This document shows, piece after piece, positions 1 through 64,000 of a DNA stretch of 64,000 nucleotides; position 1 is the stretch's first letter; every line of letters begins with the position of its first letter. The DNA is from Laetmonice hystrix (Eukaryota): positions 2,914,001 through 2,978,000 of the forward strand of contig OZ249445.1 of NCBI GenBank assembly GCA_965235115.1. The letters run 5' to 3'. The notes beneath the pieces were generated by a model that saw only the letters and a list, made by a program, of their open reading frames with translations, was not told where the DNA came from and ran no database searches. The position numbers and the translations under genes are program-made.

Positions 1-1105
1 TACATGAATACACAAAAAAAGAGTTTGTACAATAACGTACAACCTACGTTCCCATCTATACAAGGTGTGTTTCCTATTTTACAATTGTTCTTTTTTTGTT
101 CATACCAAGTCTAAAAACAACTTAAGTAGAAAGGCTGCAATGTGACGACCTGCCTTAACCCCTGGGGCAAGTCTCCCGTCCAATTCTTTTTTTTGTACAA
201 ATACTATAAAAATTGTAAAAATCTAATTGCTCTCACAAAGAGTATAGTAAGTATGTGATCATGAGTAGGACAGGGCTTTGGTGGCATCTTACTGTTGGGT
301 TTTGTACCTCTGTGAATGCACTCATTTTGATATAAACAAGGAAAGCATCTTTGTTCTGTTGTTCTCATTAAACCATAGTATCATCACCGATGACATTTTT
401 ACTTTGTCCAAACAGACACCGTGACAACGCATAATTGGTCTTTAAAACCTAAAACTTACAATCTTGATTGCACATAATTCCCTCCAATATATATTACTCT
501 CTATATATTATATACCCCATAAATTAATTTGCATAAATAATTATTAACACTTTTCTATAATCACATGGTGTTATAGTCTTGGAAAAACATAATCCCAAGA
601 ATCTCATCAAAAGAGATGAGCTTTCTTGGTGGATAAAATCAAAAACAAATATTCATTGTATAAAGAAAACATGATTGAAATAAATAATCACTCATGAACA
701 CAAAATATAACATTTTTCTCAATAATATGGAATGCGTAAACATTATGGAATGTTGCATACAACTAATGTAACATGGAGAAAAAAAGAGAAAAAGATACAG
801 GATGGCAAAACAAATAGAACTCGGTATTATCTGGTTTGTCTAGGTGGGACCAGATTGGAGCTGGTCCGCTGCAGCTCTATATTATATATATATTATATTG
901 TTATTTACAGACATTTGCATTCAAACCCGATGTGTCACATTCTTATAGATCATTGACACTACTCCAATGGGAATGGTAGGTGTTCGTGTATGGTATGGCC
1001 TACTAGTACAACAGTATGAGCCAGCGTCAAGAAGTAGTACGGACTACACTAAAAACACTGGTAGATTACAGCTCAACCTGATATGCCTGAGGATGGCCGT
1101 CATCC
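1..1105 (-). other. Probable 3' UTR (AT-rich) of the distal onecut homeobox exon; its poly(A) site is probably beyond the window edge
   Basis: Lies directly downstream of the TGA at 1108-1106 on the minus strand. AT-rich with no credible ORF. I found no minus-strand AATAAA here. Confidence 0.55.
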
Positions 1106-1398
1106 TCAGCTTTGAGAACAGGCGCTCTGGCCCGAATCTCCGTTGCTCAAAGTGTCGTCACATACTTCTCCTTGAAACCTGTGATATCGCCGCCGGGCGT
1201 TCATGAAGAAGTTGGCGACCGTCGAAACCTCCAGACCCAGTTGTTTTGCGATGGTCATCTGCATCTCCTTGGACGGCCGCTTTGTCTCCTTGAAAATCGC
1301 ATGAAGTGTACGGCGTTGGATGTCCGTAAAGACTAGTCGCGGTTTCTTGGGGGTCCGCTCTTTCGGTTGCTGCTGTTCCTGCTCTTTCTGTTTGCATG
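1106..1398 (-). CDS. onecut: ONECUT homeobox terminal exon B (distal); linker + homeodomain + C-terminus
   Basis: Acceptor ttctatactgtctttgcag|CA TGC (phase 1). Translation: (A)CKQKEQEQQQPKERTPKKPRLVFTDIQRRTLHAIFKETKRPSKEMQMTIAKQLGLEVSTVANFFMNARRRYHRFQGEVCDDTLSNGDSGQSACSQS*. F48 and M50 are ONECUT-diagnostic. The intron position (..LA A|CK) matches the known ONECUT exon boundary. Confidence 0.95.
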
Positions 1399-1575
1399 CT
1401 GCAAAGACAGTATAGAAGACAGACCTGTAAGTACACTCAAGTCAATCCGGGCTGATCACCAGGCTGGACTAGTGTCAACATAACACCACCATCACAGTTT
1501 TTTTTTGTCATGCACTCGGTGAGCGGCGAGCACCAACCCGACGAATGAAGCAATGGACGAATATGAACAAATAAA

Positions 1576-1604
1576 ATCATCATTATCATCATCATCATCA
1601 TCAT
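1576..1604. repeat. (ATC)n microsatellite
   Basis: atcatcattatcatcatcatcatcatcat, between the two homeobox exons. Confidence 0.9.
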
Positions 1605-1670
1605 GATCACCAATGATGTCCTTCGTTGCAGCTGCTGACAACAGAAAGTCCTGTTAGTCAAGGAGTCATG

Positions 1671-1676
1671 TTTATT
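1671..1676 (-). terminator. Candidate polyadenylation signal (AATAAA) for proximal exon A
   Basis: Plus-strand tttatt reads AATAAA on the minus strand, about 120 nt after the exon A stop. It is followed by ctgttgt (GU-rich) and lies upstream of the exon B acceptor. Confidence 0.55.
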
Positions 1677-1797
1677 TTGGTTGTTGATGCGCACGTGCAT
1701 ATGTCAATAATCCTGTCAAAAGTCACTCATGCATGCATGACACGAACAAGAGGCATGCACAGTTGTTGGAGAAGGAGCAAGGACACAGAGGATTTCA

Positions 1798-2102
1798 TCA
1801 GTTTTGCTGTTGGCTCATCATCGTCCCATCCGACATCAGAATCTGGGCCCCGTCTTGCCCCAGCGAATCCTCCATGTATTTATCAAGAGATCGCCTGCGA
1901 GCATTCATGAAAAAGTTGGCAACTGTTGACACTTTGAGTCCGAGCTGCTCGGCGATTGTCGCTTGCATCTCCTTGCTTGGACGTTTTGTTTCTTTGTATA
2001 TGGCCAGCAGGGTGCGCCTCTGAATGTCGGTGAAGACCAGGCGAGGCTTCTTGGGACCTGGGGCCTCCTGTCGTGGCAGATCGTGGTCTTTCCTCTTGCA
2101 AG
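1798..2102 (-). CDS. onecut: ONECUT homeobox terminal exon A (proximal); linker + homeodomain + C-terminus
   Basis: Acceptor atacatttctttttgcag|CT TGC (phase 1). Translation: (A)CKRKDHDLPRQEAPGPKKPRLVFTDIQRRTLLAIYKETKRPSKEMQATIAEQLGLKVSTVANFFMNARRRSLDKYMEDSLGQDGAQILMSDGTMMSQQQN*, with a second TGA immediately after. Canonical NARRRSLDK end. Confidence 0.96.
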
Positions 2103-3589
2103 CTGCAAAAAGAAATGTATATCTAACTCACAAGATCATTCGGTGGGGCGGGAACGGCTTGGGAGGTTCCCCCCTCGCTCACTTGGGGGCGCCCTATAAG
2201 AGATGAGATCCAGACGAGCACTCATTTCAAGCTGACAAACCTAAGGAATATTCGGATTGACCATCTGACCATTACTTGTACACAAATCTACTGTCGCAAT
2301 CAATCTTCGATGTACATATTTGTACTGGCGCTTTTATAAATTTTGTTACCGTGTCGTAAATGGCGGTTAAAATGTGTAGAATTTTGTAGTTGTTTCAAGA
2401 TTGCATCTACCATGTGCTTTAACTGTGGCTTGCTTGGTTTTTGCCGGTGTAGCATCGAAACGGCGGTAATAATGGTTTGATACAGGATTTCTTCACATAA
2501 CACATGGAGGGATTAGGTTCTTATGCGCTAGCCTTTAAGCTTTCCACTGCCTCTTGTTCAGCTTGTGATTACGAGTCTCCAGTGATTCCAGACAGCTGTT
2601 CAATTGTTGTGAAATAAGTGCCCGTATGAGACTGATGAAAAATGACTAATCTATTCGTGCAAAAAACACAGACACGAAACGAGGCCAAATACTCGTCCTC
2701 GGAAAAAACATCGGGACGAAGGAAATGTGTTGAGGATGAAAAATGAGAGAAATGGCATATTAAGAATACAAACAACACTTAGGGGAGGGGTATAAAAACT
2801 GTGTGATGACGTTATATTCCATCAGCGTGTGTGTGTGCACCTTTACAATGGCAAGGACAATAATTAACATCATGGAGTTAACATGTATCAACTGTCATCA
2901 AGAAAACACCGGTAGAAATAGAACAATGAAGGACAGGTCCTGAAAGTAGTGCATTGAGAGGAACACTGATAAACTGGAACAAACACCCTATTACCTACTT
3001 CAACATTACCTACTTCAACATCAATAGATCACTGCTTTCACTACCATCTGGTTTGGTGGTATACGGACTATGTGAACCATACTGAATTATGTCGGTGAAG
3101 ATATTCTCTCAAATGTCAGGATTTTGTAACATTTGTGTTAAAATGAAAACCTATCATTTTATCGCAGAAATGGTGTAGATTGGTAGGAACCTATCAGTCA
3201 GTCATGTATGATTGAAATGATAATTGTGATAAGTTAGAGAGACCCCTCTCATACTCGTAGAGCTCGACTAGCCCTGGCATTGATCAGTACACTGGGACCA
3301 GTTACTGGGTGCCGACGGTAGGATACACCTAGGTCCGATTATGTGTGAGCTATGACATAAACTAATAGGTAGCTGACCGTCAGGGTATCATCACTCTAAT
3401 GTTCTCCTCACCCCTCGCCCTCAGTCTCGTTAGGCTCCGTCCTCGGGAGGTTTACTCCCCAGGTTGGCCTCATCCTCAAGCCCCATCAATTTTTAATCGC
3501 TGAAGCTCGGCGGGCCACTTTGTTAAGGCGGTTGTGACGGGGCTAAGCTGGCCATTTAACACACTGCGGGGGCGGCCAGCCAGGATCAG

Positions 3590-3715
3590 GGCCCAGTTTT
3601 TCAAAACGTAAGATCTTGCTCCAGCTCTTAACGCTTGTGATTGGCTAGTCTACTGCAACCGGCCAATCAGAAGCGTTAAGCTTAACAAAGATCTTAAGCT
3701 TTGAAAAACTGGGCC
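3590..3715. mobile_element. 126-bp PIF/Harbinger-like MITE
   Basis: TIRs GGCCCAGTTTTTCAAA ... TTTGAAAAACTGGGCC, flanked by CAG (3587-3589) and CTG (3716-3718). The interior is also inverted (taagatctt/aagatctta; cttaacgcttgtgattggc/gccaatcagaagcgttaag). Confidence 0.75.
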
Positions 3716-3740
3716 CTGGTCTGCTGGTCACGACTACCAG

Positions 3741-3878
3741 TGACGGTTGGAGACCTCCCTGGCGTCCAGAAAACACAGAATCTAACAATGACCCCTCCCC
3801 CATCCCCACCAATGACGGCTGGAGACCTACCTAGCGTCCAGAAAACACAGAATCTAACAATGACCCCCGCCCCCATCC
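3741..3878. repeat. Two-copy ~72-bp tandem duplication
   Basis: tgacgg(t/c)tggagacct..gcgtccagaaaacacagaatctaacaatgacccc occurs at 3741 and 3813. Confidence 0.85.
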
Positions 3879-5324
3879 TTGGCGGGAAGCCCACCATACA
3901 ACCCCTTCACCAAGGACAACGTTCAGCTGGTGTCCAGTCAATGCTACAGCACTAACCGATGACCTTCAGGAAGCCCAAGTCCTGATGGCCTTCCGCACAC
4001 TCCTTCTGTCTGTAGGAAGGGCACCTGACAAGTCCTTGCCACCAGGCAGTCCTCCTTCCCATTTGGTGACCTCATAGGTCGGTCAGCAGGACATTGAGTT
4101 AGAGACAGAGGACATAGACCGGTGCCACCCCAGCCTGCCACTCCTTGTGTGAACGCGGCTAAAGTTTACCCCAAACCTCGATCTCTGGACCCCTGGTCAA
4201 ACTGCCAACACCCGCCCCATATGAGAACACTTGGCCCAACCGTCCCTGGGCATATTTCAGAAAAGTAATTACATGCTAAGCAGTGCAATTCCACTGCGGA
4301 GTTCACAAGGGGTGACCACTGCGCCCCTGCTGCTCTAAATCACCCCGCCCCAGCCACCCAAAGTTTCCAATCTCTGGACTGCCCTTCCATAACTCAGCTA
4401 GGCTTCGTGGGGGTGCACCGGACAAGGTGCCGCCCGCCTCCCGCTCGGGTGTGAGATCCTGCTCATCTTTAAATGAACAAGTATCAGCAACCAATCCCCA
4501 AACTCAACTCTCTCTCGCGCCCATTCAAATATTCTAATCATAATCACAACCCCAATATCATTAACGCCATTTTCTTGTAACCCTTAGCTGTTTTTGCTTC
4601 CTGCTGACAAGACTTGAGAGCGAACCTTAAATTGTCAAGCCAATTCACTACGACCAATTATCCTATCACATAAAAACACAATCCCATAAAAGATATCCCA
4701 TTAGACTGAACGCGTCGGCATTCTGTGTGAGAGCAGGTTTGATTTTTCATTGTCTCCCTTGGTTCTCATTGTCAGATCCATTAGACCCTGGCCTCTATGG
4801 GTTTCAAGACGTTTATATCTCCTCCAACACTGGGGGTTCAAACCCTATACATCACAACGACGGCTGCAAGGGGGCCTCTCCCTGGCCCCAAATCTAAGAT
4901 GGAGTGGTTCATCCTCCGAGGACCCATATTTGACTCCTGACTGGGCCCAAGGGTTGGTCCTGGCCAACAATAACTCACGACCTCCCGACTCTCTCGTGGC
5001 CAGCGTCCACTCCTTGAAATTAGCAACTTTTCATCTTGGAATAGCTGCAACTGACAACTTCATTTTCCCGTGCCTCTAAATGAAATAACTTCACGAAACG
5101 TCCATGAAATCTACGGTCTGAAGGATGCCAAACCCGCAAGGCCATCACGAATGAAATCTAAGAGCTGGAGACGGTTGTGCCGGTAAGAGAAGATCGAGGA
5201 TCAAACAAAAGATAACTAGATCATGAAGATGTCCCGGTCAGGAGGTAGGGAGACAGTGGCGGGTGGTGAGGTTGGGTTGGTCGGCCGGGATATGGCTGTA
5301 GTTAACGGGGATGTTGAGTTAGCA

Positions 5325-6621
5325 GGCCGGGATGAGACTGTAGCCGGTGGCCAGGCTGGGTTGGCCGGCAGGGATGAGACTGTAGTGTGGGGCCAGGCTG
5401 GGTTGGCCGGCAGGGATGAGACTGCAGTGGGTGGCCAGGCTGGGCTGGCCGGGATGAGACTGTGGGCGGCCAGGCTGGGCTGGCCGGGATGAGACTGCAG
5501 TGGGTGGCCAGGCTGGGTTGGCCGGGATGAGACTGTAGTGGATGGCCAGGCTGGGCTGGCCGGGATGAGACTGCAGTGGGTGGCCAGGCTGGGTTGACCG
5601 GCAGGGATGAGACTGTAGTGTGGGGCCAGGCTGGGTTGGCCGGCAGGGATGAGACTGTGGGTGGCCAGGCTGGGCTGGCCGGGATGAGACTGCACTGGGT
5701 GGCCAGGCTGGGCTGGCCGGGATGAGACTGCAGTGGGTGGCCAGGCTGGGTTGACCGGCAGGGATGAGACTGTAGTGTGGGGCCAGGCTGGGTTGGCCGG
5801 CAGGGATGAGACTGCAGTGGGTGGCCAGGCTGGGCTGGCCGGGATGAGACTGCAGTGGGTGGCCAGGCTGGGCTGGCCGGGATGAGACTGCAGTGGGTGG
5901 CCAGGCTGGGCTGGCCGGGATGAGACTGCAGTGGGTGGCCAGGCTGGGCTGGCCGGGATGAGACTGCAGTGGGTGGCCAGGCTGGGCTGGCGGGGATGAG
6001 ACTGCAGTGGGTGGCCAGGCTGGGCTGGCGGGGATGAGACTGCAGTGGGTGGCCAGGCTGGGCTGGCGGGGATGAGACTGCAGTGGGTGGCCAGGCTGGG
6101 CTGGCCGGGATGAGACTGCAGTGGGTGGCCAGGCTGGGCTGGCCGGCAGGGATGAGACTGTAGTGTGGGGCCAGGCTGGGCTGCCCGGGATGAGACTGCA
6201 GTGGGTGGCCAGGCTGGGCTGGCCGGGATGAGACTGTGGGTGGCCAGGCTGGGCTGGCCGGGATGAGACTGCAGTGGGTGGCCAGGCTGGGCTGGCCGGC
6301 AGGGATGAGACTGTAGTGTGGGGCCAGGCTGGGCTGGCGGGGATGAGACTGCAGTGGGTGGCCAGGCTGGGCTGGCCGGGATGAGACTGCAGTGGGTGGC
6401 CAGGCTGGGCTGGCCGGCAGGGATGAGACTGTAGTGTGGGGCCAGGCTGGGCTGGCCGGGATGAGACTGCAGTGGGTGGCCAGGCTGGGCTGGCCGGGAT
6501 GAGACTGCAGTGGGTGGCCAGGCTGGGCTGGCCGGGATGAGACTGCAGTGGGTGGCCAGGCTGGGCTGGCCGGGATGAGACTGCAGTGGGTGGCCAGGCT
6601 GGGCTGGCCGGGATGAGACTG
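5325..6621. repeat. GC-rich minisatellite, 38-bp main unit (35- and 42-bp variants), ~33 copies
   Basis: Unit gggatgagactgcagtgggtggccaggctgggctggcc. It explains the 475- and 491-aa repetitive ORFs. Confidence 0.97.
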
Positions 6622-8197
6622 TCCTCTCGGCTGTCACAGACACTGACTTGAGACGCGCCGTTTATTGACCGGCCGCACACCTGAGATGGAGGTAGCATGG
6701 TGTTCGGCTCGGCTCCATGGCGGCCGACCTCCCAGGCCCAGCCAGCCATGTAAGTGGTAATCAATGAGTAGCGTTTAGTAGCATAGTTAGACACGACATC
6801 TCATGACTGCACAAACCTCCACCGCCCGCTCTGTAAGAAACACCTCAGCTCTAGGCCTTTGTCTTCAGGGCGAGCGATCAATGACAGTCAAAGTGATCTG
6901 GTTTCGCTGGGTTTCGTGGTATTTCTGTAGGAAATCCGTGCACCATGGGCCGCCTTGACGGCTGACAGGGCTGCACGGGGAGGGAGGGGGCAGCGTTGTT
7001 CGACCTGGTGTTGGCGGTAATCAGTCATGTCAAGCTGTAGCTCACCCAGCACAAAATCAATGCTCTCTCAATTGTTTCATTGGAGGAACAATTACTGCCC
7101 GCATGTTGCCGTTAAACAGACGAGTTGTGCTTGCCACCTTTGGGTGACATGAAAGAGTTTGCACTTAACACGAGGGCGGGCACCTGCTAGTGACACAACA
7201 ACTAACTGGCCGATAGTCTCACACTCAACTATCACATTCCATGAGGTTTCATCTGATCAACAACCTGTTTCCTGACTACAACCTTATGTTTAGGACCATG
7301 GAGAAATCTAACACACATCATAATACCATTTACTGGTCTCCCAACCACCTCCACCGCCGTGTCTGTGTTCCTTCTGCCTAAGACAATATAATTATATACT
7401 AAATCAAATGCAGAAAAATCCCGCCTTATTATCCGTAATTTAGCAGCCATCTTGTCTTTCCTTTGATATGAGGCACAACAATCACAATGGTATAATTACT
7501 ACCCTTCTTTCCCCGCCTCCGCTTTCATTTGAACACTGTAAAAACTCATCCCCTTTGCAAAATTGCAACACAGAAAAAAAAAATCATCTTTGATTCAGAA
7601 TTCTCATTACAGTACGCATTGTAATTATAATATTGCTTCAATAATAGGACACAGAATTGGGCCATGAAAAAATGACAAGATACACTAAAACGATGCGTTT
7701 TCTTTCCACTGCAAGACTAATTTCCAACACATTATCTGTCTGAGCCACGGGGCAGCTAGATTCCATCAGTTGGTTTAAGTTACACTAAGCACGTCTTGCA
7801 GTTTATTGCCAGGTGGCTTGGTGTTTTTTAAACATACAGGTCCTTTTCTCCACAAGACCACAACGATCAAGAGTATTCATTGCCATAATAAAAAAAACAC
7901 TCCTACTTTGTAATTTGCGCATTGTATCTTTCGCTGTCACTAAACTCTATTTCTATATATTTGAATTTTAAAAATTATAATACAGGCTTCAGTTTAATCA
8001 GAATCTACATCTATAAATTATAGCTGTTTTTCTGTTTTCCTGCTTAAATTTTCCAAATGCGTATTGAGACGCCCAGGTAGCAGCTGCTGTCTTCCTGCAG
8101 GTACTTCCAACCCTAGCCACTGATAGTATTGACTACACACGTCGTCAGACCAGCAGCATACCCATGGTATAGGGGGGCAGGTTGGGGAGGGTCTACT

Positions 8198-8413
8198 AAT
8201 GACGCTGTTGGCATCCCAAAGGATATCTGCCACTTGGCCTGGGCCCCTTGTGATGAGATTGTTATCAACCCAAGGAATATCTGCCGCTAGGCTTGGGCCC
8301 CTTGTGATGAAGGTGTCATCACCCTGTGGGATATCTGCCAATACGTCTGGGCCCCTTGTGATGAAGGTGTCATCACCCTGTGGGATATCTGCCAATACGT
8401 CTGGGCCCCTTGT
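8198..8413. repeat. 54-bp degenerate tandem repeat, 4 copies
   Basis: gggccccttgt anchors at 8241, 8295, 8349 and 8403. On the minus strand it reads TRGPxxxADIP.. in an 18-aa period. Confidence 0.9.
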
Positions 8414-10057
8414 AAGGAGTTTTGTCAACACCCCATGGGATAATCTCCCACTGTGTATTGGGATTAAGAGGTCAATAGACACATGCCAGTTATCCATTGC
8501 CCTCTGGCATAAAGCTGTCTTGCCCCTTGAGGTACCTGCCATTATATCAACATATAAAAGGTTACCTTATTAGATGGTGGTGACTATGAGCATGCAATCA
8601 GAAACTAATGAGACACAATGAGTCATGTAGATCCTCTATCAAACCATGATTTCACTGTGCCCCGGCCTGAACTGGATGTACTGGAGTGTTGAGGTGCTAT
8701 ATCATAAACAGAACCATCCAACACTGGACTGGGGGAGGGGCGTGGTTTCTAAAACACTTACTGTACTTACAGTATGAGACCAGGTATCTACAGTACAATA
8801 AATGCCGTGTACATACATGTACTACATTAAAGCTATCACACACACACAGCCTGTTGAGAGGTTGTTGCTGAGAGAGGCCCTCCTCTAAGCGGTATCCCCC
8901 GGCATCAGCGACAACTTTCCTCACTCAAACACACCCTACCTTTTAATGCGACATAAAACCTCCATCTCCCCCTTTATACGTATAACCGTCCACTCGAATA
9001 ATTTCCTTTTTCCTCTCTTTGTTCGGTCCTGAGACGTGATATTTTCCCGACAAAAGAATCATATCATCGTTTGGAGTCGGCCCTGCCTCCACCTACTCCA
9101 TGTCTCAAGGAGAACAATGCCAGATTTTTATTGCCGAGCCTTTTTCCCGGTTACAAAGAAGTGCGATGCTAAAACAGTACATTTAAGACACCCTATGCGT
9201 CGGTCTACACACGGAAACCAGATCTCTTTGTGGTGCAGATCGTCTTCACAAATCTAAAGTGCATCTTTTTATCTTGTTGAAATGAAACCGAAACCTCCGA
9301 GTTCACTTTACAGACTAGCCTCGACTCGGGTTTCGTTGCGCCCTGCTACCTTTGCCGAGCGGGAGGATTTGCCTAGGTGAGATTACGGTTGTACACCTGT
9401 TAGTCCCTTCGCAGCACTTAAGCGATGCACATCAATCGCCTATCAATTATTCAGCTGGTGGGGGCTGCCATAGGAGCCTGGCTCGGAATTAAATGGCCAT
9501 GATTTCCTACCATGGTGCTGCCTACTCCCCTTGCAGGCTGCACTAAACCCTGCCGACCTCACCGGTCGCCGCACACCTTCCCCGATATGGACCCCTCCCC
9601 CTGCTGCAACCAATCGACTTTCTATACTCAACCCATTCACACCTTGAAGACACTATGTCAGAGTTTGCTTGCCGTGAGCTACGCTCTACACATCGAGTTG
9701 AACTCGACGATCGTCGAGAGTCCGTGACAGTGGAATTACCATGGCATTGTGAAGCACCACTTGCCACTCCGTGTCCAACACGAGAAATCTCCATATGAAA
9801 TGACATATAGTTCCGCGTCCACGCACACCAGCTTTCATTAGCCATTTCAGGATAATAAAACCCTTTGTGCTGTGGCAGCTATTTGACGGCATTAATGAAT
9901 GCTCTATCATGGTGGCGGCCGCTGGCCCCTGGCCTGCTAGACCACCAATTACTTCACTGAATCACAACCTGCACCAAGTATCAGCATACACCATGGCCCT
10001 AACCTCTCTCCATGGATCTACTTTAATTTCCTATTTGTAAACGTCATTTCATTTCCT

Positions 10058-10386
10058 ACATCTGTACGGCACGCATTACGATTCCTATCCGCCTGGTTCG
10101 GGACATCTGTACGGCACGCATTACGATTCCTGTCCGCCTGGTTCGGGGTAAGGGGCGATTAAGAAGGAGTAGATCGGTAAGTTTTGACCTAACCATAGTG
10201 GAGCGAAAAGTATACCAAGTTCTTACCTAACCATAGTGGAGAGAAAACCATACCCAGTTTTTACCTAACCATAGTGGAGCGAAAACTATACCAGGTTTTC
10301 ACCTAACCATACAGTGGAGCGAAAAGTATACCCAGTTTTTACCTAACCATAGTGAAGCGAAATCTATACCAAGTTTTCACCTAACC
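10058..10386. mobile_element. Possible non-autonomous Helentron/HINE-like relic: 45-bp duplication plus 38-bp CCTAACC-core array
   Basis: A 45-bp direct repeat (10058, 10103) is followed by acctaaccatagtggagcgaaaa.. units at 10187, 10225, 10263, 10301, 10341 and 10379. The repeats are certain; the element class is inferred. Confidence 0.35.
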
Positions 10387-10910
10387 AGCTTTGAACCAAT
10401 GATCGTTGCATCATAGTTTCATTCTGTGGCACTTTTTGTGGCATTTTAAGATCATTGCTTGAATAGTTGTCGGGCGTTATGATTGGTTGTTGGGTTACTA
10501 TTTTCGCCCCAAGCGGGTTGTTTAGCCAATGGTGGAGGAGGGTACAGATGGTGGAGTTGTTAGATGGAGGAGTTGACGGTCGTCAGTCAGTGCCATCGCC
10601 TGGTAACCACGAACGCTGCCCTCCCACCGTCTGTTTATCCTCCTCCCCGTGTCTACATGCCCCGTTTGTGTTCCACCTCATCACCATGGCGACTGTAAAC
10701 ACCCTCCTGCCACACCTGGGCTTGAGAGCGAGGCTGGGGGTGGGTGGGGTGGGGGCGGCTTCCATGGACCATCAGTCTCTCCTCGCCAAGCCTCTGTCAA
10801 TTTGCATTCCTATTAACATTTCTATACAAGCCTGAGCACACAAGTCGCAGCGACACGGCCGAGGTACGGCCTTTTGTGGGCCGCTCGCTGACCAGGTACG
10901 GCTGTGGGCA

Positions 10911-11035
10911 GGCCGGATCGGCTGGCTGGATCGGCTGGTTTGGTCGGCTGGTTTGGTCGGCTGGTTTGGTCGGCTGGCCGGATCGGCTGGTTTGGTCGGC
11001 TGGCTGGATCGGCTGGTTTGGTCGGCTGGTTTGGT
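10911..11035. repeat. 13-bp minisatellite (cggctggtttggt / cggctggctggat), ~9-10 copies
   Basis: Directly visible two-variant array. Confidence 0.95.
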
Positions 11036-11833
11036 CATCCAGCCACAGCGAACAATCTCTTTTGTTATATAAAATCAAACGTGACCAAGCCGGAGGAGAA
11101 CTCCGGTCGTCTTTAATTGCTGGCCATGTTCTAGGGGTTGGTGTTGACACAAGGGACGGTACAGGACATCATTAATGTTTTAGTGCACACCTGCTCATCA
11201 ACGAGTTATAACTACAAGGATCCCATAAGGACTTTCAAATTGGGTTTGGTTATGATCATGGGCTTTTCAGGTCCTCAACCCTTCATCCCAACAACCGTGA
11301 CCCTCGTCAGAATAGAGTCAGTCAAGTACAACACCAGTACGAAACCATGTACAAAGACTGAGAAAGGTCGGCGACGAAATTGGTCGCCTATGACGTAATA
11401 ATACGGGATCACGTATTACGTAATACATTCCGTATACCTGCACACCTATGTATGCCCCTGATGTATAGATTGTAACGGTCATTGTTACACGGATTGTAAG
11501 ATGGGTTTGATCTGCTGACTGATGGCGTGAGAGCCGTCGACTCTCCAACAGGCCGACTGCCCACCCGGCTGAGTGACTGAGGAGGGTTTGCATGTCTGGG
11601 TTAGATCATGGCTCTTCACTGCCCACCTCCCAAACTCCACTCAGTATCGCCAGAGAATCCTTAACGTGTAAGCAAGCTGTGGTCCGCTAGGCCATCAGAG
11701 GGTAATCTTGGTCGATTCAGCTTGCATGGGGCGAATTCCCGTAATGCACCTAATGCGAAGCGAGAGTCTGCCAATGACAATACATGAACGGCCGTGCTCT
11801 GCCGTGGCCATTGCGACAGACGATCGGAAAATC

Positions 11834-11856
11834 CACGTGTGATTGGGCTATAAAAG
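11834..11856 (+). promoter_or_regulatory. E-box + inverted CCAAT + TATA cluster
   Basis: CACGTG 11834-11839, GATTGG 11841-11846, TATAAAAG 11849-11856. Motif match only. Confidence 0.25.
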
Positions 11857-13431
11857 TGAGCGATCGGGTCGGGCGTAGGGACTACACGACTGATGGGGTG
11901 AGCTTGGGGGGTATGCGGCCCAGCCTAATGAGTGACAGCCAAAGGTGTCGCTAGTGTCGCCGCTAACGACCACTAATGTCACCTTGGCCGGCCATTTTGG
12001 CGGTCAGTGACTGGTGACAACGTCTGCTGTCAAGGGAGTTGTTCTGGGTGGAGGCGACCCGCTGCCCACCACACACCTGAAATAGCCAAGTTCCTACGCC
12101 TCCCTGACACCCGACGTATAATTGCAAAAGCCAGTTGCTGTGACATTTGATGAAGACGAATAGGCTGGTTGCCCCGGCAACAGGCGGGAGCCAGGGCGGG
12201 CCAGCCAATTGACCTGTTGAGTACTGCTTGTACATAGGAAAGTTAGATGCAGAATCAAAACTGACATCGCGGCTTGATGGACGGGCCATCACATTAATGC
12301 AGTGGCTACAGCGGCCGTGTTTGCTATGCGGCAGCCGTAGCGGTGAGACACGGCACTACAGCCACATACACCGGCTGTGAGCCCCGGCCCCGGCCCAAGG
12401 CCCCGGCCCCGGCCCAAGGCCCACGTCAGCCCATGGTCATCGTCCTTGGGCCGGACACACTGCACCACTATGATCTCGAGACACGACTGCCTGCTTGCCC
12501 ACTCATCTACCTCCTCCTCCTGTACGACACTGATCAGGACTTTACAAAGCACAGACCCCTTCACTTCAGTTTGAGTTCTTCAAAACTAAAACGTGTCACC
12601 GTAAAGTCCGATAAAAGTCCAGAAAATGTGAGAAATTGGCAATACTAATTTGACAAGAAAGGTTACCCAAAAGCTGAGTGAAAGCAGCTAATGTACTGAC
12701 TTTACCTGAATGCAATGTGTTCGTTCTTAGAATAAATTCCGCTTAGTAACTCGTGATGAGTCCAAATAAAAAAATCTGTTTACACCCGGCTCTAATGAAT
12801 TCGTAGGCCTATGTTATTTTGGTTGTGTGCAGTATGAGATTATCCGGCAGGAACAGTAAGAGATACACACCGTCAGTGGCGGTGAATACGGGAGACAGGT
12901 TGAATCGTTCACCGCCGGCAGGCTCGGCAGGGAGAGTGTCAGGGAGACCGTCAGACGGCGGTGTCTCCCTCCACCAGCCCGCCCTACGTGCCGCCGTTAT
13001 ACGCGCAGAGGACAGGCGAGTTGTGAGAGGGCCCCCGGGGAATACTCCCCAATTTTCAACATCTCAGCTCGCTGTAGTTCCCAGCAAGCCCTGCAGATGG
13101 CACGCTTACCTCCGGGACAAGTGTAATGAAAGAAATTGTATGTTGGCGTGGATTTGTCGCCGGTATTTACGGCCGGGCTGAGCCTAGCAGCCACACGTGA
13201 GATTGAAGCACCCAATGAAGGTCAAAATGTTGGAAGGGTTTGAAAGTTTGTAATTATCGTGAGTGTACCCCCATGGGGTGGGAGGGAGACCCCACCAGGC
13301 TGCGTCCCTAGGTGTGCCGTGGTTGGGCTTGTCCTTGGTGAGTTTGGAGCGGGCCAGTGGAAGGGCAGAACACTGGGATAGAAACGGGGTTGGCAGTGCT
13401 TGGGTTGGGTTTTGAAGTCGAGCTGAATGCA

Positions 13432-13567
13432 GCGTTGGATGGCGGTATGATGGCGGTATGATGGCGTTGGATGGCGGTATGATGGCGTTGGAAGGCGGTA
13501 TGATGGCGTTGGATGGCGGTATGATGGCGTTGGATGGAGGTATGATGGCGTTGGATGGCGGAATGAT
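13432..13567. repeat. 21-bp dimeric minisatellite (gatggcggtat + gatggcgttg)
   Basis: Alternating 11- and 10-bp subunits, about 6 dimers. Confidence 0.93.
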
Positions 13568-16500
13568 GAAGAAGTAGACCTCAGGATGGCATGTGACAGT
13601 GGGGTGGGGGTGAGCGGGTTAGGGGTCCAGCAAGTAACCCCTCACCCACTGCCCGCCCCACACCCCAGACACTCAACATCCAACTGATCACTCTTCTGAA
13701 GAATTCTCTTTTCTCTGGTTTTTGTTTTTGTAAAAAGGCTGTCCAAATGAAGGTCGGATGGCGTGCCAAGCCGGCCGGTGGTCGGGCGGGTGGGGAGGGC
13801 ACGTCCGACTGGAGATGGTCACACAAACCTAAGTGGATGATAGTAGTAAGACAAGTCGGGCGGCCATCTCATCTAAGAGATGTGAGAGGGGACAAGTCAG
13901 GGCACCCAGCCGCTGCTCGCCACCGCCCACAGAAACAAATGGTGGAGAGCAATGGAAGATGATGTCTGGTGATAGAAAGTCAGGAATCATGGAGTCAGAG
14001 AACGCCTCAGTTAACTGTGCAAGCATTGCTTCCTCTCGCTCACCAGCAAGGGTCACCTGATGGATGAGTCCAGCCTTGGGTCCTGGCAGCCCCACCTAAA
14101 TTGCATTGCCTGTCATGTGAAAAATCAAATCTACGCCGTTTACGCTGAAAACAAAATTTTCAGTAGGAGGCAATTTCTAAATTGCCGAGTTTTGCCCCCG
14201 CCATGTCCAAGCGAAATGCCAAATTTATCAGGTTTACGTGCGAACGGTAACCTTGTTTACATTAATTGCAGTGACAGTGCAGTAAATTCCATGTCTGTGC
14301 CTGGCTAGCGGCACTTTGCATGGGATTTGTTGGTGCTAAATGGCATTACCCAGATTTCGTTTCAGGGGTTAAACACCAAATTGACATTATGAAATTGAAA
14401 CACAAACTTTCAACGGCTCAAGTAATGAAATTTTTCTCTAGACAAATTGAAATAGGTTGTGGCAGCGCACACCCTAATCGCAGACTCCCAGTGATGCCTT
14501 CAAATTGAGCATGTAACACCTAAAGTGTATTTGGTCCATGCCCGCTGGGCCTGCCCTACCCTCTCCTGCCTCCTGAAGCATCTGTATTGACAAAGTTATT
14601 AAACCCCGATCTCTATCAATATTGAGAATTGACGAGGGCAGAGTAGAATTCGCAGCGATCCCAAAATAATGGGTTTTATAAGGCCACTTGGCAGGGAGTA
14701 GAAGGAATTAGTGTTGAATCTTGTGCAGGATGTCCGGGGAGTGGACAGGCGGCAGCCAACGTGAGGCGACACGTCTGGCGGGGGATGTGACATCAGTACA
14801 TGTAAATTGGAGCCACGGCCGCGGGTCTACCTCCTCCTTGCACCTCTAATTCTAATTATATTGGCAGCTGCTGTGCCACGGAGGCGATCCCAATCACATT
14901 TGGGTCTCACACCTCAAGCATTGCGCAGACACAAGCCCAAGTTGACACTTTGCCAAGCGTGAGGTTGAATGGCCAGCATCTTCTGCTTACCCCCTGATAC
15001 ATATAAATGTGGCATCTCTCGTCACGTGCCTACTTTACAACCAGCTGGTCGGGAACACGAGGAAGGTGACCCTAGTCTCCAGGAGGCCTGCTCAACTCGG
15101 CTTCAACCAGCAACAAACTTCTCCCTTAAATATTACAACCACACTCCTCCAAACTTCATGCTCCGAGGCGCCTCGGTTTGAGCTTTTTTTTTCCGAGACC
15201 AAACACTCGTAATTTGAGGAGAGTGGTGGCCTGAGTCATTGCAGCTTGAGGCTAGGGTAGAAATGATTACGATATGACCGGTGGCTCTGATCCGTTCATC
15301 AACTCCTGCTTGGTACCGCCAGCATCTGCGGGCCCGGCCATCTGCGTGGGCTCGTGGCGGGTCCCACGGGTACCGGGCGCCGGCTGTGAGGGCGGGCGGG
15401 CGGCCGGGCGAGCTGTCTCCGCCAGTCCTTAAAGACCCGTGATCAGCGCCTGTGTTTGCCGGCTCGCCCTGCTCGCCCAGCACCGACTGCTCATTGCTGG
15501 AACCACACAATTTGACTTGCTAATAGTGGTGTTTAGTGGAAATGAAGGAAGCCGAGGTGGAAGGTTGGCGGGGACGGTGGGAGGACTGTCCGGGCGGCGT
15601 ACCCCCGCCGTCCGCCGGTCGCACCGTCCCCCGTCCCCCTCCCCGTACACAGATTGCCCGTGACACAGAAAATTTAAACTGATCACATTAGTCTAATTGT
15701 TGCCTGACAAATCATTTAATCTTTAGAGTCCCATGTGGGAACTGATGATATTGGAAACGTGGACCGGGTGCTAAGGAGGCTACCCCGTGCCATCACCACT
15801 GACCTTCAGCGTGGAGAGGTCTACATACCCGCACCCAATCTAACAGTGATCGAATACTGAACTAACGGCCATCTACAGTCACAGAGCAAAGGACACGATT
15901 TATTAATGAAAAACTTCTTCATATCTCTCATTCAAACATCTCAGACTAATAAAAAACAAACAAACAAAAATTAAAAAAAATACATTGATCTATTTGACAA
16001 CACTTCTAAATTAAGACACTAATGATAGACAAACTGTTCTCAATTTTAGTTCTAAAATAGAGACAATTTCCCTTATTTCTATTTTTAATGCCTTTTTTTC
16101 TTGACTCTAAACTTGAAAGCGCTACCATCGGAAATTCCCGCCATGCAGTTCTGCCGCTTGTCCCCACTTTTATGATCTCCAATAATGTGCCAATAGTAAC
16201 GGAGTTATCTCCATAGCAACTAGACAGCGTCCCGGTCGATTGTCCCTAGCAGAACAGCCGTCAATGTATGGTAATGGCTGGTTAATTCTGTCTTGTGTAG
16301 AAATTAGGCCAGGCTATGGATTACCAATAGATGTGGCTGCTGCTGCTGAAGTGGGACCCGCTCTAGTCTTCTTGCAGACAGTTCAGTATGTCACCACTGT
16401 GCGGCAGACTCGTGTTGAGCGGCGGACATCGATATGTTGCACCTAGACAACCTCCCACATGATCAATCAAGGTGGCTCCTCTATTTACGCGTATACATAG

Positions 16501-18081
16501 ATTGCAACAGATGTTAGTGTCGTCCTTAACAGATGTTAGCGTCATCTGTGGGCCCATTAATAGCAGCGCCGTATAGACGTGGAAGGTGTTGTGTATTGGG
16601 GTGCAGGGTTGGGGTGGGGAGGGTGGGAAGCAGGGTTGGAAGGGGCTAAATTAGATTGATCACCAATATGTGTGATGCCGGTAGGAGGTTGGTCGAGGAC
16701 GTCGCAATCCATAAATCGTTTGACGGAGGTGAGGAGGGAGGACTGCCGGTTGCCGGGCCCCGGCAGGCCGGCCGCTGCCTGCCGGGAGGCGGCCGCCGCT
16801 ACCTGCGTGCACGCCCGCCGACAATGGCCAACCTCAGTCCGCCGAGTCCATGGTGACCACCTAGTACAGACCGAGTGGGAGCGGCACCAGATGCACTGCG
16901 CCTCGTCTTCCTCCGCAAACACCACGCAACAATAGTCCTCGCTCTCCTCTTTTATCCCGCGAAAATACCGAAAACCGGATCTGTAGCCAGCCATATTGTT
17001 CAGGTTTTGTTACCATGGTCACCGCTCAGAGTAATCCTCAAAATATGAAATTAATACGTCGGATATGAAAGGGGAGATGGAAACGAGCATGTTTTTATCG
17101 CCAAAGGTGTTAGCTCCTACATTTGTTGCTGATTGTGGCGGTGTCTGGTTGGAAATCCTGGCCCGGACTTATAAAGCCAATCTCTTCTTCCCCGCGCCGG
17201 CTAAATCTTACTGACACAGGACACTGGCCAAACGGATGATATTTGCTTTGAATCAGCAAAGGGAGCTAGAAGCCACACATCTTTGACATAAAACCCGTTG
17301 ATACCAATGGCACTTGTAATTGCTATCTAATGACGTTATGCTACAAAAGCATCACAGACCTGAGCTCAACCGCCACCTTGTCCGAGACGTCATATTTACT
17401 TTCTCTGCCAATACTTTTTAAAGTGATCCTGTGCCATTTGCAATTTTTTAGATTGGGTCCTCACAGGATGGGCCTGACCCGAGAACAGAGTTCTTAAACA
17501 GAGCCTGCATTTTAGAAATTGCCACAAATCAATTCCTTTTTTCATAATTCCTCCATCCCTTCATGCCTCACAACTAAATCCTTTCGTGGGTCTCTTCCCC
17601 GCCAATCTCTTGCCATGTTATGAAATTAAAATCACTGTAAATGGATGACCCTCCGGCTCGAGCGTCCATTGCCAGTGGAGCCATCCCTCCTGAGACCCAG
17701 GCCGTCTTCGTCTCATCCTCCGCTCCGGGCGGCCGAGACAATACCCTCAGAGAACCCGCTCCCGTTCAGCGTTGCTCAACTAAGATGTTACGGTGGCTAA
17801 ATCACCTGCAATCGGTGATTCTGACCCCCCGCTGAGGTTTCAAAGCATACAGCTTCGCATGACTCGCCAATAGCGTCACCCCCCCCCCCCCCCCACCACC
17901 ACCACCACTCCACCCCCAGCTCGGCTTAAATCTAGTCACGCCTTACACCACGTTGAAAAAAAAACCTGCCGCAGACTTGACGTTGTCCCCGCGGATGGGA
18001 CTTCAAATACCGGCCACCCGCTGGTCACACACCCTGCTTGGTGGCGGCGAACAATCGCCCAATCTTTTCTGGCACGCTCCT

Positions 18082-18824
18082 TGTTCTCCACAGTAAAACA
18101 AGCGTCAGGAGTCATGGGATGGTGTTCTCCACAGCACAACAAGCGTCAGGAGTCATGGGATGGTGTTCTCCACAGCACAACAAGCGTCAGGAGTCATGGG
18201 ATGGTGTTCTCCACAGTAAACCAAGCGTCAGGAGTCGTGGGATGGTGTTCTCCACAGTACAAGCGTCAGGAGTCGTGGGATGGTGTTCTCCACAACACAA
18301 CAAGCGTCAGGAGTCGTGGGATGGTGTGTTCTCCACAACACACCAAGCGTCAGGAGTCGTGGGATGGTGTGTTCTCCACAACACACCAAGCGTCAGGAGT
18401 CGTGGGATGGAGTGTTCTCCACAACACACCAAGCGTCAGGAGTCATGGGATGGTGTTCTCCACAACACAACAAGCGTCAGGAGTCGTGGGATGGTGTGTT
18501 CTCCACAACACACCAAGCGTCAGGAGTCGTGGGATGGTGTTCTCCACAGTACAAGCGTCAGGAGTCGTGGGATGGTGTGTTCTCCACAACACACCAAGCG
18601 TCAGAGGTCGTGGGATAGTGTTCTCCACAGCACACCAAGCGTCAGGAGTCGTAGGATGGTGTTCTCCACAACACACCAAGCGTCAGGAGTCGTAGGATGG
18701 TGTGTTCTCCACAGCACAACAAGCGTCAGGAGTCGGGATGGTGTTCTCCACAACACACCAAGCGTCAGGAGTCGTGGGATGGTGTTCTCCACAACACAAC
18801 AAGCGTCAGAAGTCGTGGGATGGT
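18082..18824. repeat. ~41-bp minisatellite (38-43-bp variants), ~18 copies
   Basis: Unit ggatggtgttctccacaacacaacaagcgtcaggagtcgtg. It explains the ORFs at 18038-18883. Confidence 0.97.
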
Positions 18825-19355
18825 ACTCTTCACTCTGCAACCACTGCCGTAATCTAACAAATCTTCTCCCAGGCAATAACTAATACACCACCTCCATTTA
18901 TACCACCGTCCTGCGGGTACACAACACATCGCCCAAAGTCCTACTCTTTTCACACGTTTCATTCTCTCTGATTGTGTTTGATAAATTGCCTGATATTTTC
19001 TTTCTTTAAAAAAACGAATACTCCCCGCACTCTTAACGGGGTCCTTTCATCTCGTGTGCCACAAACCAGAGACCCGACTGATTAGGGTTCTCACCTTTAG
19101 GCGACCATGGCAGTTCTTTCTTCACGTTTACCCTCGATTCATTCATTGATACCCTTTTACCTTAATTGCAGTTCAGGGTTTTTTTCTCCTCAAAGATTAC
19201 CAAGGTATATTCCCCGTCCTTGCCTCACTCGATCGCAAGACCCCTCATGTTCCACCATATTCCTTGGACCGACCTTCTTACCTCGGAGGTCCACCTGACG
19301 GTCCAGCTTATATATCCCACACCACACTCCTCCCACCGACCTGACTACTGCACAT

Positions 19356-19442
19356 GGGCCCATTCTGGGTCCAGGGCACAGGGGCCCATTCTGGGTCCAG
19401 AGCACAGGGGCCCATTCTGGGTCCAGGGTACAGGGGCCCATT
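19356..19442. repeat. 26-bp tandem repeat, ~3 copies, with degenerate flanking copies
   Basis: gggcccattctgggtccag(g/a)gcacag repeated. Older ggtccacc(a/c)tattcc motifs flank it. Confidence 0.9.
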
Positions 19443-21198
19443 ACGGTCCTCCATATCCCTGCTGCCGTCATTACCAGAGCCGAGGTCCCAATACGGGTCC
19501 ACCCTATTCCTGCCACCAACTTCCCCACAACGTGCATGGTCTTGCTAACGGTCCACCATATTCCTTCAATCAATCTGACCAGAGCTAAGGTGTCCGTCCA
19601 GAGCTCCCAGCGATACGGACACTCTTTCCCTTGTGTTCTTCGATTTGAAAATCATTGTCTCGTACATTGTTACTGACCGTTCTTTGTTGACACACGCCTC
19701 AATAACACCCCACGAATAGTGTCACACTGTGAACACACCACCTAATTCAATTCCAGCATTGATTTTTCTCACTCGTTTGCCTGACCTGTCCAGCAGACCC
19801 ACCCTTCTCAACACCACCGCCCAAATAAACAACTTTAACCCCTCCACCTAATCCTACTCTTGGACGATTTCGTTTGCTTTTTTCTAGTTTTGTTTACAAC
19901 TACTTCACACCTGGCTAAAACCTCCAGAATCGCTCACTGCGGATATTTGAGATATTTTCAATATCTATAAATGCCAACTCTTTATTGACACGGGCGTGTG
20001 CCCTCATGGTCTGTTAACACACAGTACCTGGTGATATGGGCGACATCAGTCTTAGCTCACATTCTACCCCTGAGGTCATCGAGACGCAAGAGGTCAATCA
20101 CCCTGTACAGAGAAAGGTGGGGCAATCAACGCCTACTATGAAGCCGTCTAAAGCCCTCCCTGAATTGTCTCCCACCATACGGGGTAGAGCCCCATGCCGA
20201 TTCTGTCTGGTGACGCCCCACCGAAAGCCCTGACGCCGTCCTCGGGTGTTACACAGACAGAACCCGTTCATCAGCATTCAGACCACAGACGTTGTTCAGA
20301 TAACGGGATCAGCGGGACACCAATGAACCCACTTAGCGCCATTAGGCGGGTTCAAGCAGTAATGCCAGAACATTGTTCATATATTACTTTACTACTGATC
20401 ACCGGCTCCGTTTTCATTCTCGACCCGAGATCCAAGGCGCCACAACAATGTGTTACACGGCTGCACTTAGCGACAGGTTAATGTAGGATACAGTCTAAGT
20501 GTTACCTGTTCTCTGGTCTCATCCACCAGACCCTCAGCCTCCAGCACCTGGTGATAAGGTCACCCATCTCAAACGCTCCTGTATGGTGATTTTCACCAAT
20601 TTATTCCAGACCAAATTCTGTATACACTGTATCTCTGCATTTCCTCTACTCATAATTACCGTCCAGCATCAATTTGCTATAGTGTTTTTAATTAAGGAAA
20701 CCGCGATAAGTCAATCATGTGGGTTTTGATGAATGCCCTTTCTGGTGACTTACGTGGACCTTGCCGCCTACTATTGCCCTAGTGTCAGAACAGACACAAA
20801 GAGTGTGTATTATAAAGTGTATATTTCAAACAGGGCTGGACTTTCGGTGCCGATGTGGACTGACTGGTAACCACGTGACGGATTTAACACCTGGCACTGA
20901 TCCAAATGTCGCCCACACATCAAGACTATTTCTGAGCGTCAGTGCAGAACTTGTCAAGGAGGCTCACAAGGTCCTGAGAACTCCAGTCTAGCAGCAAGGG
21001 CGCCAGATACCGAGTCCACCCGCTAATATGTCACCAACCCAGGCAACTTTCATCACGCTACCAACAGCTAACCGTACTCTTTCAAAGACGTGACTTTGGA
21101 GTGAATTTGTGTGAAGTTTATTGATCCCTGAAAGGTTCAGTGACAAATCTTGGTTATTAGGTACACATTAAATCAAACCGGAAGTAACCAGGGTACAA

Positions 21199-21347
21199 GG
21201 CTTATGTCTCTCGCGGCTGGGGGTTCAGCCTTCAAACTGTTCTAGACTTTCTCAGATTCTCAGTTCGGTCCAGGCCTATGTCTCTCTCAGCTGGGGGGTC
21301 AGCCTTCAAACTGGTGTAGACTTTCTCAGATTCTAAGTTCGGTCCAG
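21199..21347. repeat. Two-copy ~74-bp duplication
   Basis: tatgtctctc..ctggggg..cagccttcaaactg..tagactttctcagattct.agttcggtccag occurs twice. Confidence 0.88.
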
Positions 21348-21809
21348 TTCAATGCTCCGCTCGAGTCCGCCTCCGTCACAACTAGTTTTAGTGTAAAGGA
21401 TTTGGACTTTGTGAGTACATGTCGCGTTGGTAATTTTCGCACTTGGAATATTCGGCTGTGTACTTGTGGGTGTGGTGGCGAGGGTGAGGAGATCGTGGGG
21501 GGAATAAGAGACGGTAAGGGGGAGGCTGGTTGGGGGCGCGTTAACAGCTGTCCATCTGTTCACCAGGACCCGGGGGTGGCCGAGTACTGGTCACTTAGGA
21601 TGCTGTCCTTGGCGTTATCCCCAAGCTACCTCTGGTTCATCTCAGTCTGACTGACCCACGGCCCCCACCCGGTCCCCACACCTCCACCTGCCGGGGGGAG
21701 TGCAGCCGGTGGGTGGGTGGGGGATACATGGGTGGGTGGACTTGGGTGTTAGATGGGAGGGTCGGGGAGTTAGATGTGAATATATAGGGGTCAATAGGAT
21801 GGATACAGT

Positions 21810-22028
21810 GGTTAGATAGGTTGATCGGGGAGTTACAGGGGTGGGTGGATGGGGTGGTTAGATAGGTTGATTGGGAAGTTACAGGGGTGGGTGGATGGGG
21901 TAGTTAGATAGGTTGATTGGGGAGTTACAGGGGTGGGTGGATGGGGTGGTTAGATAGGTTGATTGGGGAGTTACAGGGGTGGGTGGATGGGGTAGTTAGA
22001 TAGGTTGATTGGGGAGTTACAGGGGTGG
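21810..22028. repeat. 46-bp G-rich minisatellite, ~5 copies
   Basis: Unit ggttagataggttgattggggagttacaggggtgggtggatggggt. Confidence 0.95.
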
Positions 22029-23297
22029 CTAGGTAAGGTGGGGGGAGCTAGGTGAATGACAAAAATTCAGCTACCCGCCCGAAAGGTACACAGTGGAGTA
22101 GTACCATGTAAGACTAATGTAATGCTACATAAAGGCCAATCAAAGGCCGCCAACTAGGGATGATTCCAGGGCCATGTTTGATGTAAGTGTAAATGCGACC
22201 CCCGGGTGCTGAAGACCCCCACCCCCCACCCCCCAACTACCCCCACTCCACCCACCAGTAGGTTGCTATAACCTGTTAGTGTGTGTTCACCTAGCGCCAC
22301 TAAAACCCGTCACAGATTCATGTAATCGGCAGTCTTCCTTGACCTGGTGGCTGACACCGTCATCAAGTTGTTAGCGCTGGCCTTGGTTCTGCTGGCGGTG
22401 CTGCCTAATCAACACGCGTGGACACCACCCTACCACCATCACTGCCACCACCTCACAGATCTTTTCTACCCCTTTCACCCTCAGTATCACCCAACAAAAG
22501 CCAAAGGTGCGCAGGAAAAGTAGCTCCTGAAAAAGGAGCTTCTGCACCCAAGTCGTTTCTGAGGTGGCTTTCAATATTCCTAATTAGCCGAACACCCTGA
22601 GTGGACAGACGGCTGCTGGTGCCGGTATGACCGCTTAGATCGCTGTCTATGGTCGGGGGGCGGCAGGAAAAGCGTGTCAGGCTGCATGGTCCAATTATAA
22701 GCTTCACGTCCAAGGTGGGCCTGACACCAAGGACACACAGTCAGCCTTTGATACAGCCATTTTCTTCTCTGCCTCTCTCTAATCTCCCAACAAAAAGCAC
22801 AGTTAGGGAGGCCTCTCACAATGCGACCGCCACTTTGGGCCGCCAATAAATGTTTGCTATCATGTTCAATCAAGGCAGATTAAGCCTGAAAATGTGGGAC
22901 CTGAGCTCCGAGTGGGCCTGACAGGGCAGCGTTAGTTTGCGGTGGTCGTGGTGAACCATACGGTCGAGATGTAACTGCTGATATAACCACATTGTTGTGG
23001 CTTAATTTAGGAGGCCCCAGGGACCTATCAGTACCAGTCATCATTGGCTTTATGACAATGGCCCTCCGTATTGCAATACTCAGGGTGTGCAATTACACTT
23101 CATGAAGGCAGCAGGGAGCAGATTGGTGTGGTGGGCAACAATGGGCTGTCAGCGGGGGCCCGTCCCAATCCATTTACTCATTGACATGTCCAACTATATA
23201 CCTACATCACTGAATAACAATAATAGGTCATAATACAACCACCAACGACCATAGAACCTGCCTGCTCTAACAGATCTGAAATCATGAAGTCATCGAG

Positions 23298-23603
23298 CTG
23301 CTGTAAGGGACATGTTTCCCTGGGACAGGGTATGGACTGCTGTAAGGGACATGTTTCCCTGGGACAGGGAATGGACTGCTGTAAGGGACATGTGTCCCTG
23401 GGACAGGGAATGGACTGCTGTAAGGGACATGTGTCCCTGGGACAGGGAATGGACTGCCATGTGTCCCTGGGACAGGGAATGGACTGCTGTAAGGGACATG
23501 TGTCCCTGGGACAGGGAATGGACTGCTGTAAGGGACATGTGTCCCTGGGACAGGGAATGGACTGCTGTAAGGGACATGTGTCCCTGGGACAGGGAATGGA
23601 CTG
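23298..23603. repeat. 39-bp minisatellite, ~8 copies (one 30-bp deletion unit)
   Basis: Unit ggactgctgtaagggacatgtgtccctgggacagggaat, giving a 13-aa period in the ORF track. Confidence 0.97.
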
Positions 23604-26600
23604 AAGACACAAGTCTCATTGCCATTATTTACACGCAGTGACTCGAACACAAACTGACATCTTGAGGTTTTAGAAATAAACGCTACAGTTAAATTCCGGG
23701 TCTACCATCATTGGCCCCTGCGAAGCACAATAACCTTGTCTGACTGGCAATGCATATCTCGCTACGGGTTAAAGTGAGAATAAAATGCAAAAAGTTACGC
23801 CAGAATTTTCCACACTGCACCAATCAAAGTGCAGTTAAGAAGCCAGAGTAGAATCGTTCATTTACATTTCTCTTTGCCCCGCACTCATTTCCTCCTATGT
23901 CGGGGAGAACGCCTGGAGAGCTGGCCACCAGACGTTAATTGTGCACCACGGGAAACTTTTTTGATGAGTCAGAGACAGTTCTGCTTTACCGGTTACGTTA
24001 GCTTTCCCGCCATCACGCTAGGCGTCAACGCGCCACTTCCAATTTCCTTTTCCCCGCTTCCTTGTTTCCCCAACTGATACAGCACGTTCTTTTTGTTCGC
24101 CACCATGAACATTTCAATTTATGTGCAGCGACTTTTCATGTGCACTGAGAGCGTACATGAAGTGGGTGTACTTCACACCAGGCGAGAACAACTCTACCTT
24201 TTCATGTCATTGTGAGAGAAACAGGAGAAAAATGGACCGAACACTTTGGGGGCCCTGGCTGGGTATTTTTTGGAGGGGCTGTGTGATGTTCACACATCAT
24301 GCTGCCGCTGTACCGCTCGTGTTTTGTCGCCAGCCGTTGTACCGCTCGTGTTTTGTCGCCAGCCGTTGTAGTGATGGGAGACAATGGGTTTCGGTAGATG
24401 GTTATTTAAAGGGATCCCAGTAAGGTACACCGGGTTATGTTGGGTTGGTTTGGTAGGTAACAGTCTCTGTCAACCTCACGCCCCTTTGGAAAGCAAGATT
24501 GCAGTGTTTAAGGCATTGTTTGCTGTTTTAATGTTGTTTAACAACGTAGTTTTAATCCAGCTCCCTCGCTCTTCATCAGTCAACTACTGACGGATCACTT
24601 GTCAACCAACCATACACGCGATCTGACAAAACCATCAAACGTGAGACAAAACAGCCCTGTAAAAGCACCCCCTGAACGGAGTACAGTACCCTCTAAACGT
24701 GTGTGTGTGTGTGTGTGGGGGGGGGGGGGTACTGCCTGCACCAGACTGTCTCCGTATGTGTGTAGTTTCTCTGACAGGGTAAACTTCTGGACGTCTTGAT
24801 TAAGTTTCTGCACGTATTTTTATTTTATTCGTCTTCCCATTAATATCGACTGAATGAAATTTGGCGTACACTTGTCAATAACTATTTTACTGCCAAGGTG
24901 ACGGTTGACCACCATTCTCATAACTTACAACCTGGGCTGCAGAGATAGCAACGGGTTTGGTCCTTGGTACTTCAAGACCCACGCCCAAGTTTTCTCTGCT
25001 GGAAGGCAAGGAGCCAAGTGCAAATTAACAATAAACTTGTAGAAATAACCCTTGATCAGTGTGTAATGCCACCCCCTTCCCTCACTGCCGCTGTCTTCCC
25101 TAAATCCGTTAGCAATGAAATTTGCGATAATTGCATGCTTTCATAAATAAATGCACAATGGGAACAGCGAGGAAGAAATGCGAAAACACTGTCAAGTTAC
25201 ATGATACGAGGTGCACCATGATTCCCTTTCATGTAAATTCACAGGAATTAAACTTAATGGAGCTGGAAAATATTTAAAGTAAAGGGAACGATCTTTTTTT
25301 CTCTTTCTTCTCTTCCAGTGCACTTTCAAATCAGATGACAAATTCCCAGCTGTCAGTCCCGAGTTGTCCTGCCCGGCTGTGGGTGTGTGAGCCGGGCAGT
25401 GGGTGGCCGTCAGATGGCCAGTTACGGCTGCAATCTACAATGGGGCATTGCATGGTTATTAGGATTTCACTGTTTCAAGGCAGTTAATCCACCTCTATTG
25501 TTCTGCTAATCTGGCGAGGCAGTCTCGCCTAACAGTGGGCAGTGTAAGCCTTCCCATGGCGAGGCCCACTACAGTGATGGCTGTAAGCCTTCCCACAGCG
25601 GGACAGATCTGAGCAAGCCCCTCCTCTAGGAACTCATGACCAACGGCTCTGAGTCCTACGACTGAAATATTCTAAACCTATCTATATCAACCGAAAAGTC
25701 TCAGTTCATACTCTATAGGAACAAATGTTCCTAGGCTCTGGGCCTATTTATAATGACTGCAAGCCTACATGAGATCTAAACTATGTAATTACAATTTACA
25801 TAGGTTTAGACGGACAACGACTTGCACCCCACATATTGTGATCAATGTGGAGCGTGAGTCCTGCTATTGTACCCACGTTCTGTACCTCCATATCCAGATC
25901 TCTCTGTCGTTGTATTCATTGACCGCTGCACCTCTTGACCTGGTTTTAAACTCCAGGCCTCAGCGACCAATACCTCAGAGTAACCACACGCAAGTCCTCA
26001 TAAGTTTGCTGACCAAGCTTTCAGTCCGAGCACCAACAAACAATCGGTTTCCACCAGATTTCCTCGTGTCTTTCCTAATATGGACCATTAACATAAATTT
26101 CCATCTAATACCCCAACTCTCACTTTTAGAGAGACACACAATCGTACCGGCTGCGATAATATTTCCCGGTGCCAGCTAACCTTGCAAATTGTAATATTTT
26201 GGATTCATTGCTGCGTGTCATTCGTCGTGTTGGAGGATTCATTGCAAGTCCTGGTGGCAATTGGAATTCTACGGGGTGGTGAGTGTCCAGTCCGACCAGC
26301 AGTGACCAGGAGGGGTTGAATGGAGCCGTGGGGGTGGGCTCATCACCCTACCCTTGTATCTCTCATGGTACACTGATCTCTGGAGCGTGCAGGGATTCGC
26401 ACACCATGGGAGGGGGCGAGGAGGGAGGGGGCCGCGTGTAGAGGGAGGGGGCAGGGGAGGGGGAGGGGGCAGGGGGAGGGGCAGGGAGGGGAGGGACCAG
26501 GGGCAGGGAGACTTTCACACGGACCAGGGGAAGAGTAGCGGTTGGTTGAGGCAGGACATTAATCTCCCCAAACATGTGTTGCATAATTTGATTGAGAACG

Positions 26601-26950
26601 TAGCATGTGTTCTGGGAGCGACCAGTGCTACAGGACTCTTCATTACCTGCGCTTTTAATAACTTTCCGCTTGTGCCATGACGCTGGCGAGGCGCCCCAAC
26701 CACTGGGCCCTTGTCCCCAATGTGCGCTCGCATGTGCGCATGCATGCACGTGCACGGAGATTCATTGTCGGCCCTTTGAACAGGCTCATCCCAGCACGCC
26801 CGTTCACATTAATTGCAGATTACCCATCATCTACACCCAGCCTGGCAAAACTACCAACAGCTCAGCAAGAAAAAAAGACGGCCGCCTTCCATTGCATATT
26901 TCATAGGAAAGCCGCGGCAGCACGGTGGATGTCTCCGGCAGGCGACCGTC

Positions 26951-27010
26951 CCCGGGCCTGCAGCCCCGGCCTGCAGCCCCGGCCTGCAGCCCCGGCCTGC
27001 AGCCCCGGCC
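26951..27010. repeat. 13-bp GC-rich repeat (ctgcagccccggc), ~4 copies
   Basis: Directly visible. Confidence 0.9.
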
Positions 27011-29690
27011 GATCCGCCAGTCCTGACACCCGATTATTCATGATATCTCACTGATAGTTTCCATAGTTAAGTGGCACGCTCCGGACCGCCGCCCGTATTG
27101 GCATCACATTTCATTCCAATATAACCACAAGCACTTTTGTCTCATCATCCATTCACTCCAGGCTGCTCCACACCAAAGTCATTTTCAAATCAACGAGAGG
27201 AAATGATCTTCAGGTCTCTGTGCCACTACTTGATAATTTTGATTACAGTATTAACACCCCCCTCCACCTGCCCAAGGGGTGTCCATTCAGTATCTCATCG
27301 AAAACATCATTTTATAGGCCCTATAGGTGACAACAATGATAAAAGGTAGCTCTCAATGGATGCCTCCATCTCGGACTGTTTATGTTCGAGGAGGGATTCC
27401 ATACGGTGGTCGGTTCACGACTTCATCAGGGAAATTAACAACTGGAGGCTGCCACCTTGCATCCATACTACAGAACCCAAGGACAGCTGCAGACAGACAC
27501 AATCATTCAATATCTCACATATTGTCTCCGACACAAGCAGATGTAATTGCAACAATTCCCATAGCAATGATAATGACACTCAGGGCCCACTGAATACAAT
27601 AGACGCTGCATGTCCACAGACAATCTAAAACTCAGGAGTGACAAATGTCGGAACTAAACCCTAAACCTTCCATATCTCAGGTGGGTGCCCCTGGTAGGAC
27701 CACTATGTACGGTCCCGGGAGTACCAGACATGCTGATAGTTCTCACTCACTACACTCTATACTCTTAACGTTCGACTATATATCACATCACTGGCCTTGG
27801 CTGCGCAGGTGTGCGGAAAGTGTCGCCCCCTGCTGGACATAAGATACAACAAGTAAAAATATTTAAAAAGAATAACTGGAATATTTCTAAGTCAGTAGCA
27901 CGCAGACAGCAGTGGTTTGTACTGGTTGTGGGCCACCCTGTACCCTGGGTTCCGAGGGAGGGGGGGGTACTCCTCCACCTACCCGCTACCATGGCAAGTT
28001 TAAATACCCAATCACTAAAAAAGGATCGCCTTTAGCTTTAGAGTCGGCCATAGTGACTGTGAAACTGGGGTTTGTGAACTTCAAGCACATTTACCTACAC
28101 CCAGAACTTTTATTAAAAGAACTTCCATGGAAATAAAAGCCCCGACTGAATGGGATATTTCCAATAAACACATTGAGGAAGGTCGTTTCCAACGGTCCTG
28201 GATTGTATCAGTCTGTCTGCTAAGATTTCAGACTCGGGAGCCAGGGGCTTGGGGCAAAGTCCCCCATGCATGCTTGGATCATCGTAGTGTGCGATAATTA
28301 GTTCATAACCTAATGCTAAGATCCGTGCCGAGGCTGAAACCTCGTGAGCCGTGCACCAAAAACCTCCACCAAAGACATCCGCTGTCACAAAGGCGCGATT
28401 TTCTATCAGGCTGATCACGAGACGCGCGTGGGCTCAGTCCGTGAATTCAGCCTTTCTAATTATTCCACGAGTTATTCATAATTGGTGACAGAGGTCTAAT
28501 GCCAGTGGCCACGTATTTTTGTGTCCATCCAGCCACAACCCTGTGTGAGTGTATTGGATTTAGCCTTGGTGCGCTCAGCCAAGCGGCGGGGTGTTAGAGC
28601 TGAAAGATTTCCTCAGTCTGGTTCAAGAACACGTTCCTTTAATTTGTAAAGCCGAGTTAAGTTCCAACCCCTGCCGATTTTAGGGGTGAAAAAAGCATGT
28701 CTGAGCAGGGCAATAGAGAGTGGATTACGATGAGCGAGGGGTGGAGGTGGGCGGTGGAGGGGAGGGTTAAGTCGGGCGGCCAGGTGTAGAGATGAAGACC
28801 GCCAGGTGGCTGGAAGTCGGCGGAGCCTTCCCTGTGGGTCTGCCGGGGCCGGTCACCGGCCCGGGGAACAGGTAATCCTGCTTCTACGAGAACCACCCCC
28901 TGAGATAATCCCTGCCGTGGGAATCCCCCCCCCCCCTCCCAGCTCAACGGGGTTGTGGGGTGAAGCAAACTGAAAGGGAACGGGGTGGAAGGACGCTGGG
29001 GCGGGCTTTCATGAGAACCATTGGACCGAAGGGGGCCATGGAGGCGACGGTCGGGGACCCAGCAGTCCCTGAATGAAGCCTGTTATCGGCAAGCCCCGAT
29101 TTGCTCTGTAAAAATGATGAACATTTTGTAGATCTTCGTTTGTGGCCTGGTTACCCAAGTGTCGGCTTCAATTGAAACTGACCACAGCGGTGGGGACAAG
29201 GCGGAGTCTACAGTGTCGACTGTCCCAGGGTACCGGGCCGTGTTCCCGTGTGGAGGACATTCTCCTGCCAATCACTCAAACATACTCAATCCTTCATAAT
29301 TCATTGCTCTATAATACCTGAATGTCCATGATACATTGGTATACATTTCTCAACCTTCACCCCCTAAAGAACCCCGTCCAAAAACACCAATAAAACACTG
29401 CATGAGGGAAGTAGGGCAACATAAGGGATGCGACAAAAACTGCTCCGATCTCCAGCATCCAACAGGTCTACTTGACATGCTCCTTTCTCTTATTGTTCTG
29501 TCAATATCTATAGATCTGCGGATCCGGCTCTCCGACTGTCTGAGAATAGCACCCATTGATTAGCTCCTTGTCGCCCTACAGGCTCTCAACAACCCCCTAA
29601 GTAGCACAGCCCACCAACCAGCGCCTCTTTCGGTTAGCACCACCACCAAATCAATGTATTACCCCATAACTTTTTTCATGTCGCTGCTGC

Positions 29691-30603
29691 TCCGGAGTAT
29701 GGGATAGGAATGTTCTCATCTTCCTCAAACCATCACTGCCACTATGTTCCGGAGTATGGGATAGGAATGTTCTCATCTTCCTCAAACCATCACTGCCACT
29801 ATGTTCCGGAGTATGGGATAGGAATGTTCTCATCTTCCTCAAACCATCACTGCCACTATGTTCCGGAGTATGGGATAGGAATGTTCTCATCTTCCTCAAA
29901 CAATCACAGCCACTATGTTCCGGAGTATGGGATAGGAATGTTCTCATCTTCCTCAAACCATCACTGCCACTATGTTCCGGAGTATGGGATAGGGATGTTC
30001 TCATCTTCCTCAAACCATCACTGCCACTATGTTCCGGAGTATGGGATAGGAATGTTCTCATCTTTCTCAAACCATCACTGCCACTATGTTCCGGAGTATG
30101 GGATAGGAATGTTCTCATCTTCCTCAAACCATCACTGCCACTATGTTCCGGAGTATGGGATAGGAATGTTCTCATCTTCCTCAAACCATCACTGCCACTA
30201 TGTTCCGGAGTATGGGATAGGAATGTTCTCATCTTCCTCAAACCATCACTGCCACTATGTTCCGGAGTATGGGATAGGAATGTTCTCATCTTCCTCAAAC
30301 CATCACTGCCACTATGTTCCGGAGTATGGGATAGGAATGTTCTCATCTTCCTCAAACCATCACTGCCACTATGTTCCGGAGTATGGGATAGGAATCTTCT
30401 CATCTTCCTCAAACAATCACTGCCACTATGTTCCGGAGTATGGGATAGGAATGTTCTCATCTTCCTCAAACCATCACTGCCACTATGTTCCGGAGTATGG
30501 GATAGGAATGTTCTCATCTTCCTCAAACAATCACTGCCACTATGTTCCGGAGTATGGGATAGGAATCTTCTCATCTTCCTCAAACAATCACTGCCACTAT
30601 GTT
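29691..30603. repeat. 57-bp minisatellite, 16 copies
   Basis: Unit tatgttccggagtatgggataggaatgttctcatcttcctcaaaccatcactgccac. It gives 19-aa periodic ORFs on both strands. Confidence 0.98.
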
Positions 30604-33406
30604 GATTTCCTGACCATACATGGTGGCGTGTTGGTCACACGACGGTCACAGTGGTATGGTTGAATGTGACGAGGGTATCTTTGTAACAAATGAAGCTACT
30701 TTGATTTTATAGGTCGTGACGGGATTAATATTTCCTGGATGGAGAAAGGATTCCTAACTGATCCTAATTACTAAAGAAGGGGACATAGTAAACACCGACG
30801 TTAACCGAGGGTGTATGTAGTTCGCCGTCTCGTATCCCTTAACTCTGGAGCTACCCCCACCATCTGTTAGCACAATGCATGACCCTAAGGTTACGACATT
30901 GAACAAAACATTTAAACAAGAATTAAACAGATTTCTTACAAGTAATATCTTGCTCTAAATTTCCTTATGTCATTCGTTGTGACTTATTCTACCAACCAGA
31001 TGCCGAATGATTCTCCAATAGTTTATAAATCGACTCCAACTTCTCGGATCCCTGTGAGAACTTTTGTCCGGCAGTGATGGCAAACACTATCGGATAGCAA
31101 ACAGACTTGAGGCGGTGAGGTACGAGTTGACCTAAGGTCGGCGGGGTCAGTCAGAACCAATGAGACTGGCTCCTCTCACTTTGTGATGGTTTAACTTTAA
31201 TTGGACAGCCACCATTAGCCTTGCTAGTGGCAGCGACTTGCAGTCGTTGGCTCTCACAGCTTGTGTTGTTACCACTGGCAACACGGCCATCTCGCGGCAG
31301 CCGCAGCCAGCACAGCCCGACGGAAGGAGTTGAAGCAGCGGCAGGCCTCACCACCAGATGAAAGGATTCGGCTAGCGACTGAGGTGGAAAAGTAAAAGGT
31401 TTTGCCGGGCGCTAAAAGCGGCCTGGGAACGGGGCCGCATGTTGCGATTGTCTCGGGCATTGTGCAGGGTGGTCCTGCAGGCAGCCTTGCTACAAGGACA
31501 CCAATGACAGCACTCTTTGTGTGCCCTAAACGGCCCTATCTACTCACTCACGCGCACGCACGCGCAGGCACGTGCGTAAAAAACCAACGCGCACGTTCAC
31601 ATACCGGAAGTATGGTGTCAGGTAGACGGCTGGTGGAGGCCTTGAGGAAGGAAGGATAGAGGGCCTCACTGAGACATACACCACGGTCAATGGTCCTTTG
31701 ACCGCATCATGGGACTCTACCCACCCGGGATCAAATCTACCCAACTCAGCCAGGCCATGCGACATTCAACACAGCATCTCGCCGCTCAATCCTCCCACAA
31801 AAATGCCACAGACATTTTCTCTTTGTTTCATGATACAATAGCCATCTACCTTTTGTTCTGGAATGCAATAAGCAGGTATTTGTAATGTGCACTGTAAAGG
31901 TTTATCGTTTGAAGGCTGTACACTCCTTGCCCCGAATCTCAGCTGTACACGGGTTTTACGGTTGTGGCGAGGACCACTCGGGTGGTCGGCTGTGTCAGAG
32001 AGCTTGGAATCATTCTGCTTCCATTGTGCAGACACCTAGAAGACGACAGTGACAGGAGGATGGAGGACAAGGTCGGGTATCAGTCACGGGCGGCGAGGGT
32101 AGGGAGGGGGACGGAGAATCTGGGAAAGCTTTTTGTTCGGCAGGATGGGGCCATGAAGTGTGACATTAAAGAGCTGGCTAGATGAGAAGTACACGGTGTT
32201 TGTTTCTGTTCAGGAATATGTTTGCCCTGGCTTGCCCAAACAAGAAGTAACCAGGAAAGACATTAGGCTAGAGATTCCAGGCCTGCCCTCAACAATAGCC
32301 TCGCCTCCACGGGCGGCTACTGCAGACTCCCTATGTCAATCTATAAACACTTTCCCAAAGGCAGCACAGAATATCTTTTGAATGCGATTTGTTCACAAGC
32401 TCTTTGTCAAATTAAAAGCTCTTTGTGCCATTAGAGCTGAGGGCATAATAGCCAGTATCGGTGGCGTTCGAATAAGCTGGCTGACTGGACACCTAATGCA
32501 TTTCCCATTCTGTCGGCAGAGAGCGGTTGGTGAATAGAAGCAGGCCCGGACGATGTCCGCGAACGCATTAAGACGCGTTACTTACGACCACTGCCTCGCA
32601 AGGCCAAGCCACACTAGATGGCAGACGGGCACAAAAAGATGGCAGGGAGGACGCGTAGAGAAGTCACTGCCCCGGCCTACGAAACAATCCCACAGCCACC
32701 CGAAAAAAAAGTTCGGATGATCTTCCAGGCCAGTGCCGCTCAATGCCGTCAGCTTCAGAGCACATGTTGGGAATGAAGTTATTTCACATAACCATAGCCC
32801 TGGCCTTTATAATTACCCAAATAGCAGAGGAGCACAATGCTGGGGCCCTGTCGCCTCATTAGGCCTGGCGGAAGGGGAAATGAAAACACCTTCTACAGTT
32901 CGTGGGGCGGTGCTCAGTGGCTGTGAAAAGAGTGTGGGCCAGTGAGTGGGACGGAGATGGAGAGGTCGGCTTACAGAGCGCCGCTCCCCGGCCATATTGT
33001 CTTGCCTCCATCCTCACCATACCCTTGTGGTATTCTCGGCAGGCCTGACAAGTCCTCTTGCCGGCCCAACGTGCCCGACTTTCGCCCGCCGTGGAGCCTG
33101 TCGCAGCTGCGACTGACTCTTGGTAATAAGGATGTCAGCAGGTTGCCCTAGCCCTCCCTGCCAAACAGCCTGGCCAGAAACAGCAGTCACGAGCCGCCAG
33201 CCCCTGCCCTGGCCTGACCAGGCGAGGCCGCTGATGAAGTGCGCCGGACCTGCCCCGGCAAATTGAGCGGGACAGGTGTAATTAAAGTGAGGAAATGATA
33301 TGGCCCACTCCGGCCAGCGTGGCCGCACCTTTTCATTGGCGAGTGGGAGTAAGGAGTGGTAATGAGCACATGAGGGAGAGACATGATCAGGGGTTGTCAC
33401 AACCGG

Positions 33407-33748
33407 GTGACTGGGCTGTACAGCATGGGTTGATGGACAGACAGGGCCAGCTCAGACTGCACAGTGACTGGGCTGTCAATGGGCTCAGGGACAGGGTCGG
33501 TTTCTGACTGCACAGTGACTGGGCTGTCCAGCATGGGCTCAGGGACAGGGCCAGCTCAGACTGCACAGTGACTGGGCTCTCAATGGGCTCAGGGACAGGG
33601 CCGATTTCTGACTGCACAGTGACTGGGCTGTCCAGCATGAGCTCTGGGACAGGACCGATTTCTGACTGCACATTGACTGGCGTGTACAGCAAGGATGACG
33701 GGCAGGGCCGTTTTAGGCTGCACACTGAATGGCTGATGGACAGGGCCA
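33407..33748. repeat. ~53-bp degenerate minisatellite, ~6 copies
   Basis: Unit gactgcacagtgactgggctgtccagcatgggctcagggacagggccagctca, with variants. Confidence 0.92.
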
Positions 33749-36700
33749 ACTTTATTTGCTGAACAGAAGCTGCAAGAATTGTAAAACTACAACCAAATCC
33801 AACCTTTCCTTTCAGTGACAAAACGCCGAGTCTCAATCTCAGGAACGTATATCAAGACAGTGCCTCCGCCTTTCTATAGCTATAGCTATATGTAACTCAT
33901 GACAAAAGACGATTCCCATGCTCTTAATCTGACGAGATAATCAGTAGGCGGATTAAAGCTAATATGTGTATAACGACACGCAATTACTGGCATGATCTCC
34001 GGGCTGGGCGTCCGCCTGCTCTCTCCTAGGTCCGTACACATCTACCATCACGGAGTATGGCTTTATCGCGATCACCCAACGTCCACTCTGTCCATCTCCG
34101 GACAGATATCAGCTGTCAGCGACTACATCTGAAAACTCGCTGCAGCTGGCCGATAGCTCAGCAAACCCTTGGCTTGTCTCTGTTTGAAACCAGCATGCCA
34201 TTTATTACCGCCACCCCAGGCCTTCCCTCCACGCACTGCTCCACTGCACCATCACTCAACATGTACATTTCAAAAATGAAACCCATTAACTTTGGAACAA
34301 ACCTGCACTGGCAAATCTAGCCACCCGCACACTATCTCTGCTCTACTACATTTGAGAAATGAAAGCTGTCGTTGGCTTCGCTCTCGCAATCTTCCCCTGG
34401 TCGTAATCTCAGATGGTGCCGTAGTGAGGAGTGCGGGGGTCTCATGGCCTCGGCCTGCTGACAACCACTGGCCGGGGGGATCGGAGCAGCAAGGGCCAAT
34501 CATATACTCGGCTCCCCACCGACCAATAACTGTATTGCCTAACTTTCTGCTCCTATGACCACTGACTTTGACACCGCCACAATCTTTCACAGCCTGCGGG
34601 TGCCGCCAACCCCCTTCACCAACCCCCACCCCACCCCCGTCAATCATTTCATAACCTTTTAAGATAGTCTGTGACGAGTTTTCCATTTCCTTCATATGGA
34701 ACTCAAGCGATGGTTTCGTCATCAAGATGAGAAGGAGCATTACTTGGCCGGTAAAACCAGCCATATCTCAAGATTGTGCGGCGGGTGAGCAGAGTTTCTG
34801 TACGTATCCGTACAGGAGTATATCGTGGGGTGAAGGCCCCAACATAGGGCGCCCACAGTACAGGGGGGAGGGGTACAGGGTGGGGGTTCTCATGCTTCAC
34901 GATATATTCGTATAAAACCGTCATGGAATACGCCAACTGTTAAATAGAAAAGTCGAGTGGTTCACAGATGAGTGCCGACTTGTAATGTGAAGTGTGACAG
35001 GCCGGAGGATGTTGGGATCGACGAGGTTAGTGAGACGGATCTAAAGGAAGACGGTACGAATGATTTAATGTCGCCTAAACCCAGGGTCAATCCATTGACT
35101 TGAGTGTGCCTCTGCAATAGTTATTCCATACAATCTTACACTGTAGCCTGCCAGTGTTAATCTACAATAACGGCACAGTAAATCCTTCATAACTTCCTTT
35201 ATGTCGAATGCTGTCTTCGCGGTCGGACCACCGACTGAGAGCCGACGATAATCCAACACATCCCATTTGGAGTAGCAGGATAAGCGGTCCAAGAATCAGC
35301 TCCACGGAGCTCTTCCCGACCTTGGTTCATTTGGCCATCAGTCTTATGTGGTGTGTGGCCATCGATGAGGCCACGGCCGGGCTCAGACTACGGCCCCCAA
35401 AACTCGCCTATCTCCATCCGGGCCACTACTGTATTAATCCGTGTGGGTTCTCATCTGTGGCTGGGCCGTTTGTGGCCGTACTGGGGCTAATATGGCGGCA
35501 CTATTCGGGACGATGGATGAGGGGGTGAACGTATCTCAATCTCTGTACCCCGACTGCCCCCAGCGTCGACACAACGCAAGCAGCTCATTCCCTCAACTGT
35601 TATTAAAATGCGGGCCAGTTGGGCGCGTGAGAATGACTCGGGTCAGCATGGCCAAATGAGGTTGACCCTACCTCCCAAGACGGGTCTCGCCGGTGCCAGT
35701 GGCCGAGCCTATCAGCCGTCACGCTGGATATTGAAGGTCAGCCCAAGGTCGCTGCCCTCCTCTACTGGTACTTAGCACATGGTGGCGATCCGCGCATCTT
35801 TAACCTGTTATGAAGCCAATGGCTAACATGACATAAAGACATAAACCTACATCTATCCATGAACTGGGTCTTCACAAACAAGCAGTGATGAACACCCGCC
35901 AGCAGTGCCTCCATGAGGAAGTACCCCACGTGTTTAAACACCTGTCACTGGCCCCATCCCGCCCTGCCCCAGTCACTAAGTCTTTATTAACCCAACCCCG
36001 GACCGAACCCAAACTGACCTTTTATACCGGCAAGTGTTTCCCATGCGTTCAACTCATAACCTCCATGTCCAACACAAGCTCCATATTACATCCCTTAGCT
36101 CCCAGGACACGCTACACGAGAAGACACCCCCAAACTGCCAATACCCACCGCTCCAACAAGGCAATTGTTGTTACCGTATTGCATGAGGTTTTTCTTGTAC
36201 ACATCACCTAAGTGAAGGAAAGGATTCACATGCGGACGAGGTAGCCGTGGGGAAAGCTTTCAAATATCTATAAGACTGTCTGATAAACCCAGCCGGCTCC
36301 GACTCCTCCTAAAGGGCTGTAAATAACCGCAAGTGTCGGACTCCTCATGCAGAGGAACCAATCGCAATTTGTAGTTTTCTTTCTGTGGTTTTTTTCTCAC
36401 GCTGATATGAAGAAGCAGTTAAAAGTGTCGAGATGGGCCGCCGTCCGGTTGAGTCATTCATCACTTGCCGGGCCTGGCGTGGCGCCGGTACTTTGAGATG
36501 ACCATCTCGGAATCAGCATGGCGCACACTGATGATCATAGCACGGACCAAATCTCAACCCACCCCTGCTCTATGGCATCCTCCCCAGCAGAGATCACCTC
36601 CTCGGGCCATGTGCTCACATCCTACACTGCCATAATACTGACAACCCTAACATCGCAACATCTCTCCACGGCTGCCTTGCTGTACTGAAGAAATCACAAA

Positions 36701-38542
36701 TCGCAAGTTATTTATTTCAGAGGGAGATTCGTTGTTTTGCTGATTTTATATGCCCGCCTCAGCTCATTCATAAGATGTCAACTGGCGAGAATGAATTAGT
36801 CTAGAGGGGATAAGCTGTGCCACTGCATGCCCCCACAGCCGGCCTACCCCTGACCGTGACACTATCACTAGAAACAACCTCGACCGTAACATCGCATCCT
36901 TTTCCTACATCACTAGATCAGATCGGATGATTACCAACCTTGATCTGAGACTCCTACTACACTAACAACATAATTAACACCCCTCCGTGACTGCCCTTTA
37001 CAACCCACACCACCAACAAACGACTGTATGAATTACGTGGTCGTCAACGCTTGCTTTACGTTACAGACAATCACTATTTAAAGGCAGACAGCTCAGCTCA
37101 AGTGCTCCACCACAATAGTGTTATTTTTTTTTTATAAAACTCCTTTCCCCAGTTATCTAAATGCACTTACAATTACCGCTACTTCTCCCTTTGTGTGGCG
37201 TTCCCGTACATGGACAGAGACGCGCCACGTGATTGTAATTCATGGCGATGCTAATTCAGCTCTCCTCACTGGAATGTTATGTAATTTCCCTCCAAATGCA
37301 ACATAAAACCTAGCGATTCACACCTAGGATAATGTGAGGCGCACATAAACTGCTCTGAAGCATCATGACATCAAAGGCCTCACAATCAGCCTAGCCAGCA
37401 CATTGCCACATTTGCCAATTAAACCCAACACCACTCCAACTCGATTTAATTTTTGCCTGATTGGCGAGTTAAGTCTCGTTTGATATGTGGCTCCGTTGCC
37501 ATTGGAGATAAGAAGCTGGGACTTTCACTTCGGTATGAAGCTCTTAAACGTTCTTACTACCGGCAGACATTTTGTAAACAGCTTTACATTGTGTGTGGAC
37601 TGCAAAGCCAGCCCCACAGAAATATGTAAGCATAAGAAGTCTAAATAGCCTTGAGGGGACGAGTTGATGCCACATAAATACCACCAGGGCCAACTTATGT
37701 GGGGACCACATTATCCACGCCAGGGGCTCGTCATTGTTGTGCCAAGGTCGGGCGGACGCTGGCGCTGCAGCACGCCACGTGGTCGGGTTTTCAAGGGCTC
37801 GTTACACAATCCAGACGGAGACAATAGCGTTATGCATGCTTCCATGCCCCACACAGCAAGCCCTACCACTTGAACCCCGTCCATTGTTGGCGCGTCTCTC
37901 TCAAAGGCTCACTTGACCAGAACACCAATCACTTTTTATCCAGAACGGTCCCTGCCGTGTCGAGCACGTGCTGACCACGAGCCTCCAGACCAACGCTAGG
38001 TGGCGCACCGCTCCGAAATCTACTTAAAGGGCAGCAAAAATCCCTAAATACTCGTCAAATGGCGCTTGGACGTCACGGGTGGGACCATGGGCCCCAGCGT
38101 CCGGTAGGGGACCACACAGGCCATTGTTGTGGACAATGGTGGAAATAGGACGTGTGTCCACAGAGAGGTGTGAACGGGACGTGGGCTTGGAGGGAGGTAG
38201 GCGCCCGGTCTCTGGCCACGTGACCAGACCAGCCTCGTTCCCACTAACCCGAATCAAATCACTAAATCATCTTACACTGTTACAGTGTTAGCGAGCACTT
38301 TCAACCTGACGGTGCTGGATTACCACCCGATCACAATGGCCTGAGTGTGAGGTACAGTGTCCAGTGCTGCTATCCCTTCCTGCCATAGCCCATCATTATG
38401 GGGCTTTCCGGCCTTGGACCGCCATGCTTTCAGCAACCTGGACTTGTCATGTGTCTTCTCTGCACACCCTGAACCTGATGGCTTCTCTCTCGGCATCCGT
38501 TCCCACTAACACGCACCCACTCCCATCATTTTCTCTCGCCCT

Positions 38543-38664
38543 CCCAAACAACCCGCTAATAACTCAGCTCAGTCAGGATTATTTACACCAATCACCAACC
38601 ATTCCCAAACAACCCGCCAATAACCCAACCCATCCAGGATTATTTACACCAATCACCAACCATT
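38543..38664. repeat. Two-copy ~61-bp duplication
   Basis: cccaaacaacccgc.aataac..caggattatttacaccaatcaccaaccatt occurs twice. Confidence 0.85.
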
Positions 38665-39250
38665 TACCATCAATTCTACCGTACCACAATTGTGCACTCT
38701 CACCCTGACAGAGCACTAACAAACATCGAACACCATGACGAGGCCAACGCTGGACCCTTAATGTGGGCCATGAATAAGTAACACAGATTAACCCCAAGCC
38801 TCCATTCTCCCGTAAAGTGTCAATCCTTCGGTTTGACCACAGTCAATCAGAACCCCAAGTAAGTACCACCTTGTATCACCTGGACAGGTGAGACCTGGAT
38901 TCTCATGACTGAGCGTCCCCAACACCCAGCAGGGGGTGTTAGGGTGCAGGACCACCCTTTGTCTTAATTACCCCCTGTTTCCTTGTGGGGGTTAAATTAA
39001 TGCTGCACATTAAGCCCCTTAATCCTCAGGCAATTATAAGCGGTGGCCAGCTGATTTCCAGCTGAGCTGTGCTGTGTTTGAAGCGAACCACTCATGTATG
39101 TTACATGGACCAGCTGTGGGCCGTCAGTCCGAGCTACCGACCGCCACAGCTCTCTCGTCCCCTGCCTGTGATCTCACACATCTAGCCCCACAATATCACC
39201 CCAACCCAGCCTCACAATTATCTCAATACCTCACTCCGCAGTCATTCTCA

Positions 39251-40094
39251 TTCTCTCACTTTCTGACGGTTCACTAACGCACACAGTGTGTGCGTACTTT
39301 CTCTCACTAACGCACACAGTGTGTTCGTACTTCTGACGGTTCACCCACGCACACAGCGTGTTCGTATTTCTGATGGTTCACTAACGCACAGCGTGTTCGT
39401 ACTTCTGACGGTTCACTAACGCACACAGTGTGTTCGTACTTCTGACGGTTCGCTAACGTACACAGCGTGTTCGTACTTTCTCTCTCTTTCTGACGATTCA
39501 CTAACGCACAGTGTGTTCGTACTTCTGATGGTTCACTAACGCACACAGTGTGTTCGTACTTCTGATGGTTCACTAACGCACAGTGTGTTCGTACTTCTGA
39601 CGGTTCGCTAACGCACACAGCGTGTTCGTACTTTCTCTCACTTTCTGACGATTCACTAACGCACACAGTGTGTTCGTACTTCTGATGGTTCACTAACGCA
39701 CACAGTGTGTGCGTACTTCTGATGGTTCACTAACGCACACAGTGTGTTCGTACTTCTGACGGTTCGCTAACGCACACAGCGTGTTCGTACTTTCTCTCAC
39801 TTTCTGACGATTCACTAACGCACAGTGTGTTCGTACTTCTGATGGTTCACTAACGCACACAGTGTGTGCGTACTTCTGATGGTTCACTAACGCACACAGT
39901 GTGTGCGTACTTTCTCTCACTTTCTGACGGTTCACTAACGCATCGGTGTGTTCGTACTTTCTGACAGTTCACTAACGCATACAGCGTGTTCGTACTTTCT
40001 CTCACTTTCTGACGGTTCACTAACGCACACAGTGTGTTCGTACTTTCTCTCACTTTCTGACGGTTCACTAACGCACGCGGTGTGTTCGTATTTC
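39251..40094. repeat. 37-bp minisatellite with 35- and ~48-bp variants, ~21 copies
   Basis: Unit ttcactaacgcacacagtgtgttcgtacttctgatgg. Long variants carry a tctctcactt-type insertion. Confidence 0.96.
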
Positions 40095-43000
40095 CTGTAA
40101 TACCGACCAGGTTATCGTTGGTTTCGTCCTGAAAACAGTTTAAAATCTACATAAGAATACATGTCTTTTATTTTAATCCATATTTTTTTCTGATAAAACT
40201 TGAAGTCGACTTACAGTGAGATCTATCAAAACTTTCCCCTTTATTTCATTCTTTCAGTTTACATTTACTCTTCACTACAAAGGTAAAAATAGTTCCTGGT
40301 CAGTGGAGAAAACCGCCAGCATTGTTTTTATATAAAAGGGCTATATACAAAGTGACCCGATCCACCTTGTAATCTGTGCCAGTATTGTTTAGTGCGGCCC
40401 TGATATACATGTTGTATATGGGTATTGATTGTTATATCGACGATCGACATCCACTCATCAATAGGTGGTCTGCTACACGTGATGATCACGACCGACCAAT
40501 CAGTGCCACAATGTGAGGGATAATTCCTGCACCTTACACCGTTACTGTCACAAACATCTCTCTCAGAACGCCGCCCCTACCACAGCGGGAGACCACCCGC
40601 GGACGCTGGTGGAGAACGTTTCACTAGTTTCTTCCTTCACCAAGAGATGTCTCTGCTGCATGTGCTGCTCTCCCAGCAACGCCTGTTCTGTCTAATAATA
40701 GCCACCGGCTCAGCCAAGCGTGAGCGGCTAGCATGCAAGGCGGATTACGTTTCTCCTTTGAATTTTGCTGTCCATTCTTATTTCTCTTACAGACACACTC
40801 CCCAGTAGCAATATTTCCACCAGGCTGACCCACATTGCGCGATTCTTGAACGTTGGGGGCAGGGGCTGTGTGCCCTAAGGTCAGATTAACGAAGCCCTGA
40901 ACCTTGATGGAATAAATCACCATCAAATCAACGTAATCCCTCCAATAACTATGGGCTATATGCCGCTTACCCGCAACCCCACACTGAAAGATGTAAAATT
41001 CACTATCGAAAAGGAAAAATAAAACAAAAATTAAAAACAGAACGACAAGGGCCAATGGGCAGTGGATGTTTGTGTTTTAGCTGGTCAGTTTGAGTGATAG
41101 AATGACGGGAAAGATTCTCAGACGTTATCAGTGATTTGAGAAGGAGCCGAACTGTAGAGTGTGTGCTCTCACGTCTCCCGATTCCTGGTCAGGCGTGGAC
41201 GGCCGGCGGTCAGCCATGTCGTGGCCGGGTCTAGGATCAGGGCGACACGTGGTCAGGGCCGGCTCACTGACTGCCGGGAGACTGGCAGGGATTTCCCCAT
41301 TACCCAGGACACCGCCATCTGACGTGCCCTGCCTTTCATTAGTCCACTCAGCCCCCAGATGGCTCTGCCACGGTTGGCTCTGCCACCCTGGGTTCTGCCA
41401 CGGCAAGCTCTGCCACAGTCGAAAGGTGCACTTCCTGTCACTGAAACCCTAACTCAGGGATCAAGGAACCGTTTCTACTTGACACGCTAGCAATGACTTC
41501 ATACCACCAAGCCTGACCAATGTGTCAGAAAACACATCAAGAATTACCCATTAAGACAATGGTGACAAATTAGCATTATACGACTTGGCTTTTTTCTCTT
41601 TTTGAAGTCTTCCGAGAAATAGCGGGAGGATCTGCAGGGAGTATATTGTGTACTGCAGTACTGCCAGCATCCACGATTGGTGATTGAGACATATCCGGGT
41701 CAGATTCTGAGGTGTCGGGGGGGGGGGGGTGATGGTGAGTAAGCCCTTTCAAATCGGCTCCCCTTGAGGTGGCTGACCCATGGGTCTTCTCTGGTTAATT
41801 CTGAGACACAGGAGACAACACATGCATGACCTATCCCCCCTGGCCCCGTGCCCTGTGCCCCGCCCAGGGTGGGGGTGGGGGGTTCACCCGGTAATCCGCG
41901 CCCCCTCACACCGCCAATGAGTAACGCTGACCGGCTGAACCACTCCTGGCCACCTCCTTACAGGGCTCTTCCTCCTTCTCCTTCCCGTCTTCCTCCTGCC
42001 TCCTCCTCCTCCTGGGGGTTACAACGCCTCATCTGTCCATCACAGCCACTACTCTCACCTGTCCACGCTCCTGTCCATCCTCCTGTCCACACCCACTCCA
42101 CTACTACCACCACCACGCCACAAAACCACCCATGCCCACCATGATCCACAAATTCAGGCTCATATCTCCAAATCTGAAGGCCGGGGAGAAGCTGGGCCAC
42201 TGGCCATTCAGATGCAGTGCTCTCTTCAAGTGGCGAAAGTGGTCACTTTTAGTGGCCCCCACACATGTGCATACACCACCCTGGCCTGACCATTGAAGGA
42301 CACGTTGGAGCCCGCCGGCCCTCAGCTGTGGCCAAATTTAACTGCACGATGACCGGGCCGTCGTGAATGGCCTTGACAATATTCAGTCGTATGCCTAACA
42401 AATTTGGCTGCACAGGTTAAAAGGCTGAACATTCAGCGCTGGTCAAACTCAGTTTACCGACTGCTTGCAGATTCCTGTGTTCGCTGACAAATTTGGCTGC
42501 GCGGGTTAAAAGGGTGTGGGGGGAAGCCTGGCCGGTCAGCCCGTGCCGGATCTACCGGAATCGCACCAATTCTCTGCCCACAATCTTATTTTGGCCAATT
42601 GCAGCCGGGCAAGAGGTCAGGCTCAACCATTTGTCGTGGCGGTCACTAGGGAGAAGGCAGTCCGGCTGTCTTCTGCCCGTCCTCCCGGATTAGGGCCCCG
42701 ATTAGCCGGGAGGACACTGAAGGAGTCCGGGAGGAAGGGCTGCCCCCCACCCCAGCTCAAACACAGCCCAGCACCACCACCAGCACATAAAACACACATC
42801 TCTATTTTTTCTCAAAGTCAGACCTTTTGTACGTATGCTCTCAAATACGGACCTACAGCTGGAACACGAGGCAGTGTTTCTAGGGCTAAGATTAGTCATG
42901 CGTTCCGCTGAGGTGAAAAATAACAAGCATGTCTGTTTATTTCACTGCTACACCAGCTATAGAGTCGATAGCATTTATTGTGATATGTAGAAGAGAAAGC

Positions 43001-44378
43001 CAATTTAGACATAAAACTTTTTAATCAAAATAATTTCTATAGAATTCTCTAGAAATGATCTTTATTAAGTTGATCAATCAAAAAGAGTGGGGTACTCTAA
43101 TAAAGCCTACCAATCTATTCTTTCCTTCGTACGCCCCATTCAACATGTCAAATACAGTACATCAAAGCGAATCTCACGTCAGACATATCGCGGTATAGTG
43201 TGGATTGAGTTGACAGTACCAGCACAAAACGCAGTGTTGATCCACGATCACAATGTAACCCGTACCTTGGCATGATTATTAAATAACATATTATCAGGCA
43301 CTAATAATGATTGGAAAATTGGATGGGATTCTTGTGTCAGTGTGTAAAATAAGGAAGAAAAGATCCTTACAACTGATGCTGCTCGCCGGTGGCCATCCCC
43401 TGCTCTGATACAAGCTGACACTTCGACTGATGCCAAGCCTCCCATCCTTCTCAAAGTCTAACTGATTGGCGCTATTTCTGAACACTGTGTGGACTGGAAC
43501 TAAACCGGCACATAGGATGATCCACGCTTGATATTTGACTATTCAAACCCTGTCTACACTGGTGTTTGTAAGACAAAGACAAACAAAACCAAATGAAAAG
43601 ATGCACTGAATGAGCAGACATCATCGCCTTTCACCGTCCTTGTGTTTAGGCCTTATTAATATCGATTGCCAACCGTGGCCATGCTGGTTGTCCATCGTCT
43701 ACAATTAATTCCTACAATCCTCCACGTAATTGTTATCACTCCCCATTAGCAGAAATGACAGCTTTTTCTGAATCGCACTATTCCGGCAGACAAAAGCATG
43801 CCACATGGCTGGACTAATTCCTCCCAGTGCCAATACTAACTCGGCCAGAGTCGAAGCTATCAGTGCCGCTAACTACGGCTTCCCCTCACCAAGGGTCTCT
43901 GCCATCAGCCCTCTTAGATCTTCACGATACCCTATCTCGCGGATCACAAACCACCACTAAATATTTACTTTATTAAAGGTGTACGGTATTTAAAACTGGT
44001 TTCAAGCTTTACAGCATCTTACTGTTTCTATTGTCACCTGTACAATCAGCTGTTTAATTAACTAAATGAGAAACCTAATGTCGGAACTTAGACACATATC
44101 CGAGTTACCGTTGTTGTAACCACTGAGAGGTTTACCAAACAAACCACGAACTGGCTACAACAGATACGACCAGCTTATCTCTGTGTATGCTACATGTACC
44201 TAGGTGTACGAGAGGGACTCTCCCTCCCTCCAACCCAAGCCAACCTTGCCACACGGTATAAGTCTAAGATAACCATTTGTTTTATTGTGCTAATTTACAC
44301 CACGATCGCTATGCTCCGATCACGGTAAGCGGGCCTGCAGTCGGCTCGCCGTTTTTTTCGCTGCTGTCTCCTCTCAGA

Positions 44379-44395
44379 GCGGCCCCTAGTGGCGG
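44379..44395 (-). promoter_or_regulatory. CTCF-like motif
   Basis: Minus strand reads CCGCCACTAGGGGCCGC, close to the CTCF core CCACTAGGGGGCGC. Motif match only. Confidence 0.35.
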
Positions 44396-47300
44396 GTAAA
44401 AACACCAATACCCAATCAATCGTCGCAAGTGTTTGGTTACAACTACGACAGCTGTTTCCAGCGAGCTCTATCACATGTTAGCTGTGTGCCCCCGCGTTCG
44501 GCCCCGCAAATTGTCCTCATTCCTTTTATACACTCCAATAACCGTAATCATCCATTACAATAAAGAGGAGGTTAGGATTCCATTGATATATCACAAAATA
44601 ACGGGTCTAGGTCACCTCCACCAGGTTACAACACTACTCGAACCTGTTTCTAATCAACATGCAAGGCTGGGCAGACACTAACCTCAGCAGACATATATCA
44701 GAGATAAGCATGTCGTGTATGATAACAAAATAATGTACACTCCGTACTCGCCAACAAAGTTCAACAACTCGCAGTTTTTCAGTCTCAAGATGTTCGGACT
44801 GGCATTGACAAATGGGCGAGGGGAAATACTTTAACTATACATGTTGGCAACTGAGATATTCGGCTCCGACTGGCGAATCTTGTCCCGAAATAAGTACCTG
44901 ATCCCTAAAGTAAAAGACAGTCTTGTCATTTGTAAGTTTAAACTCACAGAGATCACTTAAAGTCGATCAGTCTGGAAGCGACACATGTAAGTGTTCTTTC
45001 CAACAATCCCAAGAATGCAGCGACGGTTAATAAAGAACGATACGCCAGAAAATTGTTCTAGTTTGTCAGAAATGAGTGCGGTTTACTTTACCCTCCAGTC
45101 AATTAAGTAATTTATACTCTGCCTAAGGTGATGATCAGACTTGATTGCAAAACTCAAGGGAAAATATCAACATCATTCAAAGTAAATATTACCAACTTGC
45201 AAAAACAGAAGAGTTAATTCTAATTTTTGGGGTGTTTTTATCCCGAGTATAGTGGTTGGTTGCTCCACTGAGTCCCCTAGCAATCAATACACCCTGATAG
45301 TAGGCCAGCACAGCAATGCGGCTATCGTTTCAGGAAATATGAGCGGGTTTACATAACACCTACCCATTCAATTATTGACTTATTGATGTTTATTGATATT
45401 TTCCAAGTGGTTGAATTGTTATATTTATATATATATACAAGTGTTCTAATAGTCCACTGAAGTGTTTGACTGGAACGTCTGAACTTCTGGTTGACACACG
45501 ACTTCATTGACAACTACTTGACTTTATTCAATAAATCTTCACCCTCAAAGGATTTTCTGTCACTACCGTGAAAGTTGACAGCGGGGTAGCCACATGTGTG
45601 GAGAATATCCTAGTTACTTCAGGTACTCTCTGCTCAGATCCCACCAATCTTGACGACCTCAGATCAAGTCATTGCCACTCCAAACCTCCCCACACTGACA
45701 TACTCACCCACACAACTACTGGTTTACGTCCACACACTAGTATTGAGATAATAATGTTGGCGGTATACACTTTGTCTATTCACCATGTATTACCTTTATG
45801 TTCTCTTTCTCCGAGAAGATTAACGAAGAAACTTGTCTTTACGACCATGGACAGGTCCAAGCAGAGCCCACTTACACTGCTCCTTGTAGCTCGTTCACTG
45901 TTTGCTTATGTTGTTTACCCATCGTTCAGCCATGACCCCGGACAAGATAAAGACCCGAGGGTCTGACATGAACGCATGGGTCTGGCACAAAGGTCTCGGG
46001 TTGCCACCTCCCCCTTCTACATACACCACTGTCTTCGTTAACTATTACATGACGTCAGAAGTCACGTGACAACTCCTCCACCAACCTGTGCTCCCTTTAT
46101 CAGCTTATCTTAGCCCCCAGTACAGGTAGGGAGGGGGGTACTCTTACAGGACAATACATCAGTCATAAACATCTGTACTTACTCCTCTCAAGTCGGAACA
46201 CTGCTAGAGATTTTTACAAATAGGAAAAAACCACTAGGTTTTGTAATTTGTAAATAATACTTAAAATAACTAACTACCTGAAAACTAATTGGCTCAGACT
46301 GGATGGAACTCGACTACATTCATCTATGACGAATGTGGAGAAAAACGAGACAGAAACATGCTAGTGTGATAAGGTCTCAGGGGATCATTTAAAAATGGAG
46401 TTTTAACTACCAGGGAATATGTTCAACATGATGGCATGGTGCCGTTTTTAACATATGTTTTTCCACATGCCGACAACAGCGTCATCCCATGACAAATAAC
46501 GGACACTCATGTCTAGAGGGCTTCTCTATATTTCCTATACATGGTCACATATCTTCGCCTATCGTTCTGGGTACATTAGATGATATCAATGTCTTCGTTA
46601 ATTAAAGCTAGATGATTGGTGTGAGAGGTTAGCAACAATGTGTGTAGAACAAGTGAAGCAGATGCCGCGCACGTGTCGGAAGGTCACAACTTGAACACGT
46701 CAGGGCACAGGTTGGGGGTGGGGTTGGGGGAGGGGGTTGGGGGAGGGGGTTGGGGTTGGGGGAGGGGTGTTTGGTCACGTCACCAGGTGGAGATACAGAG
46801 AGCGATATGGACTGGTAGACACGACAGGGGGTGGAGACACGTGTGGTGCGGGGGTGCCCAGGTCCGACTGTTGGCTGTTTACACTGACAACAATAAGGGT
46901 GAAAGCATGGATCACCTGGCCAGGTGAGACCATGGAGGTAGCATCTGATGACCCTGAGGACGGAGTGGACACCTGGCACAGGTAGAGCCAGGTGAGTCGA
47001 CCTGATGGCCGGCCAGTGACAGTCCCATCTCTAACCTCTCCAGCCATCCACGTCCTGCCAGTCACTCAATTAACACACACAAGTGGAATATGCAAGAGTT
47101 TGTCAGCCATCACTTAATACTACTGACACGCCAGCGGCAATGCCACTGTGTATATATTTCAATGTAATTGACGCCCCTTTTCTACTGCTTTTCACCTTGA
47201 ATATCACTCACTGATCTTCTTGACATATGTCGGTACAGTATTTATAGATTGCCATCTCTTTCATAAAGTTCAGCTTGTAACCCTCACGGCCTTGCTGCCG

Positions 47301-48391
47301 ATTCCTACTTGCCCTTTACTACTTGGCATGGGGACAATTCCAAGTACTGCACGGCTGTGTAAACGATAGGAACCCTCTCCACGACTGTTACAGGACAAGG
47401 TCAAGATCTCGATCTGTGACATAGAGAAAGCAATATCCAAGGTTCTACTGGTTGCAATATTCTATCATCCCTTATCGCCTCCCAGAGTGACAACATGAAT
47501 ACAATACGTTCTCCGTACAATCCGCCTGTAATCTATGCGAGGACGGGGACCACATACAGGCCTACCTCAACAACCTGACCCCGTGAACGCCTGCCGTCTC
47601 GACGGGCGTCCGTCAGGACGTGCGCGTCCAACCGTGACAACTAGCGAACCGAGACACCATCTCGGCCTGGGTCTCACTGCTAGACATGACTCATACCCGA
47701 CACAATCCTGTTGAATTAACAGTTGCAATACAGAATCCCAACTTGATAACTTACACCTACACTCACCAAGAACAAAACATCGGAAAAATAGTTTGTTTTT
47801 TAAAACTTGGTCTGCATAATCATAGATTTATCATTAGTCCGGCATGACAATGGATTTAACATTGTCGAATTAGCCGTTTTTCTGGGTATTAAGCCATCAA
47901 TCATGATCATGTGATGTCAAATCACACAAGCTGTTTAAATATCTGCATTCACATCACTTTCTACCCAATTCACCTGACAAAGAGAATATCAGGCTGAAAC
48001 CACATCTAGTCTATAAACTCAGGCTTAGAGCTGGTGTGGTGTGGAGATTACTGGACAGGTGGGTAGATGGAGTTATCTGGACACTGGCCAGGCTGCCACA
48101 CTACTGACTGACCACCACATATGTTACATCTTGCCTGTCAGTCGGACACGGTAAAAACCCCTGTGGCCAAACGACGCCGTTACCATTGTCCACCCCTACC
48201 CCTGTAACCCCCTCCCTCAAACCCCCATCGGCATACACACGCACTGGCCCCGTTTAACTTGTCATGTGCCCGGGCCACGCGCTGGTCAGGTGAGGTGGTA
48301 AGGTGTGTGGGTTAGTGGGGGGGGGGTGTGACGGATGACCGCCCAGCGTCTGTCAATGTGTGGGGGTGGGGGGGTGAGTACAGATGTCACA

Positions 48392-49347
48392 CGGCCTGCT
48401 GCCAGTGTACTGTGACCACTGGCCCGGCCCGGACACCATGGTCAATCCTCCCACTCGGCCTGTGTCAGTGTACTGAGTGTGACCACTGGCCCGGACACCA
48501 TGGTCAATCCTCCCACTCGGCCTGTGTCAGTGTACTGAGTGTGACCACTGGCCCGGACACCATGGTCAATCCTCCCACTCGGCCTGTGTCAGTGTACTAA
48601 GTGTGACCACTGGCCCGGACACCATGGTCAATCCTCCCACTCGGCCTGTGTCAGTGTACTGAGTGTGACCACTGGCCCGGCCCGGACACCATGGTCAATC
48701 CTCCCACTCGGCCTGTGTCAGTGTACTGAGTGTGACCACTGGCCCGGACACCATGGTCAATCCTCCCACTCGGCCTGTGTCAGTGTACTGAGTGTGACCA
48801 CTGGCCCGGACACCATGGTCAATCCTCCCACTCGGCCTGTGTCAGTGTACTGAGTGTGACCACTGGCGCGGACACCATGGTCAATCCTCCCACTCGGCCT
48901 GTGTCAGTGTACTGAGTGTGACCACTGGCGCGGACACCATGGTCAATCCTCCCACTCGGCCTGTGTCAGTGTACTGAGTGTGACCACTGGCCCGGACACC
49001 ATGGTCAATCCTCCCACTCGGCCTGTGTCAGTGTACTGAGTGTGACCACTGGCCCGGACACCATGGTCAATCCTCCCACTCGGCCTGTGCCAGTGTACTG
49101 AGTGTGACCACTGGCGCGGCCCGGACACCATGGTCAATCCTCCCACTCGGCCTGTGTCAGTGTACTGAGTGTGACCACTGGCCCGGACACCATGGTCAAT
49201 CCTCCCACTCGGCCTGTGTCAGTGTACTGAGTGTGACCACTGGCCCGGACACCATGGTCAATCCTCCCACTCGGCCTGTGCCAGTGTACTGAGTGTGACC
49301 ACTGGCGCGGCCCGGACACCATGGTCAATCCTCGGCCTGTGTCAGTA
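48392..49347. repeat. 62-bp minisatellite (67-bp variants), ~15 copies
   Basis: Unit gtgtgaccactggcccggacaccatggtcaatcctcccactcggcctgtgtcagtgtactga. The 67-bp units have an extra ggccc. Confidence 0.97.
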
Positions 49348-52300
49348 TTCCGAAAGTATTCTGTGGCTCGCCCTTCTCTCGCCTGCCAATATGACGGAAT
49401 GCCGCGCGAATCGTGCTCGGTGAGAAAGCTGGCTTCTTCTCACCCTAATCCCCACTCTCCCTTAACGTATCACAGCTTGGTGTACCTGGCCCGTGGTGCT
49501 AACACCCCCACCTGCTCGGAACCCTAACCCTCCACTCTCCTCACTCTATCTGACCCGCCTGCCTCCTCTGTCCAGCCTACAAAATACCTCCGCTCCGTCC
49601 ACGCCAGGCGCCGTAAGCCGCTAGAGGACCCTCGCCTTCGTCCCAGTGGAGCCTAGGGGCGACCAACGCCAGCCAAAAACCTGGTCTACTGGTCAAATAT
49701 TTTGCCACCCATGGATGTGGGCATACAACAACTGTTCAAATAGTGCGAGTGTTTGTTCTAACAGAGCTCATTAGTTGGCCCAGCTATTGTTAACAAGGCT
49801 TGTTTTCACCTCAGCAAGTCGGCTGTAAGTCTAGATAGACGGGTATGTCACTCGGCTGGCGGTCCTGGCACACACACCACGCTCTCATTAAGATGTCATT
49901 CTGCCAGCCACTAACGGCCTGCCTTCCCGCACTGCCCAGACCGAGCGGTCTTACGAGCTGGAGATATGTATGGTATGTTGTGGTTGGACCAGCGTGACAC
50001 AATAGGGTAAAGTAGCCTGATATATGTGGATCTAAATAAAGTTGAGCATTTCTATAGTAACCCATGTATAAAGTCTCTGCAATTCGTCGACCTGCATCGA
50101 CAGAAAACTGGTCTTCCAACTTCCATTTTTGAACTTTTTTTATTAATACATTTCGTTTAGTAAATTCCCCGATTATTCATGATCTCGCAGACTTCAAACT
50201 TGCTACTCCTTCACCTCCCCATCGACAATCCATCCAAACAGAGAATGATTCATGTCAATAAAGTTGACCGACTGGGATGAGAGAAATAAGTACTTTTTTC
50301 CCGATTCCAAGTTAAATAATGGCTGCATGTACTCAGATGGCGGTCTCTGAAACGGAACATTTGCATATTTGTGTTTGGGCTGTAGTTTGCTGGCGGGGTT
50401 GGGACGTCACCTGGCCATGTACCGACACGGTGAGGTGCATGGCACAGTGGGAACAGTTGGTTCTATATTTACCAAGCCTTTCACAAAGCCTTGAACTGTG
50501 ACACATTGTCAAAGTCTCCACGTCATCCAACGAGCACTATTTAAAAAAACATGTTTTAAAACAATATCCTCCATGTACATAATCAACGACAACTATCTAA
50601 AAACAACTCGAGAGAGAAGACTTCAGTGAAAACGGAAACACTGTGTTTATGCCGCGTTTTGCACTTGCTGGCTCAGTTTGATCTCCCACATCAGTCTCCA
50701 TCTCCGTGCGTTCTATCGAACCAGCAGTTGGGTTAACCCAAATAAAAGATCATATAGAAATATTTTGTATGATTCAGACTGACTGTATATTTGAGTAGTT
50801 GACCAGACAGGCCAGACAAACAAAGACATGGCAGAGGTCGAGCCAGACTGGGATTCTTCCCTCCTCTCACCATTGGGGCTGGCCATCAATTTGTGCCAGT
50901 GCTGCCCAGACCACGGTGACGGCCTCCCATCGCCCGCACCAGTCCGGCCGGGCGGCAGACAGCTCCGGTCGGATCGTGAGACGACCCCACCACAGCTCGA
51001 GATCCCCCTGTGTCCACTGGGTCAGTCTGACTGGACAGCGGTCATCGACTGGCCGACCCGTCCCGCGAGGGTCGGGTCGGGTCCGCCTTGGCTAGGGCTG
51101 TGAGTAGTACATAGAAAGTGGCCATTTCTACCGACCGCACATCGGACCTGATGTAAAAACATTTGGACCGTCTGTAAAAGTGTAAGCAAGGCTAATCAGC
51201 AAATAATGCCGGTCAGGGGGGTATGCACAGGTATAGAGGATCGACCTGAGAGGTGCAGACATGCTAGTAACTGCTACTCCAATGGTACACTGATCGCTAA
51301 CCGTAGTACGAGCCGTCGTAAGCCCCGCCCCGCCTCATGTCAATAGTATTGAACGACCCTCCCCTTCCACCACTCACATCTAATGATTTAACAAATGAAA
51401 AATCCATAGAATTGGTGGAATGTGTGTTTAAACTGTGCCGCAAGTCCGCCAGTTACACGGACCCGAGCACGCTATCATAGAGTTCTCTAATATGCCACCA
51501 CTCGTTCATGGTACACCGCACATCCGTGCAGCAAGCCCAAATTGTCAACATCTCCCTTCTTGACCGCCTCTCGCGTTTTTGCTGGGATTTAATATTTGAA
51601 ATTTCACTGTAATTCAATGACAAAAGGCGTTACAGTAGAATGAATGATTGGAACTTTGTAGTTTGGGCTGCACTGAAGTTACCCGCGTCTGCCTTGCCGA
51701 CGGGGGAATCCTGGGAAGGGAGTCTCATTGTTTTCATTTCGCCTAAGTAGGTCAGTTGGCTTGGCTTCGGAAGTCAATTGGCGCGGTTCAGTCAGCAAGG
51801 CAGGCGGAGTAACACTACACCCCTTACCTCCGCCCAGAGCTCTGACGGTGGGGTGAAATATTGAAAACAGCATCAATTATTATCGCCTCAGTATTGTTTG
51901 TCAATCGCAGTTATAAGTAGGCCAGCCAGTTACCACACCCCTGACAGGGGCACACTCTAGTCAGCCATTGAAGCAATGCAATTTTTATCGTCACTCGCTT
52001 GCCTGCCATTTTCCACACTGGTATATGGCATAGCGGGTCTGACTGTAATGCTCTTGTAGATTTTCCGTGCTGAAGATGTCGGGCCGTTATGTAGGCGGAG
52101 ACGGCCGTGGTGGCGGCTTGGAATGAGGGAAACTAACTACATCTAAGGCCGCCCTGGCACGCGCCATGTTTTCATAACGCTACGTGGCACGCAGCACACA
52201 AAAACCACACTCTTTTAAAATAACTGCAGGCTGTTAGGATATGGGTTTTTCCTAGGGGGCATCTGTGGCAAGTCGGTCCGCTCCTTGGCAACCCGTTAGG

Positions 52301-53630
52301 TGGCAGTGAGCGAGCAGTGCGAGCCCATAGTTCCCAGTGTGTTTCCTACGGCTGAATTCCATACATAGTCTCACTGCCTACTAACAGGTCTAGTGTCTTC
52401 ATGAATATCCATTCCTCTACCGTGTAATACGCTCTGTCACACAACCATATTCCTTAATAAAATAAAACCATTCCATATTCACGGCTACATATCACAATGT
52501 ATTCACCCTCACTTGAAGCAGAGCAGTCAAATTCAAATTAGATTTATTTATCTGGGAAAATTTGCAAGTCGAGAATGTTTGCGTCGTCCTTATCAGTACA
52601 ATGCCGTCAATGATATGTCCGACGATATTGAAATAGACTACTTTTTCATCCCTTCACCACATTCGCGGTGCCTCTGTAATGCATTTTCGCCTCAATATTA
52701 CAAAAAAACAAACAAATAATTACACATCTTTAAACAGGAGCCCCAGGTGGTTAATCGGCGTGAAATGAACCGTTTTCTTGGAGGGGTATACTGTGGACGG
52801 GCAGGGACAATAACTTCAAACAGTCTCAATTCACACTTTGATGCTGATGATGCCTTGAAAATTCCCTCTAGACGTGGTCCGCGAAAAGCAAATGTGACCA
52901 AACAGCACTCAAACAAACTTACTATTTATGTTTCGCTTGCCACAATCCCGGCTTCTTGGATGGCTGCGATGCACCAGTACAGTTTGAGGCTAGTCAGGCC
53001 AGCCGTTTGAATGCCTTGGCCAGCACCGAGAAATAAGTACATGCCACCAATTTCCAATTTCTTACAAATCTATTCAGAGAGCCGAGGGGCATTTTAGCGG
53101 TACCCCAGGCCGGTGTTGACAGAAGGAGGGGGAAATTTCTCCCGCTGTGGCTGTGGGGTGCAGGGAGCGGTGTTTGATGAGATGGGATGTGAGGGAATAC
53201 ATGGGTACACTCGCCGGCCCCCGACCCTGCCGCCACAGGTCAGCCACCGAGCTGACTCACCACTCCCAACCACCGCCATTATCTAATGTCCGTTTGGGCC
53301 ACACTTTGCGTGGCCACAATCACATTATTGGTGCCAACTGCTAAGCTGGACAGAAGGACTCGGTAAGTTGACGGACTGACACAGAGACGCTGGGGGTTGG
53401 GGGTAGGGTGTGACTTAAGATTCTAATAGTCTTGGTGACCGCTATATATCGCTCATCATTCCTTAATGTTTCTACAAACTGTGATTGACATATACCAGGA
53501 GTTCATGCCAAGTTGGTGGGTGGATTGGACGGGGGGCGTCGGATGACCCCATGTGACCCATTGACAGGTGTCATCCCACCGTCGTGGGGGGGGGGGGGGG
53601 CTGACCATCCCTTGAGGTGACAGAGTACGA

Positions 53631-53863
53631 TTCTGTGCCCTCGATCTCCTTGCTACAGCTGGTCAGTGGTTCCCAGATCTTGCAGCTTTCACCATACCTC
53701 AGCATGTACTGCGCACTGTGTAAGACCACATACGTACGGTGTACATTCTGTGCCCTCGATCTCCTTGCTACAGCTGGTCAGTGGTTCCCAGATCTTGCAG
53801 CTTTCACCATACCTCAGCATGTACTGCGCACTGTGTAAGACCACATACGTACGGTGTACATTC
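53631..53863. repeat. Apparently perfect 115-bp tandem duplication
   Basis: ttctgtgccctcgatctcc...tacggtgtaca starts at 53631 and again at 53746. Confidence 0.93.
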
Positions 53864-55492
53864 AGGGACCAGCAGTAGGCATGTACCACTGAACGCTATC
53901 AATATAACCACTTGATCGGACCAGCTCTTGTATTTGGGGGCGTATCGACTTCGGGCACCACCCAATAAACACAGGCTATCTCCTTCACTCCTGGCCGCTT
54001 ATCAGAGATGTCTTTGCCGAGCAATTACCGATAGGCACAGAGCCAAACAGAGGCAGGGCAGCTGAGCTTGACTCCATTGTCTGTCGGCCTACGTCTTACC
54101 AAGGGCCTGCCAGCCCAGCCATGGCTTGGCACAGACAACACAGGCTGGAGGCCGGTCGTAAAAGCTTTTCAAGACTTCACCTGTGTTGCTAAAGGATGTC
54201 TGAAGCCTGCTTTGGTCCCGTTTCACTCCATGCATATTCCATGGTGATTAGGAATACCAAAGAGCGGATTAATTTTCATTGCTGTGTCTTCAGAAACTTA
54301 ATCGTTTGCTTCGCAAACAATGGTTATGGGACCATGGGGTCGGCGTGAGGCTTAAGCCTTCAAGTGTTGATGTGAATGCAAGGGCAGGGGATGCGGTTGG
54401 GCCGGGGGCTGGGGGCCGGGGTGGGGGCCCCAACTGGAGTTGTACAATGTCCATTATGGGGCTTTAGCAGAGGCACGTGGCAGTCCCTAATGGTGGGTGT
54501 TTGACGTGTGCCGGAGGGGGTGCTTGGTGTTTCCCCATGAAGTGTACCCCCCTCTGTGTAAGGACCCCACCGATGCATTTGGCTCAGTTCCACCCTTACA
54601 TCATCCCCGGCAGCAGTCGTGGTAAAGGCCGGTCCTTCCCCCCCCCCCCCTCCTCCCGCCCCGGACACAGCGGCCCCCGGCCCGGCGGAACAAACAACGG
54701 TCAACGGACCGCCTTTGTCCTGCTCCAACCCTGGCCCTGTGTTGACTCCCAGTCGCCTGCGCACACCTGACTCGGCAGGCCTAACTCACCTGTGCTCCCA
54801 CTCCTCCAAACACCCTCCCTCCCCTACCACGGGCTCCAATTAAAATGCCGGCCGCATGCCGGCCATCTCCCGGGCCGTGTTGGCAGTGGTGCCGCGTGTA
54901 CTATGTGTGCCGTAACCGGAGCAGGACGGACAGCAAACGCCCAGCAAACGCTGAGTAAACTCGTCGCCCATACCTGCTTCTGATCCTGCGGCCCGTACAC
55001 AAACACCATGCATCATGCGCGCCGATTAGCCACAATTCCCCTCATGTTTATTCATGAGAAGAATTCATGATTTTAACACTATGGGTGAGGAGCAGGGCGG
55101 GTGGGGGCTGGGGTTGAGATGCTGACTGTGGGAACACGCTCCATGACAGCGTTAGGGCGATGAAATGGCGGCGATAGCTTCTGATGAAGCAGCATTTGAA
55201 CAGAGGTGATGGATGGGACGACATCCTGGACCATCCGTCAACACCCCCACCCCACCTTCTCCTCCTGGGGCGGGCGCCTCCAGATCTGACGCCTCCCGCT
55301 GCAGGCTGGACGCGTACCTGGGCGTCTCACCTGGCCAGTGTTTGATCTGTCCCGCCGCCTGCCGTCCGCCTACCGGTCCTCCTCACTCGGCCCAGTCCCA
55401 TCCATGTGGCGGGAACTGGTCACAGCATACGTACAATCAGTTCGCAATATTCACACTGGGACCAGTACAGTTCTATGGTTTAACTTGGCTTA

Positions 55493-58027
55493 TCTACACA
55501 ATAACAAGACCCAGAGAACCATGCCCTCCCAACCTGAGACTACACTTGCCTGCCGCAGTACGAGAAATCTACACAATAACAAGACCCAGAGAACCATGCC
55601 CTCCCACCCTGAGACTACACTTGCCTGCCAGTACGAGAAATCTACACAATAACAAGACCCAGAGAACCATGCCCTCCCAACCTGAGACTACACTTGCCTG
55701 CCAGTACGAGAAATCTACACAATAACAAGACCCAGAGAACCATGCCCTCCCAACCTGAGACTACACTTGCCTGCCGCAGTACGAGAAATCTACACAATAA
55801 CAAGACCAAGAGAACCATGCCCTCCCACCCTGAGACTACACTTGCCTGCCAGTACGAGAAATCTACACAATAACAAGACCCAGAGAACCATGCCCTCCCA
55901 CCCTGAGACTACACTTGCCTGCCAGTACGAGAAATCTACACAATAACAAGACCCAGAGAACCATGCCCTCCCAACCTGAGACTACACTTGCCTGCCGCAG
56001 TACGAGAAATCTACACAATAACAAGACCCAGAGAACCATGCCCTCCCACCCTGAGACTACACTTGCCTGCCGCAGTACGAGAAATCTACACAATAACAAG
56101 ACCCAGAGAACCATGCCCTCCCAACCTGAGACTACACTTGCCTGCCGCAGTACGAGAAATCTACACAATAACAAGACCCAGAGAACCATGCCCTCCCAAC
56201 CTGAGACTACACTTGCCTGCCAGTACGAGAAATCTACACACTAACAAGACCCAGAGAACCATGCCCTCCCAACCTGAGACTACACTTGCCTGCCGCAGTA
56301 GGGGAAATCTACACAATAACAAGACCCAGAGAACCATGCCCTCCCAACCTGAGACTACACTTGCCTGCCAGTACGAGAAATCTACACAATAACAAGACCC
56401 AGAGAACCATGCCCTCCCAACCTGAGACTACACTTGCCTGCCAGTACGAGAAATCTACACACTAACAAGACCCAGAGAACCATGCCCTCCCAACCTGAGA
56501 CTACACTTGCCTGCCAGTACGAGAAATCTACACAATAGCAAGACCCAGAGAACCATGCCCTCCCAACCTGAGACTACACTTGCCTGCCAGTACGAAAAAT
56601 CTACACAATAACAAGACCCAGAGAACCATGCCCTCCCAACCTGAGACTACACTTGCCTGCCGCAGTACGAGAAATCTACACAATAACAAGACCCAGAGAA
56701 CCATGCCCTCCCAACCTGAGACTACACGTGCCTGCCGCAGTACGAGAAATCTACACAATAACAAGACCCAGAGAACCATGCCCTCCCAACCTGAGACTAC
56801 ACGTGCCTGCCGCAGTACGAGAAATCTACACAATAACAAGACCCAGAGAACCATGCCCTCCCAACCTGAGACTACACTTGCCTGCCGCAGTACGAGAAAT
56901 CTACACAATAACAAGACCCAGAGAACCATGCCCTCCCAACCTGAGACTACACTTGCCTGCCGCAGTACGAGAAATCTACACAATAACAAGACCCAGAGAA
57001 CCATGCCCTCCCAACCTGAGACTACACTTGCCTGCCGCAGTACGAGAAATCTACACAATAACAAGACCCAGAGAACCATGCCCTCCCAACCTGAGACTAC
57101 ACTTGCCTGCCGCAGTACGAGAAATCTACACAATAGCAAGACCCAGAGAACCATGCCCTCCCAACCTGAGACTACACTTGCCTGCCAGTACGAGAAATCT
57201 ACACAATAACAAGACCAAGAGAACCATGCCCTCCCAACCTGAGACTACACTTGCCTGCCAGTACGAGAAATCTACACAATAACAAGACCAAGAGAACCAT
57301 GCCCTCCCAACCTGAGACTACACTTGCCTGCCGCAGTACGAGAAATCTACACAATAACAAGACCCAGAGAACCATGCCCTCCCAACCTGAGACTACACTT
57401 GCCTGCCAGTAAGAGAAATCTACACAATAACAAGACCCAGAGAACCATGCCCTCCCAACCTGAGACTACACTTGCCTGCCAGTACGAGAAATCTACACAA
57501 TAACAAGACCCAGAGAACCATGCCCTCCCAACCTGAGACTACACTTGCCTGCCGCAGTACAAGAAATCTACACAATAACAAGACCCAGAGAACCATGCCC
57601 TCCCAACCTGAGACTACACTTGCCTGCCAGTACGAGAAATCTACACAATAACAAGACCCAGAGAACCATGCCCTCCCAACCTGAGACTACACTTGCCTGC
57701 CAGTACGAGAAATCTACACAATAACAAGACCCAGAGAACCATGCCCTCCCAACCTGAGACTACACTTGCCTGCCGCAGTACGAGAAATCTACACAATAAC
57801 AAGACCCAGAGAACCATGCCCTCCCAACCTGAGACTACACTTGCCTGCCAGTACGAGAAATCTACACAATAACAAGACCCAGAGAACCATGCCCTCCCAA
57901 CCTGAGACTACACTTGCCTGCCAGTACGAGAAATCTACACAATAACAAGACCCAGAGAACCATGCCCTCCCAACCTGAGACTACACTTGCCTGCCGCAGT
58001 ACGAGAAATCTACACAATAACAAGACC
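55493..58027. repeat. 73/75-bp minisatellite, ~34 copies
   Basis: Unit acacaataacaagacccagagaaccatgccctcccaacctgagactacacttgcctgcc[gc]agtacgagaaatct. Runs of 75-bp units create the 25-aa periodic ORFs. Confidence 0.98.
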
Positions 58028-60042
58028 GAGAAGGGACGATTCTAGGCAATAAAAGGTCAAATACTGCCCTCTGGAGGACGGGTTGATCTGCTGGCAGAGG
58101 GGGTAACATACAGGGGAGGGGGTAACGTACAGGGAGGGGGTGACAGCGCCACCCTGACTGGACATATAAAGGGCCCTCATGTTTAACCCGAGGTGTATCG
58201 TACATGAACATTGGTGAACTATACCTGAGCATGTGCTTGCGTAACACGCCTGGCCTTCAGGTGGTGATTACGTAACCATGTCACGCTATGGACAACTAGC
58301 TTCCAGTCTCAAGTACGTTCTCAGTACCCGCGCCATCTTGGATCACGTGCCCGCGTACGGCGCCTGAATCATACTGCTCACTCATGCCAGCTTCAGTCTC
58401 AACTTTATGTCGGGACAGATCAAGAGGGTTGGTGAATGAGCTAGCTACCCCCTCCCTCTAATCCCACAACTATGTTTGAATCTCCCTCCTTAATCCCCCC
58501 CCCCCCAGGTTGCCCCCGCTCTCTGGTGTTTCTTCGGAGTTGAAAGAAAATATAATTTATGAAAAAATAAACTCAATCCTTTAAGTCGGCTGATATATTT
58601 TCTTAGTCAATCCCCTTTAAATTATCTTTGACCCTCAGCGTTTATTAATGCTGTCATCTGGATTTGTCATACAGAAGGGTCTATTTCTTAAAGTGTCCGA
58701 GAGAATCTAAACTGATGAAACTTGTACTTAACACCCACCGTTCAACCTCAGGCTCCTTGCAATAATCTGACCCTGTTTTATGCTGTCGCTATAAGAAAGC
58801 ATGGAACTCCTCAGACTGCTTTATGCCACCGCCTTTAAGGAACCTAAAATCTGACGACATGTCCAGAAGAACGCGCATCTTGAGGGTGATCTTTTGTTTC
58901 AGAGCGCGGCCTTGCATGGCGGGCGAAGGCCAAGGGGCTGGGGGGCTGGGGTCTTGTCACGCAGGTCAACACGGCCTCTAACAGAGGTGCTTGCATGTCC
59001 CATCTCTATCGGCGACCATCCATGGTCAGTGTCTCAGTGTCCATTTAGACTGACCATCCTGGCCTTGCTGGCCGCCGGACCATTCGCCATGCCGCTTATC
59101 ACCAGTCCCCTACACGGCCAACAAATCACCCACAACCGCGCCCACTATCGGGCAAACCCTCCCGCCACACCACGCCCTATCTCGGCCGGCGTGCTGACCG
59201 CAGTATTTCCACGAGATCCCGAATGGTCAACGAGGTTCAAGACCCTCCCGCAAACCGTCCCATCATTATAACATGCATAGGCCGCAGTGTAACATCAAAA
59301 ATCCATACCGCCATCAAGAGAGCCAGAGTCGGCGGGTAAGAAATGCATGAAGCCGGGGCTCACCCTACGCCCTGGTCAGCCCGGGGATCAACTTGTATGT
59401 ATGAGCTGACCACAGTGATCACAAGTCACATGGACTCACAATATGCTTGCCCACATGATAGCCATCTTCCATAAATAGAGGAATCTGGCCAAAGACCCCC
59501 TGATACGACACTTGGCGTAGATTGACAAGCCGATGGTATCATAAGTTCATGTCAGTATTGACATCACCTCAGATAATTCCCATATAGATGGACATCCCCA
59601 CACTGCGAGAAGATCTACTGCTCCACCAGCGAGTGAGGACAGGGGCTTTGAGACAATCCAGGTGTCGGGGTTGGGGCTCGGACCATACACAGGCTGGGAG
59701 GCCGCCGACTTCTACCTCCAACTTTGACTAGCACCGTTTTCTCCACGGCCTGCTTGCTCTAATATGGAAGCAAGGATCCATCTAAGATGAACTCATGGAT
59801 TGATCACTTATGGGCAATCAGTGGAAAGGTCAATAAGCTTTCAATAGCCAATCAATGAGGGCAATTGGCTGGCTGTGTCCCTCTTATGACTTGGAGGCTG
59901 TGGCTGCAGGGGAATCGCATAAAATCTGCCCGGTATTTACCCACAATGCATCCAAACAGCCTGGCGATGAGACAGGCCATACACGGACGCACAAATTCAC
60001 CAACCGTAGAAAATGATCGCAGTGGCAAAAAACCTAGGCTTC

Positions 60043-60057
60043 CCGTTAGGGGGCGCT
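60043..60057 (+). promoter_or_regulatory. CTCF-like motif inside the TCAAT-rich block
   Basis: CCGTTAGGGGGCGCT versus the CTCF core CC(A/G)(C/G)(C/T)AG(A/G)(G/T)GGC(A/G). Motif match only. Confidence 0.35.
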
Positions 60058-61351
60058 GATCGTGGGCCATGTCAATGTGCGTCAATACAGCCAATCAAAT
60101 AAATTCTGGGTGGCGGCAATTTGAGCGGTGCTGGCCGGTGGAGGGATGGGATCGCAGACAATTTGGGGTATCTATTGAGAGGGGGGTCAAACGCAGTGGC
60201 CCTTACTGGGGAGCGGTTGGATGCAGGGTTGGGGACGTGGGCCACCTGATCACTGACAGGTCAATGTATGTCAATATGGTCAATCAAATGATGCCAGCCT
60301 CGTGGTAATTTCAGATAGAACCAGCTGCGGAGGTACCAAATCACATACAACTTGTAGTTATCTTACCACGGGAGGGTCGCCCTACCAAGGTCTATCGCCA
60401 GCCCGACTCGCCTACTACAATTGTACAAAATGCCGGCGCGAATGGCTGGAGGAGAGAAATTCCAATGGACCTCGATCAGGCTGTTAGATCAATGTATCTC
60501 AATAGGCAATCAGGTAGGATGTTTATGCTGGGTGAGGTGGGGGTGGGGGTGATGCATTTGCAGTCTACATTTCAGAGGGTATCTCCCTGGTGTCTTCCTG
60601 CCACATGAATTTGTTTGAGAATACCCATAACAGCGGATTCTTCAGGCAGACACCAACGCCTCCCAACGCCTCGACACCGACACAGATCATCAACACATTC
60701 ATATTCACATCTTGGCTTTTTTCATCATGATATGTTTCTGAATACGTCCGCTAGAGGGCCGACCCCATGCAGCTTGATTGGCTGGTGGGTCAATCTGCAT
60801 CAATAGCCAATCAAAAGACTGACGGAGCCTCCACCCTGACTGGCATGTGTAAGGGCAGGTCGGGGCCATTGCATGCAAAGCCTCGTAGCTGGCCCAGTTC
60901 ATCGCTGGACATGTCGGCCCATGATCTTAACTCTGCTGGACAGCGCCTACACAAAGCTGTCATCTTCCATCGCACGCCCAATTCCTTGATGCCCCCTTCC
61001 GTGGGCCCCACCATACACTACCCGTGGGCCCCACCATACACTATCCGCAAAGCTCAGAGAACCGGCCAACTCCGGGACGGCCACTGCTGCCAACTCTGGG
61101 ACAGGGTCTGCTGTACCCTGCGGGTCAGGACGGGATGACAGAAACTACCCAACAGCTCACTCCACTACACTCTTCGACAGGGATTCTTTAGATTCCGGGA
61201 CAGGGACTACTACAGACTCTGGGGCAGGGATACACTGGGACAGGGATATTGTAAACCTGGGGACAGGGCCTGCTGTAAACAAGCGCTGATTACCCTGGGA
61301 CAGGGAGCGTACCCACTAGGGCACCGTAACGACCTCACTGCTCCTGGAAGG

Positions 61352-62140
61352 ACAACTCATACTCTCAGTCTGACAAAACTCTCTTCTTTAGCCTACACTC
61401 TGGGACACACGAGTACGACACAAACAACTCATACTCTCAGTCTGACAAAACTCTCTTATTTAGCCTACACTCTGGGACACAAGAGTACGACACAAACAAC
61501 TCATACTCTCAGTCTGACAAAACTCTCTTCTTTAGCCTACACTCTGGGACACAAGAGTACGACACAAACAACTCATACTCTCAGTCTGACAAAACTCTCG
61601 TCTTTAGCCTACACTCTGGGACACAAGAGTACGACACAAACAACTCATACTCTCAGTCTGACAAAACTCTCGTCTTTAACCTCCACTCTGGGACACAAGA
61701 GTACGACACAAACAACTCATACTCTCAGTCTGACAAAACTCTCGTCTTTAGCCTACACTCTGGGACACAAGAGTACGACACAAACAACTCATACTCTCAG
61801 TCTGACAAAACTCTCGTCTTTAGCCTACACTCTGGGACACAAGAGTACGACACAAACAACTCATACTCTCAGTCTGACAGAACTCTCGTCTTTAGCCTAC
61901 ACTCTGAGACACAAGAGTACGACACAAACAACTCATACTCTCAGTCTGACAAAACTCTCTTCTTTAGCCAACACTCTGTGACACAAGAGTACGACACAAA
62001 CAACTCATACTCTTAGTCTGACAAAACTCTCGTCTTTAGCCTACACTCTGGGACACAAGAGTACGACACAAACAACTCATACTCTTAGTCTGACAAAACT
62101 CTCTTCTTTAACCTACACTCTGGGACACAAGAGTACGAAA
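61352..62140. repeat. 72-bp minisatellite, ~11 copies
   Basis: Unit acaactcatactctcagtctgacaaaactctcgtctttagcctacactctgggacacaagagtacgacacaa. Confidence 0.97.
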
Positions 62141-62712
62141 CAAGACCGATCTACACTCTGAGACTTGTCTACATGAACCCATAGACTGTAGTTTGATAGG
62201 GACTGCGGGGAATGTGAGAGCAGGGCTACTGTGTAATATTTCCTGTCCTTCCGACTCTTTGTGTTGGTTTCCGGGTTGGCCCAACACTGAGGCAGAGAGT
62301 AACGAATGTAACCACCATTAGAATGCAGCGCGACGTGTCGGGTGGAGGTTAAAGTACGCTAGGTTGTCCTATCATTCATCGTAATCAGCTTTGAATTAGA
62401 CGTGTTAGTCTGATATCTGCTCAGTATCTGATTTATTACCCCCACAGGTTACCTCCACCCCACACAAGCTTTCATTCTTATGAGGCCGGCTGCGGGGTGG
62501 CCCTGCGGGGGCAAAAGGACATCCCCAATAAAGTCCAGGTGCGAGAGACGGTGACCATGTCCCTGCCTAGTAATCCCTCTAGCTGGCGTACATGAGAGCT
62601 TGGCAAGATCTCATTCTCCCGGAACCCTGTCTGTCCATTGGGTGAGACCCCTCGGGCCACCTACAGTTCACAGTTTGAACCAGCGGATTGAGGTGTCAAC
62701 CCTATGTCTGTA

Positions 62713-63120
62713 CAGGGTGTCAAGTGCCAATGACCCTAAAAAAATAGGAAAATAGGAATGTGCTGTCCCAAAAAATAAGAATAAAATAGGAATATCAAAC
62801 AAAAAATATATGGAAAATAGGAATTTTTTTAAATAGTCAGTATCGACATAGATAAACATGTTATCTTTTTTGACTAATTTTTTGAGATTTTAAAGCCCAT
62901 GTCTTTGTAAAAAAATGTCGAGCGACGAGGTGGTCTTCACTTTGGTACCATTTATTGAAATTAACGCAATTTTACGGATTATAAAAATCGACTAAAGACA
63001 TGTTTAGGAATATTTTTGGGATCTGCCTAAAAAATAGGAAAAAATAGGAAGTTTACTCCAAAAATAGGAAAAATAGGAATAATGCTGAAAAATAGGAAAA
63101 AATAGGAACTTGACACCCTG
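62713..63120. mobile_element. 408-bp non-autonomous DNA transposon (MITE; hAT-like termini, 6-bp TSD)
   Basis: TIRs CAGGGTGTCAAG ... CTTGACACCCTG. The direct repeat TCTGTA sits at 62707-62712 and 63121-63126. About 10 subterminal AATAGGAA repeats. Confidence 0.85.
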
Positions 63121-64000
63121 TCTGTATCTTCGTGTGAAATCCGTCTCGACTACCATAGCCGTCGCAGCTTAGAAAGTCTAAAATGCCTCAAACTGAGCAA
63201 TAATCCAATATCTATGATCTAACTCTTCGCAGAATTAAAGCCGAGGCCCAGTTCTCTCCTGCCTGCCAAAGAGGTCTATGTATCATTGGTGGTAGAAATT
63301 GCAACCTACATCTGCCAAATCTGTATCGATTAACAATTGTAGGTGTGTGTCAGTGAGGGAGAAGCTAGCACGTAAACGCCTTGGCTGCCCTTACGTGCTT
63401 AGTCCTGCTCAACAACTATCAGACAGCCACGACTGCTGTTAGAGTATTGACTTTCCTATTGATTCGTCAAGCATATGACAGAAATATAATAAAAACTGTG
63501 CTTTTCTTTGTCTAGTCCAAAAACAGCTGGCACAAAAATGACACATTTTATCAACGGCAATGAAAAGCTGGTGTCCCCATGAACATAACCCTTTAAAATT
63601 GCCTCTTTTAAGGATCAATAATTCCAACTGTTGCATATTTCATAGACTTTTGACGTTTTCAACCTTGGCTCTTTATTTATTTTCAATTACTCTGGTGCTA
63701 AGATCTGTTGGCTTGGCATTTTTGGCATTTGACATCATGGTATTCAGCCATGGGGAGTTTTGATTTTGCAATCAAATGCATATCTGTAAAAGATTTAAGA
63801 GAAGTCAAACAGAGTTTGTGGATGGGAACCTGGTGTGTCAGAGTAGTTAGTATTTGATGTGGCTTCGTTTATTCGCTGCCCTGGCATATCGCACACATGG
63901 CCAGGCACGGCCACGGAAGGCTCACCCTCGGGACCTTTACGGGGGTAACTCTCACTTCGCTCATACCCATGCTCCACAGACCACATCACGACTCTATGCG

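What the first reader, a model, noticed from the sequence alone, without database searches (positions are those of the whole stretch)
1106..2102. Onecut gene with two tandem, interchangeable homeobox terminal exons
Seen: two complete ONECUT homeobox exons lie 400 nt apart. Each has a polypyrimidine-ttgcag acceptor in phase 1, a 15-aa linker, a 60-aa homeodomain and its own stop. There is no CUT exon between them, so exon B can only be used by splicing past exon A. Known: ONECUT genes typically have one homeobox exon joined to the CUT exon at this same position, and CUT and homeodomain act together in DNA binding. Inference: exon duplication lets one CUT domain be paired with either of two homeodomain/C-terminal modules, a paralogue-like diversification inside one locus. 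I am not aware of this being described, but I cannot search. The ORF track misses both exons.
Basis: partly seen in the sequence, partly recalled or inferred. Interest (0 to 1): 0.85.

Follow-up and report, generated by a model that had tools for sequence, protein, structure and literature searches.

The report
Annelid Onecut gene, two alternative homeodomains
This worm's single Onecut transcription-factor gene ends in two tandem, intact homeobox exons that at least eight related species have kept side by side, so one CUT domain can probably be joined to either of two homeodomains, an arrangement I could not find described for this gene family.

Summary
On the minus strand, exon A (2102-1798) and exon B (1398-1106) each have a polypyrimidine-YAG acceptor in phase 1, a CUT-HD linker, a complete ONECUT homeodomain and a stop.

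They are the only two ONECUT homeoboxes in the 627-Mb genome. The only ONECUT CUT exon lies 116.3 kb upstream on the same strand. Its phase-1 donor (GCA G|GTAACT) fits both acceptors.

The pair is ancient, not an artefact:
- Seven other species keep the same A-then-B tandem, including the annelid Paralvinella palmiformis.
- Each exon type has fixed signatures. At homeodomain positions 36/41, A has E/K, B has K-or-R/E, and the usual state is Q/E.
- Synonymous sites are saturated, while dN is 0-0.06 for A and 0.03-0.16 for B.

Four spliced cDNAs from other species join CUT to an A-type homeodomain. I found no CUT-to-B transcript, and this organism has no RNA data, so use of B is inferred from constraint.

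The leech Helobdella and two other lineages show only A within 8-10 kb.

The most likely mechanism is a choice between two acceptors in one composite 3' end. I found no published description. This is a new variant of a known kind. The scan has not reported it before on other DNA.

The parts
1798..2102 (-). Exon A. It is the upstream alternative homeobox exon: 2 nt of a split Ala codon, then a 100-codon linker, homeodomain and tail, then the stop at 1800-1798.
   Evidence: Sequence. Pfam Homeodomain E 2.9e-11. Member of the A-type clade with support 98/92. dN is 0.016-0.062 to orthologues while dS is saturated.
2103..2122 (-). Acceptor of exon A: polypyrimidine tract (catttctttttgc) and the AG at 2104-2103.
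   Evidence: A YAG acceptor at the identical codon position occurs in all 8 species.
1876..2055 (-). Homeodomain A, 60 aa. Its signature states are L17, E36, K41 and Y60.
   Evidence: K41 and Y60 are present in 33 of 33 distinct A-type homeodomains, and E/D36 in 32 of 33.
1399..1797 (-). A-B gap of 399 nt. It holds an AATAAA at 1676-1671 and an (ATG)n microsatellite at about 1618-1569. It is either the 3'UTR of A-ending transcripts or intron for B-ending transcripts.
   Evidence: The gap cannot be aligned even with the closest relative.
1106..1398 (-). Exon B. It is the downstream alternative homeobox exon: 2 nt of a split Ala codon, then a 96-codon linker, homeodomain and tail, then the stop at 1108-1106.
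   Evidence: Sequence. Pfam Homeodomain E 1.7e-12. Groups with the B exons of L014 and L012 at 93/86. 92-94% amino-acid identity to the B exon of the closest relative. dN is 0.03-0.16 while dS is saturated.
1399..1418 (-). Acceptor of exon B: polypyrimidine tract (cttctatactgtctttgc) and the AG at 1400-1399.
   Evidence: Conserved in all 8 species.
1172..1351 (-). Homeodomain B, 60 aa. Its signature states are H17, K36, E41, and YHRFQ at positions 56-60 in place of SLDKW.
   Evidence: K/R36 occurs in 8 of 9 distinct B-type homeodomains and E41 in 9 of 9. Positions 56-60 are rewritten.
190..239 (-). A 50-nt highly conserved non-coding block, 867-875 nt downstream of the exon B stop. It may be a shared 3'UTR element or an enhancer of the locus.
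   Evidence: It is single copy in the genome. It is about 95% identical, on the same strand and in the same relative position, in L019, L012/L013 and L014.
2103..64000 (-). The part of the 116.3-kb intron between the CUT exon and exon A that lies inside the window. The CUT exon itself is at window-equivalent 118403-119474, outside the window.
   Evidence: No credible protein domain in the long window ORFs. No linker micro-exon detectable by similarity.

Best explanation
The window holds the 3' end of the genome's single Onecut (HNF6-type) gene. One large 5' exon encodes the N-terminal region and the CUT domain. It ends in a phase-1 donor 116.3 kb upstream.

That donor, or an optional linker micro-exon as seen in relatives, can be spliced to either of two acceptors 704 nt apart.
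- The proximal acceptor gives CUT + homeodomain A. Translation stops inside A. The transcript then ends in the gap or runs on through B as 3'UTR.
- The distal acceptor skips A and gives CUT + homeodomain B.

A and B arose by an ancient tandem duplication of the terminal homeobox exon in the annelid lineage, and both have been kept since. Their DNA-recognition helix is identical (TVANFFMNARRR). They differ at fixed surface positions: 17, a charge-swapped pair at 36/41, and the end of helix 3 at 56-60. They also differ in their C-terminal tails.

The two isoforms should therefore bind the same core site. They should differ in partner or cofactor contacts, or in CUT-homeodomain cooperation.

Shown:
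- the exon anatomy;
- a single CUT exon and a compatible donor;
- conservation of the tandem, of both acceptors and of both coding sequences;
- the CUT-to-A join in cDNAs of four other species.

Inferred:
- the CUT-to-B join;
- the shared 3' end;
- the functional difference between the isoforms.
For: 1. The genome has one ONECUT CUT exon and two ONECUT homeoboxes, all on C11 on the minus strand.
2. The donor GCA G|GTAACT is in phase 1. Joined to either exon it completes an Ala codon (GCT or GCA) and restores the canonical ...ALRLA-A-CK[RQ]K... junction seen in all spiralian Onecut proteins.
3. The A-then-B tandem, on the same strand, is found in 7 further species: L010 Paralvinella palmiformis, L011, L012/L013, L014, L019, L020/L021 and L022.
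4. All 16 acceptors are polypyrimidine-YAG at the same codon position. The first exon base is C in 14 of 16 while the second base varies, as expected for a split GCN codon completed by a G.
5. dS is saturated, while dN is 0-0.06 for A and 0.03-0.16 for B.
6. The A-type clade has support 98/92. The window's B groups with L014 and L012 B at 93/86. Signature states are fixed per type.
7. Spliced cDNA contigs join CUT, a linker and an A-type homeodomain in four species (P0019/L009, P0122, P0137, P0170).
8. In L012 the gap is only 102 nt with no poly(A) signal. L011 and L022 also lack one. This argues for acceptor choice with a common 3' end.
9. A conserved block lies 0.9-1.4 kb downstream of B in four species, whereas the A-B gap is not conserved.
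Against: - No transcript joining CUT to a B-type exon was found. All four full-length cDNAs recovered are A-type.
- No RNA run exists for this organism, so neither junction is observed in this genome.
- In Helobdella and two other lineages only A is present within 8-10 kb. B is therefore dispensable in some annelids.
- A canonical AATAAA lies in the window's gap 121 nt after the stop of A. None lies within 2.4 kb after B. The 3' end of B-type mRNAs is therefore undefined.
- The intron is very long (116 kb), and optional linker exons could not be located.
Confidence: 0.7

Rival explanations
1. Exon B is used, but not with the CUT exon. It is spliced to a separate 5' exon transcribed from its own promoter inside the big intron. 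The product is a CUT-less, homeodomain-only Onecut-derived protein.
For: No CUT-to-B cDNA was found. The Paralvinella annotation models B as its own gene with a small upstream exon in the A-B gap.
Against: - B keeps the canonical CUT-HD linker (ACKQKE...PKERTPKKPR) and the same phase-1 split Ala codon that fits the CUT donor.
- The A-B gap is as short as 102 nt in L012 and is not conserved. A promoter plus first exon there is unlikely.
- The Paralvinella models are unvalidated predictions that also cut exon A off as a separate gene.
Confidence: 0.14
2. Only exon A is a functional coding exon. B lies in the 3'UTR of A-type mRNAs, or is never spliced, and is conserved for a non-coding reason or is a slowly decaying relic.
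For: All recovered cDNAs are A-type. B is absent near A in the leech and two other lineages. B evolves faster than A.
Against: - B keeps an open frame, a complete homeodomain, its acceptor and its stop in 8 species.
- Substitutions are concentrated at third positions: third-position identity is 0.30-0.56 against 76-94% amino-acid identity. This is a protein-coding pattern of constraint, not an RNA or DNA one.
- A relic would have accumulated stops over a divergence at which synonymous sites are saturated.
Confidence: 0.08
3. The pair is an assembly or haplotype duplication artefact, or a recent lineage-specific duplicate with no special meaning.
For: None beyond the bare fact of two similar exons lying close together.
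Against: - A and B are 71% identical in nucleotides, and third positions are 31% identical.
- Read-derived contigs cover both at equal depth.
- The same pair, with type-specific signatures, occurs in 7 other species.
Confidence: 0.01
4. A and B are joined in series, giving a CUT-HD-HD protein with two homeodomains.
For: Multi-homeobox genes exist in the CUT class (dve/Compass), as noted in PMC6118893.
Against: - Exon A has a conserved in-frame stop in all species.
- Its tail holds no GT that could act as a phase-1 donor before the stop.
- The cDNAs end translation in A.
Confidence: 0.02

Closest known systems
Vertebrate ONECUT1/HNF6 gene structure and its alpha/beta isoforms
   Same: - The architecture is the same: a large first exon encodes the N-terminus and the CUT domain, a very long intron follows, and a terminal exon encodes the linker end, the homeodomain and the C-terminus.
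- The exon junction is at the same place...LRLAA|CKRKEQE (alignment to 2d5v; spiralian proteins).
- Alternative splicing between CUT and the homeodomain is known from optional linker exons. These are also seen here in molluscs, Lineus and the annelid cDNAs.
   Different: The known isoforms change only the linker length, and the homeodomain is always the same exon. Here the whole homeodomain and C-terminal module exists in two alternative versions.
Mutually exclusive tandem exon duplication in the Meis homeobox gene of the annelid Capitella teleta (Irimia et al. 2011, PMC3140891)
   Same: It is a tandemly duplicated exon of a homeobox gene in an annelid that gives alternative protein versions.
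   Different: The Meis case is an internal exon (exon 9), and its two versions differ by 5 residues. Here the duplicated unit is the terminal exon. It carries the entire homeodomain, its own stop codon and different C-terminal tails. The choice is between two acceptors, not a mutually exclusive internal pair.
C. elegans ONECUT cluster ceh-41 / ceh-21 / ceh-39
   Same: It is a lineage-specific multiplication of ONECUT homeodomains lying next to one another on one strand and transcribed together.
   Different: In the worm these are separate genes in an operon. Here there is one CUT exon and two bare homeobox exons, which have no start codon or promoter of their own and can only be used by splicing.
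CUX/CASP shared locus (alternative splicing joins one 5' region to two different 3' modules)
   Same: It is a CUT-class locus in which one 5' part is spliced to alternative 3' parts (review PMC10515288).
   Different: CASP is an unrelated Golgi protein module without DNA-binding domains. Here the alternatives are paralogous homeodomains. [quoted passage not shown]

Membership tests
ONECUT class homeobox gene (CUT superclass) | A single CUT domain upstream of the homeodomain | tested here: met
   Pfam CUT PF02376 scores 121.4 bits at C11:3032413-3032640(-), inside a 359-aa ATG-started exon. The other CUT hits are a three-repeat CUX gene on C18 and a partial hit on C12. The link to the window's exons is by strand, order, phase and uniqueness, not by a transcript from this species.
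ONECUT class homeobox gene (CUT superclass) | A divergent homeodomain with F48 and M50 (FFMNARRR in helix 3) | tested here: met
   Both exons read TVANFFMNARRR. The best PDB matches are HNF6 2d5v and ONECUT2 8t0f. The family-defining residues are cited from my knowledge of Lannoy et al. 1998, which the review cites.
ONECUT class homeobox gene (CUT superclass) | A conserved CUT-HD junction and linker (LRLAA-CKRKEQE...KKPRLVFTD) | tested here: met
   The donor G plus CT or CA gives Ala, followed by CKRKDHD (A) or CKQKEQE (B). This matches all spiralian proteins.
Alternative splicing of tandemly duplicated exons (alternative acceptors or alternative last exons) | Two homologous exons in tandem with equivalent splice-site phase | tested here: met
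   Both are in phase 1, with a YAG acceptor at the same codon, in 8 species.
Alternative splicing of tandemly duplicated exons (alternative acceptors or alternative last exons) | Both exons maintained by purifying selection | tested here: met
   dN far below saturated dS in all orthologous pairs; fixed type-specific residues.
Alternative splicing of tandemly duplicated exons (alternative acceptors or alternative last exons) | Transcripts that join the common upstream exon to each alternative | tested here: inconclusive
   CUT-to-A is seen in four cDNA contigs of other species. CUT-to-B was not found. P0091 is a possible case but cannot be placed. No RNA data exist for this organism.
Independent tandem Onecut paralogue genes | Each copy has its own CUT exon, start codon and promoter | tested here: not met
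   There is only one ONECUT CUT exon in 627 Mb. Neither homeobox exon has an upstream in-frame ATG before the homeodomain. The gap is 102-1410 nt and not conserved.

The most novel reading that the evidence does not exclude
Annelids have kept, since before the split of terebellid polychaetes and clitellates, a single-locus switch that gives one Onecut CUT domain either of two homeodomains. The two differ by a reciprocal charge swap at positions 36/41 (E/K against K/E, ancestral Q/E) and by a rewritten end of helix 3. This would be a splicing-based equivalent of the vertebrate ONECUT1/2/3 paralogy, changing cofactor or cooperative binding rather than the core DNA site. Clitellates would later have lost B and become A-only.
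Probability: 0.5. Interest if true: 0.72.

Novelty: new variant of a known kind. Interest (0 to 1): 0.62.

Why it matters
Onecut/HNF6 factors are conserved regulators of neuronal and endodermal differentiation. They are usually treated as one fixed CUT + homeodomain unit per gene.

If both exons are used, annelids diversify the DNA-binding and cofactor module of this factor by splicing instead of by gene duplication, and have done so across deep divergences. That gives a natural experiment on what the non-recognition surfaces of the ONECUT homeodomain do (positions 17, 36, 41 and 56-60).

It also corrects annotation. Current annelid gene sets split this locus into CUT-only and homeodomain-only models:
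- Paralvinella LSH36_337g04021 and its neighbouring model;
- Helobdella HELRODRAFT_65724;
- Owenia and Dimorphilus CUT-only products.

Homeobox surveys could therefore miscount Onecut genes.

Tried and rejected
- **RNA evidence in this species.** The look-up of sequencing runs found only three DNA assemblies of one sample. Read laying on them shows equal DNA depth and no joints.
- **Searches for a CUT-to-B transcript.** I tried the full-length search, a homeodomain-region search with P0019, a short-product search and the exhaustive representative search with exon B. These gave more genomic B exons (P0324-P0327) but no CUT+B product.
- **P0091.** This cDNA has CUT plus a B-like homeodomain. Neither the homeodomain tree (long branch) nor the exon-1 tree (polytomy) could place it, so it is not used as evidence.
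- **Isoforms in molluscs, Lineus, Lingula and Octopus.** I checked them as possible precedents. They differ only in linker exons and have one canonical homeodomain.
- **P0115 and P0129** (canonical type) turned out to be bivalve-like.
- **Linker micro-exons in the 116-kb intron.** tblastn with 72 linkers gave only chance-level hits with stops.
- **Long ORFs in the window.** They give only sub-threshold or low-complexity Pfam hits. Those at 5216-6794 are a minisatellite.
- **Rfam on 1-2500.** Nothing credible.
- **Organisms behind the unnamed assemblies.** Accession searches in the literature and cluster look-ups gave no names.
- **A fuzzy-regex scan** for the conserved block timed out. I replaced it with blastn-short.

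Full report
**1. What is in the sequence**

On the minus strand the window holds two homeobox segments.

- Exon A begins at 2102, after the tract atacatttctttttgcag. It reads CT|TGC AAG..., encoding (A)CKRKDHDLPRQEAPGP, then the homeodomain KKPRLVFTDIQRRTLLAIYKETKRPSKEMQATIAEQLGLKVSTVANFFMNARRRSLDKY, then a 25-aa tail ending QQQN. The stop is at 1800-1798.
- Exon B begins at 1398, after ctatactgtctttgcag. It reads CA|TGC AAA..., encoding (A)CKQKEQEQQQPKERTP, then KKPRLVFTDIQRRTLHAIFKETKRPSKEMQMTIAKQLGLEVSTVANFFMNARRRYHRFQ, then a tail ending SACSQS. The stop is at 1108-1106.

Both hit Pfam Homeodomain. Their best solved relative is the HNF6 CUT-homeodomain chain 2d5v, aligned from exactly the CKRK junction. 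The stop of A and the acceptor of B are 399 nt apart.

**2. The rest of the gene**

The window is C11:2914001-2978000 of a 627-Mb, 35-contig assembly. A six-frame search of the whole genome gave these results:

- There is one ONECUT-type CUT exon, at C11:3032413-3032640 on the minus strand (121 bits).
- There are three CUT repeats of a CUX gene on C18 and a partial hit on C12.
- There are only two ONECUT-type homeoboxes, the two in this window.

The CUT hit lies in a 359-aa ORF that starts at an ATG (MTMENMGEL...) and ends ...EFQRMSALRLAG. The DNA there reads CGG CTA GCA G|GTAACT, a phase-1 donor. G+CT and G+CA both give alanine. Either join therefore restores the canonical ...ALRLA-A-CK[RQ]K... 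junction seen in all spiralian Onecut proteins retrieved.

The intron to exon A is 116.3 kb. The part of it inside the window holds no convincing gene. I found no recognisable linker micro-exon in the whole intron.

**3. Not an artefact and not recent**

Contigs built from the reads of the source sample cover both exons at the same depth. They break only at an (ATG)n microsatellite in the gap.

Over the homeodomain codons A and B are 71% identical in nucleotides, 91% in amino acids and 31% at third positions. Synonymous sites are therefore randomised.

**4. Other spiralians**

Annotated Onecut isoforms of molluscs, Lineus, Tubulanus, Lingula and Octopus differ only by optional linker exons between CUT and the homeodomain. 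All share one canonical homeodomain...TLHAIFKE...TIAQQLGLE...RRRSLDKW...C.KS-stop. The tandem pair is therefore not the general spiralian state.

**5. The A type is a conserved, expressed class**

A short-product search with exon A found dozens of A-type exons (TL[LMVY]AIFKE...TIAEQLGLKVSTVANFFMNARRRS.DKY). Among them are the annelids Paralvinella palmiformis (LSH36_337g04021) and Helobdella robusta (HELRODRAFT_65724). Many of these products read through a polypyrimidine-AG acceptor, so they are genomic exons.

Four Logan contigs are spliced cDNAs that join a CUT domain, a short linker and an A-type homeodomain:

| Protein | Contig length |
|---|---|
| P0019 | 1,819 nt (run SRR19644540) |
| P0122 | 1,240 nt |
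| P0137 | 2,125 nt |
| P0170 | 2,176 nt |

In a tree of homeodomain modules the A type is one clade with support 98/92. It contains the window's exon A, all relatives' A exons, Helobdella and the four cDNAs.

**6. The tandem is conserved**

Genomic contigs of seven further species carry an A exon followed by a B exon on the same strand:

- L010, Paralvinella palmiformis, where the two exons are annotated as two separate small genes;
- L011;
- L012/L013;
- L014;
- L019, the closest relative, whose B exon is 92-94% identical in amino acids to the window's;
- L020/L021;
- L022.

The gap between the stop of A and the acceptor of B is 102-1410 nt. All sixteen acceptors are polypyrimidine-YAG at the same codon position.

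The first exon base is C in 14 of 16 exons, while the next base varies. That is the pattern of a split GCN codon completed by the G of a phase-1 donor.

The window's B groups with L014 and L012 B (93/86). It shares CKQKE, TIAKQLGLE, RRR[YLF]H[KR][FY] and a ...QS stop with them and with P0324-P0327. The B exons of Paralvinella and L011 are more derived (KKHRLVFS.AQRRTLRAIFKETPRPTKE...RRRCRDKW) and sit on a long branch.

In Helobdella (L016) and two unnamed lineages (L017, L018) only A is present within 8-10 kb.

**7. Selection**

For all orthologous pairs dS is above 1.7 or cannot be calculated. dN is 0-0.06 among A exons and 0.03-0.16 among B exons. Both are protein-coding sequences under strong purifying selection, and B evolves faster.

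Type-specific states are nearly fixed:

| Homeodomain position | Usual state | A type | B type |
|---|---|---|---|
| 17 | H/Q | L/V/M | mostly H (R or Q in some) |
| 36 | Q (100/117) | E/D (32/33) | K/R (8/9) |
| 41 | E/D | K (33/33) | E (9/9) |
| 60 | W | Y (33/33) | Q/A (W in two) |
| 56-59 | S-x-D-K | S-x-D-K | [YFLC]-[HR]-[KRD]-[FKY] |

The recognition helix up to R55 is identical in A and B.

From general homeodomain structure, positions 17, 36 and 41 lie on the helix 1/2 face away from the DNA. That is background knowledge, not a test made here. I therefore infer that the isoforms differ in protein contacts or CUT-homeodomain cooperation rather than in the core site. The reciprocal charge swap at 36/41 is striking but not interpreted further.

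**8. Mechanism**

The evidence fits a choice between two acceptors for one phase-1 donor.

- Use of the proximal acceptor gives CUT+A.
- In the window there is an AATAAA 121 nt after the stop of A. L011, L012 and L022 have no canonical signal in the gap, and in L012 the gap is only 102 nt.
- At least in those species, A-type mRNAs probably run through B and share a distal 3' end.
- Use of the distal acceptor removes A with the intron and gives CUT+B.

Between the window and L019 only the two exons, with about 10 nt of each acceptor, and one 50-nt block downstream of B can be aligned. That block (window 239-190, core AGCAATTAGATTTTTAC(A)ATTTTTATAG) is single copy in this genome. It recurs 1.07-1.42 kb after the B stop in L019, L012/L013 and L014 at about 95% identity. 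This shows constraint on the DNA or RNA downstream of B. Its function is undecided.

**9. What is missing**

No CUT-to-B transcript was found. There is no RNA run for this organism. P0091, a cDNA with CUT and a homeodomain sharing B-like states (K17, K36, E41, R57), could be such a transcript. Its species cannot be placed, so I do not count it.

The main rival is a CUT-less transcript that uses B from its own promoter. It is disfavoured by the retained CUT-HD linker, the split Ala codon, and the short, unconserved gap. It is not excluded.

**10. Taxon and age**

The named species with these exon types are annelids. An earlier follow-up of this scan on another window of the same genome also calls it an annelid.

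The A type occurs in a terebellid (Paralvinella) and a leech. The A/B split therefore predates their common ancestor. This is an inference. The unnamed assemblies could not be identified.

**11. Literature**

Searches of the held library found no description of alternative ONECUT homeobox exons.

- The 2023 CUT-gene review lists one Onecut per invertebrate except C. elegans. It calls the CUX/CASP splicing fusion unique among homeobox genes.
- The C. elegans ceh-41/21/39 cluster is an operon of separate genes.
- A spiralian homeobox survey lists a single Onecut in Spirobranchus.
- The nearest analogue is a mutually exclusive duplicated exon 9 in Capitella Meis, whose two versions differ by 5 residues.

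The library lacks most subscription journals, so absence there is not proof of novelty.

**12. Verdict**

It is refined in two ways: the duplication is ancient and shared among annelids, and the event is best seen as acceptor choice in a composite 3' end. The CUT-to-B junction remains unproven.

The finding is a new variant of a known kind of mechanism: alternative use of tandemly duplicated exons encoding a DNA-binding domain. It is of real but moderate interest.

Noticed in passing
window 190-239 (minus strand): A 50-nt non-coding block (core AGCAATTAGATTTTTAC(A)ATTTTTATAG) is about 95% identical in four species, 0.9-1.4 kb downstream of exon B. It is single copy in this genome, and its flanks cannot be aligned. 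It has no Rfam match. It could be a 3'UTR element (it contains a CPE-like UUUUUAU) or an enhancer with homeodomain-type sites.
   Followed up: partly
window 5325-6621: A minisatellite of about 33 copies of a 38-bp unit (118-bp higher-order period). It produces spurious 475-491-aa ORFs in two frames of the minus strand, plus shorter ORFs on the plus strand.
   Followed up: partly
window 1569-1618: An (ATG)n microsatellite lies in the A-B gap. All read-derived contigs of the source sample break there.
   Followed up: yes
L010 (Paralvinella palmiformis JAODUP010000337.1) 9980-11436; L016 (Helobdella robusta KB096742.1) 10001-10177: Public annelid annotations cut the Onecut locus into homeodomain-only gene models (LSH36_337g04021 plus a neighbouring model; HELRODRAFT_65724, 59 aa) and CUT-only models elsewhere (Owenia and Dimorphilus products). 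Homeobox gene counts based on these models could therefore be wrong.
   Followed up: partly
L016, L017, L018: The leech Helobdella and two unnamed lineages have only the A-type exon within 8-10 kb. The leech-like and oligochaete-like cDNAs (P0122, P0137, P0170) use A. This suggests exon B was lost in clitellates.
   Followed up: partly
P0091 (Logan cDNA, 599 aa): This full-length product has a CUT domain and a divergent homeodomain sharing the B-like states K17, K36, E41 and R57. It may be a CUT-to-B transcript from an unidentified spiralian. Its placement in the trees is unresolved.
   Followed up: partly
G000:C18:13697636-13702767 (+) and G000:C12:10586127-10586249 (-): On C18 there are three CUT repeats followed by a homeobox, which is the CUX gene of this genome. 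On C12 there is a partial CUT-like hit (39.8 bits), possibly a Compass or SATB-like gene.
   Followed up: no
window 276-282 (minus strand): The heptamer ACCAAAG lies downstream of exon B. From memory it matches the seed of miR-9, a known regulator of vertebrate Onecut genes. It is not conserved in the closest relative, so it is probably a chance match.
   Followed up: partly
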